Virus record (IMG/VR): IMGVR_UViG_3300037470_000624
Location: 1-59,446 of that record
DNA: 59,446 nt
Source of the DNA: a virus
Strand: one strand, 5' to 3'
Shown here: piece by piece, positions 1 to 59,446 of the stretch
How the letters are laid out: each line of letters begins with the position of its first letter
Position numbering within the stretch: position 1 is the stretch's first letter
Made by a program: the position numbers and the translations under genes
Notes under the pieces: generated by a model
Told to the model about the DNA's origin: nothing
Databases searched by the model: none
Seen by the model: the letters and a program-made list of their open reading frames with translations, nothing else

Positions 1-127
1 GCGGGACGGCCGGGGTAGCCGGCCATCGGGCCCGGGTCCACCAGGAACGTGCAGGAGGCGGTGCGGTTGTCCACCTCGTACCCGATGGCGCTGGCGACCG
101 TGGCAATGTCGCCGCGCTGCTCGATGG
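1..127. repeat. Terminal direct repeat, copy 1 (identical to 59320..59446); most simply a circular-assembly overlap
   Basis: Read base by base, 1..127 equals 59320..59446. The window therefore closes on itself, with a unique length of 59319 bp. Confidence 0.95.
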
Positions 128-302
128 TGGTGCGGTGGGTGTAGCGCCAGATTGCGACCCGCCACCGCTGCGTGTGGGTCAGCCACGCGACCGTGACCTC
201 GTCCTCGTGCCCGATAAGGTCCCACAGTCCTGCGGACTTGAGCGCCTGGACTACCCGGGCGTGCACCTCGTGTACGGCGGCGTCCCGCGCCGACGCGCTC
301 AC
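1..302 (-). CDS. Hypothetical protein, 5' part of a gene split by the window edge (GTG at 302; continues 59319..59043; 192 aa when joined)
   Basis: Hand translation of the minus strand from GTG 300-302 is open to base 1. Through the 127-bp overlap it is in frame with ORF 59043..59393. GTGA overlap with the stop of 299..496. Confidence 0.7.
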   Translation of the reverse strand, partial: MSASARDAAVHEVHARVVQALKSAGLWDLIGHEDEVTVAWLTHTQRWRVAIWRYTHRTTIEQRGDIATVASAIGYEVDNRTASCTFLVDPGPMAGYPGRP

Positions 303-496
303 TGCCAGCTCCCGCTGTGACGCACGGTCGGGGACGCGTACTCCGAGGGGTACACCCGGATGTCCGGCTGGTCGCCCTCCAGCACTCCGACGCACAGCAC
401 GTCCTCGTCCCACCAGACGGTGATGATCGCGTCGCCCGCCTTCACCACTACCCGATCCTCCGTGAGGCTCGGCTGCACCTGCATGACCTTGTCCAC
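299..496 (-). CDS. Hypothetical protein (65 aa)
   Basis: ORF track. GTG start with GGAG 6 nt upstream. Non-repetitive sequence. Confidence 0.6.
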   Translation of the reverse strand: MDKVMQVQPSLTEDRVVVKAGDAIITVWWDEDVLCVGVLEGDQPDIRVYPSEYASPTVRHSGSWQ

Positions 497-534
497 TGCT
501 CGCTCCGTTCTCGGTTGTCGTTGCCGGGTTGACG

Positions 535-560
535 GGCCCCGGGGGAGTGCCCCCGGGGCC
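535..560 (-). terminator. GC-rich hairpin after gene 572..772
   Basis: ggccccggggg / agtg / cccccggggcc. 11-bp stem, 11 nt after the stop codon. Confidence 0.6.
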
Positions 561-571
561 GGGGGGGGCCG

Positions 572-772
572 CTAGGCCCACTGGCCCAGGGACTCCGCCT
601 CCCGCTGGCGCTCCCACGCGGCCAGGCGCGCGGCGCGCTTGGCCATGAGGGTGGCGTAGGTCTCCGCCGGGGCCTCGCCGCGCAGGCGCGCGGTCTGGCG
701 GGCCTTCCACGCGTCGTAGGACGCGGTGCCCTCGTAGAGGTGGGGGAAGGTGGTGGCGGTGGCGGTGGCCAT
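572..772 (-). CDS. Hypothetical protein (66 aa)
   Basis: ATG 770-772 preceded by GGAGGA. Sits between early-type promoter E1 and the hairpin at 535..560. Confidence 0.6.
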   Translation of the reverse strand: MATATATTFPHLYEGTASYDAWKARQTARLRGEAPAETYATLMAKRAARLAAWERQREAESLGQWA

Positions 773-824
773 GGTGTCCTCCGGGGTGGTGGTGGGGGGC
801 GTGCCCCCCGGTGTGTGTAGGACC

Positions 825-868
825 ACTGTACACACAGCCGAGCCCGGCTGTACAGGTTTCCGACACAG
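825..868 (-). promoter_or_regulatory. Early-type promoter E1 (-35 TGTACA, 18-nt spacer, -10 TACAGT, upstream box CTGTGTCGGAAACC)
   Basis: Minus strand reads CTGTGTCGGAAACCTGTACAG-N17-TACAGT. The 21-nt box is identical to those at 28166..28186 and 28539..28559. The inverted repeat TGTGTGTA/TACACACA overlaps the -10. Confidence 0.5.
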
Positions 869-966
869 ATACTTCGGGGAGTTCGCGACCTACCGCCCGG
901 TACACTTCGGAGCGCGTCCTCCCGTCCTGGTCCGGCCGGCGGCACGTGAACCTCCCAGCGCGAAAC

Positions 967-1009
967 GAGGCCCCCACCCTCCACCCGATTCCGGGAGGGC
1001 AGGGGCCTC
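967..1009 (-). terminator. Imperfect two-part hairpin after the holin-like gene
   Basis: gaggcccc..ccctcc / ggaggg..ggggcctc (8+6 bp), about 20 nt after stop 1029. Confidence 0.45.
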
Positions 1010-1028
1010 GTCGCGTGAGGCAGAGCCG

Positions 1029-1553
1029 TCAGCCAGGGGCGTCCTGCTGGAACGGCCACACATGCGTAGCCGACGACTCCGCCGGCTCGCCCTGCTCGCC
1101 CGTGACACGGCGACGCTCCCGCTCACTGCGCACGTGCTCCACCTCCGGAGGCGAGCTGACGGGATGCGGAAGACCGCGAGCCTGCTCCGTGACCACGATC
1201 GGATCCGCCGGGTGGATGTGGAACACCGGGGGAGCGGCCTTACCCGCCTCCATCATGCGAGCCCACAGCGACTCAGGGCCCGGCTCCGGCTCCGGCTCAA
1301 GAAGGTCCGGCCGCGGCGTGTGAGGCGCCGACCACGCCGCCACGTACGCCACCACCAGCGGCACCACGGCCAGCACGAACAGCTCCAGCGGCCCCGGGAC
1401 CGGGGCGTGCAGCGCGTACTCCTCCAGGAGCCACAGCACCAGGCCGGTGAGCGGCGCCGCGAGACCCGCGCCCGCCGCGCCGGCGATGACCTTCCCCTCG
1501 ACCGGCCGGCGGCGGCGGACCCGCAGCTCCTCGGTCATGACGGTGGCCATCAC
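1029..1553 (-). CDS. Holin-like membrane protein
   Basis: Two hydrophobic helices (GAAGAGLAAPLTGLVLWLL; LELFVLAVVPLVVAYVAAW). Start overlaps the endolysin stop (GTGATG). Last gene of the lysis block. Confidence 0.6.
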   Translation of the reverse strand: MMATVMTEELRVRRRRPVEGKVIAGAAGAGLAAPLTGLVLWLLEEYALHAPVPGPLELFVLAVVPLVVAYVAAWSAPHTPRPDLLEPEPEPGPESLWARMMEAGKAAPPVFHIHPADPIVVTEQARGLPHPVSSPPEVEHVRSERERRRVTGEQGEPAESSATHVWPFQQDAPG

Positions 1554-2407
1554 GGGGCCGCCGGCTCGTCGGCGTCCGGGTCCTCGGCATCCACGACGAC
1601 GCGGATGCGGCCCAGCAGCTCGGCCAGCGCGTCCGAATCGCTCGGGTCCAGCGCGCGGACCTCCTCCAGGAGTTCCAGGTGGCGCAGCGCCTGCTCCGCG
1701 TCCCGGGTCTTCTCCTCCGCGTCCCGTCGGACATCATCGCTCGCCGCGGCGAGCAGCGCGTCCAGCTTGGCCCGGGTCTCGGCCGCGAAGCGGCGGAACT
1801 CCACCAGCGTCGCGTTGATCTGCCCGCGTCCACCGCGGGCCAGGTACACCTCGGTCAGCGCGGTGCGGACGGTGGCGCCCGGGGCGTCCTTGTGCAGCGG
1901 CTCGTCGAGTGACATGTCGTCGTCCTCCAGCTCAGGTGTGGGCATGCCGGCGATGACCCAGTCACGCAGGTTGTCGCCGGGGCATTCGGTCCCCGTGTTG
2001 ACGAGGGAGTGGTACCGCTTGGCGAGGGACCGGCCGGCGAGCCTGTTCGCCTCCTGGTAGAGCCACAGAATTGACGCCTTGCCGGCCGCTGTGACGTCGG
2101 CGTTGCCCCCGATGAAACACACGCCGATGTTGGCCGTGTTGTTGTCCCTGGCGTGCGCCCCGATCGCCGCCCAGGAGTGGAGCCTGCCCAGGTACACCCG
2201 GCCGGCCCGGTCCACCAGGAAGTTGTACCCGATGTCGCCCCACCCCTTGCTCAGGTGGTAGTCCTGGATCGCCCGGACCCTCTGGTCCGGGGGACCAGCG
2301 GAGTAGTGGGTGATGAACCCAGTCCGCCTATCCCAGGTCGTCGTGTACACCTCCAGGCCCGTCTCCTGGGCGCCCCACTGCGCTCTCGTGATGATCGTTG
2401 GCGTCAT
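1550..2407 (-). CDS. Endolysin, N-acetylmuramoyl-L-alanine amidase (PGRP/amidase_2-like) with C-terminal coiled-coil region
   Basis: Motifs ITHYSAG, GWGDIGYNFLVDRAGRVY, GAHARDNNTANIGVCFIG and TECPGD are typical of amidase_2. Confidence 0.8.
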   Translation of the reverse strand: MTPTIITRAQWGAQETGLEVYTTTWDRRTGFITHYSAGPPDQRVRAIQDYHLSKGWGDIGYNFLVDRAGRVYLGRLHSWAAIGAHARDNNTANIGVCFIGGNADVTAAGKASILWLYQEANRLAGRSLAKRYHSLVNTGTECPGDNLRDWVIAGMPTPELEDDDMSLDEPLHKDAPGATVRTALTEVYLARGGRGQINATLVEFRRFAAETRAKLDALLAAASDDVRRDAEEKTRDAEQALRHLELLEEVRALDPSDSDALAELLGRIRVVVDAEDPDADEPAAP

Positions 2408-3100
2408 CTAACCGCCTGCCTTCCTGTTGACCTGCTCCGTGCAGACGTATCGCGGTGCGGCCGGGTCGAACCCTTGCGCCGGCGAGCACGTGACCGTGCG
2501 CTCGGCCCCGGCCCTGTCTGTCCATGTGAACGTCCAGCCCGCCGGGGGAGCCCCGTCCGCCCCGTCGGTACCGTCCGCGCCGTCCGCCCCGTCGGCGCCG
2601 TCTGCGCCGTCCTCACCCGGCGCCCCGTCCGCGCCGTCCGCCCCATCCTGCCCCGCCGGTCCGACGCAACGCGTGACCGACGCGAGGCACGGCGCAGACG
2701 CCCCTGGAGCCCCGGGGGTACCCGGGGTACCGGGGCGACCCTGCGGGCCCTGCTGCGGCAGCGGGAGCAGGCCGGCGACCACCGCAGCGATCTGCTCGTA
2801 GTCCAGCTCCCTGTCCCTGACCGCCGGCGCCGGCGGGGTGAGCTGCGAGAGCCCCTGTTGCTTGGCCCGTTCCTGCTCGGCGGTGAGCAGCGCCGCCAGC
2901 GCCTCCGAGGTGCGCTCCTCCCGCTCCGTGGCCGCACGGGCCCGGTCCCCGGCCTGATCCGCCGCGGTCCACAACAGCAGCGCGGCCGCGGTCGATCCCG
3001 TGGCCAGGGTGACGGCCACCCACATGCCCAGCACCGACTTGTCCAGCCGGCGACGTCGCCGCGGCGTGTCCGTTTCGTTCCCGGCCTCGAGTCCTGTCAC
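2408..3100 (-). CDS. Membrane-anchored coiled-coil protein with collagen-like Gly-X-Y repeats (230 aa)
   Basis: GTG 3098-3100 in a GTGA overlap. TM helix WVAVTLATGSTAAALLLW. GPQGRPGTPGTPGAPGAS and GPAGQDGADGADGAPGEDGADGADGADGADGTDGADGA. Confidence 0.65.
   Translation of the reverse strand: MTGLEAGNETDTPRRRRRLDKSVLGMWVAVTLATGSTAAALLLWTAADQAGDRARAATEREERTSEALAALLTAEQERAKQQGLSQLTPPAPAVRDRELDYEQIAAVVAGLLPLPQQGPQGRPGTPGTPGAPGASAPCLASVTRCVGPAGQDGADGADGAPGEDGADGADGADGADGTDGADGAPPAGWTFTWTDRAGAERTVTCSPAQGFDPAAPRYVCTEQVNRKAGG
2549..2749 (-). repeat. 9-bp-periodic coding repeats (collagen-like triplets)
   Basis: Runs of gccgtccgc-type units encode about 19 G-X-Y triplets in two blocks. Confidence 0.8.
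3068..3094 (-). repeat. Dispersed 27-mer family, diverged copy (2 mismatches)
   Basis: gtccgtttcgttcccggcctcgagtcc compared with the exact 27-mers at 19310 and 46551. Encodes LEAGNETD. Confidence 0.7.
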
Positions 3101-3573
3101 GCGCTCTCCTGATAGGTCGCCAGCAGACGCTCCAGCTCGGCGATGCGCCTGTCCTTGCTCAACAGCTGGTCCGACAGCTCGTCGACCTTGCGGCTGAGCG
3201 CGTCGACGTCCGCCTTGAGTGCCTGATTGTCCCGGTGGATGACCAGCATGGCGTCGAGTAGCCGGTCGTCGACAGAGCCGCCCTCGCCCGGCTGTCGCTG
3301 CCTGGGCACCGCGACCTGGCCCGCCTCGTCGACGTCGCCGTCCCGGTCGCCGTGCCGGTCGCCGCGCCGGCGAGCAAGCGACGCGATCGCCGCGACCGCG
3401 ATACCCGCCGCCGCGGTGATCGCCGTAGCGATGACCGCCGAGTCCACCAGCGGCGCGTCCGCTACCGCGGCCGCGATGCGCTCCGGCACCAGCAGCGCCG
3501 CCCCACCCAGGACCACCAGGAACGCAACGCGCCCCCTGGGTGCCCCCGCCCCCTGTCTTACCCCTGCGCTCAC
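3097..3573 (-). CDS. Membrane protein with C-terminal coiled coil (158 aa)
   Basis: GTG 3571-3573 after GGGGGGAAGGG. Two hydrophobic segments, then a heptad-like region KADVDALSRKVDELSDQLLSKDRRIAELERLL. Confidence 0.55.
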   Translation of the reverse strand: MSAGVRQGAGAPRGRVAFLVVLGGAALLVPERIAAAVADAPLVDSAVIATAITAAAGIAVAAIASLARRRGDRHGDRDGDVDEAGQVAVPRQRQPGEGGSVDDRLLDAMLVIHRDNQALKADVDALSRKVDELSDQLLSKDRRIAELERLLATYQESA

Positions 3574-3587
3574 CGCACCCTTCCCCC

Positions 3588-4196
3588 CTACAGCGTGATG
3601 CCGAAACCTTCGATGCGCTCCGTGGTCTGGATATACGTGGTGGTGCCTGCGAAGCCCCGGATCCGCGGGGTGACGCGCCACGTCGAGGCCTGGCCAGGGG
3701 TGAGGAGCGCAACGATCTGCTGCGTCCACGTGCCCGGCCACGCGGTCTGGCCGGGCATGATGCCGGTCGGTCGGTAGTTGGCTTCCTTGATCACGTAGGT
3801 GGGGGTCGGGTTGTCCCGGGTGACCGACACTTCGAAGCTGGAGAACGTGCCCGAGGTGCCATCCGCCTGGCCCACGTAGAAGTCGACCGTGACCGTGGCC
3901 ACCAGCAGCATGGTGAGCAGCGCCGACGGGTTAGTGATGTTGGCCACCAGCGGCGAACCGGTGGCGAACGACACGCCGAATGAGGTGTTGGGGGCCTGCG
4001 AGTGGGTGTGAGCCACCTGCAGGATCTCCTTCTCCGGCGCCACCCACAGCCCGCCGGACGGGTCGCACTTGAGCCCGTTCGTGTCGGTCGGGTCCGAGGT
4101 GAACGGCCACGCCTCACACGCCCCGTCGCCCAGACGGTTGAGGCCCAGGACGCCGTCAACGACGGTGAAGTCATCGGTAACGCAGACGTTGGCCAT
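3588..4196 (-). CDS. Virion structural/minor tail protein candidate (202 aa)
   Basis: ATG after GGGAG. Immediately follows the fibre paralogs. No recognisable motif. Confidence 0.5.
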   Translation of the reverse strand: MANVCVTDDFTVVDGVLGLNRLGDGACEAWPFTSDPTDTNGLKCDPSGGLWVAPEKEILQVAHTHSQAPNTSFGVSFATGSPLVANITNPSALLTMLLVATVTVDFYVGQADGTSGTFSSFEVSVTRDNPTPTYVIKEANYRPTGIMPGQTAWPGTWTQQIVALLTPGQASTWRVTPRIRGFAGTTTYIQTTERIEGFGITL

Positions 4197-4207
4197 GGGT
4201 CTCCCTG

Positions 4208-5317
4208 CTAGTTAGCGCCGACGTAGAAGTCCACGCCGTCGAGCGAGATGTACGTGTAGGTGCCGCCGGTCTGCGTGGTGACCACGCCCGCGGTCGAGAT
4301 GTCCAGCCGTACCAGCGTCTGCGGCGACCGCGCCGTGACGTCGAGGTGCACCGTCCGGAGCGGCCAGTGCCCGGCCGGTAGCGTCGCGATCGCCTGCCCC
4401 GCGGCCGGGGTGCCGTCGGTGTCGATGCGGCCCCGCAGGTCGATCTTGTCCCCGCCCACCGACAGGCGGGCCCGCGGCTCGTACTCCACGCCGCCGGCGT
4501 TGGGCAGGAACCCATTGCTGTAGGCGGTGAGCGCTTCCCACGAGCCAAACCCGCCGTACTGCTGTACGAGGTCCAGACCAATATCGCGCAGGCGGTACCC
4601 GAGGTTGGCCGTGCCCGCCCGGTAGATCTGGACGGTGTCGATGTCCTGCCGGGAGTAGATGATCGCGGCCGTCTTGTCATAGCCCAGCGCGGCCGGGTCC
4701 GGGGTGAGCACCCGCAGCGCGCCCACCTCGTCCAGCCAGAACGTCTCGGTGACGTCCCAGAACACGCGGAACACGTGCTCCGAGGTGACCGGGTCCGTAC
4801 CCGCAACGGTGTCAATGCGGATAGCGGTGGTGAGGTCGTCCGGGAGGTCCCACGTCTTCGACCCGGTGACGGTCTGGTCCGTGCCCAGGGTCATGAACGT
4901 GGCCACGTCCGCCGCGGCGGAGTAGAGCCCCCCGTCGGTGCCAAACACGACGGTGTTGTCCGCGTCGGTCGACAGGAACGCCGAGATGGTATTTCCCGCG
5001 TCGTCGTACTCCAGGCCGTCGCCGAGCGCGGCCCCGATGATGTCCTGGGTGGCCTCCGTCGACGGGGTGACGGTGCCGGCGATGACCACGCCGGAGATGA
5101 CGTACGGGTCGCCGAGCGCGCCGGTGCCCGTGATCGTCATGTCGATGGTCGCGGTATCGGCGACGGTGACCGCGGTGTCCCCGCCGATCGCCCCGGAGAA
5201 CGCAACCACGTAGGGCGCCTCAGCCGACCCTGATCCGGTTACGACGATCGGGTCCTCGCCGGTCACGATGCAGCTACAGCCACCACCGGACCCGCTACCG
5301 CAGCCGCACCGAGCCAT
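4208..5317 (-). CDS. Tail fibre/receptor-binding protein paralog B (369 aa)
   Basis: N-terminal ~130 aa are nearly identical to 5434..6627 (MARCGCG..GSGGGC.C, TITGTGALGDPYVISGVV, PSTEATQDIIGAALGDGLEYDDA). C-terminus is divergent. Confidence 0.65.
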   Translation of the reverse strand: MARCGCGSGSGGGCSCIVTGEDPIVVTGSGSAEAPYVVAFSGAIGGDTAVTVADTATIDMTITGTGALGDPYVISGVVIAGTVTPSTEATQDIIGAALGDGLEYDDAGNTISAFLSTDADNTVVFGTDGGLYSAAADVATFMTLGTDQTVTGSKTWDLPDDLTTAIRIDTVAGTDPVTSEHVFRVFWDVTETFWLDEVGALRVLTPDPAALGYDKTAAIIYSRQDIDTVQIYRAGTANLGYRLRDIGLDLVQQYGGFGSWEALTAYSNGFLPNAGGVEYEPRARLSVGGDKIDLRGRIDTDGTPAAGQAIATLPAGHWPLRTVHLDVTARSPQTLVRLDISTAGVVTTQTGGTYTYISLDGVDFYVGAN

Positions 5318-5337
5318 GAAGTCCTCCCAGGGGAGCA

Positions 5338-5371
5338 CCCGGCCCACAGCCAGCGGTCTACGCGCAGCATA
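5338..5371 (-). promoter_or_regulatory. Late-type signal L1 (-10-like TATGCT + conserved leader CCGCTGGCTGTGGGCCGGG)
   Basis: The 19-mer is identical at 6656, 21740 and 24972. It lies 20 nt upstream of ATG 5317. Confidence 0.55.
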
Positions 5372-5433
5372 GCCGCGGCGACGCGGGGGACCGGGACGCT
5401 ACGAAGCGGTGAGGGGCAGGGCGCCCCGCCGCC

Positions 5434-6627
5434 CTAGGCGTCCCGGGTGATGCGGATACCGTCGAGTGAGATCGACAGGGCGCCGGCCGCGACCGCCACC
5501 GCGCACGACAGCTTGCCGTCCGCGTGGATCTTGACCGCGCCGTAGATGCCCGTGGCCGCTTCGAAGTGAGACGGGACCCTGGTGTCCCGCGCGGGGTTCA
5601 TCGGCTGCGCCAGCGCGTAGAGCAGGGTGGTGGTGGGCAGCGCGCTGGCCATGACGTCGCCCACCGCTGTCACGCCGCCAACGATGTCGATCTGCCCGCG
5701 GAACTCCACCGAGTTGCCGCCGGCGACCAGACGGCACTCCGGGGCCTCGTAGTCGGTGCCCGAGCCTGGGGCGTGCGCGGTGTACCGGCCGGCGACGGTG
5801 GGGGAGTCGATCGTGATCGCCGTCCACGCCGACTCGTGGGTGTTGCGGCCCCACACGTCGCCCTCCGCGGTGACGAACGCCCGCGGGACCGTGGATGCCT
5901 CGCCCTGGAGCGCCCATGAGGTCGCGTGGCCGGTTGTGCCCGCCCGGTTGAAGATCCGGAACGTGACTTCGGAGTTGGCCGCGCCCACGGAGTGCCGGAT
6001 GCGAGGCATACCCACCTCGTTGCACCAGAACACGTTTTGCAGCGTCGCGAAGTCCAGGCCGAACTCGACGACGAACATGTCCTCCGCGGCGCCGGTACGC
6101 GCCCCCCACCCTTGGACGATAAGGGGGAGGATCGCCTCGTCGTCGCCGTCGCCCTGCCGGAAGATCGACTGCGCGGTGAACATGTTGTCGATCGACAGCC
6201 GGGCGAAATCGGTTGTGTCGGTGAACCCGTACAGGCCGCCGTCGGTGCCGAAGACCAGGGCGTTGTCCGCGTCGGTCGAGATGAACGCAGAGATGGTGTT
6301 GAGCGCGTCGTCGTACTCCAGGCCGTCGCCCAGGGCCGCGCCGATGATGTCCTGTGTCGCCTCCGTCGAGGGGACGACTACCCCGTCCGGGACTACCCCG
6401 GAGATGACGTACGGGTCACCCAGCGCGCCGGTGCCCGTGATGGTGAGGTCCAGCGTCGCCGTGTCCAGGACGGTGACCCCGGTGTCCCCGCCCACGTTGC
6501 CGGTGAACGTGACCACGTACGGGGTCTCCGGCGCGCCCGTGCCGGTGACCTCGATATCCGCGCCGCCCGTGACGACGCAGTTGCACCCGCCGCCGCTACC
6601 GGTCCCGCCGCATCCGCACCGCGCCAT
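5434..6627 (-). CDS. Tail fibre/receptor-binding protein paralog A (397 aa)
   Basis: Shares its N-terminal module with 4208..5317. Has its own late-type signal L2. Confidence 0.65.
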   Translation of the reverse strand: MARCGCGGTGSGGGCNCVVTGGADIEVTGTGAPETPYVVTFTGNVGGDTGVTVLDTATLDLTITGTGALGDPYVISGVVPDGVVVPSTEATQDIIGAALGDGLEYDDALNTISAFISTDADNALVFGTDGGLYGFTDTTDFARLSIDNMFTAQSIFRQGDGDDEAILPLIVQGWGARTGAAEDMFVVEFGLDFATLQNVFWCNEVGMPRIRHSVGAANSEVTFRIFNRAGTTGHATSWALQGEASTVPRAFVTAEGDVWGRNTHESAWTAITIDSPTVAGRYTAHAPGSGTDYEAPECRLVAGGNSVEFRGQIDIVGGVTAVGDVMASALPTTTLLYALAQPMNPARDTRVPSHFEAATGIYGAVKIHADGKLSCAVAVAAGALSISLDGIRITRDA

Positions 6628-6655
6628 GCCCCGCTCCTCGACCTACCCAGGGGAG

Positions 6656-6690
6656 CCCGGCCCACAGCCAGCGGCGACACAGCGAGCCTA
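6656..6690 (-). promoter_or_regulatory. Late-type signal L2 (TAGGCT + CCGCTGGCTGTGGGCCGGG)
   Basis: TAGGCT overlaps the queC stop codon. The 19-mer ends 28 nt before ATG 6627. Confidence 0.55.
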
Positions 6691-7377
6691 CCGCCCGACG
6701 ACCGTAGGGCTGTCTGCCTCGTACACCGTGGGGTCCAGCGCGCCAGCCTGCCGGAAGGCCTCCGCCCGGCCGGCGCACGCCGCGCAGGTACCGCAGTGCT
6801 CGGCCCCGCCGCGGTAGCAGGACCAGGTGAGGTCAAGGGGGACGCCGAGCTCCAGTCCCCGGCGCACGACCCGCGCCTTGCCCCAGTCCATGAACGGGGC
6901 CTCTACCCGGACCATCGGGGCGGCGCCTTCGTTGGCCACCCGGACCAGGCGGTCGAGCTGGGTCACGAACTCCGGCCGGCAGTCGGGGAACACGTGGTGA
7001 TCACCCGCGTGCATGCCCAGGACCACTACCTCCGCGCTCCTGGCCACCGCGACGCCGGCGGCGACGTTGGCCAGGATCGCGTTGCGGTTGGGAACGATGA
7101 CGGCCGACGCCGGCGCCGTGCCCTGCTCGGCCGGGACGCCGATGGCGCGGTCGGTGAGCGCGCTGGTGAGCAGGCCGCCGAGGGCGGAGAGGTCCGCCAC
7201 GATGTGCTCCGCGTCGTAGAACTGGGCGATCCGGGCCGCCGCGGCCAGCTCCCGCTGGTGACGCTGGCCGTAGTTGATCGACACGGCCAGGGGCCGATAC
7301 CCGTAGTAGGCGTAATGGGCGAGCGCGACGGTGGAGTCCACGCCGCCTGATAGGACGATGACAGCCGTTCCGGTCAT
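6688..7377 (-). CDS. queC: 7-cyano-7-deazaguanine synthase QueC
   Basis: VLSGGVDSTV PP-loop, NRNAIL, and a C-terminal Cys cluster SCYRGGAEHCGTCAACAGR. ATGA overlap with the upstream ORF. Confidence 0.85.
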   Translation of the reverse strand: MTGTAVIVLSGGVDSTVALAHYAYYGYRPLAVSINYGQRHQRELAAAARIAQFYDAEHIVADLSALGGLLTSALTDRAIGVPAEQGTAPASAVIVPNRNAILANVAAGVAVARSAEVVVLGMHAGDHHVFPDCRPEFVTQLDRLVRVANEGAAPMVRVEAPFMDWGKARVVRRGLELGVPLDLTWSCYRGGAEHCGTCAACAGRAEAFRQAGALDPTVYEADSPTVVGR

Positions 7378-8120
7378 GGTGTGCTTCCTTCCGGGTGGGT
7401 AGGTGCAGGGTCGAACAGTTGACCCTGGCCGGTCGTCAGGGGGACGGGGGCCGGCCGGGTGGGATGCCGGCGACGCGGAGGGCGCCATATGCCGGCGTCG
7501 TATCCCCGCACCCACGCCAGGACCTGCGACAGGTTGGCGTCCGGCCCGTAGGTGAGGTACGTGCCGTCAACGGAGTCCACGCCCAGGGCGGCGAAACGGC
7601 GGTACCGGGCCTCACTGTTGACCCGGCCGACGTGCGTGCCCTTGCCTCGGGCCTGCGCCGCGCGGATGACGTCTGCGCCGGCGGGGCCGCATTTCCAGCC
7701 CGTCGTGCCTCCGATGAACGCGACGTCGAACTCCTGCCAGGGCAGGGCCTCGACGTACTCCTCGACCCCTGCCTGCATTACCAGCGCCGCGGGGTAGCCC
7801 AGCTCCCGGATGGCGGGCAGGAACGGGAGGGACCGCTCGATCGTGGCCGCCGCGTCCGATCCGTCCTCCGCCCCGGTGAACACGTCCGGAGCTGTAGCGA
7901 ACAGGGCCCGGCCGGCGTGCGCCCTGTTGTCCTCCAGCCACCGCAGCCACTCCACGTCACCCGGGTAGCCGTCGCCGAAACACCCGTTGTCGAAACCCAG
8001 AACGGGGTAGGTGTGCTCGATGCGGTTTCCTTGGCCAGGGGTGGTCATCATGCCCAGCGCGCCGGCCTCGATGGCAGCCCGGACGGGCGCGGTACACGGA
8101 GGGGTGAGGTAGACGGTCAC
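7374..8120 (-). CDS. TGT/DpdA-like TIM-barrel transglycosylase candidate (second copy); alternative TTG start at 8165
   Basis: LGFDNGCF, FATAPDVF, FDVAFIGGTTGWK, HVGRVNS and LGVDSVDGT resemble TGT-family substrate and nucleophile Asp motifs. Translationally coupled to queC. GGAGG lies 4 nt before GTG 8120. Confidence 0.5.
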   Translation of the reverse strand: MTVYLTPPCTAPVRAAIEAGALGMMTTPGQGNRIEHTYPVLGFDNGCFGDGYPGDVEWLRWLEDNRAHAGRALFATAPDVFTGAEDGSDAAATIERSLPFLPAIRELGYPAALVMQAGVEEYVEALPWQEFDVAFIGGTTGWKCGPAGADVIRAAQARGKGTHVGRVNSEARYRRFAALGVDSVDGTYLTYGPDANLSQVLAWVRGYDAGIWRPPRRRHPTRPAPVPLTTGQGQLFDPAPTHPEGSTP

Positions 8121-8262
8121 GTCGCCTCCCGCCGGCCGGGACAGCGGAACGGCCCCCAGCGGCAAACGGGGGGCCGTTCTGCCGGCCCCCTGCTCGTGGG
8201 GCGGGGGGACCGGAGGGCGTGTCCGGCGTGAACTACACCGGGGGCGACGTTACCTCAGGTCG

Positions 8263-8294
8263 GCCCGGGCCTGTATAGGAATACAGGCCCGGGT
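8263..8294 (-). terminator. Hairpin 6 nt after the stop of 8300..8584
   Basis: cccgggcctgtat / agga / atacaggcccggg (13 bp). Confidence 0.65.
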
Positions 8295-8299
8295 CAGCG

Positions 8300-8584
8300 T
8301 CAGGCCGGGACGTACGCGATGACGGCGTAGTTCTTGGCCTCCCAGAGGGCCCAGAGCGCGCGGGTCGTCTCGGGGCACTGGGGGCCGTTGGCGAGGCGGA
8401 CGGCCTGCTCTGCGAACGGTCGGGAGACCTCGGCGAGCATGCCGGTTAGGTGTGCCCACGCGAACCGCGTTGCGACTGCTCGGACGCTGGGGATGACGTG
8501 CCCGCCGAGCTGTGCGGCGATCGCGTCGGCGGTGCCTGGTGCGGACTCGGGCTGCTCGCCGGGTGCAGGGTTGGTTTCGGTCAT
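8300..8584 (-). CDS. Hypothetical protein (94 aa), insulated single-gene unit
   Basis: ATG after GGAG. Promoter-like island upstream and hairpin downstream. Confidence 0.6.
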   Translation of the reverse strand: MTETNPAPGEQPESAPGTADAIAAQLGGHVIPSVRAVATRFAWAHLTGMLAEVSRPFAEQAVRLANGPQCPETTRALWALWEAKNYAVIAYVPA

Positions 8585-8609
8585 GTCCAGCTCCGTTCGG
8601 TAGGTGCCG

Positions 8610-8628
8610 TTAATATATATTATGTCAA
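8610..8628 (-). promoter_or_regulatory. TTGACA box abutting a 14-nt A/T-only run (promoter-like island)
   Basis: Minus strand reads cTTGACATAATATATATTAAcgg, 26-44 nt upstream of ATG 8584. It is the only pure A/T 14-mer I saw in the window. Confidence 0.45.
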
Positions 8629-8662
8629 GCTGAGTGGTTTGCCCCGATAGCCATCGGGCCGG

Positions 8663-8776
8663 TCACCCAGGGCCGAGCCCCCGCGCCGCCGCCCAGAAAC
8701 ACCCCGCCACGGCGGCCAGCAGCACCACGTACCCGACCGCGGCGCCCACCCACCACGCCGCGTCCCGCCACCTCAC
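8663..8776 (-). CDS. Small single-pass membrane protein (37 aa)
   Basis: GTG in a GTGA overlap with stop 8773. VRWRDAAWWVGAAVGYVVLLAAVAGCFWAAARGLGPG. Confidence 0.4.
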   Translation of the reverse strand: MRWRDAAWWVGAAVGYVVLLAAVAGCFWAAARGLGPG

Positions 8777-9333
8777 AAAGTCTCCACTTGCCAAGGCGAC
8801 AACGCCTGAACGATCGCCAGGAACAGCACATCCTTGTGCCTCTGCGGCTCCGGCAAGTCGTCGTAGGCCACCAGACACGGATGGGTGCGCGCGTCCGCGT
8901 CCTTCACCGGCCCCCACGACCAGCCCGAGTCCCGCTTGTCCTGGCACCACGCCTCGTGCAGCTCCCGCGGCGTAGCGCCCTCCCGGGCCCGCACAACGCC
9001 AGCGGTCGCCGAGGCATGCTGCCAGTGCGGCGCCGCCTCCCACGGCACCGACACGGCCGGGTCGCCCTGGACGATCTGGAGCGCCCGGTTCGCCTCGTGG
9101 ACCACGTGTGCAACCTGCTCGTCGGTGTACAGGTTCCCTACCGGCTCCACGGTGATGCCCTCCAGGTCGTACTCCTCGCCCAGCATGTCGATAACCCGCT
9201 GGGCCTGCTCGGCCAGGTGCGCCGGGACGTTGAGCACGTTCGGTCGGCGGCCCGTGTTGCGGTAGTAGGTCTGGGCCAGCGTCCGCAAGCTGTCCGCGAC
9301 CCCCTCGTCCGTGTCGCTGACCGCCCGAGTCAT
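8773..9333 (-). CDS. RyR-domain-like protein (186 aa)
   Basis: C-terminal HEAWCQDKRDSGWSWGPVKDADARTHPCLVAYDDLPEPQRHKD matches my recollection of the RyR-domain pattern. ATGA overlap at 9330-9333. Confidence 0.5.
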   Translation of the reverse strand: MTRAVSDTDEGVADSLRTLAQTYYRNTGRRPNVLNVPAHLAEQAQRVIDMLGEEYDLEGITVEPVGNLYTDEQVAHVVHEANRALQIVQGDPAVSVPWEAAPHWQHASATAGVVRAREGATPRELHEAWCQDKRDSGWSWGPVKDADARTHPCLVAYDDLPEPQRHKDVLFLAIVQALSPWQVETL

Positions 9334-9809
9334 CCGACCGCGACCGTTACCTCGTCGACGACCGTCCCGCCGTCGAGCAGGGTGAGCAGCGCGCTGGTGA
9401 ACGCGACGTCGACCACGACAGCGGTCCACTGCTCGTTGGGGCAGGTGGGGGTCGAGGGCATCGGCGCCGGGGAGTCGGTCGTGACGGTGAACAGCGACTG
9501 GCCGTTGCGCGGTGTGGCCAGCGGGCCCGTGGTGCCGTCCACGGGCAGCGTCGTGTCCTGGCCGGGTGCCCGGTTACCAGCAGGGTTGACGCACTCCACC
9601 TCAGCCACGCCCTGCGCCTCGATCAGCACCTCGAAGGTGGTGCCGTCGAGCCCGGCCGCCTTGCCCGAGCACTCCACCTGCAGGCCGATGTCCGAGCACA
9701 CCGGGGCCTGCGCCCCGCCTGCGATGAAGTGACCGGACGACGCCGACGCGGGGGTCGGGACCAGACACGCGGCGAGCACCAGCATCGCCACCAGCAGTAA
9801 ACGCTTCAC
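9330..9809 (-). CDS. Secreted lipoprotein (159 aa)
   Basis: Signal peptide MKRLLLVAMLVLAAC with an L-A-A-C lipobox. GGAGGA SD before GTG 9809. Confidence 0.65.
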   Translation of the reverse strand: MKRLLLVAMLVLAACLVPTPASASSGHFIAGGAQAPVCSDIGLQVECSGKAAGLDGTTFEVLIEAQGVAEVECVNPAGNRAPGQDTTLPVDGTTGPLATPRNGQSLFTVTTDSPAPMPSTPTCPNEQWTAVVVDVAFTSALLTLLDGGTVVDEVTVAVG

Positions 9810-9821
9810 TCGGGGTTCCTC

Positions 9822-9853
9822 CTCTGGGTCTGTTCGATCGAACAGACCCAGAG
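9822..9853. other. Perfect 32-bp palindrome (hairpin/operator) between the Tad2-like stop and the lipoprotein SD
   Basis: ctctgggtctgttcgatcgaacagacccagag equals its own reverse complement. Confidence 0.9.
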
Positions 9854-9854
9854 A

Positions 9855-10085
9855 CTACGGCTGGTAGAGCACCCAGTCCTCCGCTAGCTGGTCAGTCTGC
9901 GACGGCGTCCACGGCACCAGCGTGCCGGTGACGGACCTCAGCGCCAGGAACGGGCTCGTGATCGTCGCCGCGGCTTGCAGCTCCAGCCACAAGCCCTTGC
10001 CGTTCCACCCGGCCCGGTACACCTTGCCGCCCCGGGTCAACTGGTCCAGCGCCCACCCGAACCCCTTGCGTGGGTACTTGGTCAT
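9855..10085 (-). CDS. DUF2829 / Tad2-like protein (76 aa)
   Basis: FGWALDQLTRGGKVYRAGWNGKGLWLELQ ... PWTPSQTDQLAEDWVLY follows the DUF2829 pattern (G-K-x-[VA]-R-x-GWNGKG ... W-x-[PA]-SQ-x-D-x-LAEDW). Confidence 0.7.
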   Translation of the reverse strand: MTKYPRKGFGWALDQLTRGGKVYRAGWNGKGLWLELQAAATITSPFLALRSVTGTLVPWTPSQTDQLAEDWVLYQP

Positions 10086-10096
10086 GCCAGCGGACG

Positions 10097-10306
10097 CTAC
10101 TCCGGTATCTCGTCCTCCGGGTTGAGCAGGATGACCGTGGCGTTGGTGAGCAGGTGGACCGCGACGAGCTGCCCGCCGGCGTTCTGCTCGATGCGGTACG
10201 ACCCGATGGTGATGGTCTTACGCGTCTCCAGGCGCTCAAGGCGTTCCCGGTAGTCCCGCAACAGCTCGACGAGGCCCTGCTCCCCCGGGTCCCTGTTCGT
10301 CGCCAC
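10097..10306 (-). CDS. Hypothetical protein (69 aa)
   Basis: GTG directly after the stop of the 852-aa tail gene. Coiled-coil-like N-terminus. Confidence 0.55.
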   Translation of the reverse strand: MATNRDPGEQGLVELLRDYRERLERLETRKTITIGSYRIEQNAGGQLVAVHLLTNATVILLNPEDEIPE

Positions 10307-12865
10307 CTACTCCACCGCCTGGCCGTAGTCGTTGAGCGGGACGAACGTGGGCCCTACCTGCTCGTTACCCGGTGTCCACGACACCCGTAGCTGCTCCAGC
10401 CGCATGACTTGGAGCCGCGTCGAGCAGTTGCCCCGGACGTGCAGCTCCGCCCACGCCCCCGGTACGAGCTCCGACATGATGACCGGCGCTGTCTTCTTGA
10501 GCGACCCTGCCTGGCCAGTGTCCACCACGACCGGCGGCCGGCCGTTGACCCTCGACTTGGCGCCCCGTACGAGCTGCGTCTCGTTGATCGTGCCTTCCGC
10601 CCGGTCCAACTGTTCCAGCAGGCCGTACCGGGCCGACACGGCCCCGTAGGTGCCCGTGACGCCGTCCCCGGCCAGCGTCGCCCGGGTGGTGACCTTGTCC
10701 GTGCGCACCAGCGGCAGGTCGCCGGTGAAATGCGAGTCGGTGAGGCGGCGGATGTTCGACAGCGCGGCGGCGGCGCCGAACAGGACGATGCGGCGGCCTA
10801 CCGCAGTGAAGTTGAGGCCCAGCCCCGCTAGCTGCTTCAGATCGGACAGCGCGTAGGTGGAGTCTTCGGCGACGATGCGGTCCACCGCTATCCCGGTGGC
10901 CACCTCCAGGATGTGCAGCCGGATGTTCGGGTCCTCCTCCTGTAGGGAGGCCCGCAGCATGCGGCCCGCCGTGTTGGCCAGGTCCCGGTCGAGGCCCGTC
11001 GTGTCATACGGCGCGCAGATACGACGCGACAGCCACGCCGTGACGTCCTTCGCCTCCAGGGTGATGGTGCGTTCAGCGCGGGAGTCCACCACTCTGGTGA
11101 TCGGGCCTTCCCAGACCAGTTCGCCGTTGCGGAACAGGCCCAGCTCGTGCGACCACGGCTCGACGTCGGCCAGCTCCGAGCACCTGTTACCCGCGACCGG
11201 GATGACGACCCGCGCGTCCGAGGTGCCGTCCAGCACCCGGCCCCACTCCACAGCCGACAGGACACCGGGGGCGGCCACCTGCGGCGTGCCCCCCTTGCCG
11301 TAGATGACCGCGGCCATACCGCCGGCCGGCGACGGGGTGCCGAGGGTCTTGCGCTGCGCCGGCGCCGCGCCGACGTTGATCCTGGGGACCAGCGAATCGG
11401 TCTCGGTGAACAGGTCCGCGCCGGACAGCGGCTCGTACGCCCGGATGCGGTAGTAGTTGCGGACGCCCGGGACGCGGTCCACGTCGGTGCGTGTGACGTC
11501 CTGGTCGGCGTCGCCCGGCAGGCCTGTGCCCGCGGCGATCGCCGTCCACGTCGCCCCGTCGATCGACCGTTCCACGTCGGCGTCGCCGCGGGACAGCACG
11601 TCGTCGTAGGACGCGTCCACGGGCAGAACGTTCGTGTTCGCGCTGGACAGGATCGAGCGGATACCGATGCGGCCGGCCACGTTGATCGACGCGTCCGCGA
11701 CGGTGACGTTCCAGACCGCCGGCTCGGCTCCGGACGCCAGCCACACCCGGCCCTTGAGATCCCCCCCGATGATTTGGAGCCGCGCCCCGAACCGGGTACC
11801 CGCGGCGTGGACCAGGCCCGTGGCAAGGTCCGACGCGAGCAGGGTCTCCACTCCCCCGACCCGCTTTCGCAGGGTGAGGTTGACCGCGGCCCCGGTGGTG
11901 AACTCGACCCGCAGCAGGTACACGTTGTTGCTGTCGATGAACCGGCCGGCGAGGTTCAGGAAGTGGGACCCGCCGACGGCCAGCTTGTCCGTCGCGACCG
12001 TCGCCGAGAAGTCCAGGTCAACGGCCTGCATCGCCGCGGTGGACCAGCGGGACACGTTGATACTGGTCTGCGAGTGGACGGCCTGCGAGCCGTTCGTCAG
12101 GAAGTTCGCCGCCGACCCGCCCGTCCGCAACCACGTGTGACCCGAGTCGCTATCGCCCCAGTCCGAGGCCACTACCCGGGCGAACTGGTCCCACACCCCC
12201 GGCACGGGGCCGCGGATGGTGACCTTGGACGAGGTCGAGGTGAGCCGCAGGTACACGGCCCGGATGACCGCCGCGGCGTATGCGGCGAACGTCGCCGTGC
12301 GCGCCCCGGAGTTACGGACCGCGGCCGAGGTGTCCCCCGCGGGGAAGAACGCCTGGCGTTGCGCCAGGGACAGCTCAAGCTGGAGCCCGGCCAGGTTCGC
12401 GTTTTTGTTGCAGATGTTGGACGTGTCGGTGCCCGCAAGCTCCGACGATGCCTGTGTGACGGTGAACCCCGCCGCGGTGAGCTCGTCCTCTACCCGGTCA
12501 CGCAGGCCAGCGTCCAGGCCGCCAATGAGGGTTTCCGGGACACCCGCGGTGCCGGTGTAGCCGTGCCAGGAGATTGTGCGCTGCATCGCCGCTGTCTGCG
12601 CCACGCACATCGGCTCGTCGAACAGGGAGCTTGTGATGTGAAGGTCGAAGTTGCCGGACGGTTTGATCCCGGCGAACTCGTAGTGACCCATCCGGCCGCC
12701 GGCGACTTCCCTCGCTATCTCCCCCGACCCCGGCTCGATGCCCCCGCCGTGGATGGCGATCGAGTTCCACGACGCTCCTACCGGCAGCGTCGCGGTGCGC
12801 GTGTAGTCGACGCCTTCGGTCTGCTCCGCGGCGAGCGCCGCATACGACAGGTAGGGGGGCGGCAT
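10307..12865 (-). CDS. Large minor tail protein (852 aa) with N-terminal poly-gamma-glutamate hydrolase-like (PghP/DUF867) domain
   Basis: N-terminus has IAIHGGGIEPGSGEIA..HYEFAG..LHITSSLFDEP. Middle is lectin/jelly-roll-like. C-terminus has ELGLFRNGELVWEGPI, typical of actinophage minor tail proteins. Confidence 0.7.
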   Translation of the reverse strand: MPPPYLSYAALAAEQTEGVDYTRTATLPVGASWNSIAIHGGGIEPGSGEIAREVAGGRMGHYEFAGIKPSGNFDLHITSSLFDEPMCVAQTAAMQRTISWHGYTGTAGVPETLIGGLDAGLRDRVEDELTAAGFTVTQASSELAGTDTSNICNKNANLAGLQLELSLAQRQAFFPAGDTSAAVRNSGARTATFAAYAAAVIRAVYLRLTSTSSKVTIRGPVPGVWDQFARVVASDWGDSDSGHTWLRTGGSAANFLTNGSQAVHSQTSINVSRWSTAAMQAVDLDFSATVATDKLAVGGSHFLNLAGRFIDSNNVYLLRVEFTTGAAVNLTLRKRVGGVETLLASDLATGLVHAAGTRFGARLQIIGGDLKGRVWLASGAEPAVWNVTVADASINVAGRIGIRSILSSANTNVLPVDASYDDVLSRGDADVERSIDGATWTAIAAGTGLPGDADQDVTRTDVDRVPGVRNYYRIRAYEPLSGADLFTETDSLVPRINVGAAPAQRKTLGTPSPAGGMAAVIYGKGGTPQVAAPGVLSAVEWGRVLDGTSDARVVIPVAGNRCSELADVEPWSHELGLFRNGELVWEGPITRVVDSRAERTITLEAKDVTAWLSRRICAPYDTTGLDRDLANTAGRMLRASLQEEDPNIRLHILEVATGIAVDRIVAEDSTYALSDLKQLAGLGLNFTAVGRRIVLFGAAAALSNIRRLTDSHFTGDLPLVRTDKVTTRATLAGDGVTGTYGAVSARYGLLEQLDRAEGTINETQLVRGAKSRVNGRPPVVVDTGQAGSLKKTAPVIMSELVPGAWAELHVRGNCSTRLQVMRLEQLRVSWTPGNEQVGPTFVPLNDYGQAVE

Positions 12866-14181
12866 TAGACCGCGTCCGTCTTCGGTACCAGATACAGGTC
12901 AACGGTCGCGTCGGCCGAGTAGTGCTCGGCGTCGACCAGGACCTCGATGCACAGCGCCGTGCCGCACTCGATAGCCGGCCACTGGATAGGGCCCCCGTCC
13001 GGGCCAAACAGGTACTGCTCGTTGGACTCATCCACCCCGCCGGGGACGACGACCGACGCGCGGCGCGTGCGGCCGTCGAGGGTGACTACGGCGTCGGCGG
13101 GGACGAACGTGAGGCTGATTTCGTCGCACTTCGCGCACGGGTCCAGGCCCTCGCAGCCCTGGCCCAGGGTGTCGACGTAGAACCGCACCGACAGGCGCCG
13201 CATGATCGCCGATCCGGAGTTGATCACCACCAGCGGCACCGCCTCCAGCGCGCGGGGAACGGTGCCGTCCGGGATCGTGAGGGTGATGGTCGCCGATGTG
13301 ATGCGGGCCGTACACGAGCAGGGGTCCAGGCGGGTCGGCAGCGACGGCGGCGGCACCACCGCGCACGACGGGTCATCGCCCGCGGTCGGCGTCGGCGGGC
13401 AGTCCGGCGGGCACTCCTCCCCCTCGGCGAGCACGATCCACGTGATGTCACAGTCGTCGCCCGTCGACTCCTCGGCGAAAAACAGACCCTCGGCCAGGGT
13501 GAGCGGCAGGCGGAAGATTCCGGGCGCGCCGGCCTGGAGCGTGAACTCGACCTTGGCCAGGTACGCCGTCGTGCCCTCGCACGACAGGCCCACCGCTCGG
13601 CGTTGGACGACCCGCGGCCCGTCCACCAGGGTGACGTCGTAGAGCATGCGCGCGACTTCCTCCCACGCCGCGGTGGTCGCCGATGACTCCTCCGGGTCGA
13701 ACGGGTCCGGGCAGTACGCCCACACGCACATCTCCCCGCCGTTGCCCTGGTCATCGCAGTCCGCCGCGGCGCGTAGCTGCGCGGTCAGCCACTCCAGGCC
13801 GTAGGACAGCCCCCCGTCCGACGCGCCGGCGATCCACGCTGTGACGGCGATGGTGCGGACATCGTCCCGGGGCATTCCCGGCACTCCCCCGCCCGACAGG
13901 GCCGGCTGGTAGGACCGGGTGAGCGTGCCGTCGTCGAGCCCGGTCATCTCCTGGATCATGACGCCGGCGAACTGCTGGGACCGCGGCTCGTCCGCGTCGT
14001 ACCAAGGGGCCAGGTCGAGCTGCGGAGTGGAGTACTCCGGGTCGTCGAGGACGGCCGCCGTGTTCTCACACGGGCAGCCCTGCAGGCCGGTGAGGATGCC
14101 CATGGTTTGCGCGTACACGCCGAACCGGGCGTTGTTACCGATCTCCTGGCCGTCGAGCGTGAGATAGCCCTCGTACGCCAC
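12865..14181 (-). CDS. Minor tail protein (distal-tail-like, 438 aa)
   Basis: Lies directly after the tape measure. N-terminus MAYEGYLTLDGQEIGNNARFGVY is typical of actinophage minor tail proteins. TAATG junction. Confidence 0.65.
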   Translation of the reverse strand: MAYEGYLTLDGQEIGNNARFGVYAQTMGILTGLQGCPCENTAAVLDDPEYSTPQLDLAPWYDADEPRSQQFAGVMIQEMTGLDDGTLTRSYQPALSGGGVPGMPRDDVRTIAVTAWIAGASDGGLSYGLEWLTAQLRAAADCDDQGNGGEMCVWAYCPDPFDPEESSATTAAWEEVARMLYDVTLVDGPRVVQRRAVGLSCEGTTAYLAKVEFTLQAGAPGIFRLPLTLAEGLFFAEESTGDDCDITWIVLAEGEECPPDCPPTPTAGDDPSCAVVPPPSLPTRLDPCSCTARITSATITLTIPDGTVPRALEAVPLVVINSGSAIMRRLSVRFYVDTLGQGCEGLDPCAKCDEISLTFVPADAVVTLDGRTRRASVVVPGGVDESNEQYLFGPDGGPIQWPAIECGTALCIEVLVDAEHYSADATVDLYLVPKTDAV

Positions 14182-14193
14182 CGTGCCCCCTTC

Positions 14194-17100
14194 TCAGACG
14201 CTCGCAGCGATCCGGTTAGCGACAGCCATCGCCGCCGCCATCGGGTCACCCGTCGGCAGTACCGGGCTGATGTTGAACACGTTGCCACCCAACGCGCCCT
14301 CCGCGCGCAGGATGTCCACCAGGCCCGACTCCTGCGCGAGCTGCGACGCCCGGCCCGGCCGGGTGAGGGGGATGACGACTTCGGGGCCGGCCTCGGCGAG
14401 CTGCGCCACCAGCGGTGTGCGGACCACGGCGCCGTGCGCGAGCTGCGGCAGGCGCGGCAGGCTACCGGGCAGCTTGGCGTCGATCGACGCGATACCAGCG
14501 TTGATCCGCGATATGACGGCGTTGACCGCGGACCGCAGCGCGCCGGCGATACGGGACCCGAGGTCGGAGGCGAAACCGCCCGCGGATGCGATCCCCTGCC
14601 CGAGCGCGTTGATGATGCCGCGGCCGGCAGCGACGAACCGGCCGGCGAGCGCGGCCACCTTGCCGGGGAGCGAAGCGATGACGCCCTGGATCCGGTTGAT
14701 GAACCCCGAGACGGTCGACTGGGCGGCGGAGAACGCCCCGGTGACGGCGTTGACCACGGCCGCCCGCAGGCCCGACAGGGCGGAGGACGCCCGGGACGGC
14801 AAGGTCGAGATGAACTGCTGAGCCCCGGTCAGGAACGCCTGAATTTTGGCCTGGGCCCCGGTTTTCATCTCCTCGACCTTGGCCCCGACGGACGACGCAA
14901 GGTTGGACAGGGCCGTCGCGGCCCGGCCCGGAAGCGCGGCGATGAACGCGACAGCCTGCGAGATGAACTCGCCGATTTTGCCCGGCAGGATGAGGAACGC
15001 CGCCAGGATGAGACCGATTCGGACGCCGATGTCGAACAGGACCGCGTCCAGGACGGCGACGAACGCATCCTTGACCACGCCCGGCAGCGCGGCCAGCGCG
15101 GACCCGATCCCGGTGACCAGGCCCAGGAACTTCTCGACCCCTTGGTCCAGCAGGCCCGGCAGGGTGTCGGTGAAGAAACCGGACACGGCGTCGCCTACGG
15201 CGGTGAACGCGGCCGGGACGTCGGTGGTGATGAAATCGGACACGGCGGAGAACGCGTCCTGCACGCCGGTGACGGCGCCGGCGACGGTATCGAACACGCC
15301 GGTCAGGACACCCAGCGCGGCCACCAGCACACCCGGCGCCGGCGCCAGGGAGATGAGCAGGGCAAGGAACTTGAACAGGGCAATCGTGATCGGCGACACG
15401 GCGACCACCAGGCCCGTCACGGCGATCGCCAGGTCCAGCATGCCGTCCACGATCGCCGGAAGGTCCGGGGCGATCGCTATGAGAGCATCCGCCAGGCCGC
15501 CGGCGAGCACGTCCGCGACCTGGCCGATGACCGGGACCAGCTGTAGGAACGCGTCCAGCAGCTCCGGCAGGCGGGGCAGCAAGGTGTCGACCAGGATCGT
15601 GACGAGCTGCGGCAGGATCGCAACGACCTTGAGAACAGCTTCGCCGAGCGCCGCGCCAAGCTGGTCAGCTACCGGGCCGAGCGCCGCGCCGATCGCGACC
15701 AGCGCCGGCTGCAAGGCCAGGAACGCCTGGGTGAGCGGACCAGACAAAGAGGACAGTACTGGTCCGAGGACCGCCGACAGCACGGTGAGCGAGTTAGCGA
15801 ACTGGGTGAGCAGCGCGCCGGCGAGCGCACCGATGACGGGCAGCAGCGGGGCCAGCGCGGTCAGGAAAGCCGACAGCGCCTGACCGACCGGACCAGCAGC
15901 GGGGGCAAGGGCCTTGAGCCCGATCGCCAGGGCGTCGATGAACGCGACCACTCCGGGCGATACCGCGGTCGCCAGGGTCGCGAGGATCGGAGCAAGGCCC
16001 ACGCCGATCGCGTTGGCGACGGCGACGATGACCGGCGACACGGCGGCGCCGATCGCCCGCAGGCTCTCGAAGAAAGACAGGAGGGCGGCCTGGCCGGCCG
16101 CCGAGCCGGTGAAGTCCTGGATCGTCTGGGTGATCTGGACCAGGCCGGCGAGCGCACCCCCTCCCCCGGCCTGCGAAGCGGCGGCTACGACGTCGCCGAT
16201 GATCCCGGCGACGTTGCCCAGGACCTGCCCCAGCTGCTTGGCCGCCTCCAGGCCGTTGCGCATGAACTCGCCCAGGGACCCATCGGCCCGCGCCTGCGCG
16301 ATGCGGTCCGATATGCGCTGGATCGCGCCGGCGATGCTGTCCGCGATCGCCGGGACCTCACCCGCCCCGACCGCGACAAGGTCCCGGATGGCCCGAGCGG
16401 CAGGCACGAACGCCGGCGCCAGCAGGTCCACGGAGGCCCGTACGGAGTCGAACACTCCCCCGATGTCCCGCGCGGTCTGCGACTCCCGCAGGAACGCGCC
16501 CAGGGGGACGACGGCACGGTTCAGCGCATCCGCTACCCCGATGCCCCCGGTGCGGAGCAGCGGGAGGAGACGGTCCGCGAGCGGCTGGATCTGGTCGGCG
16601 AGCCCGGCGAACAGCCGGCCCTGGATATCCCGGCGGATCGAGTCGAACACCGGTTTGACACCGGACAGCTCTTTGACGAACGCCGCGGCCGACGGCGACA
16701 GCTTCTCCAGCGACTCTTGGAGCTCGGCCGCGTCCCCCGACGCCAGCGCCGAGAACGCGTCCTCCAGGCCGATCGCGCCGAGTTTGACCACGCCCAGCGC
16801 GGCCGCGGCGGCGGCGCCCACCGCGGGGATGACCAGCAGCGCGCCGGACGCCGCGGCGGCAGCGCCCACGATCGCGAACAGGTTCGACACCAGGCCCGCG
16901 GCGGCGCCGGCCGCCACACCCGCGCCGACGGTGAGCAGACCCGCGAGCGCGATACCCCGCAGCGCCTTCCCTACCCCGTCGAGGTCCCGCTCGGTCTTCT
17001 TCGCCGAGCGGGAGATTTTGCCCAGCGCCCGGTCGACGGTGCGGGACATCTCCCGCGCGCTCGACTCCGCGGACCGCTCCGCGTCCGAGAACGCATCCTC

Positions 17101-17289
17101 CAGGTCACCCGCCATACCCTCGGCGGTGTTGGCGACCTTGCGCTCAAGGATCTGGAACGACCGGTCGATCTTGCGGCCGGCCTTGTCCACGGCCAGGATC
17201 AGCCGGGACTCCAGCTCCTGCTCGGCCTTGGACAGGTCGAACCGAACCTCAACGTTCGCCTCGCCCAGAGGACCGGTCACCGGGGGCAC
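14194..17289 (-). CDS. Tape measure protein (1031 aa; start may be GTG 17280)
   Basis: Longest ORF. Ala/Gly/Leu-rich helical repeats. Lies after the chaperone-position ORFs. Confidence 0.85.
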   Translation of the reverse strand: MPPVTGPLGEANVEVRFDLSKAEQELESRLILAVDKAGRKIDRSFQILERKVANTAEGMAGDLEDAFSDAERSAESSAREMSRTVDRALGKISRSAKKTERDLDGVGKALRGIALAGLLTVGAGVAAGAAAGLVSNLFAIVGAAAAASGALLVIPAVGAAAAAALGVVKLGAIGLEDAFSALASGDAAELQESLEKLSPSAAAFVKELSGVKPVFDSIRRDIQGRLFAGLADQIQPLADRLLPLLRTGGIGVADALNRAVVPLGAFLRESQTARDIGGVFDSVRASVDLLAPAFVPAARAIRDLVAVGAGEVPAIADSIAGAIQRISDRIAQARADGSLGEFMRNGLEAAKQLGQVLGNVAGIIGDVVAAASQAGGGGALAGLVQITQTIQDFTGSAAGQAALLSFFESLRAIGAAVSPVIVAVANAIGVGLAPILATLATAVSPGVVAFIDALAIGLKALAPAAGPVGQALSAFLTALAPLLPVIGALAGALLTQFANSLTVLSAVLGPVLSSLSGPLTQAFLALQPALVAIGAALGPVADQLGAALGEAVLKVVAILPQLVTILVDTLLPRLPELLDAFLQLVPVIGQVADVLAGGLADALIAIAPDLPAIVDGMLDLAIAVTGLVVAVSPITIALFKFLALLISLAPAPGVLVAALGVLTGVFDTVAGAVTGVQDAFSAVSDFITTDVPAAFTAVGDAVSGFFTDTLPGLLDQGVEKFLGLVTGIGSALAALPGVVKDAFVAVLDAVLFDIGVRIGLILAAFLILPGKIGEFISQAVAFIAALPGRAATALSNLASSVGAKVEEMKTGAQAKIQAFLTGAQQFISTLPSRASSALSGLRAAVVNAVTGAFSAAQSTVSGFINRIQGVIASLPGKVAALAGRFVAAGRGIINALGQGIASAGGFASDLGSRIAGALRSAVNAVISRINAGIASIDAKLPGSLPRLPQLAHGAVVRTPLVAQLAEAGPEVVIPLTRPGRASQLAQESGLVDILRAEGALGGNVFNISPVLPTGDPMAAAMAVANRIAASV

Positions 17290-17308
17290 CTCACGAGTGA
17301 TCGTGGGG

Positions 17309-17345
17309 CCCGGCCCGCAGCCAGCAGCGCTCGCCGGTCAGCCTA
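17309..17345 (-). promoter_or_regulatory. Late-type signal L5, variant copy (TAGGCT + CTGCTGGCTGCGGGCCGGG)
   Basis: Two substitutions relative to the 19-mer. Lies in the 48-nt gap before the tape measure gene. Confidence 0.45.
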
Positions 17346-17961
17346 CCGGGGCGTCCGGCTGCATCCTCCGTTTCTGCGGGCGGCCCTGCCCCATGGCCTG
17401 TAGGAACGCCTGCCCCTCCCCCTCCGCGGTCCACTGCGGAGGCAGCGACGACGGGTCCGACAGGTCGACCTTCGGCGGGGTGAACAGCTCGAACTCCAGG
17501 CGCGTCCGGGCGTTGTCGTCCTTCTGGTGCTGGTAGATCAGCCCGTACGCCACGTTGCACAGCCGGTCCAGCGGCATGGCCAGCGGGTCCAGGCGCCTCT
17601 CCGCACACCACGAATCGAACAGGCGCCACTGGTCCGCGGCCCACGACAACAGCTGTACCGCGGCGTAGTGCGGCATGCCGGCCGCCTCGGTGATGACCTG
17701 CTCCGTGATCGCGTCATGCATCTGTTGGGTGACCAGCGGCCACCCGTCGTCGTCCTCAGCGAAGTACAGCTCCGCCCACCGCTCCCGGTCCCGCCTGGAC
17801 AGCAGGCCCGGGACGACGGCCTCCCGGTCGTCCGACGCGAGCGCGCGGAGCCACACCCGCGCAGGGCGGGCCGGGATGACGAACGTGTGCCCGTCGAGGG
17901 TGAACCCCGGCGCCGACGCGTCGAGGATCTGCGACCACGGGCCGGCGATACGGCCCGACAC
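17338..17961 (-). CDS. Tail assembly chaperone-position protein (207 aa)
   Basis: Synteny (immediately 5' of the tape measure). Same frame as 17965..18489, separated by TAA plus one codon. Confidence 0.5.
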   Translation of the reverse strand: MSGRIAGPWSQILDASAPGFTLDGHTFVIPARPARVWLRALASDDREAVVPGLLSRRDRERWAELYFAEDDDGWPLVTQQMHDAITEQVITEAAGMPHYAAVQLLSWAADQWRLFDSWCAERRLDPLAMPLDRLCNVAYGLIYQHQKDDNARTRLEFELFTPPKVDLSDPSSLPPQWTAEGEGQAFLQAMGQGRPQKRRMQPDAPVG

Positions 17962-17964
17962 CCG

Positions 17965-18489
17965 TTACCTGCGCTTGCGTCCGCCGGTCCGCGCACGCGG
18001 CCCGGTGCGCGACGCCGGCGCCGGCTGAGCCGCGTTGAACTCCTCCACGAGCCAGTACGCCACCTCACCCAGCGCGGTGAATCCGAAGCGGATGTCCCGC
18101 GGGTCCTCCAGCCGGGTCTCCACGTAGTTGTATGACTCCGCGTCGAGGGTGCCCTCCAGGAACCGCAGGAACACGTCGACCTTGTCCCCGACCTTGGCCC
18201 CCCGCGCCGTCGCCCGCGACACCAGGGCGATCTGGGTGTCCGTCGGCATGTACCCGACGAGCTGCCGGTCGTCGATCGCGAACCGCAGCTCTACCCGCTC
18301 GCCCGCCTGGGCGACGTCGCCGCCGTCGGTGTGCCCCGCGGTGGAGAACTCCCGCACCGGTGCCAGTCGGCCCTCCGGCGCCGTGTCCTCGTCGAACGGC
18401 ACCTTGTTGCCGTCCCCGTCGAATGTGACCCGGTCGTCCTCCTGCGGGTCCGGGTCCTTCGTGGTGGTGGTGCGCTTGGCAGTAGCCAT
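17965..18489 (-). CDS. Tail assembly chaperone-like protein (174 aa)
   Basis: ATG after GGAGGGA. Acidic protein. FLRFLEGTLDAESYNYVETRLEDPRD..LGEVAYWLVEEF resembles actinophage chaperones. Confidence 0.5.
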   Translation of the reverse strand: MATAKRTTTTKDPDPQEDDRVTFDGDGNKVPFDEDTAPEGRLAPVREFSTAGHTDGGDVAQAGERVELRFAIDDRQLVGYMPTDTQIALVSRATARGAKVGDKVDVFLRFLEGTLDAESYNYVETRLEDPRDIRFGFTALGEVAYWLVEEFNAAQPAPASRTGPRARTGGRKRR

Positions 18490-18525
18490 CCTGGGTTCCC
18501 TCCTCAACGTGCCTGTGAGGGGATG

Positions 18526-19008
18526 CTAGCCCCGCTCCCGCACAGGCCACGGGATGTTCTCCTTCAGCGCCTCCAGCAGGAACGGGGAAGGCGGCACGCC
18601 CCGCACCGACTTGGCGAACACGATGTTGCCCCGGCCCTTGCGCTTGCCCGGGCGGCCGCTCTTGGTCCCGCGGACCGGGCCGAACACGCCCTTGACCGGG
18701 AACCGGAGGACCTTCGCCGAGACGGGCGTGATGCGGCGATGCTTCGGCCCGTAGATGCCCGTGCCCTCGTGCTGGTACCGCATGTACTCCAGGTCGGTGC
18801 CCACCCGGAACGTGACGCTGACCCCGGGGACGATGAGGAGTAGGAACCCGATCGACGCCCGGCCCGCTCCCTTGTCGACCGGCGCCTTGGTCTTCGCCGC
18901 CGCGGTGACCCGCCGGCCGTACTGCGAAGCGGTGCGGACCACCGGGCCCAGCTCGCCCGAGAGGACCTGCTCCACGTTGCGCCGGTTGATCGTCACCCGG
19001 CCGGGCAC
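18526..19008 (-). CDS. HK97 gp10-family head-tail/tail-completion protein
   Basis: AKTKAPVDKGAGRASIG ... YMRYQHEGTG ... PSPFLLEAL matches the gp10-family pattern. Confidence 0.65.
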   Translation of the reverse strand: MPGRVTINRRNVEQVLSGELGPVVRTASQYGRRVTAAAKTKAPVDKGAGRASIGFLLLIVPGVSVTFRVGTDLEYMRYQHEGTGIYGPKHRRITPVSAKVLRFPVKGVFGPVRGTKSGRPGKRKGRGNIVFAKSVRGVPPSPFLLEALKENIPWPVRERG

Positions 19009-19130
19009 GGCGCTGCCCCCTGCCGGAATGGCGAGCGGCCCGAGCAGAACCGCGCGCCGTGCTGCTCGGCGAACATGGCCGCGTCCTCCTCGCCGTCCGG
19101 GTAGAAGTAGTCCCCCTCGTCGTTGACCAT
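18993..19130 (-). CDS. Small hypothetical protein (45 aa)
   Basis: High GC3 ORF filling the gap 19009..19191. No clear SD. Confidence 0.35.
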   Translation of the reverse strand: MVNDEGDYFYPDGEEDAAMFAEQHGARFCSGRSPFRQGAAPCPAG

Positions 19131-19191
19131 CGCGTGAGGCTGGCCTGCGGCGGCGGCGGGACCGGTGATCGAGTCCTGGGCGGGCACGGCG

Positions 19192-19575
19192 CTACCCCTT
19201 TCCCGGCTGGGGTAGGAACTCCTCGCCGGTCTGCGCTTCGTGCTCGACCGGGGCGCCGACGGGGCCGCCGGCCGAGCGGCGGCGGGGGTCCCGCGACCGC
19301 TTCGGCTTGCTGTCCGGTTCGTCCCCGGCCTCGAGTCCGGGGTCCGGCGCAGCGGTGTCCAGGACCGGGGGGAGGACCGGGGGCAGGACCGGCGGGAGGG
19401 TCGGCGGGAGGACCAGGGGGCCCGGCGTCGGCGGCTCCGGGTGCACCTCGACCACGAGCAGGTGCCCCTTGTCGATGAGGCGCTGCACGTACCGGGTGTG
19501 CTCCAGGCGCACGACCTCGCCCGCGTTGATCGTGGTGAGGGTGGTGCGGGCCTTGACGGTGACTTCGGCGACCAC
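19192..19575 (-). CDS. Hypothetical connector-region protein (127 aa) with Pro-rich tract
   Basis: GTG after AGGGAGGGA. Contains a 27-mer repeat copy (LEAGDEPDS). Confidence 0.55.
   Translation of the reverse strand: MVAEVTVKARTTLTTINAGEVVRLEHTRYVQRLIDKGHLLVVEVHPEPPTPGPLVLPPTLPPVLPPVLPPVLDTAAPDPGLEAGDEPDSKPKRSRDPRRRSAGGPVGAPVEHEAQTGEEFLPQPGKG
19310..19336 (-). repeat. Dispersed 27-mer, exact copy
   Basis: ctgtccggttcgtccccggcctcgagt is identical to 46551..46577. Confidence 0.9.
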
Positions 19576-19588
19576 TGTGGATCCCTCC

Positions 19589-20149
19589 CTATGACGACTC
19601 GACCGCGCACGTGATGCAGTCCTCCAGGTGCACAAGCACCTGCTGCGACCATCCCATGCAACCCCCGGTCGGGTGTACCGGCCCGCCGGTCTGGAGCATG
19701 AACGGCTTGCCCGCCGCGGCCAGCGAGCAGCGGATGACCTTTCGGAGGATGACGCCGTCCTGTGTTTGGCGGAGCACCGCCTCCTCCACCTCCTCGCACG
19801 GCGGAGGCTTGCCCTTGTCGCCCATGGACGGGGCGCACCGGTAGATGCCCAGGGTGTACTGCTGCGCCAGGCCCTGCGGGCACTTCTCGACCCGCGCCAG
19901 GACGGCCGGGAACGTGTCCCCCACCGGGTACACCTGGCCGACGGTGACCCACGCGAACCCATTACGGTCCGGCTCGTCCCCGGGGCCGACGATGACGCAG
20001 CAGTCGTCCATGGGCGGCGGGACGCCCTGGGCGAGGCAGCAGCGGACGGCCGGGACGTTGAGCTGCCACAGCACGTCGCACAGGTACTCCTGCATGACGT
20101 TGGCGATCGCCAACACCGGGTCGTGGACCAGCACCGGGGGTGCGCTCAC
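19589..20149 (-). CDS. Head-tail connector-region protein (186 aa, Cys-rich)
   Basis: GTGA overlap with the adaptor-like gene. Assigned by synteny. Confidence 0.5.
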   Translation of the reverse strand: MSAPPVLVHDPVLAIANVMQEYLCDVLWQLNVPAVRCCLAQGVPPPMDDCCVIVGPGDEPDRNGFAWVTVGQVYPVGDTFPAVLARVEKCPQGLAQQYTLGIYRCAPSMGDKGKPPPCEEVEEAVLRQTQDGVILRKVIRCSLAAAGKPFMLQTGGPVHPTGGCMGWSQQVLVHLEDCITCAVESS

Positions 20150-20919
20150 CTGCGCGTCTGCACTTTCTGGAGATCCGGCGACCAGACAGTTGCCGGGGAT
20201 CGGTGCTTGTACGGGTTGACCGCGGCTATCCACTGATCCACGAGCGCGATGCCGGTGCGGCCCTCCTCAAGGAACTCCTGCGGGTCGAGCAGCGTCATGG
20301 TGACGCCCTCCCGCGTTATCTCGGTGACCCGCTCCGGCAGTGCGCAGTCCTGCCCCTCGCACGCCTTCGCGAGCTCACCGGCGAGCTTGCCCGCGGCCAG
20401 GTTGCCGCCGAACGGGACCGGGAGGCCCTGGCCGTAGGCGACGGACCACGTGCCCGGCTCGGTGTCCGGCAGGGCCATGTTCTGGCACAGGGGCCACAGC
20501 GTGCCGTCGGTGCGGACCAGCTTCTCCCCCACGAGGACGTACTCGTCGGCGCCCAGGATGACGCCGTCGAGGATGACCTCGGTCACCTCGTCGATGGGGC
20601 CGGGCAGCATGATGCCGCCCAGCTCGGTGCACGAGCACCCGCCCGTGCATCCGCACGCCGCGTTGAGCCACTGCCCGCCGTCCCGGTACGGCACCATGAA
20701 CCCATAGCCCATGGCGGCCGCGTTGATTTCCCACCAGAGCGACCCGCGGCGAGGCGGACCGCACGGGCGGACGACGCGGTCACACACCCCGAACTGACGG
20801 CCCGAGAGCGCCCACACGATCATCTCGGCGGTCCCCGTGGCCTCAGCCTTCGTCTCCGCGGAGAACGCGTCCCACCCCGGCACACAGTCGGTGTTCGCTG
20901 CCCAGCCGCACGGCTCCAT
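20146..20919 (-). CDS. Head-to-tail adaptor-like protein (257 aa)
   Basis: N-terminus MEPCGWAANTDC...WALSGRQFGVCDRVVRPC resembles actinophage adaptor proteins. Assigned partly by position. Confidence 0.5.
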   Translation of the reverse strand: MEPCGWAANTDCVPGWDAFSAETKAEATGTAEMIVWALSGRQFGVCDRVVRPCGPPRRGSLWWEINAAAMGYGFMVPYRDGGQWLNAACGCTGGCSCTELGGIMLPGPIDEVTEVILDGVILGADEYVLVGEKLVRTDGTLWPLCQNMALPDTEPGTWSVAYGQGLPVPFGGNLAAGKLAGELAKACEGQDCALPERVTEITREGVTMTLLDPQEFLEEGRTGIALVDQWIAAVNPYKHRSPATVWSPDLQKVQTRR

Positions 20920-20937
20920 GGGTGCCCCCTCTGTCGA

Positions 20938-20978
20938 CACTGGCCCGGTCCCGGGTGGTGGTCGGGACCGGGCCAGTG
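20938..20978 (-). terminator. Strong hairpin after 21005..21712
   Basis: cactggcccggtcccg / 9-nt loop / cgggaccgggccagtg (16 bp). Confidence 0.7.
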
Positions 20979-21004
20979 TGCCCTGCGCGGGTCGGGTGGT
21001 GCAG

Positions 21005-21712
21005 CTACGCGGCCGGGACCAGCTCGACCGCGCCGCACACGGTGGCCTCCGGCGGCGCCACGGTGGTGAGGTGGATGTCCATGAGGTCGTCGACGCCGAT
21101 CGCTGTGAGCAGCGGGCCAGGGACGTCGCACACGTCCACGACCGACCCCTCCTCCATGTCCACGTTGTACGGGCCCACGCCCCACTGCGAGCCATACCGG
21201 GCCTTGCCCGACAGGTTGAACGTCGCCGCGCCGTCCTGGAGCGTGAGGTCACCCAGGATCCCCTGATTGATCCACGGCGTCAGGAAGTAGCCGTACTGGA
21301 CCAGGTCCGCCTCGCACTCCTGGCCCGGGATGTCCGACCACAGCTCCAGGCCGATGCCGGCCTTGCACTGGATCGTCTTACGGACGCGGAACCCAGCCGA
21401 GTCCCCCGCGCAGTCCAGGACCAGCGGCCAGCCCGTGAGCATGTTGACGAGGTCCGGGTCCACGCGGCAGAACTGGGCCTCCACGTTGAGCCACTTGACC
21501 TCGGGGCAGCCCGGCTCGTTGATACAGATCACGCCGTTGCCGTTCTTCTGCAGGATCTCCGTTCCCTCGTCCAGCTCGAAGGAGTAGGAGACCTGGATCA
21601 GCCCGTCCGAGACCAGCGTCCCGCCGGCGCCCGGGACCACGGCCCCGCACTGGTCAATCTTCGTCGCGCGCATCACCTTCGCGCGAACGCTGCTCCAACA
21701 GGTAGCGGCCAT
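21005..21712 (-). CDS. Abundant virion protein candidate (235 aa; major tail subunit or capsid accessory)
   Basis: Has its own late signal L3 and its own terminator. Good SD (GAGGAAGGA). No diagnostic motif. Confidence 0.4.
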   Translation of the reverse strand: MAATCWSSVRAKVMRATKIDQCGAVVPGAGGTLVSDGLIQVSYSFELDEGTEILQKNGNGVICINEPGCPEVKWLNVEAQFCRVDPDLVNMLTGWPLVLDCAGDSAGFRVRKTIQCKAGIGLELWSDIPGQECEADLVQYGYFLTPWINQGILGDLTLQDGAATFNLSGKARYGSQWGVGPYNVDMEEGSVVDVCDVPGPLLTAIGVDDLMDIHLTTVAPPEATVCGAVELVPAA

Positions 21713-21739
21713 CAGGCGTGTCCTTCCTCAGTTGACTCA

Positions 21740-21777
21740 CCCGGCCCACAGCCAGCGGCAGCGCTGTGTGCAGCCTA
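21740..21777 (-). promoter_or_regulatory. Late-type signal L3 (TAGGCT + CCGCTGGCTGTGGGCCGGG)
   Basis: Exact 19-mer, 27 nt before ATG 21712. Confidence 0.55.
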
Positions 21778-21804
21778 CCGCCGTCGCCGGTGTTGACCAG
21801 CGCT

Positions 21805-22206
21805 CTACTCGGTGTTGGGCCGCCACTTCGCGATGGTGGACCGGTTCTTGCCTTCCGCCTCCGCGGCGACGACACGGACCCGCTCGTCAAAGTCCGCCGC
21901 GTCCAGGTGGGCGATGACCCGCGCCGCGTTGTGCTCGGCCGGGTTGAACAGGGCCGCCGGCGCCGGCGCCGCGGGCCGCGCGGGCGGCGGCGCCGGCCGC
22001 TCGACGATGACCGGGCGGGTACGGGACGACGCGACGAAGCCCTGAGCCTGGGCCCACGCGAGCGGCACGGAAAAGCCGTAGCTGATCGAGCGGACCTCAT
22101 GGATGTCCAGGCCCGACGCGGCGGCCTTACGCAGCAGGGTGCGCGCGACGACGGCCCGGTCCGTGCCCGGGTAGTCGGAGTACAGGACCTTGTGCCGTGC
22201 GGTCAC
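21805..22206 (-). CDS. Hypothetical head-module protein (133 aa)
   Basis: GTGA overlap with 22203..23036. Confidence 0.55.
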   Translation of the reverse strand: MTARHKVLYSDYPGTDRAVVARTLLRKAAASGLDIHEVRSISYGFSVPLAWAQAQGFVASSRTRPVIVERPAPPPARPAAPAPAALFNPAEHNAARVIAHLDAADFDERVRVVAAEAEGKNRSTIAKWRPNTE

Positions 22207-23036
22207 AGCGACTCCCCCGCGTCCAGGCCCAGCTCGACGAGGACGGCGAGGGTGGGCATGCAGTCCTGTACCAGCACGTGGGTGCGTTCGGCGATGACGA
22301 CCATCTCGTTGGTCACCCGGTCCAGCGCGGTGCCGTCCTCCGGGATGACAAGCGGCTCGGCGTCCCGGCGGACAGCCATGGCGCCGGTGGCGTACATCCA
22401 CGTCTGTGTGGCGGCCGGGGCCTGCTGGCCTACCGGTCCGGTCGACCGGTCGTACCCGCCTCCGAACGCCCACAGCGTATCTAGCGGGGTGCGTAGGACC
22501 GGGCCGTCCCGGATCACCAGCGTGGACTCCGCCGCGTACGGGTTGACCGCGCGGGGGGCGTGGATGATGCCCACCCCTGCGTACTGGTCGGCCAGGGCCT
22601 CCTCCAGCAGCGCCACCGCGGCGGTTACCCCGATCACGGAGCCCAGCACGGACAGGGCCGGGTCCGTCGCGAGCGCCGGGGTGTTGCCGGCCGCGCCGGT
22701 CCAGAACGCCTCCTCCAGGGCCCTCGGCTCGGCCAGGGCCAGGCGACGGGCCACGACACTGCGGGCCTCCTGGAGTTGGATCAGCTTGCAGTTGAGCGTC
22801 GTGTACAGGGTGAACGCCGAGCCCCCGTCGACGGGGCGGCCCTCGGTGTCGATGACCTTCTCTTCAAACCCGGACTCCTCCGTGCAGGCGTCCGGCCACG
22901 GCAGCGCCTGCGCGCACGCGTCGCTCTGGAACTGGACACCGTTCTGCCAGTGCGCCGGGGTGGTGCCCTGCTGGAGAACCGACCCCAGTCCGAACCGATA
23001 CGGCTGTACCGCGGGCGGGTCCACGTAGATACGCAC
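22203..23036 (-). CDS. Virion structural protein (277 aa), possibly a second capsid-type subunit
   Basis: GTG after GGAGGG. Immediately follows the capsid terminator. Identity not established. Confidence 0.4.
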   Translation of the reverse strand: MRIYVDPPAVQPYRFGLGSVLQQGTTPAHWQNGVQFQSDACAQALPWPDACTEESGFEEKVIDTEGRPVDGGSAFTLYTTLNCKLIQLQEARSVVARRLALAEPRALEEAFWTGAAGNTPALATDPALSVLGSVIGVTAAVALLEEALADQYAGVGIIHAPRAVNPYAAESTLVIRDGPVLRTPLDTLWAFGGGYDRSTGPVGQQAPAATQTWMYATGAMAVRRDAEPLVIPEDGTALDRVTNEMVVIAERTHVLVQDCMPTLAVLVELGLDAGESL

Positions 23037-23073
23037 TGGGCGGCCCTCCGATCAAGGGGTGGAAAGTGGAGCG

Positions 23074-23114
23074 CCCGGCCCCCCGCGGAGATGCGCGCCG
23101 CGCGGGGGGCCGGG
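23074..23114 (-). terminator. Strong hairpin after the major capsid gene
   Basis: cccggccccccgcg / 13-nt loop / cgcggggggccggg (14 bp). Confidence 0.7.
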
Positions 23115-23126
23115 ACGGTCAGGGGC

Positions 23127-24941
23127 CTACGACGGGGAGGAGACGTCGCACAGGATCTCAGCCGGCGAGCCGGTGACACCGGACGGGCACAGCGGGACGC
23201 GGACCGCGCGGGAGTCGTGGCCCCGCATGATGACGTTCATGCCCTCCTCGGTGAACAGGGCGTTGTACCTGTTCGTGGCCAGGTTCGGGAAGTCGTAGAT
23301 GCCGGTGTCCAGGGTGATGACGTCCAGCTCACCGACGACGAACGTGCCCGCCGCGTAGATGACGAACTCGACCTCATCCGGCCACTCCGTGATGGGGGTC
23401 GCCTCGCCCATCTCCGCGCCGCCGGTGAGCGAATCCTGATAGTCGTACACGTATTGGATGTTTACGTTCGGAATGCGCAGTTTGGCCTTGATCTGCTCAT
23501 CCGTGAGCTGGGTGAACCGCTCATCCCCGCCCCGGTTGATCAGGTCCGAGCGCATGACGCCGATGATCCACTCCGGGAGGATGACCTCCAGCGTCGCGGT
23601 CGGCTCCATGCGGTGCCGGGTGCGGTAGTCCCGCGCCTGCTGGTCCAGCGCCTCCACCAGCGCGGCGAACGCGCCCAGGGTGAGGAACCGGGCCATGACG
23701 GTGTAGTCCACGACCGTCGACGCCGCCACGATCTTCGCGATCTTGGACGCGTTGACCTTGTGCACGTGCGCCACCAGCGTGCCCCGCAGGTACCGGGCGA
23801 TGAACTCCGGGTAAGCCCGGTTCATGAGAATGCCCGCGTTGATACACACGCCGAACAGGTCGAGGCGCACCTCGTCGAAGTCCGGGCACGGGACTTCGAA
23901 ACACGTCTTCTCGACGCCCTCGATGGCCTGCGCCTCGGTCTGGGTGAAACCGACGTTCGTGTAGATCGAGGAGAACAGCGGGCCCTGGGAGAACTCCAGG
24001 CCGCCGCGCGGGAGCTGCATGGCCGGCGCCGACAGCATTCCCGCGCGGGTCTCGATCTCGAAGACGTCGTAGATCGTCTCCGACGGGGCGCACCATCCGC
24101 CCGCGGCGACCAGCGACCCCTGCGGCAGGCGCGCCTCCGACGCGGCGTACTCCAGCATGGCGATGGCGGCGGCCTTGGACGTGCCGGCGCTGGCGGTCAG
24201 CTCCTCCGGGAACGTCTTCTGGATCGTGGCCAGCCCGTACTGGACGTGACGGCTGCCGGTCCACTTGCCCGCGGGGATACCGCGGAGCTTGCGGATCAGC
24301 GCCTCCCCCACCTCGTCCATGGACACGAACGAGTGTCCGGCCGGGACGGTGCCGACGTCGGCCGCGGCGATCATGACGCCCTCCGGCAGCGGCCCGTCCC
24401 CGCGCGCCTGGGTGGGCTTGAGCGGGGTGGAGCGCAGCTTGGACAGGTCGACCGGGGTGCGTCGGGTGATGCCGGCCGCCGAGGCGGCGATCGGCGTCGG
24501 GGTGGCGTCGGTCGCGGCCGGGGCGGCGTCGGTCGCGGTCGAGCCGTCCGCGCCGGCGTCGGTGCCGGTGCCGGTGTCGCCGGTGTCGGTCGAGCCGTCC
24601 CCGGCGTCGGTGCCGGCGCCGGCGTCGGTGTCGGTGTCGGCCGTCGCGGTGCCCGTGCCCAGCCGCGCCGACATGGCGGCCAGCTTGGCCGTCTTCTCCT
24701 CCGCGGCGGCGGCCAGCGCGGTCTCCGCCTCGCCCGCCTTCTCCCCGACGGCGACAAGCTGCTCGGCCGCGTCCAGGTCAGCGTCGGTGAGCGCGGGCTG
24801 CGCCTCGATCGTGGCGAACGCCGTCGCAGCCTCGGTGCGGATCGTCGCCAGGTGCTCGGCCGAGCACTTCGCCAGCAGGGCCTGCCCGGCCTCCGCCGAC
24901 TCGGCAAACGCGTTCAGAATGTCCTGGAGCGTGGGGTTCAT
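23127..24941 (-). CDS. Major capsid protein (HK97-like) with N-terminal scaffold/delta-like coiled coil and a Thr/Asp/Gly-rich linker (604 aa)
   Basis: Position after the protease. Has late signal L4 and a terminator. Helical N-terminus of ~95 aa, a low-complexity linker, then a ~450-aa globular part. Confidence 0.75.
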   Translation of the reverse strand: MNPTLQDILNAFAESAEAGQALLAKCSAEHLATIRTEAATAFATIEAQPALTDADLDAAEQLVAVGEKAGEAETALAAAAEEKTAKLAAMSARLGTGTATADTDTDAGAGTDAGDGSTDTGDTGTGTDAGADGSTATDAAPAATDATPTPIAASAAGITRRTPVDLSKLRSTPLKPTQARGDGPLPEGVMIAAADVGTVPAGHSFVSMDEVGEALIRKLRGIPAGKWTGSRHVQYGLATIQKTFPEELTASAGTSKAAAIAMLEYAASEARLPQGSLVAAGGWCAPSETIYDVFEIETRAGMLSAPAMQLPRGGLEFSQGPLFSSIYTNVGFTQTEAQAIEGVEKTCFEVPCPDFDEVRLDLFGVCINAGILMNRAYPEFIARYLRGTLVAHVHKVNASKIAKIVAASTVVDYTVMARFLTLGAFAALVEALDQQARDYRTRHRMEPTATLEVILPEWIIGVMRSDLINRGGDERFTQLTDEQIKAKLRIPNVNIQYVYDYQDSLTGGAEMGEATPITEWPDEVEFVIYAAGTFVVGELDVITLDTGIYDFPNLATNRYNALFTEEGMNVIMRGHDSRAVRVPLCPSGVTGSPAEILCDVSSPS

Positions 24942-24971
24942 AGCGGGCGCCTTCCTGCGCGTGTCCCAGAA

Positions 24972-25009
24972 CCCGGCCCACAGCCAGCGGTCTATCCGTC
25001 GACAGCCTA
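24972..25009 (-). promoter_or_regulatory. Late-type signal L4 (TAGGCT + CCGCTGGCTGTGGGCCGGG)
   Basis: Exact 19-mer, 30 nt before ATG 24941. Lies in the divergent gap shared with the plus-strand cassette. Confidence 0.55.
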
Positions 25010-25042
25010 GCGCGTCGTCCGCCGGACTCCACGAGGATCACC

Positions 25043-25720
25043 GTGCAGAGTGTGCCCATGGGAACCACGGAGCATGAATTCCTCGGCGGGCTGGCAGGTA
25101 AGACAGTTGCGCTCGTCGGGTCGGCGGCCTCCGCGACCGGCACCGGTCTCGGCTACCAGATCGAGGCGCACGACGTCGTGTGCCGGGTGAACTGGTCCTG
25201 TCCGGTACCGCGGCGAATGGAACGCGACATCGGGACGCGGACCGACGTGCTGTATCACATCCTGACGCCGACCGGTCGGCTCCGAGCAGGGGTGCCAGCG
25301 TGGCGGAGGGCCCGCGTCGGCATGGTGGTGTCCGTCCACGCCTCCGACCGGCCCCGGGTGCGCCGTTACAAGCTGCTCGCCGGGGCCGGGGGGCCGCCGC
25401 TGCTGGTGCTGGAGAACCACCGACGCGAGATGTACGACCGGCTCGGCACCAAGGCCAACACCGGCGTGCTCGCGCTCGCGCACCTGCTCCAGTCCGGTTT
25501 GGAGCGTCTGACGGTGTACGGATTCGACATGTTCGCCACCGGTCACTGGCTCGGGCAGCTCGGCGAGTCCCCCACCGCGGCCGCGCGGCAGGCCGGCATC
25601 GTGACCGGCCACGACCAGCCGATCCAACGCGCCTACCTCGCCGGTCTGCTGCGCGACGAGCCCCGCCTGTTCGTGACCCGCGAGTTCCGCGCCTCGATCG
25701 AGCGAGAGGCCCGGGTGTGA
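25043..25720 (+). CDS. Sialyltransferase-fold (GT29/GT42-like) glycosyltransferase paralog 1
   Basis: GKTVALVGSAAS..GYQIEAHDVVCRVNW..DIGTRTDVLYH (motif L-like). ANTGVLALAHLL..LTVYGFD (motif S-like). GAGGA SD before the GTG. Confidence 0.65.
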   Translation: MQSVPMGTTEHEFLGGLAGKTVALVGSAASATGTGLGYQIEAHDVVCRVNWSCPVPRRMERDIGTRTDVLYHILTPTGRLRAGVPAWRRARVGMVVSVHASDRPRVRRYKLLAGAGGPPLLVLENHRREMYDRLGTKANTGVLALAHLLQSGLERLTVYGFDMFATGHWLGQLGESPTAAARQAGIVTGHDQPIQRAYLAGLLRDEPRLFVTREFRASIEREARV

Positions 25721-26400
25721 GGGACCAGGGTTGGCTGCGGTCTCTCAAGGGCAAGCGGGTAGCGCTGGTGGGCGCCGCGGCGTCCGGGGTGGGTACCAAG
25801 CTCGGCGCCCAGATAGACGCCCACGACGTCGTTGTCCGGGTGAACTGGGCCTGCCCTGTGCCGGCGCCGCTGCGGGCCCACCTCGGCAGGCGGACCGACA
25901 CGCTGTACCACGTGATGCGGTACGGCAAGGCCGAGACGGTGGGCCGGAAGACGTTCCGGGCGTGGAAAGGGGCAGGGGTGAGCCTGCTGGTGTGCATGGC
26001 GTCGATGTCCAAGCCCCGAGCGCGGATCGCGAAGACCCTCGCCGCGGAGTTCCGGATCCCGTTCCTGTGCGTCGCGCCGCTGCGGTCCCAGGTGTCCAGG
26101 GCGACCGGGACCGGCGCCAACACCGGTATCTGCGCGCTGGCGCACATGATGCGGTCCGACCTGGCCCAGTTGAGCGTGTACGCGTTCGACTTCTACGAGA
26201 CCGGTCATTGGTTGGGGCAGGCCAATGAGACGCCGGCGCAGGCCGCCGCGCAGGCCGGTATCGACCTGGGCCACGGCCAGATGCAACAACGCGTCTGGGT
26301 GCGGGACCTCGCCCGGTCCGACCCTCGCCTCGTACTGCTGCCTGAGATTCGGGACATGCTGGAGCAGAACAGGAGCCGGTGGTGGATGTCGTCTACGTAG
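25717..26400 (+). CDS. Sialyltransferase-fold (GT29/GT42-like) glycosyltransferase paralog 2
   Basis: GKRVALVGAAAS..GAQIDAHDVVVRVNW..GRRTDTLYH. ANTGICALAHMM..LSVYAFD. GTGA overlap with paralog 1. Confidence 0.65.
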   Translation: MRDQGWLRSLKGKRVALVGAAASGVGTKLGAQIDAHDVVVRVNWACPVPAPLRAHLGRRTDTLYHVMRYGKAETVGRKTFRAWKGAGVSLLVCMASMSKPRARIAKTLAAEFRIPFLCVAPLRSQVSRATGTGANTGICALAHMMRSDLAQLSVYAFDFYETGHWLGQANETPAQAAAQAGIDLGHGQMQQRVWVRDLARSDPRLVLLPEIRDMLEQNRSRWWMSST

Positions 26401-27137
26401 TGCGCCCAGGGGATGTGAATGAGGAGCTGCGGTACAGCCTGCGCAGCCTGGTGAACCTGCCCCACGATCAGGTGTGGATCGTCGGCTACCGGCCGCAGTG
26501 GGTGCGCGGGGTGCAGCACATCCCGCTGCGGCAGCTCGGGCCGAAGTGGACGAACAGCACGGCGAACCTGCGCCGCGCCTGCGCGCACCCGGGTGTGTCC
26601 GAGCGGTTCGCCTACTTCAATGACGACTTTTTCCTGCTCCAGCCCCTCGGCGACGACCTGCCCATGTGGAACCGGGGCCCCCTCGGCGACGTGCTCGCCC
26701 GGTACGCGAAGTCGAACTCCCGGTATGCCGACGGGATGCGGAAGACCGCGAAGCTGCTGCGTGACCTGGGCCTGCCCGGGCCGTACCTGTCCTACGAGCT
26801 CCACGCGCCGATGCCTGTGCAGAAACTCGGGATGCTCGAAGCGTTGGCGGCGGCGGAGGCCCGGCCGGTCCAGGGCGTGCTGCACAAGCGGACCCTGTAC
26901 GGGAACTACTGGGGGTTGGGCGGGCTGTCGATGCCGGACGGGAAGCTGCACGGCCTGCGTGACCGGTACCCGGCCGGGGCGTTGTGGACCTCCACGACCG
27001 ACGGCCTGTTCCGCCGCGGCCTGGTGGGGCGTCAGTTGCGCGCTGCGTTCCCCGAGCCGTCGCCGTACGAGCTGACCCTCGGCAGTCCCGGAACGGCCCG
27101 CACGCGCGCGCACAGCCTGGTGCGCCGCGGTAGGTAG
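26379..27137 (+). CDS. Stealth-like (hexose-1-phosphate transferase family) protein
   Basis: VDVVYVVRPGD (CR1-like), FAYFNDDFFLLQP (CR2-like), YELHAPMP (CR3-like). AGGAG SD. 22-nt overlap with paralog 2. Confidence 0.55.
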   Translation: MVDVVYVVRPGDVNEELRYSLRSLVNLPHDQVWIVGYRPQWVRGVQHIPLRQLGPKWTNSTANLRRACAHPGVSERFAYFNDDFFLLQPLGDDLPMWNRGPLGDVLARYAKSNSRYADGMRKTAKLLRDLGLPGPYLSYELHAPMPVQKLGMLEALAAAEARPVQGVLHKRTLYGNYWGLGGLSMPDGKLHGLRDRYPAGALWTSTTDGLFRRGLVGRQLRAAFPEPSPYELTLGSPGTARTRAHSLVRRGR

Positions 27138-27152
27138 CCCGGACGTGACAGT

Positions 27153-27176
27153 GCCCCCGCCCGTCGGGGCGGGGGC
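27153..27176. terminator. Bidirectional hairpin between convergent genes
   Basis: gcccccgccc / gtcg / gggcgggggc (10 bp) between stop 27137 (+) and stop 27192 (-). Confidence 0.7.
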
Positions 27177-27191
27177 GCTGCGGCCGGGTGG

Positions 27192-28106
27192 TCAGTCGTG
27201 TGCGGTGTACGGGTGGCCGATGATCGGGCCCGGGCCGGTGGGCACGTCGGCGTTGTGCGGGTACTTGCAGTCGTCGCGGACGGTGTGGACGCGCGACCCG
27301 TGGTCGAGGTTTTCGCACCGCACCGGGTTGGGCAGCATGGCCGCCAGCTCCTCGTTGGCCCGGTTGCGCGCGATGCGTCGGACGGCGGGGGCGTTGCGGC
27401 GGTGCTCGGGGAACTTCCACACCGCGGCGAGGTAGGCCTTGTCCCAGATTGCCGCCTCCAGCGCGCTGGGGTCGACGGGGGTCTGCTCGGCCGCCTGCTT
27501 CTCGGCCGCGGTATGGGCCAGGTCCAGGCGCGTGGTGTCGCCCATGATGTTGAGCCGCGACGTGATGTCGCGGGCGGTGAGCTTGCGTTGGGTCCGGGCT
27601 GAGTAGCTGCGCATGAACATGCCGGACAGGCGACCTCCGCGGGAGTTGTCGCCGATCGTGAGCCACACCATGAGGATGTCGCCGAACTTGTCGGTGAACG
27701 TGGCGCTGTGGATGGTGTAGGTGCTCACGGCCTTGAACGTTTCGGCGTCGTGGACCTCGACCTTGACGCCGTTGTCGCGGGCCCGGTCGACGAGGCGCTG
27801 GAGCTTGGCGGGGGTGGCGGGGGCGGCGGGGGCCTGCTGGGTGGGGGTCTCGGTCATCGTGCGCTCCGGGGTGTCAGCCGGGGCGTCAGCGGCGGGGGCG
27901 GTGCGCGCCCAGAGCTTCGCCGAAGGGGTGAAGATCGCGACCTGGTTGCCGGTGGTGGCCGCGAAGAGGCGGACTGCCTGCCCGCTGTACTCGGCGCGGA
28001 CCTGCATGCCCGTGTCGGAGGGGCGGGTGCCGCGTCCGAAGAATGTGAAGGTGTCCGGGCGTCCGTGCCCCTTGAATGTTGCGTTGGTGGGTGTGGTCTC
28101 GGTCAT
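27192..28106 (-). CDS. Hypothetical protein (304 aa), insulated unit with early-type promoter
   Basis: ATG 28104-28106 after GAGGAG. Promoter E2 upstream and terminator downstream. Confidence 0.65.
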   Translation of the reverse strand: MTETTPTNATFKGHGRPDTFTFFGRGTRPSDTGMQVRAEYSGQAVRLFAATTGNQVAIFTPSAKLWARTAPAADAPADTPERTMTETPTQQAPAAPATPAKLQRLVDRARDNGVKVEVHDAETFKAVSTYTIHSATFTDKFGDILMVWLTIGDNSRGGRLSGMFMRSYSARTQRKLTARDITSRLNIMGDTTRLDLAHTAAEKQAAEQTPVDPSALEAAIWDKAYLAAVWKFPEHRRNAPAVRRIARNRANEELAAMLPNPVRCENLDHGSRVHTVRDDCKYPHNADVPTGPGPIIGHPYTAHD

Positions 28107-28142
28107 CGCGGGCTCCTCGGTGTGTCGCTTCCTGACACACAG

Positions 28143-28186
28143 ACAGTACCTCACCCCGACCCACGCTGTACAGGTTTCCGACACAG
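28143..28186 (-). promoter_or_regulatory. Early-type promoter E2 (-35 TGTACA, 18 nt, -10 TACTGT) with leader inverted repeat GTGTGTC-N7-GACACAC (28120..28140)
   Basis: The ~85-bp block 28107..28190 is nearly identical to 28476..28563. Confidence 0.5.
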
Positions 28187-28210
28187 TGACTTCCGCGGGA
28201 GACACCACGA

Positions 28211-28239
28211 GGCCCCCCGCCCAGGTCGGGCGGGGGGCC
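28211..28239 (-). terminator. Hairpin after 28269..28475
   Basis: ggccccccgccc / aggtc / gggcggggggcc (12 bp). Confidence 0.7.
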
Positions 28240-28268
28240 TGCGCGCTGGACCGCGGGCGGCCGGGGGG

Positions 28269-28475
28269 TCACCAGTCGGTGCGGTCGAGGTGCGCCTGTG
28301 CGTACCGGATGGCGCGGGCCTTGTGGCCGTTGCGGATGCCGAAGGGGGCCGACACGAGTGCCTGGCCGAACGGGCCGCCCGTGACCTCGGCGGTCCACTC
28401 GTCGCCCTCGGGCCGGTAGGTGACGCGGGCCTGCACGCCGGTGTCCTCGTTGGTCTCCCACTGGCCTTCGGTCAT
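28269..28475 (-). CDS. Hypothetical protein (68 aa), insulated unit with early-type promoter
   Basis: ATG after GGAGGAG. Promoter E3 upstream and hairpin downstream. Confidence 0.6.
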   Translation of the reverse strand: MTEGQWETNEDTGVQARVTYRPEGDEWTAEVTGGPFGQALVSAPFGIRNGHKARAIRYAQAHLDRTDW

Positions 28476-28515
28476 CGGGGGCTCCTCCGTCGGTGTGTCG
28501 TTTCCTGACACACCG

Positions 28516-28559
28516 ACCGTACCTCACCCCGACCCGCGCTGTACAGGTTTCCGACACAG
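28516..28559 (-). promoter_or_regulatory. Early-type promoter E3 (-35 TGTACA, 18 nt, -10 TACGGT) with leader inverted repeat GGTGTGTC-N7-GACACACC (28492..28514)
   Basis: Direct-repeat copy of the E2 block. Confidence 0.5.
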
Positions 28560-28579
28560 TGATCGCGTGGGCATGGAAC

Positions 28580-28611
28580 GGCCCCCCTCGCCTGCTGGAA
28601 CGAGGGGGGCC
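28580..28611 (-). terminator. Hairpin after 28640..28816
   Basis: ggcccccctcg / 10-nt loop / cgaggggggcc (11 bp). Confidence 0.65.
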
Positions 28612-28639
28612 GTCTACCCCGACAACACCTGTCGACTAC

Positions 28640-28816
28640 CTACCCAGAGGTGAGCTTAACGCCTCCAGGCTTCAGTTTCATCGCCGTACGAGCCTCCACC
28701 TGGCTCAAGTAGTTGCGCGTCAGCGGCGCCTTACCCGTCGCCGGATCCATGTGACCCGGCCAGGAGACCGTGATCCGCGCCTTCTTCGACGCCCTGTTCC
28801 GGTTGCATCCACACAC
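28640..28816 (-). CDS. Small hypothetical protein (58 aa) starting V-C-G-C
   Basis: GTG 7 nt after GGAGGG. Directly follows the MuF/protease gene. Confidence 0.5.
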   Translation of the reverse strand: MCGCNRNRASKKARITVSWPGHMDPATGKAPLTRNYLSQVEARTAMKLKPGGVKLTSG

Positions 28817-28829
28817 GAGGGTTCCCTCC

Positions 28830-31721
28830 CTACCTGTCGGCTCCCGCCATTGTGACCCGCGGCTCGCCCACCTGCGCCATGCGCGTCGCCAACTCCGCCA
28901 TGCGCGCCGGCGCCGGCCGGGTCCGAGCAGCAAGCGCCGCGATGCGTTCCCGCCGCCCCTCCTGCGCGCCCAGCTCCCGGACCACCGCGGCCGCGGTGAG
29001 CGTGACGATCTGCTCCAGCGTCGGCGCCGGCGCCGGCGCCGCGGTCTTCGGCGGCCGGACACACACAGCGCCGGCCGCGACCATCGCCGTGACCTCCCCC
29101 GACGCCACCATGGAGTACCGCGGCACCGGGAGACCGGCCGTGTTGACCGCGAGCGCGGCGACCATCTCCAGGTTGCCGCCGACGATGCGCCAGTCCCCCG
29201 ACAGCGGCGAGCGGCGCAGCTCGGCGACCCGCTCGGGCGACAGGTCCGGCAGGAGCGCGCCAAACACGGCCACGCCGTTGCCGTCGTCGTACGCCCGGAC
29301 CACCGCGACCGCGGCACACGTGTTGTCGTAGTGCTCGGCCGCGGCCCGGACGTTCCCCGACAGCGGCGCGTGTCCCCCGCCCAGGGTGATGCGGCCCACC
29401 GACACCTGCTCGCCCTGCGCGCAGCGGACAGCGCCGGTGTGGAAATACGCATAGCCCGAGGGGGACGGGGGCGCCGACCGGCCGGCGAACATGGGGTTCG
29501 TGTGCGTCTGGTCCTTGTCCGCCACGTAGCCGTAGATCCGGCCGTCGTCGGTGATGGTGAGCGGCGTGTTCTTGTCCAGGTCGGCCTGGGCGAACCACTC
29601 CACCGGGGGCGCCAGCGGGCCGGCGCCGGCGACCAGCGCGAGCGGGGGCGGGTCCGCCTTGACCACCACCGGCACCGCGGACGCGGTGAGCGAGGTGTCC
29701 GCGTAGATCGCGTCCAGCTCCTCCTCGGTCCACACCGGCTCGATGACGGCCTCGTTGAACGCCGGCTGAGCCACGTGGGTGGCGCCGATCAGGCGGTAGT
29801 CGGTGTACACCTGGACCTGCTCCATGCCGTCCATGGGGTCCGTCTCGCCGAGGATGCGGGCCTCCTCCGACGCCCACATGTCCTCAATCGTCGGGTCCGG
29901 CTCGACCTTCTTGCCGTCCTTGTCGAACCACTGCATTTCGGCCATGACCTCGTCCGGGTCCACCGACACCCACCGGGCGAAGCCCTCGGCGAGCAGACGG
30001 GCCGCCTCCGCCCCGTCCGCCCCGCCCAGGTCCCACCGGCCGGCGCCCATGATGTCCTGGCCGTTGACCCACACCTTGCCGATGTCCCCGGCCACCACCG
30101 CGCCCATGTGGCCCGGCTGGAGCTCCTTCTGGGTCTCCAGGACGAGCGGCATGTCCCGGGTGCGCAGCTCGTCGACGACGGCCAGCATGCGGCCGTCGCC
30201 GGACTTCTTGCCCATCGGCGCCAGGACACCCACCCACCCGTACGGCAGGCCCCACGTCGCCGCGTTGTCGGCCGCCGCGGTGATCGACATCCACGGCGGA
30301 ACCATGTCCGGGTCGTCGAACATCTTCGCCATGCGCCGGTAGTACCCGGCGACCCGCGCCTTGATCTTCGCGACGTCCGCCTCCGGAACGTCCAGAGGTG
30401 CCCGAGCGCCGCCGAGCGCCCGGGCGACAGCGAAGATACCCTCCGGGACCGCGGTGAGCTCGCCGTCGATGACGTCGGCGAACGGCAGCTTGTACGCCCC
30501 CTTGGTCTTCGTGTCCCCGTCCGGCGTGAAGTAGAAATGGCCCTTCTTGTACTTGGACGGGGTGAGGTCCCCGTCGCCGTCGGCCGCCCACTCCGCCATG
30601 CGCTTATCCGCCGCGGACGCGTCCCACTTGCGTCCGCGGTCCGCGATCGGGAGACCGGTCGCCCCGGCCGCCGAGGCGACGAGGGCCGCGAGGTGCGAGC
30701 TGTACATGGTGATGTCCTCTCCGGGCCCTGCGGCCACGAGTGAAAGCGCTGCCTGCTCCGGGTCCAGCTTGCCCAGCTTCACCGTGTACGCCTCGACCAG
30801 CGCCGGCGCCTCGTCCGCTTCGATGAACAGCGGCGTACACCGGCACTGGATCACCTCGTGAGCAGGGCCGCCCGCTACGCCCGGGTGGTCCAGCGCGTAC
30901 CCGCCGACGATGAACGGCTCGTTGAGCGGCACGACCTGCCCGTCCGCTATCTCGTGTGTGAGACGGACCCGCTCGTCCGACGTCGCCAGCCACTGTTTGA
31001 ACAGCTGTACGTCCTGGGTCTCGGCCTGCGCCTGCGCGCCGGCGAAGTTGCCCCCGTTGTACGCGCCCATGGTTTCGGTGCGGGCGATGCGGTCCGCCTT
31101 CCACCTCCACCGGCCCTGATCTGCGTGCAGCCCGTCGAACAGCTGTCCCCGCTTGGCGCGGAGGCCCGCGCGGCGCTGCTCGGTGATGTCCTCCCGCGCC
31201 AGCTCCCGCTCTATCTCGTTGATCCGGCCTTGCAGCTCCCGCGACAGGGCGTCGATGTTGAGCACGCGGCCGATGCGGTCCCGCATCTGGGCGATGGTCT
31301 CCGAGGACTCCAGCGCCTCCAGGAGTTCGGGGCGGATCTCTTCGAACGCGCCGACCGGCCAAATCTTGAGACGGTCGAACACGGTGCGCAGGTAGGTCTC
31401 CCGGTACGGCTGGTCCGACACGTCCGCGACCGCCGCGAGCTGGCGGAACTGTTCGCCCCACACGATCGAGAGGACCGGCAGGATGATGTCCCGGATTAGC
31501 TGCTCCCACACCGTTTCGTGGGGCCACGCGTCCGGGTTGGGCGGGGTGTCATCTCCCGCGGCCGCGGTGACCGCCTCGCCCAGCATCATGGCCCGGGCCA
31601 CGTCCAGGAACCGGGTCATTGCCTCGAGTACTGCGGCGTGGATGCGCTGCTCGGCCGACGCCACACCCGCCTGAGCCGCCAGGCGTTTGACGAGCCACGG
31701 GTCACGCCAGCGCGGCGGCAT
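28830..31721 (-). CDS. MuF-like head morphogenesis / prohead (capsid maturation) protease fusion protein (963 aa)
   Basis: IARTETMGAYNGG..RLTHEIADGQ..VIQCRCTP (SPP1 gp7/MuF-like). Central and C-terminal regions resemble actinophage capsid maturation proteases. Lies after the portal. Confidence 0.75.
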   Translation of the reverse strand: MPPRWRDPWLVKRLAAQAGVASAEQRIHAAVLEAMTRFLDVARAMMLGEAVTAAAGDDTPPNPDAWPHETVWEQLIRDIILPVLSIVWGEQFRQLAAVADVSDQPYRETYLRTVFDRLKIWPVGAFEEIRPELLEALESSETIAQMRDRIGRVLNIDALSRELQGRINEIERELAREDITEQRRAGLRAKRGQLFDGLHADQGRWRWKADRIARTETMGAYNGGNFAGAQAQAETQDVQLFKQWLATSDERVRLTHEIADGQVVPLNEPFIVGGYALDHPGVAGGPAHEVIQCRCTPLFIEADEAPALVEAYTVKLGKLDPEQAALSLVAAGPGEDITMYSSHLAALVASAAGATGLPIADRGRKWDASAADKRMAEWAADGDGDLTPSKYKKGHFYFTPDGDTKTKGAYKLPFADVIDGELTAVPEGIFAVARALGGARAPLDVPEADVAKIKARVAGYYRRMAKMFDDPDMVPPWMSITAAADNAATWGLPYGWVGVLAPMGKKSGDGRMLAVVDELRTRDMPLVLETQKELQPGHMGAVVAGDIGKVWVNGQDIMGAGRWDLGGADGAEAARLLAEGFARWVSVDPDEVMAEMQWFDKDGKKVEPDPTIEDMWASEEARILGETDPMDGMEQVQVYTDYRLIGATHVAQPAFNEAVIEPVWTEEELDAIYADTSLTASAVPVVVKADPPPLALVAGAGPLAPPVEWFAQADLDKNTPLTITDDGRIYGYVADKDQTHTNPMFAGRSAPPSPSGYAYFHTGAVRCAQGEQVSVGRITLGGGHAPLSGNVRAAAEHYDNTCAAVAVVRAYDDGNGVAVFGALLPDLSPERVAELRRSPLSGDWRIVGGNLEMVAALAVNTAGLPVPRYSMVASGEVTAMVAAGAVCVRPPKTAAPAPAPTLEQIVTLTAAAVVRELGAQEGRRERIAALAARTRPAPARMAELATRMAQVGEPRVTMAGADR

Positions 31722-33528
31722 CCCTGACTCCCCTCTTGACGACGTCGACGAGCCACGACGGGTCGTGAGCGCACCCGCGTTCCAGGAGCATGCGGACGTA
31801 GGTGTCCAGCGCCGGCACCAGGTAGGCCAGGTGGGGGGCGCCGGCGGTGAACGTGGACCACGCGTCGTGGAGCACCCGGTCGTGGTCCGTCGGCGGCACC
31901 GGGTACCGGGTGTGCATCATCCACAGCGGGATGTCCGGGGCGGAGTGGCGGCGCGACCGGTCCATGAACCGCTTGCCGGCCTGCTCCAGCGCCCGGGTGA
32001 CACCGATGTTGCAGGAGGCGACCAGCTCCTCCGACGGTTCCCCCGACGCGACCAGCGCCGCGGCCGCGTCCCGGCCCGGCTGCTCCTCGTCCTCGGTGTC
32101 CGGGGGGCCCGTGTCGCCCTGGTCGGCCTCCTCGGCCTCGTCCCGGTCCGGGCGGGTCGACGTGATCTGTACCGGCGCCGGCGGGGTGAGCAGGCCCGTC
32201 GGGACCAGCTTTAGGTATTCCAGGATGGTGACCGCGAGCTGGGGGTTACTGCCGGCCAGGTCCAGCAGGATGCGCGCCGTACGTTCCTCGTCGCTCGGCT
32301 TCTCAGCGTCGGAGAAACCGTGGTGCGCGCGGAACGCATCCCCCGACAGCTCCCGCGCTTCGAACACCGTCGCCGCGTCAGGGCCCCGGTTCGGGTTCTC
32401 GGTCAGCTCCGACGTGTCAAACCAAATCGTCTCCGACGTGTCGCCGGTCTGCGGCCACAGATACGCCTGGGTGAGCGCGTCGCACACCGTCGCCAGGTCC
32501 GGCTCGATGTGGAGCTTCACGCCCTCGTCCGAGATTTGCCACGAGGACCAGTGGTTAGCGTCCGCCATGCCCAGCAGGACCTCCGGGGGCATGTCCAGCC
32601 CCAGGGCTATGCGGCGGATCGCGTCCTCCCGCATCTTCGGGATGCGCTCGTCGAGGGGCGTGGCAAACGAGATGTGCTTGGCCTCTTTGATCGTCTCCGC
32701 CGGCACGCGGACCACGATCGGGACCACCGCGGCCGCGGAGTCCCGGTTCTGGAGCGGCGTGGTCATGGCCTCGACCAGGGTGGCGGTGAACTGGTCTGCG
32801 TGCAGCTCCGGGTTGGCCGGCGAGGGAAATGACATCTCCTGCGGTAGGAGCAGGATGCCGGCGCCGGCGAGACGGGAGTCCACGGACGCGATGACGTGCT
32901 GGGCCAACGCCTCCAGCTCTTTGAGGTCGCCCAGGAGGCCGATTACCGGGGAGTCCGGCCACCACCACCGCTGCGGGTGCGAGTTCCAGATGCGGAGGAT
33001 CCAGTCGGCGTCGGTGAGTTGGATCTTGCGGCCGTCGCCCCGGTCGAGGATCTGCCGGTCCCCCATGGTGGTGAGCTCTTTGTTGGACGCGATGACCCAC
33101 CGCAGCACGCCCGGCGCCAGCGGGTCGGTGTACCCGACGAGGTAACACTCCCCCGGCACCGACAACTGGTGCCCGAGCGAGCTCAGCATCTGCGACTGGC
33201 CGCCGGGCCCGTCGAACAGCTGGTCCAGGAGGTCCACGGACTGGCCCGCGTCGACCCGCTCAGGCTCCGGGACGTCGGTGTCGCCCTTCGCGATGAACAG
33301 GGTCGCCCGGGACATCGAGTTCGACTTCCACCGCACCCCGGCCCGCAGTAGCCCCGACATGTCGTACTGCCGCCACGCTTCGTCTTGCCAGTTGCGCCGG
33401 CCGCGGCCCTTGGTCTTCTGCATCTCGCTCAGCGTCATGCGCTGAGCCGACGCCACCAGCGGGGAGAGCCGGCCTGGCGCGCCCGCCTGGGTCGACCGTC
33501 CACGCCGCCGCAGCCTCGGGAACTCCAT
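31702..33528 (-). CDS. Portal protein (608 aa)
   Basis: Size and position between terL and MuF/protease. Acidic C-terminal region. Confidence 0.75.
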   Translation of the reverse strand: MEFPRLRRRGRSTQAGAPGRLSPLVASAQRMTLSEMQKTKGRGRRNWQDEAWRQYDMSGLLRAGVRWKSNSMSRATLFIAKGDTDVPEPERVDAGQSVDLLDQLFDGPGGQSQMLSSLGHQLSVPGECYLVGYTDPLAPGVLRWVIASNKELTTMGDRQILDRGDGRKIQLTDADWILRIWNSHPQRWWWPDSPVIGLLGDLKELEALAQHVIASVDSRLAGAGILLLPQEMSFPSPANPELHADQFTATLVEAMTTPLQNRDSAAAVVPIVVRVPAETIKEAKHISFATPLDERIPKMREDAIRRIALGLDMPPEVLLGMADANHWSSWQISDEGVKLHIEPDLATVCDALTQAYLWPQTGDTSETIWFDTSELTENPNRGPDAATVFEARELSGDAFRAHHGFSDAEKPSDEERTARILLDLAGSNPQLAVTILEYLKLVPTGLLTPPAPVQITSTRPDRDEAEEADQGDTGPPDTEDEEQPGRDAAAALVASGEPSEELVASCNIGVTRALEQAGKRFMDRSRRHSAPDIPLWMMHTRYPVPPTDHDRVLHDAWSTFTAGAPHLAYLVPALDTYVRMLLERGCAHDPSWLVDVVKRGVRDAAALA

Positions 33529-33548
33529 TGGTCACCCTCCCCGTCCGG

Positions 33549-33848
33549 TTAGTCGTCGGTGTTCTGGGCCAGCAGGGAGTACGCGTAGGACAGCGACAGC
33601 ACCAGCGCCGGCAGGATGAACCACGGGGAGTCCCCCGCGAGCCACGCCACCGGGACCACCAGCGCGCTGGTCCAGATCGACACGCACCACGGGCACTCAA
33701 CGAAGTCCGCGGCGATCGAGCCGTCGCCCCAGCGGGCTTGGACGCGGGCCCGGATACCGCCGGCGAGGGTGTCCGAGTTGAGAAACCGGGTGATCCGGGC
33801 GATGACGCCGAACGCGAGCGCGACGGTCCACCACTCCATGCCGATCAC
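33549..33848 (-). CDS. DUF1360-like membrane protein
   Basis: Three hydrophobic helices and a CPWCVSIW motif. Confidence 0.55.
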   Translation of the reverse strand: MIGMEWWTVALAFGVIARITRFLNSDTLAGGIRARVQARWGDGSIAADFVECPWCVSIWTSALVVPVAWLAGDSPWFILPALVLSLSYAYSLLAQNTDD

Positions 33849-34033
33849 CGGTCCCGCCTACGCGCCGGCGGGACCCTGTCCCCGATGTACGAGCCGTCGA
33901 CGACCCGGCCGCGCCGCGGGGAGGCCTGTTTGCGGCCCAGGCGGCCCCGTTCGAACATGACGCCGCACACGAACGCCGCGACGAGCGCGGCGAAGCTGAC
34001 CGCGGCGGCCAGAAAGGTGAACCAAGGTCCCAT
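33845..34033 (-). CDS. Small membrane protein (62 aa)
   Basis: N-terminal TM FTFLAAAVSFAALVAAFVCGV. Basic tail. ATGA-type overlap. Confidence 0.5.
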   Translation of the reverse strand: MGPWFTFLAAAVSFAALVAAFVCGVMFERGRLGRKQASPRRGRVVDGSYIGDRVPPARRRDR

Positions 34034-34064
34034 GGTGGGCAGCGTATCCGCGGAAGCGCAGCGT

Positions 34065-35606
34065 TCAGCCGTATTGGCGCGGAGGCAGCGTTCTGGAGAT
34101 TTGGATACCGGCCACTCCGGACGCCCCGGGCGGCGCCGACTTGGAGTACCCGGCCGCGTTGGTCGCGGTCGAGTCCCGCACCGTCGGGCCGGCGAGCGCC
34201 AGGACCTCGTACACGTGCGCGTCGAGGTCGTCCGGGGAGTCCTCGGCGGGGTCGCCGGTGAACGTGGTCATGATCGACTCCAGCGCGGCCCACTTCGCTG
34301 GTGGGCCGACGTGGTGGACGCGGCGCTGCTCGTAGAGCTGCGACACCGGCTCGGCCCGCAGGATCTTGCCCTTACGTGCCACCACTTTGCGGACCGGGAT
34401 GAGGTCGTCCACCGTGCGCAACAGGGCCGGGATGTAGTCCCCGCCGTTGTTCGTCTCCACGATGACGTAATTGCAGTCCCACGCGCCGAACGTGGACGCA
34501 ACCCGCTTCATCGCCGCCTCCGGGGTGGCCCGCCACGCCTCCGACAGCAGGCCGTACACGTGACGCAGGCCGTCCGCTTCGTTGACCCGCACCCCGCCGA
34601 CGCCGATGCCGTACTGGTCACTGGTCTCCGACGAGGTGACCGCGGGGTCCACCGCGCACACCCGCTTGTCCAGGGTCGGCAGGTCGGAGTACGGCAGGCG
34701 GAATCCGTCCCATTCGAACATCGACGGGGTCCACAGCGCGCCCTCGACCTCCTCCAGCAGCTCCCCGGCGAGTTCCTGGCGGCCCAGGCGCGTGCCCTCG
34801 TAGGACGCCATCAGCTCGGCGATGGCCGCCTCGGACAGGTTCGCCCGGTTGTCCAGGGTGTGACCTCGGGTGATGACGACCGACGGGTCAGTCTTGCCCC
34901 GCTCGACCAGCTTCTTGATGTGCGGTAGGGCCTTCGGGGTGGTGGTGATGACGACGCGAGGGTCCGGGGCCTCCCGGAGGCAGAACCACAGCATGTCCAT
35001 GCACGCTTGCGCGGTCTTGCGTGGCCACGCGGCGTACTCGTCGCACCAGACCCCGTCAAAGGCGTAGCCGCGGAACACGTCCGGGTCCTCCGCGGAGAAC
35101 GCCCGGATGATCGACCCGTTGTGCAGCCGGATGAGGACCTGCCCACCGGAACGCTTGTACTGGGCCACCTGCTCCGGGGGGATGACCGCGTTTAGCCCGG
35201 CCCGCGGCGCGTCGTAACAGATGGCCTGCACCTCCCGGTGAGTCTTGGCCACCACCGCGTAATGCCCCCGCGCTTTCTGCCCCGCCCACGTGCGGACCGT
35301 CTCCGCTCCGGTGCGGGTCTTGCCGTAGCCGCGGCCGGCGAGGATGAGCCACGTTCGGTACCCGACGCCCGGCTCACGCTGCGCCGGCCGGGAGTGCCGC
35401 GGCCAGTCGTACCGCTGGCGCTCGATCGCAGCGATGTGCTGGTCCGCCTCAGCGAGGAGCTGAGCGTCGGTCATGCGCCGCGGGTCGACCAGTCGCAGGT
35501 GACGCGGGCCGGACCGGGAGCGTTGCCTAGGGGGGGACCACGGGACCGCGACGTCGACACCGCCCACGAGGGTGGTCTCGTTCGCTACAGCCGGGTAGGT
35601 GCTCAC
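34065..35606 (-). CDS. terL: Terminase large subunit
   Basis: Walker A LAGRGYGKT and Walker B GVWCDE. C-terminal nuclease-like half. 513 aa. Confidence 0.85.
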   Translation of the reverse strand: MSTYPAVANETTLVGGVDVAVPWSPPRQRSRSGPRHLRLVDPRRMTDAQLLAEADQHIAAIERQRYDWPRHSRPAQREPGVGYRTWLILAGRGYGKTRTGAETVRTWAGQKARGHYAVVAKTHREVQAICYDAPRAGLNAVIPPEQVAQYKRSGGQVLIRLHNGSIIRAFSAEDPDVFRGYAFDGVWCDEYAAWPRKTAQACMDMLWFCLREAPDPRVVITTTPKALPHIKKLVERGKTDPSVVITRGHTLDNRANLSEAAIAELMASYEGTRLGRQELAGELLEEVEGALWTPSMFEWDGFRLPYSDLPTLDKRVCAVDPAVTSSETSDQYGIGVGGVRVNEADGLRHVYGLLSEAWRATPEAAMKRVASTFGAWDCNYVIVETNNGGDYIPALLRTVDDLIPVRKVVARKGKILRAEPVSQLYEQRRVHHVGPPAKWAALESIMTTFTGDPAEDSPDDLDAHVYEVLALAGPTVRDSTATNAAGYSKSAPPGASGVAGIQISRTLPPRQYG

Positions 35607-36181
35607 GGCCCGGCCGGGGAGCCGCCGAGGCGCCTATCGATCTCCTGCCGTATCTCCAGCATGCGCTGCTGGCGTTCCTCCTCGGTGAGCAGCGCCAGCT
35701 CCACCGGGCCGCCGTCCCGGCCGTCCACCCGCACCAGTTCGGTGGGCTCGCCGCGGGCCTGCCTCTCCAGCTTGGCCCCCACCTCCAGCATGCGCATGAG
35801 GGCCTGCGGGTTGAGTTCCTTGACGTCCTCTTCGGTCATGCCCTGCAAGCGGGTAGCGACCTTGCCGACGATGTTGGCCGCCACCGCGGCGTGCCGTTTC
35901 GCCATCGCCCGCCGCGCGATCGCCTGCTCCAGCTCCCACAGTCGATCTTGCTCGACGTCCCACGCGTCCGCCCGCCGCACCCAGTCCTTTTCGGCCGCGA
36001 CGTTGCGGATATGACCCGCGCTGCGTGTCAGGGTCTGCGCAGTCTTTGCGAGGGTGCGGACCCGGCCCATTTGGAGGTACACGACGAACTGTGAGAACGC
36101 CTTCGGGGTCTCCCCCGGTTGACGTTCCCACAGCTCCGGCAGGTCCCCGTCCGGCTGTGCCCCGCTCCGTGTTCCCCCCAT
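35603..36181 (-). CDS. Terminase small subunit candidate (alternative GTG start 36247)
   Basis: ETPKAFSQFVVYLQMG..RTLAKTA HTH-like N-terminus and a coiled-coil C-terminus. Overlaps the terL start. Confidence 0.55.
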   Translation of the reverse strand: MGGTRSGAQPDGDLPELWERQPGETPKAFSQFVVYLQMGRVRTLAKTAQTLTRSAGHIRNVAAEKDWVRRADAWDVEQDRLWELEQAIARRAMAKRHAAVAANIVGKVATRLQGMTEEDVKELNPQALMRMLEVGAKLERQARGEPTELVRVDGRDGGPVELALLTEEERQQRMLEIRQEIDRRLGGSPAGP

Positions 36182-36369
36182 GTGGCGGATGTTACGGGCG
36201 CCCTGACACCCGGACCGGCCGAAACGGCGTGTTCGACCCCCGGGCACGGCGCGACCCCCGGGCCCGCGACCGGGGGGTCATCGGGGCCCAGGGGCCGCAG
36301 AGAGGACGCGGCCGGCGCCCTCCCGGACAGGTAGGGGGGTGAGGTCCCCCGGTTGTCCCGGTGGAGAGG

Positions 36370-36969
36370 TTAGTGGCGCAACGGCTGGGTGTGAATGACC
36401 TGGGTGTCACCCGCCCCCGGCGGGGGCTTCGCACCCGGGGCGACGTGCAGCGCGTCGAGGTACAGGCCCGGGTCGCCCCCGTCGGCCAGCGTGACGACCT
36501 GGACCGGCGTCGTGTCCTGCTGGTGCAGCGGGCGGACCTGCCCGCCGGCGTAGAGCTGCATGTCCTCCTCCGTCGGGGTGACCAGCGCGACCGTGACACC
36601 GTCCGTGCCAGGTGCTGTCGGGTCGACCGCGACCACCAGCGGCGGCGCGATAAGGCCCGCCTGCTGGGTGCGCTCCTCGGCCGGCTCGGGCTGGTGCGGG
36701 CGGCCGAACGCGCGGAAAGCCTCGCCCAGGGCCGCGTCCGGACCGGTCGGCTCCTGCGGCGGCTCGACCGTGTCACTGACCGACTGGTGAACCTTCGGCC
36801 CGGACGGGGCCTGCGCGGCTCTCCTCGGCGCCTCGGAGCCCGCGAGGCTGGACACGGCGGAGTCGACAGCCAGGGCGACCTGCCGCGCCTGCTCCATGGA
36901 CCACGGGCGGCCCAGCTCGATCGACACGCGGCCGAGGTCGTCGTCGTCGTAGGTGAGAGTGATGTTCAC
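36370..36969 (-). CDS. Hypothetical protein (199 aa)
   Basis: GTGA overlap with the exonuclease gene. Pro/Ala-rich central linker. Confidence 0.55.
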   Translation of the reverse strand: MNITLTYDDDDLGRVSIELGRPWSMEQARQVALAVDSAVSSLAGSEAPRRAAQAPSGPKVHQSVSDTVEPPQEPTGPDAALGEAFRAFGRPHQPEPAEERTQQAGLIAPPLVVAVDPTAPGTDGVTVALVTPTEEDMQLYAGGQVRPLHQQDTTPVQVVTLADGGDPGLYLDALHVAPGAKPPPGAGDTQVIHTQPLRH

Positions 36970-37496
36970 CGCAGTTCCTCCAGGATTGTGAGCGTTTCGT
37001 TCATGAGCGAGCGCATGCACTTCTCCGCGGCGATCGCGTCGTAGAGGGGGTGGTGGGGCGACAGGTCGTCCCGGACGGTGATGCCGTGGGCGGCCAGGTA
37101 GTCATCCACCGACCCCGGGTTGTACCCGTGGGCGAGCAGCGCGCCCGTGACGTCGATGACCGGGAACGGGCCGCCTCCGGTGGCGTAGAGGTCCAGGAGG
37201 AGTTTCGCCTCCACCGGCCACATGACGTGGGCCAGCAGGTAGGCGTCCGTCCTCTGGTCGTCGATGAACTGCCACAGATGCTCAAGCATCTCCGGGTAGT
37301 TGTCGTGGGTCTGCGCGACGTCGTCCAGCGCGGGCAGCACGTTGTCCCGGACCCACGGGTCCAGCTCGCCGAAGATGGGGCACCGGGCGAGGTACTGCGC
37401 GACCTGCCGGCCGTTGTCGCCCGTGACGTAGACGCCGACGGCGAACGCCTGACCGTGCAGGCCGTTGGTCTCCGCGTCGATCGAGATGAGCCTCAC
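36966..37496 (-). CDS. DnaQ-like 3'-5' exonuclease (DEDDh)
   Basis: ISIDAETNGL (Exo I) and HHPLYDA (Exo III, H-x4-D). GTGA overlap. Confidence 0.65.
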   Translation of the reverse strand: MRLISIDAETNGLHGQAFAVGVYVTGDNGRQVAQYLARCPIFGELDPWVRDNVLPALDDVAQTHDNYPEMLEHLWQFIDDQRTDAYLLAHVMWPVEAKLLLDLYATGGGPFPVIDVTGALLAHGYNPGSVDDYLAAHGITVRDDLSPHHPLYDAIAAEKCMRSLMNETLTILEELR

Positions 37497-37900
37497 GAGG
37501 TCTCCTGTCCAGGGGTGGAGGTGCTGCGGCCCTGCACCAGCAGGCCGTACCGGCGCAGCAGGTCGTCGTACCCGGTGTACTGCCACGGCCGCGGCTCCGG
37601 AGCGGGCAGCTCCGCGTCGAACCCCGGGGCCGCGAGCACGTCGAGGACGTCCGGGGCGATCCCGTCGATGACCTCCACGCGGCGCGCCAGCAGCTCGACG
37701 CGGACCGCGGGAGGCATGCGGGTCGTGTGCCCCGCCGGGGTCTGCTGCGTCGCCATGACGTCCACGGTGGTGTCGATGCGCGGGCCCACCGCGAGGGGGA
37801 ACGGCTCCCCGTCGATAAGGACACGGGCGCCCTTGCCGGTGCGCGTGACCGTGATGACGTCCGGGACCCGCGGCCCCGCCTGCTCTGCGTTACTCGACAT
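37493..37900 (-). CDS. Hypothetical protein (135 aa)
   Basis: ORF track. Tightly coupled on both sides. Confidence 0.55.
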   Translation of the reverse strand: MSSNAEQAGPRVPDVITVTRTGKGARVLIDGEPFPLAVGPRIDTTVDVMATQQTPAGHTTRMPPAVRVELLARRVEVIDGIAPDVLDVLAAPGFDAELPAPEPRPWQYTGYDDLLRRYGLLVQGRSTSTPGQETS

Positions 37901-38183
37901 GGATGCGCCTCCTGTCAGAGGGGCGGCGCCTGCGTCGGCCCGCCCGGGGCTGCGAAGTGATGACGGCGTCCGAGACGGCCATGGACCCGGCGATGACCAC
38001 GAACGCCGTTGCGAAGTGCTCGAACCACCGGGTCCACATGCCCCCGGGGGCCAGGCCCAGCACAGCGGCGCCGGTAGCTATCACGGAGGCGCCGATGACG
38101 CCCCACGCGAGCACGTCGCGCCACATCACGCGGCGCCACCACGGGTAGCCCAGCGGCGCGGTCTGTCCTGCGTTACTCGGCAT
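37890..38183 (-). CDS. Membrane protein, tandem paralog 1 (97 aa)
   Basis: Shares PWWR..W..IAT..L.PGG.W..W..FA...GRRRRR..RR.IH.E with 38173..38442. Same 11-nt junction. Confidence 0.55.
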   Translation of the reverse strand: MPSNAGQTAPLGYPWWRRVMWRDVLAWGVIGASVIATGAAVLGLAPGGMWTRWFEHFATAFVVIAGSMAVSDAVITSQPRAGRRRRRPSDRRRIHVE

Positions 38184-38442
38184 GGATGCTTCTCCTGTTC
38201 CGGCGGCGCCGGCGGCGTCCGCGGCGGGCTGGGTGAACGGCGACGTCGATGACGACGACGCCGATAAGGACGGCGGGGAACGACACTGCGAAGTAGGCGG
38301 CCCACTCCCTCCACGGGCCGCCGGGGGGCAGCGCCCACGCGGTGACGGCCGTAGCGATCGCACCCGCGCACGCGACGCTGTACGGGACAGCGCGGCGCCA
38401 CTCCACGAGGCGCCACCACGGGGAGCGCTCGTAGGCGCTCAC
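38173..38442 (-). CDS. Membrane protein, tandem paralog 2 (89 aa)
   Basis: See 37890..38183. Confidence 0.55.
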   Translation of the reverse strand: MSAYERSPWWRLVEWRRAVPYSVACAGAIATAVTAWALPPGGPWREWAAYFAVSFPAVLIGVVVIDVAVHPARRGRRRRRRNRRSIHAE

Positions 38443-39311
38443 CGGGTTGTTCCCGCCGCTGCGAGGGAGCGCCGCTGAGCGCTACTTGAGCGCTCCTCCT
38501 GCTCCCGCCACAGCTTCGCCACCTTGCGCGCGTAGGACTTGGAGCCGCACCCTGCGAGCGCTTGGAGGCGCGGCCCGTCCGGCCACCGCTCGCATGAGCG
38601 CTCGTGATCGAAAGCGTCCCGGAGGCGCCTCTCCACGTCGCCGCGGGCAAGGATCGGTGTAGGAGCGGGGAGCGGCGCCTCCTCGTCGTCGGCCTGGAGC
38701 GGCGCCGTCACGTGGCGCAGAGAGCGCCACTCGGTAGCGCTCGCCCGCTCCTGACCGGTCGCCGCTCCCACGGACACGCGGGGAGGCGCGGGGGAGCGCT
38801 CCTGCGCCTGCGCTTCTACGAGCGGCGGCGCCGGCGGTAGGAGCGCGGGCGGGGCGGCGCTCGTGAGCGCTCCTAGTGGCGCCACAGCTCCGACCTGCGA
38901 AGAGTCGCGGGAGCGGCGCTCATGAGCGCTCTTAGCGCCCAGGTACTCCACCGTGATCAGGAGCGCCACCGGGGCCCACGCCGAGATGATGCGCGCTCCC
39001 ACGACCGGCTCCGCCGCGGCGATGTTCGCCGCGAGCGACGCTCCTACGCCGAGCAGGAAACCGGCGCGCGCCCACCTAGTAGCGCGCTTGCCGATCTGCT
39101 CGGTGTGTAGGAGCGCGTCCGCCGTGATCACGATCAGAGCGTCGACGGACAGCGGTAGGAGCGCCGCTGTGTCCTGACCCTCGCCGTAGTGGAGCGCCAC
39201 TGAGCGCATGTGCTGGTAGCTCGCGTACGCCGCGATCCCAGCCACCGCGAGGACCGCGCCTCTACGGGAGAGGACACGAGCGCCACCGGAGCGCCACCAC
39301 GAGCGCGTCAT
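38439..39311 (-). CDS. DUF2637-like membrane protein (290 aa)
   Basis: YASYQHMRSVALHYGE..LLPLSVDALIVI pattern with 3-4 TM helices, then a hydrophilic tail. Confidence 0.5.
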   Translation of the reverse strand: MTRSWWRSGGARVLSRRGAVLAVAGIAAYASYQHMRSVALHYGEGQDTAALLPLSVDALIVITADALLHTEQIGKRATRWARAGFLLGVGASLAANIAAAEPVVGARIISAWAPVALLITVEYLGAKSAHERRSRDSSQVGAVAPLGALTSAAPPALLPPAPPLVEAQAQERSPAPPRVSVGAATGQERASATEWRSLRHVTAPLQADDEEAPLPAPTPILARGDVERRLRDAFDHERSCERWPDGPRLQALAGCGSKSYARKVAKLWREQEERSSSAQRRSLAAAGTTR

Positions 39312-39406
39312 GAGCGCTCCTGACGGCGCCGCGCGGAGCGGGCGGCAAGCTCCGTGGCGAGCAGGAGTGCGAGAGGCGCGGAGAGCGCCAGTAGGAGCGC
39401 GGTCAT
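39308..39406 (-). CDS. Small membrane protein (32 aa)
   Basis: ATGA overlaps at both ends. MTALLLALSAPLALLLATELAA. SD GGAGGAGCGCTC. Confidence 0.4.
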   Translation of the reverse strand: MTALLLALSAPLALLLATELAARSARRRQERS

Positions 39407-39882
39407 GAGCGCTCCTCCGGGGGCGGCGGGTACAGCGCGTCGTGGAGGAGGCGGGTCGCTTTCTGCCACGCGAGGCGCTGCGCGGCGCCGGCCCGGGTCG
39501 CCGGTGACACCGACGCCCACCCTTGCGGCGACTCCCACGCGGTGAGCAGCGCGACGGCAGCGGCGAGCTGCCCCTCGGCCTTCTGCGCGCGGGAGCGGAA
39601 CTCCTCCGCGTAGGTCAGGGTTTCGAACACGTCGTTGACGGCCTTGTCCCGCTCGCGGCCGGCCTGGACTATGCACTCCACCACCGCGGTGAGCGTCATC
39701 GACGGGACCGTGACGCCCCGCTCGCCGTGCCCCCGCCGGATGTTGCGCTCCGCGGTGGCGTGCGCGTTGGACACCTGGTCGAGGGCCTGCTCTGCGGTGA
39801 CCTGCTCTCCGCGGTCCGTGGTGACCAGCGGGGCCGTGTCCGCCTCGTCGGGCGCAGCGGTCGGGTCGAGGTCTTCGGTCAC
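39403..39882 (-). CDS. Hypothetical protein (159 aa)
   Basis: ORF track. Coupled to its neighbours. Confidence 0.55.
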   Translation of the reverse strand: MTEDLDPTAAPDEADTAPLVTTDRGEQVTAEQALDQVSNAHATAERNIRRGHGERGVTVPSMTLTAVVECIVQAGRERDKAVNDVFETLTYAEEFRSRAQKAEGQLAAAVALLTAWESPQGWASVSPATRAGAAQRLAWQKATRLLHDALYPPPPEERS

Positions 39883-40094
39883 GTGCTACTCCTCCTGTCG
39901 GCGCGCTCCTGCATGAGCGCGTGGATGTCGCCTCGGCGGTACCGGCGGTGGCCGCCCGGGGTGCGCACCGCGTCGATGCGGCCCTGGGCCTGCCAGTCCC
40001 TGACGGTGCGGGGGCGGACGTTGAGCGCGGCGCCGGCCTCTTCCGGGGTCAGCAGCTCGTCCTCCACGGCGGGCGGCGGCGGGCCGCCCCTCAC
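39879..40094 (-). CDS. Excisionase/MerR-type HTH DNA-binding protein (71 aa)
   Basis: LLTPEEAGAALNVRPRTVRDWQAQGRIDAVRTPGGHRRY. Confidence 0.65.
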   Translation of the reverse strand: MRGGPPPPAVEDELLTPEEAGAALNVRPRTVRDWQAQGRIDAVRTPGGHRRYRRGDIHALMQERADRRSST

Positions 40095-40222
40095 CGGAGG
40101 CCCTGAGCTGCGATCCGGCGGCGCTCGGGCCGGGTTTCCACCCAGTACACGAGCAGGTCGAGCGGGCAGGCGAGCACCCAGAGGAGTGCTCGGGTGAGCG
40201 GGTCGAGGATTCGGGTCAGCAT
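40091..40222 (-). CDS. Small membrane protein (43 aa)
   Basis: ATG after GGAGA. LTRALLWVLACPLDLLVYWV. Confidence 0.4.
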   Translation of the reverse strand: MLTRILDPLTRALLWVLACPLDLLVYWVETRPERRRIAAQGLR

Positions 40223-40259
40223 GGGGGGGTCTCCTGGGTCGGGTCGGGGTGTGGCGGGG

Positions 40260-40285
40260 CCCTCCGGGGCCGAAGCCCCGGAGGG
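40260..40285 (-). terminator. Hairpin between 40341..40769 and 40091..40222
   Basis: ccctccggggc / cgaa / gccccggaggg (11 bp). Confidence 0.6.
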
Positions 40286-40290
40286 TGAGA

Positions 40291-40311
40291 CTGTACAGGG
40301 AAACCGTACAC
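40291..40311 (-). promoter_or_regulatory. TGTACAGG box without an obvious -10 (operator-like copy)
   Basis: ctgtacagggaaaccgtacac is related to the E1-E3 and E6 boxes. Confidence 0.35.
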
Positions 40312-40340
40312 TCCCGCGTGGATGGTGTGGGGGTAGTTCC

Positions 40341-40769
40341 CTACGAGTCCAGGTCCGCCACGGTGGCCGCGGCCGGTTGGCTGTGCTTCGGGACGAACGT
40401 CCCGGCGGACTTGATCGACGCGCCGGCGATGATCCCCGAGCCCAGCCGGAGGTGCTGGTGCACGATTTCCAGCGCGTCGTCCACCCACAGCTGCGGCTTC
40501 CACCCCTGCGAGCCGTACCCGTCCCGCACCTGCTGGACGGTGAGGACACGGCGCGCCCACCACGTGACGGCGTGGACCAGCGCCGCGTTGTCCTCGACCG
40601 CGGCCTTACGGTCAGCGGCCTCCACCACACGTGCCAGCAGCTCCCGCTGCTGGCACGTGTAGGCGACCACGATCGCCCGGTCCTGCGGCGCGTGGATAAG
40701 CCACTCGATAGCAAGCGCCGTGTGCCCCATGCCCGCGGGGCCGACGGTGACCTTCGGCAGGTCAGTCAC
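40341..40769 (-). CDS. Hypothetical protein with degenerate P-loop (142 aa)
   Basis: GPAGMGHT (His in place of the Walker Lys) and LWVDDA. Confidence 0.45.
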   Translation of the reverse strand: MTDLPKVTVGPAGMGHTALAIEWLIHAPQDRAIVVAYTCQQRELLARVVEAADRKAAVEDNAALVHAVTWWARRVLTVQQVRDGYGSQGWKPQLWVDDALEIVHQHLRLGSGIIAGASIKSAGTFVPKHSQPAAATVADLDS

Positions 40770-41259
40770 CGATCCTCACCCACTGACGGCACCCGGAGGA
40801 CTTGAACGCCTCATCCGACGGCAGGACCGTGACGATGCTCTGACCGTGGGTGTAGTCCGCGGCGATGATGCCCTTGTACGTGCCCGAGAAATCCCGCAGG
40901 CGTTCCCACGAGCAGCCCACGACGCTGCCCGGGTCGACCGGCTCGGACTTCCACGTGCCAGGGGTCATGTCGCCCGGCACCCGGAACGTGCCCGTGCCCT
41001 CCACCGTGAGGACACGGACAGGGGTCGAGGGCGAGGGGGCCTTGGTCGACGAGGTGACCGGCGGGGCCGAGGTGACCGGCGAGGCCGGCCCGGAGGAGAT
41101 ACCGGGGGCGGCGATGGGGGCCTTCGGGTCCTCGCCGCCCGCGACGAGCGCGGTAGTGAACACGCCGCAGCAGGCCAGCAGGATGACGGCGCCGACGACG
41201 GCCAGGGCGATTGGCCACACCTTGCGCTTGCGCGGGGCGTGCTCGGTGGATAGGTCCAT
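40762..41259 (-). CDS. Membrane-anchored extracytoplasmic protein (165 aa)
   Basis: TM WPIALAVVGAVILLACCGVF, a Pro/Ser-rich linker, then a globular C-terminus. The longer start at 41322 would fall inside the hairpin at 41315..41343. Confidence 0.5.
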   Translation of the reverse strand: MDLSTEHAPRKRKVWPIALAVVGAVILLACCGVFTTALVAGGEDPKAPIAAPGISSGPASPVTSAPPVTSSTKAPSPSTPVRVLTVEGTGTFRVPGDMTPGTWKSEPVDPGSVVGCSWERLRDFSGTYKGIIAADYTHGQSIVTVLPSDEAFKSSGCRQWVRIGD

Positions 41260-41314
41260 GACAGGTAGAGCCCTTCCGTGGGTGGGGGATGCGACGCGCT
41301 TCTGGCGCGCTCCA

Positions 41315-41343
41315 CGGCGCACAGGGGTGAGTCCTGTGCGCCG
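41315..41343 (-). terminator. Hairpin after 41353..41610
   Basis: cggcgcacagg / ggtgagt / cctgtgcgccg (11 bp). Confidence 0.6.
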
Positions 41344-41352
41344 CGGGGCGGG

Positions 41353-41610
41353 TCAGCAGCCGGTGCAGGTCGGCCGCCGGCACCGCACCCGGTCGTACAG
41401 CTCCTCCGCCAGCTCGGCCAGGGTCAGGCACGGCTGTGACCCGTCCGGCAGCGGTGAGCACACGATGTACTCCAGGTCGGCCCGGCCGTAGTTCGCCAGC
41501 GCCACCGCGGCCGGTACCGGTATCCGCATCGCGTCGGTGACCTGCTCGACGGGGGCGGCGCACCCGTCGCAAGTGATCTGCTGCCCGCTGGGCGTCCGGG
41601 GTGGTGCCAT
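41353..41610 (-). CDS. Hypothetical Cys-rich protein (85 aa)
   Basis: ORF track. CDGC and CRRPTCTGC pairs. Confidence 0.5.
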   Translation of the reverse strand: MAPPRTPSGQQITCDGCAAPVEQVTDAMRIPVPAAVALANYGRADLEYIVCSPLPDGSQPCLTLAELAEELYDRVRCRRPTCTGC

Positions 41611-41715
41611 GGGGGGGCCTGCCTTTCGGGTGTGTGGGGGGTGGTGCGCCGGCCGGGGGCCGCTACCGTCTGGTGCGGGGTGTCGATCGTGGCTCCGTGG
41701 TCCGCCCCGGCCGCG

Positions 41716-41754
41716 CCCCGGCCCCCTCCTGGGTTCCCTCCCGAGGGGCCGGGG
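41716..41754 (-). terminator. Hairpin after 41771..42184
   Basis: ccccggccccctc ... gaggggccgggg (12 bp with one bulge). Confidence 0.55.
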
Positions 41755-41770
41755 CGGCGGTCGAGCGGGG

Positions 41771-42184
41771 TCAGCCGATCCGGTCGTGGAGGGACACCGG
41801 GTGGTAGCCGCCGGTGAGGTCGAGCCACCGTCCGTCGTTCGTGAACAGGAACGCCCCGCCGGCGAGCGCGGCGAAGTTGGTCGCCTCCATGATCGGCACG
41901 GCGTGGACGTAGGGGCCCGACTGGAGTTCCCGGAGGACGAGGGCGACCGCGGGGGCGAACAGGCTGCACGGCTCGGCCTGGGCGAACTCCGGGACGGGGT
42001 CGACCTTCGTGGCGACGTGGACGGCGGTTCGGTCGATGATGCCCACGACGGTGACCTGCGACGCCCACGAGGACATGCGGCCGGGAATGGCGGCGTAGTC
42101 GGTCGGGCGGTAGATGTTGGCGCGGAGCCCCATGCGCAGGTGGGCGTAGGCGGGGGCCGGTTCGGCCTGGGTGGCGGCGGTCAT
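41771..42184 (-). CDS. Hypothetical protein (137 aa)
   Basis: ATG after GGAG. Promoter E4 upstream. Confidence 0.55.
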   Translation of the reverse strand: MTAATQAEPAPAYAHLRMGLRANIYRPTDYAAIPGRMSSWASQVTVVGIIDRTAVHVATKVDPVPEFAQAEPCSLFAPAVALVLRELQSGPYVHAVPIMEATNFAALAGGAFLFTNDGRWLDLTGGYHPVSLHDRIG

Positions 42185-42224
42185 GGAGCGCTCCGTTCGG
42201 GGTGGTTGTGTCGCTGACTGACAC

Positions 42225-42267
42225 ACCATACGTCCCCGGACCGTGTGTGTACAAGGAACCGACACAC
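42225..42267 (-). promoter_or_regulatory. Early-type promoter E4 (-35 TGTACA, 17 nt, -10 TATGGT) with leader inverted repeat TGTGTC-N7-GACACA (42207..42225)
   Basis: Minus strand reads GTGTGTCGGTTCCTTGTACA-N17-TATGGT. Confidence 0.45.
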
Positions 42268-42277
42268 ATTGGCCCTG

Positions 42278-42886
42278 TTAGGCCAGCGCCATGAACTCCC
42301 CACGCGTCGCCGCGTCCGACCGGAACTTGCCCACCAGATGCGACGACACCATCTCCGCCCCCTCCGCCCGAGCCCCCCGCAACGTCATGCACGTGTGAGC
42401 GCTCGTGATGACACACCCCGCGGCCACAACGTCCATGTGATCGTCGATGGCCTCCACCACCTGCTGGCCCAGACGCTCCTGCACCTGCGGCCGGGCCGCG
42501 TACCCCCGGACCAGACGGGCCAGCTTCGACAGCCCCACAATCGGCGCGTCCACCGCGGGGATGTACCCCACCGTGGCCCGGCCCGTGAACGCCAGCACGT
42601 GATGCTCACACACAGCCGTGAACGGGACCCGTCGGACGACGATCAGGCCCGGGTCGCGCGTCTCCGGAGGGAACTGCACGTTCAGGTGGACCGCAGGGTC
42701 GGCGTGCAGCCCCTCCGTCAGCTCCGCCAGCGCGCGGACCATACGCCGCGGCGTCGCCACCAGATGCCCCACCGACGTATCGATGCCCAGCGCCTCCAGC
42801 ATGGTTTGCGCGGCCAGCTCGGCCGCGTCGAGGTCCACACCCGCCGCCCGGCCGTTGAGCCCGGCCCGTGACTGCACCGTCGTCAT
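42278..42886 (-). CDS. folE: GTP cyclohydrolase I (FolE)
   Basis: TPRRMVRAL, FTAVCEHHVL, VGYIP, SKLARLV and TSAHTCMTLRG motifs. Confidence 0.85.
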   Translation of the reverse strand: MTTVQSRAGLNGRAAGVDLDAAELAAQTMLEALGIDTSVGHLVATPRRMVRALAELTEGLHADPAVHLNVQFPPETRDPGLIVVRRVPFTAVCEHHVLAFTGRATVGYIPAVDAPIVGLSKLARLVRGYAARPQVQERLGQQVVEAIDDHMDVVAAGCVITSAHTCMTLRGARAEGAEMVSSHLVGKFRSDAATRGEFMALA

Positions 42887-43632
42887 TACCGCCCCTTGTC
42901 CTCATCCGGCCACAGGAACACGTGCATGCGCTGCGTGAGGTTCCACCCCCGCGCCAACACCGGATCCGCCAGCGCAGAGCCGCGGGCCATCAACACCTCC
43001 GGGGTGACGCCCTCCGGCATGATCCACACGTGGTGGGCCCGGATACCCGCCGCGGTGACGACGCCCTGCACGTGGTCGAGGTCGTCGTCGTCGCGGACTA
43101 CGAACTTGAACACCGCGCGGCCTGTCTCCGCCAGCTCCCGCAGCACGTGCCGCCGGATGCGGTCCGCCGGCGTGCCGCCCGCGTGCGCCAGCTTCGGCGA
43201 GACGTTCCACCGCGTGACCGTGTTGAGCGATGGGACCGTCGGCAGCACGGTGCCGTTCGTCTCCACCTCCACGTCGCCCAGGTCCGCAAGCCCCTGGACC
43301 AGCGGCGTCCACCCCGGGGTGCGCTGGTGCAGCAGCGGCTCCCCGCCCGTGACCACCGTCAGCGGCGCGCGGGACTCCGCCACCCTGGCGAGCACCGAGT
43401 TGACCGGCACCCGCGTCAGCTCTTTGCGCAGGTCGAACCGGGACGCGTCCCACGTGTACGGGGTGTCGCACCACGTGCATGACAGGTTGCACCCGCCGAG
43501 GCGGACGAACATCGCCTGGCGGCCCGTCGACGGTCCCTCACCTTGGAACGTCGGGCCGAACACTTCCGCGACGACCACCGACATGCCCGCGCCGGGCCCT
43601 TTGACGAACCCCGGCTCCAGTACGTCCGTCAC
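42886..43632 (-). CDS. queE: 7-carboxy-7-deazaguanine synthase QueE (radical SAM)
   Basis: FQGEGPSTGRQAMFVRLGGCNLSCTWCDTPYTW and TGGEPLL. GTGA overlap with queD. Confidence 0.85.
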   Translation of the reverse strand: MTDVLEPGFVKGPGAGMSVVVAEVFGPTFQGEGPSTGRQAMFVRLGGCNLSCTWCDTPYTWDASRFDLRKELTRVPVNSVLARVAESRAPLTVVTGGEPLLHQRTPGWTPLVQGLADLGDVEVETNGTVLPTVPSLNTVTRWNVSPKLAHAGGTPADRIRRHVLRELAETGRAVFKFVVRDDDDLDHVQGVVTAAGIRAHHVWIMPEGVTPEVLMARGSALADPVLARGWNLTQRMHVFLWPDEDKGR

Positions 43633-44114
43633 CGGTCCGCCTCCCAGATCGCCGTGTTGACGCGAGTTTCCCGGACCGACACCCGGGTGACCGTAGCGCC
43701 GTGCTCCGACAGCAGGCCCGTGTACAGCAGGCGTGCGGCCACGCGGGACAGCAGCGTCGCCACGTTCTCCACCGTCGGCCACGCCAGACCCGCGGCGAGG
43801 GAACCGCCAGGCCACTCCACGGGGCCGGCCGCGAACAGGTACAGCTTGCAGCCGGCCTCCTGTAGGGGCGTGACCAGCTCGTCGTCCGCGCCGAGCATCG
43901 TGCCGTGGTCGAGGTTCGTGTCGATCCAGTCCCGCAGCAGCGCCTTGTACGCGCCGAACTCCACCACCGTGCCCTGCGGCGACAGCTTCGGCGTCGACAC
44001 CGTGACCTTGGTCCACCACGAGTGGCCGTGCAAGCTGGCGCACTTACCGCCGAGGTGGGGGAGGCGGTGCGCGGTCTCGAAGTTGTGCGCCACCCGAACT
44101 GAGTACCTGGTCAC
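43629..44114 (-). CDS. queD: 6-carboxy-5,6,7,8-tetrahydropterin synthase QueD
   Basis: FETAHRLPHLGGKCASLHGHSW, LDHGTML, PTVENVA and VSVRETRVNTA. Confidence 0.85.
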   Translation of the reverse strand: MTRYSVRVAHNFETAHRLPHLGGKCASLHGHSWWTKVTVSTPKLSPQGTVVEFGAYKALLRDWIDTNLDHGTMLGADDELVTPLQEAGCKLYLFAAGPVEWPGGSLAAGLAWPTVENVATLLSRVAARLLYTGLLSEHGATVTRVSVRETRVNTAIWEADR

Positions 44115-44521
44115 GTCGTGCGCTCCACCGTGTACCGGGTGACGCCGGCGTCGTGACCGATGCTGTCCTCGACGCCCTCGACGTCGAGGTGGACCGCGCG
44201 GAGCAGGTAGTCCCCGCCCCACTTCTCCCACTCCGCGGCTACGTACCCGTCGAGGTGGGCGAAGAGGCGGCGGGTCGCCTCCTCATTCGTCGCGTTGCGG
44301 AAGGGGTGCTCGGTGCCGGTCATCTCGAATACCCGTGCGCGGAGCGCGTCGTTCGTGGCCTTGAATGAGGGGAACCCCCGCCCGCCGCTCGGGTGCTCGT
44401 ACACCACCGATACCGCGGCCGTGTGGCAATGCGACTTGAGTCCCATTTCCTGATTCTGGTTACAGAAAAAGATGGGAATGGGGCCGAGGGTGACCGTTTC
44501 TCTAAGTGGCTGCTCCGTCAT
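44111..44521 (-). CDS. Unassigned ORF (136 aa), possibly a divergent QueD/PTPS-like T-fold
   Basis: FFCNQNQEMGLKSHCHTAAVSVVYE loosely parallels F-x-AAH...LHGHS-x-x-V. ATGA and GTGA coupling between dpdA and queD. Confidence 0.35.
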   Translation of the reverse strand: MTEQPLRETVTLGPIPIFFCNQNQEMGLKSHCHTAAVSVVYEHPSGGRGFPSFKATNDALRARVFEMTGTEHPFRNATNEEATRRLFAHLDGYVAAEWEKWGGDYLLRAVHLDVEGVEDSIGHDAGVTRYTVERTT

Positions 44522-45465
44522 GCTTTCTCGTCCTTCCGCGCTGGCTCCAGCGGGCCTTCGAGTTGAGACCGCGGTGGGAATGCTGCCAGACCCATCGCGT
44601 CGGTGCGCGCCATGACGTGCTGCCATACCGTGTTCGCGTCCTGGACCGCGTCCGAGTAGACCACCTGGGCGGATCGGCGGCCGGTGGGGGAGTCCGGTGG
44701 GGCCTGCTGGTCGTACAGGAATCGGGGTCCCAGGTCACCTACGCGCCGCGAGGCGACGTGCGCGATCTTGACGTTGGGGAACCGGAGAGGGTTGAGCCAC
44801 GACGACGAGTCACCCGAGTCCATCGGCACCGACAGGCACCACTCGTTGGGCGTGAGTCCGAGCATGTGGACCCACAGATCCGGGTACCGGCGGCGCCGTT
44901 CCCACATGGTGTGGAGCATCCGGACCCGCACGGGCTGGGTGGACAGTGACACGTTGCCCCAGCACACCCGGTCGTACTGCTCGGCCAGCTCGTCGAAGTA
45001 GTCCCAGCCGTCAGACAGCGGATGGTAAACCGGGATGGGGCGGAGCCCTTCCTGTTCGAATTCCCGCCGGACCCTGCGTTTCGTTTCCCGGCCGCCCTGG
45101 TCCAGCTCGACATAGCCCCAGAGGCGTTCGCCGTACCGCGACACCAGATAGACGTACCGGTCCCGCAATTGGCGGTACCCGGGAATGTCTTCCGGGGGCA
45201 GAGTCAGGGCGTCGTAGAAGCTGATGCCCGCGGCTTTGCGGTGGGTGTTCGTCAGGGTGAAGATTCCCGAGTCCAGCAGGACCGCGTGCCCCGCGTCCAG
45301 CAGCTCCACCAGGAACGTCTCCCCGGCCGGGCTCATCAGTTGATCCACCGGGATGAGCATGTGACGCGGGTACCGCTGGGCCCAGCCCGCCGCGAAGTAG
45401 AGGTGCCGGTCAGCCGGGTCGAACGCCCCGCCTCCGGTGACGTACCGGGGCGGCGCCGCCGTCAC
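44518..45465 (-). CDS. dpdA: DpdA-like DNA 7-deazaguanine transglycosylase (TGT superfamily)
   Basis: VLLDSGIFTL, WGYVELDQGG, VHMLGLTP and PMDSGDSSSW resemble phage DpdA/TGT motifs. Operon context. Confidence 0.6.
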   Translation of the reverse strand: MTAAPPRYVTGGGAFDPADRHLYFAAGWAQRYPRHMLIPVDQLMSPAGETFLVELLDAGHAVLLDSGIFTLTNTHRKAAGISFYDALTLPPEDIPGYRQLRDRYVYLVSRYGERLWGYVELDQGGRETKRRVRREFEQEGLRPIPVYHPLSDGWDYFDELAEQYDRVCWGNVSLSTQPVRVRMLHTMWERRRRYPDLWVHMLGLTPNEWCLSVPMDSGDSSSWLNPLRFPNVKIAHVASRRVGDLGPRFLYDQQAPPDSPTGRRSAQVVYSDAVQDANTVWQHVMARTDAMGLAAFPPRSQLEGPLEPARKDEKA

Positions 45466-45707
45466 GAGCTGCCCCGCGCGGCCGCGGCCGCGTCACGGCG
45501 CCACTTGTACAGGTTGAGGCAGTACACCCAGAGGTACGCCGCCGCCGCGGCGTAGAACCCCCACTGAGCCGTGACCGTCGCGTACGCGAACCAAAGGACC
45601 TGGGCCGCGGCGCCGACAGCCCAGCCCCACCACGAGCCGCGGCCGGCCAGCCACAGCCCGAGCACGCCCACGCCGGCGAGCAGCCAGGACCACCACCAGG
45701 CGCTCAC
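45462..45707 (-). CDS. Trp-rich 3-TM membrane protein (81 aa), PnuC-half-like
   Basis: WLAGRGSWWGWAVGAAAQVLWFAY..GFYAAAAAYLWVYCLNLYKWRR. GTGA overlaps on both sides. Confidence 0.45.
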   Translation of the reverse strand: MSAWWWSWLLAGVGVLGLWLAGRGSWWGWAVGAAAQVLWFAYATVTAQWGFYAAAAAYLWVYCLNLYKWRRDAAAAARGSS

Positions 45708-46645
45708 CTGCCCCCCTTACACACCGGGGTCTCCCCGGTGATCCTCGCCCACTTCGTGATCAGCCACCCGGCCAGGTACAGGTTCGGCTGCACCATGACG
45801 ACCGGATGGTCCTGGGCCTCCTCTGCGAACGGGGCCAGCGGCGTCGGGTAGGGCCAGAACAGGGTGTCCGGGGTGGCCAGCAGCGGCACCCACTGCGGCC
45901 AGCCCTCGTGGACGTCGCCGCACACCAGGCGGTGCCGGCCCAGGAACCAAACCTGGCCGGGCTCCGGCATGTAGTCCGGCTCTCCGACGGTGACCCCGGC
46001 CAGCGCCAACAGCTCGCCCTTCGGCACCGGGTCGTTGCCGTCCGGGTCCGCCTCCGCCGAGCCGAGGTCGCCCGCGGCGGCCAGTTCCTCTTGGAGGCCG
46101 GCGAGGTCGGTGTCGTCGAAACCGGCCGCTGACATGAGGTCCGGGTCGTCGGCCAGGTCCTCCAGCATGTCCACGAGCTGCCCAGTGTCCCACCCGCCGC
46201 GTTCGGTGTACCGGTTGAGCGCGACCAGCAGGCCCTCCGCCTCTTTGTCCGACCGCGACGCCCAGCCGCGTTGGACGGGGGTGAGCCACTGCCCGCCGTC
46301 GGTGGTGGCAAGTACACCGTCCGGCGGGTCCTCGCCCGCGTCGCGCATGCCCTGCAGGGCCTCCCGCCGTCCGTGGCCACCGATAAGGCGGCCCGTGCGC
46401 TCGTCGAGGATGACCGCGTCCGCCATGCCGAACCGTTCGATCGCGCGGCGGATGCCGTCGAGGTCGTGCCCCTTCGGGTTGCGGGGCGCCGCGGGCAGGT
46501 CGTCAACGTCCATGTACTCGGTCCACCGCGGCGGGCGGCCCACGACCGGGCTGTCCGGTTCGTCCCCGGCCTCGAGTTGTGGGGCGGCCGGATCCGGCTC
46601 GGTGAACGTCGCCCGCGGCGCCGACAGCTTCGGCTTGGCCGTCAC
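45704..46645 (-). CDS. ParB/Srx-domain protein fused to a truncated, degenerate DNA-methyltransferase-like segment
   Basis: NPKGHDLDGIRRAIERFG..ILDERTGRLIGGHGRREAL (ParB N-domain). GRHRLVCGD, then WPYPTP where a DPPY-type motif would be expected. Confidence 0.65.
   Translation of the reverse strand: MTAKPKLSAPRATFTEPDPAAPQLEAGDEPDSPVVGRPPRWTEYMDVDDLPAAPRNPKGHDLDGIRRAIERFGMADAVILDERTGRLIGGHGRREALQGMRDAGEDPPDGVLATTDGGQWLTPVQRGWASRSDKEAEGLLVALNRYTERGGWDTGQLVDMLEDLADDPDLMSAAGFDDTDLAGLQEELAAAGDLGSAEADPDGNDPVPKGELLALAGVTVGEPDYMPEPGQVWFLGRHRLVCGDVHEGWPQWVPLLATPDTLFWPYPTPLAPFAEEAQDHPVVMVQPNLYLAGWLITKWARITGETPVCKGGR
46551..46577 (-). repeat. Dispersed 27-mer, exact copy (inside the ParB-like gene)
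   Basis: ctgtccggttcgtccccggcctcgagt is identical to 19310..19336. Confidence 0.9.
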
Positions 46646-46902
46646 CTACACGGCTCCTCGTCGTCGGTGAGGTCCACGCGGGAGCTCTCGATCCAGTAGG
46701 ACGCGCCGCCGGCCTTAGCGACGCGGGACGCCACCTCCCAGAACGGCGGGCCCTGCGGCTCGTCGTCGGGCGGCGCCGGGTGGACACCCACCCGGCCCTC
46801 CAGCCACGCCCGGTTATCGCAGAGGACCGCGCCGCACGGCACGCACCGCTGCACCATGTCCACCGGCAGGCCCGCCACGTGGACGGTGTAGGTGGCGCTC
46901 AC
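46642..46902 (-). CDS. Hypothetical protein (86 aa)
   Basis: GTGA overlaps at both ends. CVPCG motif. Confidence 0.5.
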   Translation of the reverse strand: MSATYTVHVAGLPVDMVQRCVPCGAVLCDNRAWLEGRVGVHPAPPDDEPQGPPFWEVASRVAKAGGASYWIESSRVDLTDDEEPCR

Positions 46903-47507
46903 TCGTCGTCTCCGAGCGGCGGGACGGGATGCGGGCCGGCGAACGTCGGCGCCGGGATGCCCGAGGACGGGGCCGGCGGCGCCGGCGACGTCGCCTCCAG
47001 CCGCGCGGCGACGTCCCACGCCTCTACCGGGGTCATGCCCTGGGCGATCGCGTTGTCGTACGCCGCGCGCTGCTCGTCGGTCATCCATCCCAGGTTCGAC
47101 GTCGCGGCCGGCTGCTCGGGCGTCGGCGCCGACCGGTGCCCGTCCCAGGCCTGCGTGCCGTTGCGGTGCGCGTCGCGGTGCCCCTGCGGCATCTCGACCA
47201 CGGCCTCCGGGAGCGTGTCCTGGGCGCCTGTGCGGGCGAAGTAGGCGTCCCGGTAGGCCTGGACTACCCGCGGGCGTCCCAGCTCGTCGAGGATCGGCTC
47301 GATAGCCAGGATCTCCACGACCGGGATCAGCTCGGGGCCTTCGTGCTCGTCCTCGTTGCGGTGAACACGGCGGATCGTCTCGTACACCCCGATCTTGACC
47401 ACCGCGTAAATGACGTCCTCGTCGCGCTCGACCAGACGCTCCGATATGGCGGCCAGACCGTTGTACGTCTCGGCCGGGGCCGCGCCGCGTATGCGGACCT
47501 TGCCCAT
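46899..47507 (-). CDS. Hypothetical protein (202 aa)
   Basis: ATG directly after GGGAGGGAACCC. Confidence 0.6.
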   Translation of the reverse strand: MGKVRIRGAAPAETYNGLAAISERLVERDEDVIYAVVKIGVYETIRRVHRNEDEHEGPELIPVVEILAIEPILDELGRPRVVQAYRDAYFARTGAQDTLPEAVVEMPQGHRDAHRNGTQAWDGHRSAPTPEQPAATSNLGWMTDEQRAAYDNAIAQGMTPVEAWDVAARLEATSPAPPAPSSGIPAPTFAGPHPVPPLGDDE

Positions 47508-47599
47508 GGGTTCCCTCCCAGGTGTGTGAGTGGCCACCCAGCATGGGCCACTGACCCGACGTTAGGGAATCGGTGCGACAGGAACACGGGGACAGCGAA

Positions 47600-47634
47600 G
47601 CGGCCCGCCCCCGATGCCAACGGGGGCGGGCCGC
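47600..47634 (-). terminator. Hairpin after 47650..47898
   Basis: gcggcccgccccc / 9-nt loop / gggggcgggccgc (13 bp). Confidence 0.7.
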
Positions 47635-47649
47635 TCGGGCACGCCAGGG

Positions 47650-47898
47650 TCAGACGCCCCCGGCCTGGGCCGCCATGCCGGCTTCGAAACCGGCGACCCA
47701 CACCGGGACCTGCTGGCCTGTGAGCGCCACCGTGCGGCCCGCGTACTCGACCACGTAGAGCCGCGGGGCGCCGGTGACGTCGTTGGGTTGCTCCATGCGG
47801 AGATAGCGGACGTGCCCCGCCTCGTCCAGGCGCATGAGTAGCGCGATCTTGGCCGCGAAACCGCGGTCTCCGGGGCCGATGCGCTGGGCTGCGCTCAC
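47650..47898 (-). CDS. Hypothetical protein (82 aa)
   Basis: GTG after GAAGGG. Confidence 0.5.
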   Translation of the reverse strand: MSAAQRIGPGDRGFAAKIALLMRLDEAGHVRYLRMEQPNDVTGAPRLYVVEYAGRTVALTGQQVPVWVAGFEAGMAAQAGGV

Positions 47899-47951
47899 GT
47901 GCCCGCCCTTCTCGAACTGTCGGTTTGTGTGTCGGTTACGTGTACAGGCTA

Positions 47952-47990
47952 GGTCCGGGTGTGTTCGCGTGCAACGGACACACCCGGACC
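47952..47990 (-). terminator. Hairpin after 47999..48445, followed by a TGTACA box (47941..47946)
   Basis: ggtccgggtgtgt / 13-nt loop / acacacccggacc (13 bp). Confidence 0.65.
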
Positions 47991-47998
47991 GTCCGGGC

Positions 47999-48445
47999 CT
48001 ACTGTCCGCCGAGAGCCTGCCCGCGTTCCTTGAGACGCAGCAGGTCCTCCATCGCGGCGAGGCCCTGCTCCATCTCGCGCTGGCGGCGCAGCAGTCCGCG
48101 CTGGCAGTCCAGCAGCTCGCTCTGGCGGTGCAGCAGGGCCGCGTTCTCCTCCATGACCTCGGCGAGGCGGTCCGCGTCGATCCTCCAGTCCCGTTCTACG
48201 CCCTCCAGGGTGCTGACGGTGCTACGGATGACGTTGTCCAGTGCCTCCAGGGCGTGCCTGGCCAGGCGGCCGGCGGCGGCCGGGTCGCTGGTCTCGGTCA
48301 CCCCGTCGACCAGGCGGCGGGCCAGGTCAGCGAACAGCACGGTGCCCGCAACCTCCTGACGCAGACCGTCGAACGCCTCCTCATGCTCCGTCGGGATGCC
48401 GTACTTCCTGGCCACTTCGACAGTGGGCGTGCTCCACGGGCTCAT
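47999..48445 (-). CDS. Hypothetical coiled-coil protein (148 aa)
   Basis: ATGA overlap. Heptad-rich C-terminus. Confidence 0.55.
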   Translation of the reverse strand: MSPWSTPTVEVARKYGIPTEHEEAFDGLRQEVAGTVLFADLARRLVDGVTETSDPAAAGRLARHALEALDNVIRSTVSTLEGVERDWRIDADRLAEVMEENAALLHRQSELLDCQRGLLRRQREMEQGLAAMEDLLRLKERGQALGGQ

Positions 48446-48756
48446 GACCGGCTACCGATCGGGGTCTCCGTCGCGCAACCCGCGCAGGTGCCGACCTGGA
48501 CGGCGATCGCATACAGGTCGCGCACCTCGTGGCGGACGCGGTACTCGTGCTGGCAGGTGAGGCAGGTGGTCGCCACGGCGGCCGTAGCGCCGGCGATCCG
48601 GTCCCGTTCCGCTACGAGCTGGGTGTGGGTGTCGAGGCCCGCGCTGGCCAGCGCGTCGGCCAGGTGGGTGAGCAGCAGGAGGCGGGAGCGGAGCCGGTAC
48701 AGCTCCCGCACGGTGATGTTGAGCGGCGGTGCGCTGCCGGTCGGGGTGGTGGTCAC
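48442..48756 (-). CDS. Hypothetical protein (104 aa)
   Basis: GTG after GAAGGGA. CLTCQ..CAGC. Confidence 0.5.
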   Translation of the reverse strand: MTTTPTGSAPPLNITVRELYRLRSRLLLLTHLADALASAGLDTHTQLVAERDRIAGATAAVATTCLTCQHEYRVRHEVRDLYAIAVQVGTCAGCATETPIGSRS

Positions 48757-48791
48757 GCGGTGGGTCCCTTCGGGTCGGTCGGGGTGGGTGG

Positions 48792-49070
48792 TCAGCCCTG
48801 CTGTGCGCAGGGGTAGCTGGCGGGGTGGACGCCGGCCGGGAGCGCGCAGGTGTCGCACGACGGGTAGCCGCGGCTGTCCAGCTCCTCGTGGAGGATGTCC
48901 AGCGCGGCGGACATGTCGCCCTGGGCCGGGTCCTCGTGCATCTTCCACACGGTGCGGTGGTACTCCTCCAGCACGCCGTCGGTGAGCCAGCCGCACACCG
49001 TGCGCATGCGGTCCGCGGCGGTACCGCCGAGCGCGTCGGTCGCGGTACCGAGGTGGGAAGGTGTCGTCAT
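48792..49070 (-). CDS. Hypothetical protein (92 aa)
   Basis: ATG after GGAGG. Confidence 0.55.
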   Translation of the reverse strand: MTTPSHLGTATDALGGTAADRMRTVCGWLTDGVLEEYHRTVWKMHEDPAQGDMSAALDILHEELDSRGYPSCDTCALPAGVHPASYPCAQQG

Positions 49071-49090
49071 GGGTCGGTCCTCCTGAGTGG

Positions 49091-49372
49091 TTAGGACGCC
49101 TGCCACAGCGCGCCGGTGTGGGAGATGGCGGAGGAGTGGTTCTTGCCTCCGCACTGGCAGGTGCAGCGGCGTCCGGTGCCTTCGGTGCACCACGGGCCGC
49201 ACTCCCGCTTGCCGACGGTGCCCGAGACCGGGACCAAGACAGTCCAGCGGCGGCAGGCGGGACAACGGACCTGCCAGCAGTTCTCGTACGCCTCATGCGC
49301 AGTGGTCGAGAACACGTGTCCAGCGCTGCACTTGCCGATTGCCCGGTGCCCGATTGCGCTGTGTGCTGCCAT
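49091..49372 (-). CDS. Hypothetical Cys-rich (zinc-finger-like) protein (93 aa)
   Basis: CPACRRW..CGPWC..CTCQCGG. Promoter E5 upstream. Confidence 0.55.
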   Translation of the reverse strand: MAAHSAIGHRAIGKCSAGHVFSTTAHEAYENCWQVRCPACRRWTVLVPVSGTVGKRECGPWCTEGTGRRCTCQCGGKNHSSAISHTGALWQAS

Positions 49373-49409
49373 CGCCGTTGCCCTTCGTCGGTGTGTCGCT
49401 TGCCTGTAC

Positions 49410-49453
49410 AGACTAACACACCTCTTGCGTCCGTGTGTAGGTCCTCGACACAG
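49410..49453 (-). promoter_or_regulatory. Early-type promoter E5 (-35 TACACA, 18 nt, -10 TAGTCT; upstream CTGTGTCGAGGACC)
   Basis: Minus strand reads CTGTGTCGAGGACCTACACA-N18-TAGTCT. GGTGTGT/ACACACC arms flank the -10. Confidence 0.45.
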
Positions 49454-49459
49454 CGAGCA

Positions 49460-49490
49460 GGGGGCGCCGGCCTGCTCGGCCAGCGCCCCC
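49460..49490 (-). terminator. Hairpin after 49511..50068
   Basis: gggggcgccggcc / tgctc / ggccagcgccccc (12 of 13 bp). Confidence 0.65.
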
Positions 49491-49510
49491 GCACAGCTCG
49501 ACGACTCCCG

Positions 49511-50068
49511 CTATCCCAGTTCCAGCTCTGCCCGCTTCGTCAGCCAGTCAGTGACGTACTGGCCGTTGGCGATTCGCTCCTGCATCGGGTTGTCACGACG
49601 AGGGGCATTGGCCCAATCGCCGGTACGCCACTTCTCCCGAGCCTCCATCAACGCGTCGAAGCGCCCTTTCCTCTCGATCTTCTCCAAGTCGGGAGAGGCG
49701 TCAGCCTTGCTCCCGGTGAAGAGTTGCGCCCGGGCATCCGCGACCAGCCGCTCGACCGCGCGCAGGGCCTCCGCCGCTTCCTCCGGCGTGCCACGGAAAC
49801 CCGCGAGCGCGCTGTCGAGGTCGAACCGCAGCCTGTCCAGCTCCTGTCGTGCGACCGTCGCCCGGACCCTCTTGTCCGCGGCGGGGAGCAGCCTGGCCGC
49901 GTAGCGATCGCCGATCAGGCGGCCGTCGGTCCGGCGGTACTTCCTGCCGGCCTCGGTGACAATCTGGGTGGCCGTGAGCCTGTCGACCGTCGTGAGCTGT
50001 GCAATCGCCGGTCCGGGTCCGCGCATCTCGTAGTGCGCCACCCGGTCACCCGGCTGGAAATCGGTCAC
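49511..50068 (-). CDS. Hypothetical protein (185 aa)
   Basis: GTGA overlap. Confidence 0.55.
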   Translation of the reverse strand: MTDFQPGDRVAHYEMRGPGPAIAQLTTVDRLTATQIVTEAGRKYRRTDGRLIGDRYAARLLPAADKRVRATVARQELDRLRFDLDSALAGFRGTPEEAAEALRAVERLVADARAQLFTGSKADASPDLEKIERKGRFDALMEAREKWRTGDWANAPRRDNPMQERIANGQYVTDWLTKRAELELG

Positions 50069-50493
50069 GGGGCCGCCGCCCGGGCCGCGGCGCCGGCGAG
50101 CTGCGGGGCGTCGAATTCGAACACGCCCGACGCGTTGACCTCGACCAGCAGCGGCACCTCCCCGGTGTCCTCGCCCTGGCGGATGTCCGCCACGTGGACG
50201 AACGGTTGACCGTCCTCCCGGACGTCCACCATGAGCGACACCCCGTGGACCTCGATCGTGTAGGCGTCCGCCTTGTCGCCCGTCTCCGGCTCAAGGGGGC
50301 GGACGGTGACGACAGCGTCCCGGACCATCACCTCCACGCCCTCATCCGGCGCCCGGTCGGTGCGGTTGTGCCACTCCAGGTGGGCTTTCATGTCCAGCGC
50401 GTGCTGGTCCAGCTCGCCCGGGGGGACGATGATGCCCGGCGACATGCGGTGCCCGCCGTCGGCGTAGTGGAGGTGCGCCGGCTCGCCGCTCAC
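50065..50493 (-). CDS. Hypothetical protein (142 aa)
   Basis: GTGA overlaps on both sides. Confidence 0.55.
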   Translation of the reverse strand: MSGEPAHLHYADGGHRMSPGIIVPPGELDQHALDMKAHLEWHNRTDRAPDEGVEVMVRDAVVTVRPLEPETGDKADAYTIEVHGVSLMVDVREDGQPFVHVADIRQGEDTGEVPLLVEVNASGVFEFDAPQLAGAAARAAAP

Positions 50494-50780
50494 TTTCCCA
50501 CCTGCGCCCAGCTACGGCACCCGGGGCAGTCCGCGGGCGGCCGGTGCTCCGGGGAGTCGGCCGGCACGGTGCAGGCGTGGAACCGGGAGCGGTAGGTGTC
50601 GGCCAGGTAGCCGGCGGACTTGATCGTGCGGCGGGCCTGGTCCTGCCCGTCCTCCGGCGGCGCCGGCCGGTCCATGGAGCACCCGGGTACGTGGGGGGCT
50701 CGGCCCATGCCGCGGTCGGGCGGGCAGGAGCAGCCGACCGACTCGCGTACGTACTTCTCGATCGCGTCCGCGGTGTTCAC
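50490..50780 (-). CDS. Hypothetical Cys-rich protein (96 aa)
   Basis: GTGA overlap. Confidence 0.5.
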   Translation of the reverse strand: MNTADAIEKYVRESVGCSCPPDRGMGRAPHVPGCSMDRPAPPEDGQDQARRTIKSAGYLADTYRSRFHACTVPADSPEHRPPADCPGCRSWAQVGK

Positions 50781-51055
50781 AGCGGCACCACGCCGTCCAG
50801 GGCGAGCCAGGGCGCCGACTCCGCGGCCTGGACCACCTCTTTTACGTCGATGTGGTCCACGAGGTGTAGCTCGTGGTCGGGGTGGGCGGTGATCGGGGGG
50901 CCTGACTGGACAGGGACGACGTAGCCACTGGTCCATGTCGAGTAGCCCCCCCGGTCGCGCACCTCCGTGGGTCGTCCGGTGACTAGCTCGGCGACGTCGT
51001 GACCAGGTGCCAAGCCCACCACGATCATGCCCGGTTCAAGGTCTCTCGGTAGCAT
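50777..51055 (-). CDS. Hypothetical protein (92 aa)
   Basis: ATG after GGAGGA. Promoter E6 upstream. Confidence 0.55.
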   Translation of the reverse strand: MLPRDLEPGMIVVGLAPGHDVAELVTGRPTEVRDRGGYSTWTSGYVVPVQSGPPITAHPDHELHLVDHIDVKEVVQAAESAPWLALDGVVPL

Positions 51056-51107
51056 TGGTCCGCACTCCTCCCGTTTCGTGTGTGTACAGGTCAACTACAC
51101 ACACCCA

Positions 51108-51150
51108 ACGGTAGACGCAGAGCGCGTCCCTGTACAGGGAAACGGGACAG
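51108..51150 (-). promoter_or_regulatory. Early-type promoter E6 (-35 TGTACA, 17 nt, -10 TACCGT) with leader inverted repeat GTGTGTGTA-N9-TACACACAC (51078..51104)
   Basis: Minus strand reads CTGTCCCGTTTCCCTGTACA-N17-TACCGT. Confidence 0.5.
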
Positions 51151-51269
51151 TCAAGAGGTCGGATTCAGGCGCCAGACAGTCGAAAGCCCCCTCGGACCGG
51201 ACGGACGCCAGCACGGCGACCCGAGGGGGCGATCGGACTAGGACATCCGACTGAGCTGCGCCAGCGACG

Positions 51270-51863
51270 CTACCTGACCCCGCCCTCCACCGTCCACGTT
51301 TCCCCCGGGCCCAGGACGAACAGCAGACGCGACCCGCCCCGATCGTCCAGCAGCCGCACCTCCCGCCGAGCCTCATACAGAACCGGGACGTCGACAGGCA
51401 GCGCAAGACCGTTGGGCGACAGGCGCCAACCCTTCGCCAGCGCCTCCAGCTTCCCTTCCCCCTCCACCCACCCGTGGCACCCCGTCGTGCCCGTACCGTC
51501 CATGAGCACGCCGTTGGCCGGGCCCCCCACCCACTCCAGCGACGTCCCGCCCGCGGCCCGAGCACGGCGGTGCTGGATCGACCCCCGGACCCCCGAGATG
51601 CGCCGGCCGCACCGCACGCAGCACCGCTCGTCCCGCGCGTAGATCAACCCCCGTGACCGCTTGGAGAACGACCCATCCGGCGGCGCCGCCGACCGGCGAT
51701 GCTCCCGCGGCGCCGGCGACACCGGGGGAGCAGGAGGCCGGCGGACCCACCTCGTACGCGCCAGGCCCGCCGTACGCGCCAACGGCTCGCCCCGAGACAG
51801 CCCCTTGCCCCGCGCCAGCGGGGTACGGCGATCACCGAACGCCACGGAGCCCCCGCATCGCAT
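51270..51863 (-). CDS. HNH endonuclease (start uncertain: 51845-51917)
   Basis: IYARDERCCVRCGRR..GSIQHRRARAAGG is typical of phage HNH. Confidence 0.7.
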   Translation of the reverse strand: MRCGGSVAFGDRRTPLARGKGLSRGEPLARTAGLARTRWVRRPPAPPVSPAPREHRRSAAPPDGSFSKRSRGLIYARDERCCVRCGRRISGVRGSIQHRRARAAGGTSLEWVGGPANGVLMDGTGTTGCHGWVEGEGKLEALAKGWRLSPNGLALPVDVPVLYEARREVRLLDDRGGSRLLFVLGPGETWTVEGGVR

Positions 51864-52023
51864 CCCCGCACGCCCGGCAGATACCCACGCCCCGGCTCCC
51901 GGTCCAGATGGTGTCACGGGCTCGCCACTGGTGCCCGCCGAACATGGCGCCGCACCTCGGGCACGGCCGCCAGAAATAGCCCCGCCAGCGCGCCCAGAGG
52001 CGGTGCGCCCACCGCGGGATCAC
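51832..52023 (-). CDS. Small Cys-rich protein (63 aa)
   Basis: GTGA overlap. CPRCG..CRACG. Confidence 0.45.
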   Translation of the reverse strand: MIPRWAHRLWARWRGYFWRPCPRCGAMFGGHQWRARDTIWTGSRGVGICRACGDAMRGLRGVR

Positions 52024-52253
52024 TGCGGCGCCTTCGGGGTCCAGGGGATGCCCCACCGGTACGCCGCGGCGTCCATCGCTGCCCGTACCTCCGGGGTCCA
52101 CGTCGGCTCCCGGCCGCCCAGCCACTCCGGCGGATCCGGCGGCGGGGGCAGCTCGAACGGCGGGTTGTCGATCGGTGCGCGGTGCGACATGGGCGCGGGG
52201 ATGCCGTCGCCCAGCCACTCACGCAGGTCAGTGCTCGGGGTCAGCTCGGTCAC
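52020..52253 (-). CDS. Hypothetical protein (77 aa)
   Basis: GTGA overlaps. Confidence 0.45.
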   Translation of the reverse strand: MTELTPSTDLREWLGDGIPAPMSHRAPIDNPPFELPPPPDPPEWLGGREPTWTPEVRAAMDAAAYRWGIPWTPKAPQ

Positions 52254-53296
52254 CGCGTCTCCCGCGGCGCCTGGTAGTGGTTCTGGGCAAGCCACATGAT
52301 CTGTTCGGCGAGCTGGACCGCCTGCGCTAGCGGCATGTGGACCACGGCCTCGACGGTCGGCCCGTCGGGGTTGTTGCGGTCCGCCGGCGCCTCGGCCCCC
52401 ACCCAGACGGACGGGACGAACGCAGCGCTGGACTCGTAGACGCGGACCGCGCCGGCCGGCCGGCCCGCGTGGAACCCCGCGACCGGCGGGAGGTGCTGGA
52501 ATCCCCGTTCCGTGCGCTCCGGGCGCAGGTGCGGCGGGACGTCCGCGACGTCGTAGTAGACGCCCGGCCACGACTCTTTGAACGTCAAGCTCAGGCCAGG
52601 GCTCTGGACGCGGTGCTCGCCGCTGCACGGGACGTGCGCGTCGAGCGGCAGCGTGCAGCGCAGCGCCATGCCCGAGGTGGCGTCCTGTAGCCGCCAGGGG
52701 CAGGACCAGTCCTCCTCCGGCGCCGGGGGACACGAGCACGTCCGCGGGCCGATGTGCATTCCGCGTTCGGGGCACGGGCCTTCGTTGCGGCGGTGGAACG
52801 GCGACCGATACGCCGGCGGGTCGGCAACGTTCGGGGTCTCGTTGAGAGCCGCGGCGACGAACTGGTCCTGTGCGGCCTTCCTCACTGCCAGCACGTCCTC
52901 CGCCGGCGGCCGGTAGGCGTTGGGGTCCGGCAGGTCGGCCACGCGGCCGGCGAACGTGGGGCGGGCCGGCAAGTCCGCGACGGCCCGCCGGAGTATCTGC
53001 GCGTCGCCCGGGGTGATCGCCCCGCGGTTCTCCGCCGCGGTGATGCTGTCCTCCGTGATCGGCTCGGGCACTCCCAACACGGTGACTTCGACGTTGTGAA
53101 CGGTCTTGGTCGGGTCGATGCGGAAGACACCCGGGGCGCCCTCCATCCACCGGACGCTGACCCCTCCGTCTAGCGATGCCATGTGCTCCCCCTCCGTGAC
53201 GTGTTCCTCCACGGAGAGTGTGCAAGCTACGGCGATGCCTTGCGGCCAGAACGCGAGACGCCACGGGCAGGGCCCCAGCTCGGCGACGGTCGACAT
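52250..53296 (-). CDS. Hypothetical protein (348 aa) with an internal duplication
   Basis: ATG after GGGAG. CPWRL..G[IM]A..CTL..GEH..PGV[FY] occurs twice. Confidence 0.6.
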   Translation of the reverse strand: MSTVAELGPCPWRLAFWPQGIAVACTLSVEEHVTEGEHMASLDGGVSVRWMEGAPGVFRIDPTKTVHNVEVTVLGVPEPITEDSITAAENRGAITPGDAQILRRAVADLPARPTFAGRVADLPDPNAYRPPAEDVLAVRKAAQDQFVAAALNETPNVADPPAYRSPFHRRNEGPCPERGMHIGPRTCSCPPAPEEDWSCPWRLQDATSGMALRCTLPLDAHVPCSGEHRVQSPGLSLTFKESWPGVYYDVADVPPHLRPERTERGFQHLPPVAGFHAGRPAGAVRVYESSAAFVPSVWVGAEAPADRNNPDGPTVEAVVHMPLAQAVQLAEQIMWLAQNHYQAPRETR

Positions 53297-53382
53297 GAGC
53301 TCCCTTTCACTGCCCCGGAGGTCGGGTAGGTGTGCCGTACCGCCCGCGGCCGGGGCGCCGCGAGCGGCACGAGGTGGGGCGG

Positions 53383-53718
53383 TTACCCGCCGGCGGCGCG
53401 CTCGCCGGTAGCCCGCTCCTGGTGGTCGGCCGGGCGCTCCTGGTGGGGCACGGTGCGCCGGCGGAACTGGACCACCGTGGGACGCGCCAGACGTCGGCCG
53501 CCCGGGGCGGACGCCTCGTGCCCGCACCGCATGCAGTGCGAGTCCAGGAACAGGCCGTGCGCCGTCTCGACCGGGGCCTCGCCCAGCATCGGGCCCTGGC
53601 AGAGGCGGCAGCGGCCTACGGGCTGCCCCGTACCGACGAGGTATTCCCACCGGTCGACCGTGATGCCCGTCGCTGTCGCCACCGCTCTCACCTCCCACAG
53701 TGTGCCGGTTACAGACAC
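53383..53718 (-). CDS. Hypothetical zinc-finger-like protein (111 aa)
   Basis: CRLCQG..HCMRCGH. Confidence 0.5.
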   Translation of the reverse strand: MSVTGTLWEVRAVATATGITVDRWEYLVGTGQPVGRCRLCQGPMLGEAPVETAHGLFLDSHCMRCGHEASAPGGRRLARPTVVQFRRRTVPHQERPADHQERATGERAAGG

Positions 53719-53751
53719 AGTGTCCCACGTTTCGTGGCCGCGGTCGAATGA

Positions 53752-54576
53752 CTACGCCCCCGACGCCAGCCGCAGGTAACGCGAACCTGCCCGCTCCGAC
53801 GCCTGTTCCCGAGCGCAGTGAGCGCACCCGGTCGGGTCGGTCGAGGTAGGCACCCACGGGTGAGAGCTGCACCGACCGGCAGGACCAGGAGGCGGTGCGG
53901 GGAGGTCGGTCGGCGGGCGGAACTGTCGAGCCACGGCGGGCCACCCTTCTTCGTCCACAGAGGAGGCTTCGCGCGTGGAACCGGTTACCGCTTGCGAAAC
54001 CACCTGCTCTTGGTTGTTGGGGTAGGTGGGTGGAGAGACGTAGGGGGGAATCCGGACCCCTATGGGCGCCTCGCTGGGTCCCAATGGGTCCGGTAGGGGA
54101 CCGTCACCCACCCCCAAAGTGTGCGCCTCGGAACCCAGTTTTTCCACAGGGGACGGTTCGACGATCGGCGGGTTGTCCACAACCTTGAGCTGACCCTTGC
54201 GCTTGGCGCGGATCGTTCGGGCCATGCCCTGAATCTCCGCCGGCATCGGGCACGCGACGTCGCCCAGGTAACCCGCCTCGTCCTGTTGCGGCACCACGAG
54301 TCGGTACTCGTCGGCGTGCGTCGAGGACCTGCCCCGGCCCGACCGGACCCGTTCGACGAGACCCACCTCGCGAAGCGTGCGCAGAGCCCCGGTGACGGTT
54401 TTCCAGTCGAGCTGCGTGTAAGCCACCAGCAGGGCGACGCCGGGGTGTGAGCGCGTGCCGTCCCGGTCGGCGTGCTTGGCAAGGCAGAACGCGACCAGCT
54501 TCGCGCTCGACCCGATACGGGCCCGGAGCGCCAGGTCCTGCCATTCCCACACGTTGAATTCGCAAACATCCTGCAT
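53752..54576 (-). CDS. Winged-helix DNA-binding protein (274 aa), replication-initiator/regulator candidate
   Basis: AKLVAFCLAKHADRDG..VAYTQLDWKTVTGALRTLREVGLVERV. First gene after the largest non-coding region. The upstream in-frame extension has low GC3. Confidence 0.55.
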   Translation of the reverse strand: MQDVCEFNVWEWQDLALRARIGSSAKLVAFCLAKHADRDGTRSHPGVALLVAYTQLDWKTVTGALRTLREVGLVERVRSGRGRSSTHADEYRLVVPQQDEAGYLGDVACPMPAEIQGMARTIRAKRKGQLKVVDNPPIVEPSPVEKLGSEAHTLGVGDGPLPDPLGPSEAPIGVRIPPYVSPPTYPNNQEQVVSQAVTGSTREASSVDEEGWPAVARQFRPPTDLPAPPPGPAGRCSSHPWVPTSTDPTGCAHCAREQASERAGSRYLRLASGA

Positions 54577-54611
54577 CTGACTAAACCCCTTAATTCGGGG
54601 TAGCTCGAATG

Positions 54612-54651
54612 GACGCAGGGGGGCAGGGTTCTGTATCCTTACCCCTGCGTC
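54612..54651 (-). other. Extended stem-loop in the leader/non-coding region
   Basis: gacgcagggg ... cccctgcgtc (10 bp) enclosing a further AGG/CCT pair. Confidence 0.5.
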
Positions 54652-54749
54652 ACTCACTCCGTGGCTGGAGCGAGAGAACGAACTACCCGAGTCGGTGAGT
54701 CGCATCGGGACGAGCTACAGAGTCTTTCTTCTGACAAGTGGAGACTTTA

Positions 54750-54782
54750 GGGGCCCGCCGGACTACTAGTCCAGCGGGCCCC
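54750..54782 (-). terminator. Near-palindromic hairpin after 54810..55268
   Basis: ggggcccgc-c-ggact / act / agtcc-a-gcgggcccc (9+5 bp). Confidence 0.6.
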
Positions 54783-54809
54783 ACTCGTTTACATCAGCCA
54801 CACGCGTAA

Positions 54810-55268
54810 CTAGTCGCGGCGACGCAGCCAGTAGGCCTCCTCGTGGTAGCCGAACCGTTCCCAGCCGTCCCGGCCGACGTGACGGTTGACCTCCCACCCG
54901 CCCCGGTCGTCCGGCGGATCGTTGCTACCCGTCCACGCCTTCCGCTGACCGGTCGTCGTGTAGTACTCGTAGTCGGGGTGGATGCGGTGCGAGTGCAGGA
55001 ACCCCTCCAGCCGGGCCCGCTCCGCAGCGTCCGTCTCGGCGTCGGTCGGTACCGCGGGTACCCAGCCGGTCCACCAGCAGCCCAGGCACGGCCCCACCCG
55101 GCACAGCACCAGCGGGCCGGGACGGTGCAGCCACAGCCACCGCAACCCGTGGAACAGCAGCCGCGGCTGGCCCGAGGATTTCCGGCACGGCTCGCCCGGT
55201 CGCGCGTTGCACGTCGAGGCAGGGCACTCCACCGTTGCCGGGTCGTCGTCCACCTTGCTGGGGGTCAT
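54810..55268 (-). CDS. Hypothetical protein with N-terminal zinc-finger-like motif (152 aa)
   Basis: ECPASTCNARPGEPC. ATGA overlap. Confidence 0.55.
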   Translation of the reverse strand: MTPSKVDDDPATVECPASTCNARPGEPCRKSSGQPRLLFHGLRWLWLHRPGPLVLCRVGPCLGCWWTGWVPAVPTDAETDAAERARLEGFLHSHRIHPDYEYYTTTGQRKAWTGSNDPPDDRGGWEVNRHVGRDGWERFGYHEEAYWLRRRD

Positions 55269-55879
55269 GAGCGGTCCTTTCTCGGTTCGGCGCCGCGCCT
55301 GGTGACGCGAACGTTGATCGGTCTGGTGAACGCCACCTTGGCCCACATGGCCGGGTGGAGGCGGAGCGATTCCTCGTGCGCCGGCCCGTCCACCCAACCC
55401 GTGCTGACGATGATGAGGCAGTCCGCCCGGGCGACGGGGACCAGCGCCAGGTCCTCGTCGCGCGTTCGGCGGATGAGGGCCGGGCATCGGTTGATCGCCA
55501 GGTCCGCGCACCGCTGGTCCAGCCACGGCTCGGTGAACGTCTCCACCATGCGGCCCTCGATGTCGACGTGGTCCGCGCTGATCGAGGACAGGATGAGGTA
55601 CCGGCGGGACCACGGGACCGGCCGAGCGCACACCTGGCACAACCCGCGGATCGTGCACTCCCGCTGGCGCTGGACAGACTGCTTCGTAAAGTCCGGGGCG
55701 CCGTCGAAGTCGTCCTCATCAAACACGCCGTGCATGCCGACGTTGTCATCCCACCGGACCGTGAGCCTGGACAGGTCCTCCTCGGCACCCCACCGGTTGA
55801 TGTACGGCACGGGGATGCCGCGCTTGTCTCGGCGGAGGTGGTCGAGCCACGGAGGGACCCACGCCGGGCCGGCGCTCAC
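55265..55879 (-). CDS. Hypothetical protein (204 aa)
   Basis: GTGA overlap. The non-repetitive part of a longer shadow ORF. Confidence 0.55.
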   Translation of the reverse strand: MSAGPAWVPPWLDHLRRDKRGIPVPYINRWGAEEDLSRLTVRWDDNVGMHGVFDEDDFDGAPDFTKQSVQRQRECTIRGLCQVCARPVPWSRRYLILSSISADHVDIEGRMVETFTEPWLDQRCADLAINRCPALIRRTRDEDLALVPVARADCLIIVSTGWVDGPAHEESLRLHPAMWAKVAFTRPINVRVTRRGAEPRKDRS

Positions 55880-56322
55880 CGGGACACCCTGGGCCGGCCG
55901 CCGGCGGACGGGCGGGGCACGTACCCGGCCGCGACGAGCGCCCGCTGGGCGGTCGACTTGCCGACTCCCAGCTCCGCGGCCACCTTCCACACCGGCATGC
56001 CCTGCTCGTACAGCTGTAGGGCGGCGGCCGGGTCGACCTGGGCGGACCGGACCTCCGCCGACCGGGCCGCGCCGCGGCGGCACTGCTCGGCGAACCCCGG
56101 CGCCGCAGCGCGACGCTGAGCGGCCGCCCGGAGCCGAGCCCGGTGCTCGGGGTCGCGGAGCAGCAGGGCCCGGGCCTGCGCCCTGCTGCGGACGACCGGG
56201 CCCAGATGACGCCAGATGGTCGTGCGGCCCCACGGGCTCTCGGACGCGATCTGGTCCAAGCTGCGGCCCGACCGGTACGCCCGGCGCCACTGAGCCACGA
56301 CCTCCTCCGGTACCCGCGTCAC
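55876..56322 (-). CDS. DNA-binding protein with two HTH-like segments (148 aa)
   Basis: SLDQIASESPWGRTTIWRHL and PVWKVAAELGVGKSTAQRAL. Confidence 0.5.
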   Translation of the reverse strand: MTRVPEEVVAQWRRAYRSGRSLDQIASESPWGRTTIWRHLGPVVRSRAQARALLLRDPEHRARLRAAAQRRAAAPGFAEQCRRGAARSAEVRSAQVDPAAALQLYEQGMPVWKVAAELGVGKSTAQRALVAAGYVPRPSAGGRPRVSR

Positions 56323-56990
56323 CGGGCACCCCGCATGATTTCCTTGAGTTCCTGCTGCGGGCACTCGTCGCCCGGGCCCAGCAGGAAGTTGTGCGCCTGG
56401 CACGGCCCCCCGTGGTCCCGTCGGCAGTCGTCCTCGTCGACGAGCCTGCGCAGGAGCCGCAGCGGCACCGGGACTTCACATCCCTCGACCAGCACGCGGG
56501 GGTGCGACGACTGCTCGTTGTGCAGCGGGCAGGCAGGGGCGGCGCCGACGGCATCGCCCGAGCAGACACAGTCACCGTGGATCGCGCACCAGGACGCGGT
56601 CACCCCCGTGCAGTAGGGCGTGCGGGCCCGTTCCATCGCGGCCGCGGCGACCTGCGCCGCCGGCGCGCGGCCTGGGCAGTAGAACCGCTCGACGGCAGGG
56701 ACTTGCACCGTCGGGTACGCCGGCCAGATGTGAGACGCGTGCCCCGGTACGCCGTCCGGGCAGTCGCGCCGGCGTAGGCCCACCTCGTCCGGATCCGCGC
56801 GCAGGAGGGTATAGAGGGGCATGCCGCTGTGCGCCGAGCGGCCGGTCGTGGTCCACGCGAAGTCGCCGCCCTCGTGAACCATGCTGCCGTACTGCGGATA
56901 CACGCGGTGCTCGCCCCGGACCTCGCACCGGATCGTTGCCCGCTCCCCGATCCACGCGACCGGGCAGCGCTGCTCGTCCTGCTCGGTCAT
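56319..56990 (-). CDS. Hypothetical Cys-rich protein (223 aa)
   Basis: ATGA overlap. Confidence 0.55.
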   Translation of the reverse strand: MTEQDEQRCPVAWIGERATIRCEVRGEHRVYPQYGSMVHEGGDFAWTTTGRSAHSGMPLYTLLRADPDEVGLRRRDCPDGVPGHASHIWPAYPTVQVPAVERFYCPGRAPAAQVAAAAMERARTPYCTGVTASWCAIHGDCVCSGDAVGAAPACPLHNEQSSHPRVLVEGCEVPVPLRLLRRLVDEDDCRRDHGGPCQAHNFLLGPGDECPQQELKEIMRGAR

Positions 56991-57319
56991 GACACGCCGC
57001 CCGTCTCGTCGGCGTACCGGTGGCACGCCACGCAGTAGCTTTCCCGCTGGTCCCCCGGGTGCGCAGACGTCTCCCCGCAGTGCGGACAGGTGTAGTGGAT
57101 GCGCAGGCCCTCGTACTCGACCTGCCCGAGCAGGGCCCGGTCAGTGTTGGCGCCGAACAGGACGACCTTGACCGGGCCGCTCCCCGACAGGGCCGATCCC
57201 AGCTCCTCCGGGTCCACGGTGATCGGCCCCTGGTGGCGTAGCTGGGAGATGTCCTCCGGGGTGAGCCCCACAGCGAGGCACACCTCCCCGGACGGCATTA
57301 GAGCTCGTGCGGTGATCAC
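56987..57319 (-). CDS. Hypothetical protein (110 aa)
   Basis: GTGA overlap. CPHCG..CVACH. Confidence 0.5.
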   Translation of the reverse strand: MITARALMPSGEVCLAVGLTPEDISQLRHQGPITVDPEELGSALSGSGPVKVVLFGANTDRALLGQVEYEGLRIHYTCPHCGETSAHPGDQRESYCVACHRYADETGGVS

Positions 57320-57909
57320 CTGTTCTCCAGACGTCGGCGGGGGAGCCCCCGGCGGATAGTGCGCTGCTCCTGGTCCCGGCGGAGGCGCATGACAGCGGCC
57401 CCGTCGACGAGCAACGCTCTCGGGTCCTGCAAGGTGTGGGTGAGGATCTGGCCGAACCGCACCATGTCCACTCCCAGCTCGCGCCTGACCGTGTCGTACT
57501 CCCGGCCGTCGCGGAGCATGTAGGGCAGGCGGTGCGCTGCGAAGTGGAGCACGGCCGCGGCCAGCTCGGTGAGTCCGTGGGCCAGCTCGACGGTGATGCG
57601 CCAGTACAGGCCGATGCGGCGGGCCCGGATGCGGCCGGTTCGGGCCCACCGCAGGATCGTGGAGCGGTGCTTGCCGAGGATCTTGGCCGCCTGGCCGGTG
57701 GACACCTCCCGGTGGGTGTCGCCGGTGGGGACACCGGACGGCGACGTCGCCTGACGCGCCTGGCGTCGGAGCCCTCGGGCGTGGATCTCGTCCCGCAGCT
57801 CGGCCGCGGTGGTGTCGACGTCGGGGTGGAGCAGCATGCGCGCGGGCCCGGTCAGGGGCGTCATGCGCTCGCGGCGGCGGGCGGGTGGGGTGGGTAGGGC
57901 AATGGTCAT
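57316..57909 (-). CDS. HTH DNA-binding protein (197 aa)
   Basis: VSTGQAAKILGKHRSTILRWARTGRIRA. Confidence 0.55.
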   Translation of the reverse strand: MTIALPTPPARRRERMTPLTGPARMLLHPDVDTTAAELRDEIHARGLRRQARQATSPSGVPTGDTHREVSTGQAAKILGKHRSTILRWARTGRIRARRIGLYWRITVELAHGLTELAAAVLHFAAHRLPYMLRDGREYDTVRRELGVDMVRFGQILTHTLQDPRALLVDGAAVMRLRRDQEQRTIRRGLPRRRLENR

Positions 57910-58005
57910 GGTGGGGTAGAGCCTCCGATTCCGCGGATGGGACGGGGAAAGCCCCGGTCCGACGCGCCCCCATTTGGTCGCTCGGCCCGAGGCTTCCCCC
58001 GTCGA

Positions 58006-58338
58006 CTAGCCCTGTCCGGTGGTCGAGTCCGGCAGGTACTGCGGTGCGTGCTTGGCAAGCCACACCGGGTCTACGAACACCGGGCGGCCGGTCTGGTGGG
58101 CCCAGCGCAGGATGGTCTCCACGCGCCACGCTTTCTTGCCGGACACGGTGCCGTCCGGCGGGGGCAGCACACCCCGCGTGGTCCACCGGTACCCGGTGTC
58201 GATCTGGCTGTGGTGGAACATCGCCATGAGTTCCAGATAGCCCACGACCCCGAGCGCGTCCGGGGTGAAGTACCAGCCCTCCGGGTGCTCGGTGTGCGCC
58301 TCGGCGGTAGCGATCACGTCGTCCTCCTCTCCTGGCAT
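58006..58338 (-). CDS. Hypothetical protein (110 aa), possible HTH
   Basis: KKAWRVETILRWAHQTGR. TGTACA boxes upstream at 58350..58355 and 58392..58397. Confidence 0.45.
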   Translation of the reverse strand: MPGEEDDVIATAEAHTEHPEGWYFTPDALGVVGYLELMAMFHHSQIDTGYRWTTRGVLPPPDGTVSGKKAWRVETILRWAHQTGRPVFVDPVWLAKHAPQYLPDSTTGQG

Positions 58339-58415
58339 TAGCCGTTCGGTGTACAGGTTCACAGTACACGCCCGGCCCGTGGGTGGGTGGGTGTACAACA
58401 CACTTCGCACGGTGA

Positions 58416-58442
58416 GGGCGTGACGCGAATCGCGTCACGCCC
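58416..58442 (-). terminator. Hairpin after 58449..58691
   Basis: gggcgtgacgcg / aat / cgcgtcacgccc (12 bp). Confidence 0.7.
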
Positions 58443-58448
58443 TACGCG

Positions 58449-58691
58449 TCACCCGCTGGGCGGGCACTGGTCCCACTCCTCGATCGCGACCTCCCGCCGC
58501 GCGTCGTAGAACGCCCGCATGGTGCGCAGCTCCTGGGCCTGCTCGTCGATGATCGCCCGGAGCCCGGCCCTCATGGCCTCGATCCAGTCGCACGAGCGGC
58601 GGTGCAGCTCCAGGACGCGCGGGTCGTCCGGGTCGACGCCGAACACGTCGGCGATTTCCAGGCGGATGCGGTGCCCGCTGACCGCGGTCAT
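58449..58691 (-). CDS. Hypothetical protein (80 aa)
   Basis: ATGA overlap. Confidence 0.5.
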   Translation of the reverse strand: MTAVSGHRIRLEIADVFGVDPDDPRVLELHRRSCDWIEAMRAGLRAIIDEQAQELRTMRAFYDARREVAIEEWDQCPPSG

Positions 58692-58963
58692 GACGCCGCC
58701 TCCACGATCGCCCGCTCCAGCTCCCACAGTCGGCTGCGTTTGGCGTCGGCCGCGGCGCCGCACGACGGGACGCCGGCGGGGGCAACGACCGGCTCGGCGA
58801 CCGGGCCCAGCTTGCCCGGGCCGATCATGGCGAGGATGAGAGCGATAGCGGCGCCGGCGAACAGGAGTGCGGCGGCCAGCGCCAGCGCTTTGACGTGCCG
58901 AGGGGCGAAGTCCTGCGGCGGGCGGGCGGCGCGTGCTGTGTTCTGCGGGCTGTGCTTGGCCAT
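58688..58963 (-). CDS. Membrane protein (91 aa)
   Basis: ATG after GGGAGGGAACCC. TM ALALAAALLFAGAAIALILAMIG. Confidence 0.55.
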   Translation of the reverse strand: MAKHSPQNTARAARPPQDFAPRHVKALALAAALLFAGAAIALILAMIGPGKLGPVAEPVVAPAGVPSCGAAADAKRSRLWELERAIVEAAS

Positions 58964-59004
58964 CGTGGGTTCCCTCCCGAGGTGTGGCCTGCTGTCGATG
59001 GGGG

Positions 59005-59037
59005 GCGGGCCCCCGGGGCGATCCCCCGGGGGCCCGC
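59005..59037 (-). terminator. Hairpin after the edge-spanning gene
   Basis: gcgggcccccgggg / cgatc / ccccgggggcccgc (14 bp). Confidence 0.7.
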
Positions 59038-59042
59038 AGGGC

Positions 59043-59446
59043 TCAGGTCTTCCGCTCGTGGTGCAGTCGCTCCAGCGCCTCCGACGCCATGAGGGCTTCG
59101 ACAAGAACGCCACAGGTGCCGCACCGCTCGTGAGGCTGTGCACCTTCCGGCATGTGCTCCTGCGCCAGCAGCAGCACGGCCTGCTCCACCCGGCCCAGGG
59201 TGAAGGCGGCCCGGTCGAGCAGGTCACGGCCACGCAGCGCCGCGACGGCGGCCTCCAGCCGCTCGGGGGAGAGGTCGAGCGCGGTGCCGGTGGCCCACAC
59301 GTTCGCGGCCCGCTCCGGAGCGGGACGGCCGGGGTAGCCGGCCATCGGGCCCGGGTCCACCAGGAACGTGCAGGAGGCGGTGCGGTTGTCCACCTCGTAC
59401 CCGATGGCGCTGGCGACCGTGGCAATGTCGCCGCGCTGCTCGATGG
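59043..59446 (-). CDS. 3' part of the edge-spanning gene (see 1..302)
   Basis: The ORF stays open upstream of the GTG at 59393 as far as the window end. It joins 1..302 through the 127-bp overlap. Confidence 0.7.
   Translation of the reverse strand, partial: IEQRGDIATVASAIGYEVDNRTASCTFLVDPGPMAGYPGRPAPERAANVWATGTALDLSPERLEAAVAALRGRDLLDRAAFTLGRVEQAVLLLAQEHMPEGAQPHERCGTCGVLVEALMASEALERLHHERKT
59320..59446. repeat. Terminal direct repeat, copy 2 (identical to 1..127)
   Basis: See copy 1. Confidence 0.95.

Follow-up and report, generated by a model that had tools for sequence, protein, structure and literature searches.

ORF-A, a 248-amino-acid ORF directly upstream of queC, is homologous to the phage DpdA family, keeps its catalytic constellation and is coupled to queC in the viral DNA analyzed here (IMG/VR record IMGVR_UViG_3300037470_000624; the whole 59,446-nucleotide stretch is referred to as the window). 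We infer its activity, substrate and timing, and consider it probable that ORF-A is a minimal DNA 7-deazaguanine transglycosylase, the second in this genome, and is supplied by QueC. The two genes and the elements beside them lie as follows.

7374..8120, minus strand: ORF-A, putative minimal DpdA-like TIM-barrel protein, 248 amino acids (start and conservation, AF2, hhalign, family HMM)
6688..7377, minus strand: queC, 7-cyano-7-deazaguanine synthase, 229 amino acids (PF06508, TIGR00364, phrog_1550)
8125..8130, minus strand: GGGAGG, Shine-Dalgarno-like, 4 nt 5' of the ORF-A GTG (sequence read)
8253..8304, no strand assigned: imperfect inverted repeat with 24-nt arms, 79% complementary, and a GC-rich core (sequence scan)

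ORF-A is read from 8120 to 7374 on the minus strand, with a GTG start and a TGA stop at 7376..7374. A TTG at 8165 is not supported as an alternative start, since the homologs set in where the GTG stands. ORF-A has a GC3 of 0.85 in this 71% GC genome, the family forms 3,232 or more clusters when grouped at 50% identity, and comparison with a 97%-identical metagenomic contig yields 13 synonymous and 3 non-synonymous codon changes. GC3, conservation and the ratio of synonymous to non-synonymous changes rule out a spurious high-GC ORF. The queC gene is genuine, scoring 197 bits against Pfam PF06508 (3e-58; cut-off 22) and 177.8 bits against the NCBIfam equivalog TIGR00364, which exceeds the cut-off of 150.3, and the window has no other queC. 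The coordinates bear out the overlap described in the initial annotation: the queC ATG (7377..7375) shares an ATGA (7374..7377) with the end of ORF-A and, judged from this arrangement, queC is translationally coupled to ORF-A. The inverted repeat spans the stop codon of an upstream 94-amino-acid ORF (8300..8584) and continues past it on the downstream side. Such a structure might act as a terminator-like hairpin and make ORF-A and queC a separate unit. The repeat has no T-run, and simple scans for sigma-70 promoters and intrinsic terminators around ORF-A and queC found neither in the gap at 8121..8299. Around the pair are a minor tail protein (10307..12865) on the upstream side and, on the downstream side, a pair of fibre-like paralogs (5434..6627 and 4208..5347) and an endolysin (1550..2407). 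Megablast of the ORF-A/queC region against 50,697 phage records returned no relative, and the terminase of this phage is at most 43% identical to any record.

The other 7-deazaguanine genes occupy a distant cluster at 42278..46645.

42278..42886, minus strand: FolE, GTP cyclohydrolase I (PF01227, 1.6e-51)
42886..44043, minus strand: ORF containing QueE (Radical_SAM, Fer4_12; phrog_2076, 2e-58)
43629..44231, minus strand: QueD-like 6-carboxytetrahydropterin synthase (TIGR03367, 1.3e-16, below the equivalog cut-off)
44518..45465, minus strand: canonical phage DpdA, 315 amino acids (phrog_887, 1e-17; hhalign; AF2/Foldseek)
45704..46645, minus strand: ParB-like protein directly upstream of the canonical DpdA (ParB-like PHROGs, 3e-25)

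The gap between queC and FolE is 34,901 nt, in agreement with the earlier estimate that queC is displaced by about 35 kb. The further claim that each transglycosylase candidate is attached to half of a split pathway holds in that the displaced queC is coupled to ORF-A, but is overstated, as queC alone travels with it. The QueE-like radical SAM domain corresponds to residues 153–381 of its ORF, which places the probable true start inside the ORF, near 43590. A 171-amino-acid ORF at 44111..44626 was rejected as a pathway gene; it fails the GC3 filter and has no database matches. The ParB-like ORF contains GHGRREA (GxxRxxA) and stands in a position that appears analogous to that of DpdB, a ParB-like ATPase (PMC10164549). 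The same ParB-DpdA adjacency is found in Arthrobacter phage Sonali and in a contig designated L031. The window has no tRNA genes.

Profile comparison supports the proposal that the genome encodes two divergent TGT/DpdA-type candidates. By hhalign, the 315-amino-acid ORF belongs clearly to the canonical phage DpdA family (99.5%, E 5e-23), judged against a family profile (A5) of 91 members that includes the DpdA of phage CAjan, deletion of which abolishes dPreQ0 (PMC6884629). When a 150-member ORF-A family profile was compared with A5, hhalign gave a probability of 95.6% (E 1.1e-8) over 133 columns, which makes ORF-A a distant yet statistically significant relative of the canonical family. ORF-A had been described as not alignable by eye to the 315-amino-acid ORF, and hhalign is likewise blank between the ORF-A family and the window's own 315-amino-acid DpdA family (0.2% in both comparisons); the more diverse, intermediate A5 family is therefore needed as a bridge. 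When the ORF-A family HMM was run unfiltered over 13,697 six-frame ORFs, the top matches outside the family were the canonical DpdAs from L031 and Sonali. Among the 150 members, phrog_887 (queuine tRNA-ribosyltransferase) is the second commonest PHROG and the sole other one matched by more than three, while ORF-A itself escapes it at normal thresholds. Searches of Pfam, NCBIfam and PDB sequences with ORF-A and with 41- and 150-sequence profiles returned noise only (Prod 1, PilN, weak EAL), none of the 150 members matches Pfam TGT (PF01702), and neither ORF-A nor any of them matches DUF6610 (PF20314) at E up to 1. Our literature searches found no experimental or published account of this short family or of its linkage to YhhQ.

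The AF2 model of ORF-A (pLDDT 87, pTM 0.81) has eight strands alternating with helices that form a TIM barrel, comprising residues 1–205. A non-TGT fold would have spoken against the initial annotation; Foldseek against the PDB returned TIM barrels only, led by PdxJ, ribulose-phosphate epimerase (RPE) and TrpA, which share the fold, and DpdA (7ui4) was also matched (E 3.9e-5). Phage proteins annotated as DpdA or TGT appear at ranks 2, 8, 17 and 37 against BFVD. As a control, the model of the 315-amino-acid DpdA (pLDDT 88) had TGTs as its top PDB matches. That the best PDB matches of ORF-A are small-molecule phosphate-binding barrels rather than TGTs was counted against the transglycosylase reading.

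Candidate catalytic residues in ORF-A are D44 (DNGCF), D79 (APDV), Q116, G137-G138, H163 and D185 (SVDGT). All of the motifs that first drew attention to the ORF are present (GFDNGCF, 42–48; APDVF, 77–81; FIGGTTGWK, 135–143; HVGRVNS, 163–169; LGVDSVDGT, 179–187) and occupy alignment columns that vary little or not at all within the family; in the 150 representatives, conservation of D44, D79 and D185 is 90% or higher. The hhalign alignment pairs D44 with D37 of canonical DpdA, D79 with D73, Q116 with a His, the Gly-Gly with a Gly-Gly, H163 with H155 and D185 with D174, and D37, D73 and D174 are invariant or nearly so in the canonical family. The Asp of SVDGT thus aligns to the DpdA nucleophile position, as the proposed GVDxxD nucleophile-type motif implied. 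In TGT and DpdA enzymes the active-site Asp trio consists of an acid/base after strand 3, a base-recognition residue after strand 4 and a nucleophile after strand 8 (PMC10164549); judged from the motifs, D44, D79 and D185 would be equivalent to D95, D130 and D256 of Salmonella DpdA.

The ORF-A active site has several departures. Q116 aligns to the strand-5 His of DpdA (His181 in the Salmonella enzyme), a residue also missing in DpdA2 (PMC6884629); E. coli Tgt has a Gln in IIQGS that probably corresponds to Q116. In the ORF-A family, Gly or Arg stands opposite the hydrophobic stacking residue that follows strand 7. ORF-A ends about 20 residues past strand 8 and has neither the zinc site (CxCx2Cx22H) nor the large strand-8/helix-8 insertion, and C47 is the only conserved Cys of the family. 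A CxCxxC motif is likewise missing from the validated CAjan DpdA, so the zinc feature marks the bacterial DpdA and TGT branches rather than all phage DpdAs. The barrel is acidic (pI 4.8).

The rest of ORF-A is a tail.

7377..7505, minus strand: ORF-A C-terminal tail, residues 206–248 (alignment, AF2)
7413..7427, minus strand: Q232-G-Q-L-F236, the ORF-A copy of the family Q-x-x-L-F/W motif (tail motif counts)

AF2 confidence in the tail is low (pLDDT <50 at residues 216–234). By alignment it contains a 22-amino-acid Arg/Pro-rich insertion unseen in other family members, and its C-terminal peptide reads ...TTGQGQLFDPAP. The Q-x-x-L-F/W motif sits at a fixed place in family tails and occurs in 57 of 148, against 6.9 expected in shuffled tails (~8-fold); it is present in 26 of 41 close homologs and in none of 40 members of the canonical DpdA family. 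Many ORF-A family members (e.g., L031, L074, and ReqiPine5) do not have it. The motif resembles the beta-clamp-binding consensus QLxLF (PMC4549789) and the QLPLWG of mycobacterial ImuB (PMC10421592), and may bind the clamp.

The ORF-A family, which is found mostly in actinobacterial phages and prophages, is linked to 7-deazaguanine supply genes family-wide. A gene for a YhhQ-type queuosine-precursor transporter adjoins the homolog at 58 of 80 viral loci and 36 of 80 genome loci, and lies directly upstream of it in 79 of 97 cases. At eight of the 80 viral loci QueC, QueD or QueE stands beside the homolog instead, never together with the transporter; the mutual exclusion between QueC with QueE/QueD and the transporter has a hypergeometric P of 1.1e-5 when the 80 viral loci are counted irrespective of relatedness. 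Fusions join the family to QueF, QueC, N6/N4 DNA methylase and also nucleases. In L031 the cluster is unsplit (ParB-DpdA-QueD-QueE-FolE-QueC-ORF-A). Canonical DpdA genes in related loci were detected by jackhmmer seeded on Sonali gp87, since tblastn with the 315-amino-acid DpdA was too insensitive. The ORF-A homolog is the sole DpdA-like gene in L020, L059 and L074, as it is in the complete Aoka phage genome, while Sonali (where both genes were already annotated) and L031 carry canonical DpdA as well. With the window, the two types co-occur in three lineages, so ORF-A is not simply a replacement for DpdA.

The transporter linkage bears on an alternative that we regard as unlikely, namely that ORF-A acts on small molecules in 7-deazapurine salvage and not on DNA. 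It might exchange or attach the base on a nucleoside or nucleotide, or release it from an imported nucleoside, and so feed canonical DpdA or a polymerase. The tight pairing with an importer is consistent with this, as are the phosphate-binding barrels at the top of the PDB list, the missing DNA-binding insertions and zinc subdomain, the acidic barrel and the fact that the window, Sonali and L031 each have a complete canonical DpdA. On the other side, DNA transglycosylases are the sole group to which homology is significant, and the Asp of the covalent nucleophile is kept, while the clamp-binding-like tail and the fusions to DNA methylase and nucleases point to DNA. Moreover, Aoka and most transporter-linked loci have no other insertion enzyme and, as TGT and Q genes are absent from mycobacterial hosts (PMC6884629), a free base would find no user there.

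Comparison with characterized enzymes places ORF-A closest to phage DpdA of the 9g/CAjan type (DpdA1) and its actinophage kin (Sonali gp87, Knocker, and Funsized). They have in common the TIM barrel, the collinear motifs D-S/N-G-x-F, x-D-V-x-G-D, I-G-G, H-x-G and the Asp nucleophile, and linkage to FolE/QueD/QueE/QueC and a preQ0 transporter, which CAjan also encodes. ORF-A is about 100 residues shorter, missing everything beyond strand 8/helix 8; it has Gln for the strand-5 His and D-G-T for D-S-S-S-W after the nucleophile, its family has the C-terminal Q-x-x-L-F/W tail, and there is no ParB-like neighbor. With the bacterial DpdA/DpdB system of Salmonella Montevideo (PDB 7UI4; PMC10164549) ORF-A shares the fold and, by alignment, the three catalytic Asp residues, and a double-displacement base exchange is proposed for both. 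It does not have the CxCx2Cx22H zinc site, Ins1, Ins2 or Ins8 (the DNA-binding insertion), no counterpart of Phe265 was located, and it has no DpdB-type ATPase partner; in the window the ParB-like gene adjoins the 315-amino-acid DpdA instead.

The divergent DpdA2 (Vibrio phage nt-1), DpdA3 (Cellulophaga phage phiST CGPG_00065) and DpdA4 (DUF6610, HVTV-1) were, like ORF-A, found by context and remote homology. The nt-1 DpdA2 adjoins queC, as ORF-A does; scored against the ORF-A family HMM with all filters off, it (YP_008125322) gave −2.2 bits and no motif alignment. DpdA3 is likewise short (259 amino acids) and has an L-D-N-G motif. Its hhalign probability with the ORF-A family is 0.1%, a comparison of low power because the canonical DpdA profile also misses this single sequence (just 2.3%). 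A tblastn search with ORF-A returned no Cellulophaga or Campylobacter phage.

The proteins named "DpdA-like tRNA-guanine transglycosylase" by SEA-PHAGES (Aoka gp40, Sonali gp81, and Majeke gp54; PHROG 15826), a list that includes cluster P mycobacteriophages, belong to the ORF-A family with 44–55% identity. These copies are ~205 amino acids long and lie in the early/DNA-metabolism arm, mostly behind a YhhQ-like "membrane protein" gene; the window's ORF-A differs in its 22-amino-acid R/P-rich insertion, its coupling to queC and its site between tail and lysis genes. The name raises the alternative that ORF-A modifies tRNAs of hosts without a TGT of their own, which we consider very unlikely. 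Mycobacterial hosts do have no TGT (PMC6884629), and a reading of the E. coli Tgt sequence (375 amino acids) finds common D-S-G-G-F, Gly-Gly-loop and F-D-C nucleophile logic as well as the Gln after strand 5 (IIQGS), where DpdA has His. However, ORF-A has none of the zinc subdomain, tRNA-binding insertions and PF01702 match of Tgt, and its family is without C-terminal tRNA-binding elements; its nearest detectable relatives are DNA-acting phage DpdAs, the window encodes no tRNA, and the clamp-like motif and DNA-enzyme fusions argue against a tRNA substrate. An accessory subunit that tunes the specificity or efficiency of canonical DpdA, as QTRT2 stands to QTRT1, would fit the contiguous L031 cluster, the presence of both genes in Sonali and the window and the dimeric active form of TGT enzymes (PMC6884629), but is most improbable given that all catalytic residues are kept under purifying selection and most family members are in genomes or loci without canonical DpdA.

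A second DNA transglycosylase is therefore the reading we prefer, and it would work as follows. ORF-A would be a ~205-residue eight-stranded barrel of the TGT/DpdA superfamily that has lost the zinc-pinned C-terminal insertion. D44, in D-N-G-C-F after strand 3, would serve as general acid/base; D79, in A-P-D-V after strand 4, would recognize the base; and D185, in the S-V-D-G-T that follows strand 8, would be the nucleophile. The Gly-Gly loop behind strand 6 is also kept. The distant FolE, QueD and QueE would make CDG, which QueC would turn into what is presumably preQ0, and ORF-A would exchange guanine in phage DNA for this base by the TGT/DpdA double displacement. The disordered tail with its Q-G-Q-L-F may tether ORF-A to the host beta sliding clamp and so direct it to replicating or clamp-loaded DNA, whereas the canonical DpdA would work with its ParB-like, DpdB-like neighbor. 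The two enzymes might then divide the labor by target site, by the way they engage DNA or by timing. Counting against this reading, mycobacteriophage Orion, which has a singleton, long-type DpdA, has no deazaguanine in its DNA (PMC6884629). A wider proposal is tentative: that the family is a mini-DpdA subfamily for DNA hypermodification with importer-salvaged 7-deazaguanine, some members riding the clamp, and that in this phage it supplies a second, mechanistically different enzyme beside a ParB-assisted DpdA. If so, the phage YhhQ-type importer in the two-gene operon would, in most of these phages, bring the base in from the environment and permit modification in hosts without a deazaguanine pathway, such as mycobacteria, and the clamp-binding tail would couple modification to replication.

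Modification of their DNA with 7-deazaguanine shields phages from restriction, and a proposal has been made that DpdA is the signature enzyme of this modification (PMC10516641). The existence of a widespread, minimal family of DpdA-like proteins that standard domain models overlook would mean that such modification is under-counted, especially in actinophages. The near-obligate pairing with an importer suggests that phage DNA modification could rest on scavenged environmental metabolites, and reliance on a scavenged precursor could be the reason that phages grown in the laboratory seem unmodified. Tethering of a transglycosylase to the clamp, if true, would be a new coupling of base exchange to replication. 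The 205-residue barrel delimits a minimal catalytic core for the TGT superfamily, and the phage of the window, Sonali and L031 are natural systems in which to ask why two enzymes are kept, be it for site specificity, timing or substrate.

ORF-A, the 248-aa DpdA-like ORF of the window, overlaps queC through the sequence ATGA, in which its stop codon (TGA) meets the queC start (ATG). GGGAGG is located 4 nt upstream of its own GTG. The window has a G+C content of 71%, and the minus strand carries nearly every gene whose GC3 signal is of the coding type.

8120–7374, minus: ORF-A, 248 codons, GTG start, TGA stop
7377–6688, minus: queC, 229 aa; PF06508 (3e-58) and TIGR00364 (above the NCBIfam equivalog cut-off)
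10307–12865, minus: minor tail protein with a poly-gamma-glutamate hydrolase domain, flanking the pair on one side

Judged by these matches, the gene beside ORF-A is a genuine queC; it is the sole copy in the window. ORF-A itself is a real, conserved gene. It matches PHROG 15826 ("unknown function"; 5e-60). A word-indexed search gave 816 homologs, an exhaustive one 3,232 clusters (50% identity), with a typical length of ∼205 aa. A metagenomic contig (L084, 97% identical) keeps the ORF-A/queC arrangement; of the codon changes in its ORF-A, 13 are synonymous and 3 non-synonymous. The C-terminal tail of the window's ORF-A carries a 22-residue Arg/Pro-rich insertion that is unusual in the family.

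On the other flank of the pair are two paralogous fibre-like ORFs, then an endolysin. The paralogs (5434–6627 and 4208–5347, minus strand) lie in tandem, begin with a Cys/Gly-rich stretch (MARCGCG...GGGC) and have no Pfam match. They share ∼80% identity over the N-terminal ∼135 residues and have divergent C-termini, which reads as the pattern of alternative receptor-binding proteins. The 852-aa minor tail protein combines N-terminal PF05908 (4.6e-51) with a phosphodiesterase-like middle region, and may be a tail-borne depolymerase against PGA capsule. The accessory stretch between this gene and ORF-A encodes a RyR-domain protein (8773–9429, minus; PF02026, 7e-11), also kept in L084. An imperfect GC-rich hairpin (8253–8304; 24-nt arms, 79% complementary, no T-run) covers the stop codon of the preceding 94-aa ORF, and a 180-nt gap then leads to ORF-A.

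The remaining preQ0 pathway genes are 34.9 kb from queC.

42278–42886, minus: FolE, preQ0 pathway
within 42886–44043, minus: QueE, domain from residue 153
43629–44231, minus: QueD, preQ0 pathway
44518–45465, minus: 315-aa DpdA-like ORF, downstream of the ParB-like gene
45704–46645, minus: ParB-like gene carrying GHGRREA, a GxxRxxA motif

The initial annotation had described both the ATGA overlap and the distance of queC from the rest of the pathway, and was confirmed in every particular. The mechanically called QueE ORF (385 aa) shares ∼400 nt with QueD; since residue 153 is the first of the QueE domain, the real start is probably internal, near 43590. A 171-aa ORF (44111–44626) does not pass the GC3 test and is unlikely to be a gene; without it, ∼286 nt from DpdA to QueD are apparently non-coding. 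Megablast among 50,697 phage records found no close relative of the phage, and none of these records shares more than 43% identity with its terminase (34065–35606). tRNA genes are absent from the window. An actinomycete host is suggested by homologs of the window's DpdA in the genomes of Kitasatospora, Amycolatopsis and Pseudonocardia.

Neither ORF-A nor its profiles gave a Pfam, NCBIfam or PDB sequence match, and hhalign found no similarity between its family and that of the 315-aa ORF. When 150 family representatives were compared with 38,880 PHROGs, phrog_887 ("queuine tRNA-ribosyltransferase") was the sole PHROG, other than the family's own, with more than three matching members (6 of 150; best E 1.2e-3); it is also matched by the 315-aa ORF. 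In an unfiltered search of 13,697 six-frame ORFs, the family HMM had its best non-family matches in two canonical DpdAs, those from contig L031 and phage Sonali, placing DNGCF...WL...APDVVGD opposite DSGAF...WL...ALDVIGD. The family profile was also aligned by hhalign to 91 canonical phage DpdAs, among them Sonali gp87, DpdAs of mycobacteriophages and CAjan DpdA, which has been validated genetically. The match (probability 95.6%, E 1.1e-8) spans strands 3 to 8 in 133 columns and pairs D44 with D37, D79 with D73, Q116 with His, G137G138 with GG, H163 with H155 and D185 with D174. For the 315-aa ORF, this alignment gave a probability of 99.5% (E 5e-23). The PHROG, HMM and profile comparisons together settle the DpdA kinship of ORF-A. 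Because both ORFs match the DpdA alignment, the window encodes one close (315-aa) and one remote (ORF-A) DpdA relative, as the initial annotation had proposed.

The AF2 model of ORF-A (pLDDT 87) is a TIM barrel of eight strands. Against the PDB, Foldseek placed PdxJ, ribulose-phosphate epimerase and TrpA first and DpdA (7ui4) only at rank 20 (E 3.9e-5); the control, a model of the 315-aa ORF, returned TGT structures first. Among viral models, phage proteins annotated as DpdA/TGT were at ranks 2, 8, 17 and 37. Bacterial DpdA is defined by a Zn site, Ins8 and a His after strand 5 (PMC10164549), whereas ORF-A lacks the Zn site and Ins8, and has Gln in place of the His and Gly/Arg where the stacking Leu stands. 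The small-molecule barrels heading the Foldseek list and the lack of DNA-binding insertions favor a nucleoside- or nucleotide-level salvage enzyme, a reading that we consider unlikely. No similarity to DpdA2 or DpdA4 was found for the family. For DpdA3 (phiST CGPG_00065), hhalign gave the family profile 0.1% and even the canonical DpdA profile only 2.3%, so that this comparison does not discriminate.

The homology call is not new, because SEA-PHAGES already labels members "DpdA-like tRNA-guanine transglycosylase"; in Sonali, too, both genes already carry annotations. No paper was found on the short family, the transporter operon, QueC exclusivity or the tail motif, and the published DpdA classification extends only to bDpdA and DpdA1–4.

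Gene neighborhoods were compared in 80 IMG/VR loci (nearly all 60–74% G+C) and 80 bacterial-genome loci (mostly actinomycetes). A Vut_1/COG1738 gene adjoins the ORF-A homolog in 58 of the former and 36 of the latter, directly upstream on the same strand in 79/97 cases, and the two form a conserved two-gene operon. All five neighbor transporters tested passed the Pfam threshold for PF02592. Queuosine-precursor transporter models were their only NCBIfam matches, and on these models they outscored the control, the CAjan "preQ0 transporter." The group includes three genes directly upstream of the homolog, now "membrane protein" or "hypothetical"; like their counterparts in the 58 IMG/VR loci, these are divergent YhhQ/COG1738 queuosine-precursor transporters.

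L001, 4140–4667: Aoka gp38
L003, 4487–5044: Majeke gp53
L021, 9471–10001: ReqiPine5 neighbor

In 8/80 viral loci, QueC with QueE/QueD stands beside the homolog in place of the transporter; transporter and QueC occur together in 0/80 (hypergeometric P 1.1e-5, relatedness of loci ignored). Fusions to QueF, QueC and N6/N4 DNA methylase are also found. Overall, the family sits beside a 7-deazaguanine source, whether importer or last biosynthetic enzyme, which is the pattern expected of a base-consuming enzyme. The complete Aoka genome contains no other Que or DpdA gene, and mycobacteria lack the queuosine pathway entirely (PMC6884629). Fusion examples (L064 10001–12592, P0321, P0262, P0296) contain a nuclease region (PD-(D/E)XK-like, a weak match), N6/N4 DNA methylase, QueF and a QueC fragment; among the remaining members, some PHROG matches are to HNH endonuclease, endonuclease VII and Lar-like domains. 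DpdA2 of Vibrio phage nt-1 (L170 32912–35098), unrelated to ORF-A, lies immediately upstream of queC, so transglycosylase-queC adjacency recurs in independent DpdA lineages.

Family tails often, though not universally, end in Q-x-x-[LIM]-[FWY] or Q-x-x-L-x-[LFW], 5–6 residues past the barrel. The motif occurs in 57/148 tails (6.9 expected from shuffled tails), in 26 of 41 close homologs of ORF-A, and in 0/40 canonical DpdAs. The window's ORF-A retains QGQLF (residues 232–236) beyond its insertion. The motif fits the β-clamp-binding consensus QLxLF (PMC4549789) and the mycobacterial ImuB clamp motif QLPLWG (PMC10421592), from which we infer only that the tail could bind the clamp.

Contig L031 has a contiguous ParB-DpdA-QueD-QueE-FolE-QueC-ORF-A cluster, and in Sonali the canonical DpdA and the ORF-A homolog are 3 kb apart; the window therefore carries the same module with ORF-A/queC moved to the tail-lysis region. 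Elsewhere, family members sit among early or DNA-metabolism genes. A ParB-like gene immediately precedes canonical DpdA in all three (window; Sonali, L002 8401–9881; L031, 3–1568). To our knowledge, descriptions of phage DpdAs do not usually mention such a neighbor. The pairing resembles that of bacterial DpdA, which requires DpdB, a ParB-like ATPase (PMC10164549).

The presence of canonical DpdA and ORF-A in three lineages (window, Sonali and L031) implies that the two enzymes are not redundant. That ORF-A acts on tRNA as a transglycosylase seems improbable, and that it serves canonical DpdA as a partner subunit marginally more so. We favor, with some confidence, a minimal DNA guanine/7-deazaguanine transglycosylase. 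Translationally coupled QueC would supply preQ0 to ORF-A, which would exchange guanine for a 7-deazaguanine base in DNA. The sliding clamp may recruit the enzyme, whose action would complement that of canonical, ParB-assisted DpdA in site, in timing or in the mode of access.

Follow-up and report, generated by a model that had tools for sequence, protein, structure and literature searches.

An antisense cassette of GT29-like and Stealth-like enzyme genes beside the major capsid gene: a candidate virion glycosylation operon in a complete phage genome

The window analysed here, by which we mean the whole 59,446-nt stretch of contig IMGVR_UViG_3300037470_000624, carries a 127-bp exact direct repeat at both ends and hence represents a complete phage genome. 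This genome has a GC content of 71%, is of actinobacterial type and is otherwise encoded on the minus strand. Its major capsid gene (23127-24941, minus strand) codes for a hexamer-type protein of 604 aa, identified by PHROG 777 (E=9e-145) and by tblastn matches to genes for a 'major capsid hexamer protein'. Three overlapping plus-strand genes, antisense to the rest, lie between this gene and a convergent hairpin: ORF1 (25043-25720, 225 aa), ORF2 (25717-26400, 227 aa) and ORF3 (26379-27137, 252 aa, PHROG 7999). The three frames were found where the initial annotation had placed them, with ORF2 read from an internal GTG at 25717; the JGI call for ORF1 uses an alternative start, ATG 25058, and yields 220 aa. 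Both overlaps described earlier were also recovered. The GTG of ORF2 (25717-25719) sits on the TGA of ORF1 (25718-25720), and ORF2 is translationally coupled to ORF1 through this GTGA overlap (25717-25720). Similarly, the GTG of ORF3 (26379) precedes the TAG of ORF2 (26398-26400), giving an overlap of 22 nt. Purine-rich, Shine-Dalgarno-like stretches are present 5' of the three starts (GAGGA at 25033-25037, GAGAGG at 25704-25709 and AGGAG at 26371-26375).

The codon-position composition of ORF1, ORF2 and ORF3 is that of real genes of the same genome, with GC3 values of 0.88, 0.90 and 0.92, respectively, and GC1 above GC2. Comparison with a 97%-identical sister phage (L003) gave pN/pS values of 0.14 for ORF1 and 0.05 for ORF2. 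The cassette genes are under purifying selection, and these two frames are therefore not chance ORFs. The cassette had been described as holding the only plus-strand genes of the genome, and this stands at the level of a GC-position filter rather than of an exhaustive gene call: the remaining plus-strand ORFs that pass the filter are antisense shadows (GC1 below GC2) or Arg-rich off-frame translations.

The cassette is bounded by two intergenic regions. The divergent gap of 101 bp (24942-25042) runs from the capsid gene start to the ORF1 start, holds the GAGGA stretch and is 100% identical in the sister phage, as compared with about 97% in coding DNA. A promoter scan of this gap found no sigma-70-like promoter matching the consensus; presumably the gap holds the cassette promoter. 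On the other side, the 54-nt convergent region (27138-27191) contains the hairpin noted previously, whose core, at 27153-27176, consists of a stem of ten uninterrupted G+C pairs closed by a GTCG loop. The region folds at -45.7 kcal/mol (z = -4.9), none of 200 shuffles folding equally well, and differs in the sister phage by a single base outside the core stem. The scan for canonical terminators found no U-tract at 27153-27176, and for this reason missed the hairpin, which likely acts as a bidirectional, factor-independent or I-shaped terminator.

ORF1 and ORF2 are paralogs with 46% identity (BLASTP E=4e-62). The motifs listed in the initial annotation as common to both are present and conserved, and the sialyltransferase (GT29) family call drawn from them is upheld by Pfam, profile and Foldseek comparisons. 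ORF1 matches PF00777 with 26.4 bits, above the gathering score of 23, and ORF2 alone stays just under it (21.1 bits); across the family, 43 of 44 members match at E<0.01, the best at 2.2e-12. The profile of this mini-GT29 family matches pig ST3Gal-I with E=7e-10, and motifs L, S and VS are aligned. The AlphaFold model of ORF1 has a pLDDT of 81.6 and a pTM of 0.84, with a low-confidence segment at residues 160-190 (pLDDT about 58-60). In the proposed Foldseek comparison with GT29 and GT42 structures, this model returned GT29 enzymes at all of PDB ranks 1 to 29, and GT42 CstII at rank 32. The GT29 matches (E 1.5e-6 to 2.6e-4, TM 0.49-0.58) were led by ST6GALNAC2, ST3Gal-I, ST8SiaIII and ST6Gal1. 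As modelled, the fold of ORF1 is of the GT-A variant 2 sialyltransferase type. DUF115/MptE-like phage proteins were among its weaker structural neighbours.

The residues expected of a sialyltransferase active site are largely retained. In motif L, ORF1 V22-A-L-V-G-S-A-A-S30 ... I40-E-A-H-D-V-V-C-R-V-N50 aligns with CAVVGNSG...IDSHDFVLRMN of ST3Gal-I, and R48 and N50 are invariant across 44 family sequences. In motif S, ORF1 A138-N-T-G141 aligns with P-S271-T272-G, the Ser being replaced by Asn, so that N139-T140-G141 are aligned with the CMP-binding S271-T272-G273; V-Y159-G-F161 aligns with L-Y-G-F, and G141 and G160 are each kept in at least 90% of the 44 members. H190, at least 90% conserved in these divergent members, aligns in the profile alignment with ST3Gal-I His319 (chain residue 274), which we take to be the catalytic His of motif VS. 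H190 is thus its putative counterpart, in a part of the model with a local pLDDT of about 58-60. Conservation of motif III, (H/Y)-Y-(Y/F/W)-(E/D), is not clear. At its expected place, the phage clade has T-G-H168-W-L-G-Q and the wider family has T-G-Y-x-x-G-Y, with Tyr instead of H168, but neither aligns residue for residue with H302-Y-W-E.

The likeness to GT29 sialyltransferases such as pig ST3Gal-I (2WNB) and human ST6GALNAC2 (6APL) therefore comprises the GT-A variant 2 fold (TM about 0.5-0.58), motif L, the T-G of motif S and the motif VS His. On the other hand, eukaryotic catalytic domains span about 270-300 aa and the phage proteins about 220 aa, identity is 14-19%, and the phage versions are tandemly duplicated and phage-borne. 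No hydrophobic segment was found in ORF1, ORF2 or ORF3 (maximum KD19 of 1.25-1.27 for ORF1 and ORF2), and no Cys is among the invariant residues of the ORF1/ORF2 family, so that the conserved L-S disulfide of eukaryotic members has no counterpart. Uncharacterised bacterial GT29-like proteins likewise have neither a transmembrane anchor nor conserved disulfide cysteines (Petit et al., 2018; PMC5811610); hence, type II membrane topology and the L-S disulfide are features of the eukaryotic subgroup, not of the superfamily. The ORF2 protein also occurs in three other contigs (cluster P0130), and tblastn with ORF1 found no match in 50,697 deposited phage records. Altogether, ORF1 and ORF2 are well supported as compact (about 220 aa), soluble GT29-superfamily paralogs.

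ORF3 had been proposed to resemble the Stealth family (Sperisen 2005; features as given in PMC10668966) of hexose-1-phosphate transferases. The meningococcal capsule polymerases CsaB and CsxA are also members. The ORF3 family profile matches the GlcNAc-1-phosphotransferase GNPTAB (1.6e-8) and M. tuberculosis CpsY (4.9e-8). The ORF3 model has a pLDDT of 91.2, the C-terminal 17 residues being disordered, and the proposed fold comparison with Stealth enzymes placed CpsY or GNPTAB at all of Foldseek ranks 1 to 12 (E 6.9e-11 to 1.2e-7), followed by generic retaining GT-A enzymes, e.g. UGGT and GT6. Conserved region CR1 corresponds to residues 2-8, V-D-V-V-Y-V-V (Stealth family IDVVYTF), in which V5 is the same in all of 24 homologs and D3 and V8 in at least 90% of them. 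The CR2 model (PF11380) is matched by 24 of 24 family members, the best at 1.9e-9, with ORF3 itself at 25 bits against a cut-off of 39.4. Within CR2, a region of about 100 aa in Stealth proteins, E75 and N81-D82-D83 align with ...SEHFLYSNDD of CpsY and ...SQKFIYLNDD of GNPTAB, and D82 and D83 are invariant among the homologs. In CpsY, E305 binds the sugar (GlcNAc), and N322 and D324 form the metal site (PMC10668966); these correspond to ORF3 E75, N81 and D83. The FAYFNDDFF stretch, taken earlier for a separate conserved region, is in fact the end of CR2. As a putative CR3 element, Y139-E-L-H142-A-P144 contains an H-x-P that aligns with HMPH of GNPTAB; an invariant R171 is also present, unmatched to the strictly conserved, phosphate-binding Arg (CpsY R419).

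Thus, the Stealth assignment stands on profile and fold matches, CR1 and CR2, but the CR4 sequence CLND/CIND is absent from ORF3, which has W-T-S205-T206 instead (family consensus F-L-S-T), and the Pfam models for CR1, CR3 and CR4 gave no score on it. The CR4 model matched weakly (E about 0.1) in 3 of the 24 homologs. Unlike CpsY (8J2N) and GNPTAB (7S6N), with which it shares the core fold, ORF3 has about 250 aa and no spacer segments or extra domains. Because CLND is missing and only CR2 scored, below its cut-off, we file ORF3 as Stealth-like rather than canonical; it is well supported as a divergent, minimal Stealth-like enzyme with a GT-A fold. PHROG 7999 is labelled 'unknown function', and the ORF3-type gene, present in 53 of 50,697 deposited phage genomes, is unannotated among the matches listed. 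We know of no phage member of the Stealth family described so far. For the cassette as a whole, we hold the enzyme-family assignment with high confidence.

The donor sugars can be approached through an actinobacterial relative. In the genome of a Pontimonas (Actinomycetota), a four-gene CMP-Kdo-type operon, coding for a KdsB-type cytidylyltransferase, a KdsD-type SIS+CBS protein, a KdsA-type DAHP_synth_1 protein and a HAD phosphatase, is immediately followed by a tandem pair of mini-GT29 genes. This arrangement suggests CMP-ulosonic-acid donors and points to Kdo-type rather than Neu5Ac donors for the mini-GT29 enzymes. GT29 and GT107 domains are reported to transfer ulosonic acids from CMP-activated donors (PMC13171606). 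As judged from this genomic context, CMP-ulosonic acids are somewhat favoured as the donor class of ORF1 and ORF2. None of the roughly 40 window ORFs scanned was recognised as a sugar-nucleotide biosynthesis gene; therefore, the donor would depend on the host, and host-supplied donors are plausible for the cassette. Streptomyces walls hold a Kdn-based teichulosonic acid and a poly(diglycosyl-1-phosphate) (PMC11481543).

The pairing of GT29-like and Stealth-like genes had been considered undescribed, which appears to be the case; it is also recurrent. In the proposed survey of co-occurrence, a GT29-like gene directly followed by a Stealth-like gene was found in three phage lineages, twice between the prohead protease and capsid genes. 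The sister phage carries the same antisense cassette at the same position. Two phages with an unrelated head module (L001 and L017) have protease, GT29-like, Stealth-like and major capsid protein genes on one strand. In L002, a GT29-like gene lies between the gene for the capsid and that for a gp10-like connector, with GT1, FkbM-methyltransferase and NTP-transferase genes around it, and in L025 and L026 a Stealth-like gene is located between the capsid and tail-terminator genes. In Streptomyces phage TurkishDelight, a Stealth-like gene is flanked by the genes for the major tail protein and an adaptor, with a gene for a 678-aa glycosyltransferase nearby. Stealth-like genes, which are common in actinophages and prophages, are also found in other settings: those of Gordonia phage OneUp and of mycobacteriophage Gaia lie among early/DNA-metabolism genes, that of L007 has lysin, WhiB and RecE genes as neighbours, and those of cluster K phages are upstream of the terminase genes at the left genome end.

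Glycosylation functions had been regarded as unexpected in an actinophage structural module. This view does not hold, given how common the Stealth-like gene is in actinophages and given the virion glycosylation known for Che8, Corndog and Myrna. As summarised in later papers, phage glycosyltransferases modify capsid and tail-tube proteins of these phages (Freeman et al. 2023, Cell Host Microbe 31:1216, via PMC12363180, PMC11256854), the enzymes named being Che8 gp110 and Corndog gp38 (PMC12363180). By these summaries, the known systems and our cassette have in common phage-encoded glycosyltransferase genes in actinobacteriophages, sometimes in or beside the structural genes; enzymes of the known systems act in the cytoplasm on subunits of the capsid and tail tube, as those of the cassette may do. 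Methyltransferase and GT1 genes as in Che8-type systems are also carried by L002 and L027. The cassette enzymes, in contrast, are of GT29-like and Stealth-like classes, and Che8 and Corndog are both absent from the 40 matches listed of the 53 found for ORF3. What the cassette would share with Che8-type systems, as read from the genes, is the mechanism and not the enzyme family. Maf/FlmG-type flagellin glycosyltransferases, which are soluble and cytoplasmic, transfer CMP-activated nonulosonic acids directly onto Ser/Thr of a self-assembling structural protein (for FlmG, bioRxiv 10.1101/2022.03.25.485807). They offer a functional analogy and a mechanistic precedent only; the likeness rests on function, not on sequence.

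What the enzymes would do in the infected cell, including their donors, order of action, acceptor and biological role, we infer as follows. The cassette would be a functional, separately transcribed and translationally coupled operon for three glycosylation enzymes. ORF1 and ORF2 would act as soluble, minimal GT29-type inverting transferases. Each would attach an ulosonic acid (Kdo, Kdn or another nonulosonic acid), drawn in its CMP-activated form from the host, and the two would differ in linkage or in the position used. For ORF3, a UDP-hexose or UDP-HexNAc is the most likely donor, from which it would transfer either a plain sugar or, like canonical Stealth enzymes, a sugar-1-phosphate. Working together in the cytoplasm late in infection, the three enzymes would assemble a short acidic glycan on proteins of the virion, with the adjacent major capsid protein as the prime candidate acceptor and the tail tube as the second. 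The particle would thereby gain a glycan coat like that of Che8-type mycobacteriophages, but made by other enzyme classes and with other sugars.

This reading is supported by the linkage to head genes in several phages (L003, L001, L017, L002, L025/L026 and TurkishDelight) and by the capsid protein itself. Codons about 104-165 of the capsid gene (nt 24447-24632) encode an unusually Thr/Asp/Gly-rich linker, with an S+T fraction of 0.28 as compared with 0.08-0.15 in three homologs from phages without GT29 genes. The protein, encoded by the immediate divergent neighbour of the cassette, is a candidate substrate. Several observations count against it. Maturation may cleave off a scaffold-like N-terminal domain at the place of the linker. 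In Che8, glycosylation takes place at the capsid C-terminus, and here this end is not obviously extended as compared with homologs. The cassette runs antisense to the late operon between a gap and a hairpin of its own, a moron-like arrangement that also fits early or lysogenic expression, and the Stealth-like gene also occurs in the non-structural contexts of OneUp, Gaia, L007 and cluster K. The lack of sugar-nucleotide biosynthesis genes among the ORFs scanned counts here too, as do the low-confidence segment of the ORF1 model and the fact that neither GT29 motif III nor the Stealth CR3 Arg and CLND could be traced in the enzymes. Virion proteins as the acceptor are about an even prospect, and since this is the weakest layer, the overall reading as a virion (capsid) glycosylation operon is held no more firmly.

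The enzymes might act instead on host wall glycopolymers or lipid-linked precursors, for example by capping or altering Kdn-teichulosonic acid and sugar-1-phosphate polymers. By masking the phage receptor, such remodelling of the envelope could bring about superinfection exclusion or stop progeny phages from binding to debris. Each of the two Streptomyces wall polymers has its match in one of the enzyme chemistries (PMC11481543), and characterised Stealth enzymes (CpsY, GNPTAB) act on glycans, not on bare protein (PMC10668966). Such a role would suit a cassette that forms a separate antisense unit set off by a gap and a hairpin, and it would suit the location of Stealth-like genes in OneUp, Gaia and L007 (early or non-structural regions) and in cluster K genomes (left end). 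However, in L001 and L017 the GT29-like/Stealth-like pair runs co-directionally between the protease gene and the capsid gene, and a Stealth-like gene is placed between capsid and tail genes (L025, L026) or among tail genes (TurkishDelight); these positions argue for co-expression with virion proteins. In addition, the three proteins have no membrane anchor. Lysogenic conversion finds no support, as no integrase or repressor was found among the scanned ORFs, a scan that was not exhaustive. We consider action on the host envelope unlikely, although it is the best of the alternatives to virion glycosylation.

It is less probable still that the same folds serve another chemistry or acceptor. ORF3 would then be an ordinary retaining GT-A hexosyltransferase, ORF1 and ORF2 would use a non-ulosonic or non-CMP donor, and the product would be a small molecule, a scaffold or another phage protein. 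The loss of the near-universal CLND, a Pfam score for CR2 only and below cut-off, and the retaining GT-A enzymes (UGGT, GT6) that follow the Stealth structures in the fold search are all compatible with this possibility; so are the poorly conserved motif III, with its His-to-Tyr change in the wider family, and the fact that no bacterial mini-GT29 has been characterised (PMC5811610). Yet motif L, which binds the nucleotide, is conserved together with T-G in motif S and His in motif VS, the Pontimonas operon links the mini-GT29 family to CMP-Kdo synthesis, and CR1 and the E/N-D-D Stealth active-site residues are invariant in the ORF3 family. Finally, that the ORFs are nonfunctional, either decaying remnants or chance frames of a 71% GC genome, in which many long spurious ORFs arise on both strands, is effectively refuted by their codon-position GC and pN/pS values, by specific family, profile and fold matches, and by the gene order kept among homologs in other phages.

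Returning to virion glycosylation, the glycan itself might resemble the host wall. A capsid coat of acidic glycans, in which GT29-added Kdn/Kdo-type ulosonic acid and a Stealth-added, phosphodiester-linked sugar copy teichulosonic acid and poly(diglycosyl-phosphate), is a possible though tentative extension of the proposed pathway. To our knowledge, neither ulosonic acid nor sugar phosphate has been reported on phage particles. If this reading is true, the phage would provide the first 'sialylated' or phosphoglycosylated bacteriophage particle, and its cassette the first biochemical function for the prokaryotic mini-GT29 clade that is thought to be ancestral to the eukaryotic sialyltransferases.

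The three plus-strand ORFs proposed in the initial annotation are present in the sequence at 25043-25720 (ORF1), 25717-26400 (ORF2) and 26379-27137 (ORF3), and both overlaps described between them, GTGA at 25717-25720 and 22 nt at 26379-26400, are real. Each start is preceded by a purine-rich stretch resembling a ribosome-binding site. The codon-position GC of the cassette is gene-like (GC3 0.88-0.92, GC1 above GC2), and comparison with a sister phage carrying the same cassette (a 36,189-bp contig, L003/L004, with proteins 97-99% identical) gave pN/pS values of 0.14 for ORF1 and 0.05 for ORF2. These properties rule out chance ORFs. The assertion that the cassette holds the only plus-strand genes also stands, as no further plus-strand ORF convincingly passed an ORF-level filter on GC1, GC2 and GC3; the two remaining candidates have Arg-rich, off-frame translations. 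Past ORF3, the anticipated hairpin was recovered in the 54-nt convergent gap, which folds at -45.7 kcal/mol (z = -4.9) and contains no U-tract. At the other border, the sister phage shows no difference across the 101-bp divergent gap that precedes ORF1. Our scan of 24700-27400 for canonical promoters and terminators found none, including no promoter in this gap, which had been read as a late-promoter gap.

ORF1 and ORF2, which share 46% identity, had been likened to GT29 sialyltransferases, and this reading was upheld by Pfam, profile and structure searches. ORF1 scored 26.4 against the Pfam GT29 model, over the gathering score of 23, and ORF2 fell just under it at 21.1. In a single-sequence search of PDB chains, pig ST3Gal-I was matched at E=0.002 with sialyltransferase motifs L and S aligned, and a profile of 44 divergent relatives, 43 of which match PF00777, improved this to E=7e-10. 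In the profile alignment, a near-invariant His of the family (H190 of ORF1) falls on ST3Gal-I chain residue 274, the catalytic His319. Similarly, N-T-G at ORF1 139-141 aligned to the CMP-binding S271-T272-G of ST3Gal-I. The AlphaFold model of ORF1 (pLDDT 81.6) retrieved GT29 structures at all ranks from 1 to 29 among its PDB neighbours. Membership of GT42 was rejected, since the sialyltransferase CstII, which typifies that family, was only the 32nd structural match (E=2e-3), ranking far below the GT29 enzymes. GT29 motif III had no clear match in either protein, and segment 160-190 of the ORF1 model is of low confidence. Neither protein has conserved cysteines and both are soluble, in line with the bacterial GT29-like sequences described previously (Petit et al., PMC5811610). 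Neither matched any PHROG, and NCBIfam searches of ORF1, ORF2 and ORF3 returned no match.

The assignment of ORF3 to the Stealth family held only in part. In Pfam, the sole detection in ORF3 was Stealth conserved region CR2, under the cut-off; this region was detected in all 24 homologs. A profile of these 24 sequences matched GlcNAc-1-phosphotransferase at 1.6e-8 and M. tuberculosis CpsY at 4.9e-8. The 12 best structural neighbours of the ORF3 model (pLDDT 91.2) are all Stealth proteins, with generic retaining GT-A enzymes next in rank. CR1 (VDVVYVV) and the Glu and N-D-D of CR2 are present and conserved, but in comparison with the family definition (PMC10668966) the CLND tetrapeptide of CR4 is absent, and the Arg position of CR3 could not be mapped onto ORF3. 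We therefore regard ORF3 as a minimal, divergent Stealth-like enzyme, for which sugar-1-phosphate transfer is the predicted chemistry and our leading hypothesis.

An exact 127-bp terminal direct repeat (1-127 and 59320-59446) indicates that the contig is a complete genome of ~59.3 kb, circularly closed or terminally redundant. Its GC content is about 71%, and no integrase gene was found among the ~40 window ORFs scanned. The structural module lies on the minus strand and comprises, in this order, genes for terminase, portal, a MuF-protease fusion, the major capsid "hexamer" protein (23127-24941), a minus-strand PHROG 779 protein just downstream of the capsid gene (277 aa, assigned by PHROG match, function label unknown) and the major tail protein. 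In the capsid protein, a low-complexity linker rich in Thr, Asp and Gly connects the N-terminal scaffold-like part to the HK97-fold part (codons ~104-165; 24447-24632, minus strand). Linker length is unequal in the window and the sister phage through repeat indels, such as an extra PAATDAT; in capsid homologs of phages without GT29 genes the linkers are Ala/Pro/Glu-rich. Maturation may remove this segment. A 338-aa ORF that matched nothing in Pfam or PHROGs (27192-28208, minus strand) stands between the hairpin of the cassette and the head genes; as annotated, its N-terminus probably takes in an upstream repeat element, and the sister phage version was called at 214 aa. A 73-nt direct repeat, also present in the sister phage, occurs at 28117-28189 and 28490-28562, in two copies that are 95% identical and the only ones in the genome. 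In the interval from the MuF-protease gene to the cassette, each copy immediately precedes, in minus-strand orientation, one of two successive small or unknown genes, and the true starts of these genes are likely ~28106 and ~28511. The repeat may represent a repeated promoter, 5'UTR or start-associated element. Elsewhere in the genome, a GTP cyclohydrolase I gene (PF01227, E=1.6e-51; 42278-42886, minus strand) adjoins one for a QueE-like radical-SAM/4Fe-4S protein (42886-44043, minus strand), and a QueC-like protein (PHROG 1550, E=9e-68) is encoded apart (6688-7515, minus strand). Judged by these matches, the three genes resemble a phage pathway for DNA modification with 7-deazaguanine (preQ0 or archaeosine-type). 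The non-structural arm also encodes a ParB-like or DNA-methyltransferase-like protein (PHROGs 498 and 620; 45704-46645, minus strand).

Members of the close GT29-like family are very scarce: a word-seeded search of 5.8 billion proteins gave 9 clusters, and IMG/VR contains one close relative. Among 50,697 phage records, neither tblastn with ORF1 nor megablast with the cassette gave a match, and a contig scan of 185,579 species genomes for the family patterns found no relative. The wider mini-GT29 family has 2,235 representatives at E≤1e-3 (742 at E≤1e-10), among them proteins of Paracoccus and Rhizobiales, some from Actinomycetota, and multidomain proteins; BFVD includes a few GT29-annotated proteins from uncultured Caudovirales and giant viruses. 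The ORF3 family is abundant (1,121 relatives at E≤1e-5, mainly in Streptomyces-type genomes and phage-like contigs) and corresponds to PHROG 7999, labelled "unknown function". Genes of this type occur in 53 deposited actinophages of Mycobacterium (34), Microbacterium (10), Gordonia (7) and Streptomyces (2), always annotated as hypothetical.

A GT29-like gene directly followed by a Stealth-like gene was seen in three lineages. In the window and its sister phage, the antisense cassette lies between the capsid gene and the 338/214-aa gene. In a second lineage (contigs L001 and L017), the order on a single strand is S78 protease, GT29-like, Stealth-like and major capsid protein, within an HK97-type head module unrelated to that of the window. 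In the third, a 54% GC actinophage fragment (L007), the neighbourhood of the pair includes lysin, WhiB and RecE-like genes. Another locus (L002) has a GT29-like gene among GT1, FkbM-type methyltransferase and NTP-transferase-like genes, flanked by capsid and gp10-like connector genes; profile comparison revealed no significant hidden Stealth-like gene there, and the NTP-transferase-like gene and two neighbours gave nothing significant in a PDB sequence search. Stealth-like genes also occur alone between capsid and tail-terminator genes (L025/L026), or, accompanied by GT1 and methyltransferase genes, downstream of a window-type capsid (L027). In Streptomyces phage TurkishDelight (L019, NC_073473.1, genes 20-22), the Stealth-like gp22 is flanked by the genes for the major tail protein and an adaptor, and comes two genes after one for a 678-aa glycosyltransferase. 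In cluster K mycobacteriophages the gene is upstream of the terminase genes, and in OneUp and Gaia it is in non-structural regions. Thus, head and tail genes are frequent neighbours, but not universal ones. Both TurkishDelight gp22 and cluster K gp6 (L020, mycobacteriophage Fionnbharth), deposited as hypothetical proteins, are Stealth-like members of PHROG 7999.

Regarding sugar donors, no sugar-nucleotide biosynthesis genes were found among the ~40 window ORFs scanned, so donors must be supplied by the host. A first hint for the mini-GT29 enzymes is suggested by gene order in a Pontimonas sp. MAG (Actinomycetota; L035 4363-9673, CBFHWA010000004.1). Here, four genes with domains of CMP-Kdo-pathway type encode a cytidylyltransferase (KdsB-type), an SIS+CBS isomerase (KdsD-type), a DAHP_synth_1 protein (KdsA- or Kdo-8-P-synthase-type) and an HAD phosphatase; directly after them come two mini-GT29 genes in tandem and then a polysaccharide pyruvyltransferase gene. 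This operon is likely a locus for a Kdo-containing cell-wall glycopolymer in a Gram-positive actinobacterium. GT29 domains have been treated as CMP-ulosonic-acid transferases in a study of E. coli capsules (PMC13171606). Moreover, Kdn-based teichulosonic acid and poly(diglycosyl-1-phosphate) occur in streptomycete walls (PMC11481543), which makes CMP-ulosonic acid and UDP-HexNAc/Hex donors both plausible in such hosts.

What these enzymes modify can be weighed from gene context and precedent. Glycosylation of phage particles was shown only recently, in a few mycobacteriophages, and protects the particles against antibodies. In Che8, Corndog and Myrna, glycosyltransferases encoded by the phage act on proteins of the capsid and tail tube (Freeman 2023, via PMC12363180, PMC11256854). 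This precedent, the repeated adjacency to capsid genes and the soluble, cytoplasmic nature of the enzymes favour glycosylation of the virion, specifically of the capsid, to which we give an even chance of being the role of the cassette. A putative target would be the capsid linker, whose S+T fraction is 0.28 versus 0.08-0.15 in three homologs. A Che8-like C-terminal Ser/Thr extension was sought on the capsid and major tail proteins, and nothing convincing emerged in comparison with homologs. Remodelling of host wall glycopolymers is the main rival, and we consider it unlikely, if worth keeping in view: the cassette is an independent antisense transcription unit, the predicted chemistries are wall-like and some homologs lie in non-structural contexts, all of which would suit it; the capsid-gene adjacency and the Che8-type precedent favour the virion instead. 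That the folds are right and the donor or acceptor chemistry is other than proposed seems improbable.

Glycosylation cassettes are already known in actinophages as a kind. Our literature search on Stealth-like or GT29 virion modification by phages found nothing relevant, and in the literature searched there appears to be no account of the duplicated mini-GT29 and minimal Stealth-like classes, of how they recur as a pair or of the acidic or phosphodiester glycans that they imply. If confirmed, virion glycosylation by this cassette would bring other classes of enzyme into particle glycosylation, along with negatively charged sugars that are sialic-acid-like or phosphodiester-linked. Such sugars have quite different surface and immune properties, and antibody shielding bears on phage therapy. 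Prokaryotic GT29-like proteins are the proposed origin of eukaryotic sialyltransferases and, to our knowledge, are still uncharacterised; the soluble, disulfide-free representatives of 220 aa make appealing subjects for enzymology, structure determination and glyco-engineering. At 230-250 aa, the Stealth-like core is the most compact form of an enzyme family important in bacterial capsules and human lysosomal targeting. TurkishDelight and the cluster K phages are in culture and are candidates for direct tests of virion glycosylation. Confirmation would also provide a testable function for PHROG 7999, a family that lacks annotation in no fewer than 53 cultured actinophages, cluster K mycobacteriophages among them, and that has over 1,100 relatives in the DNA of actinobacterial phages and prophages.
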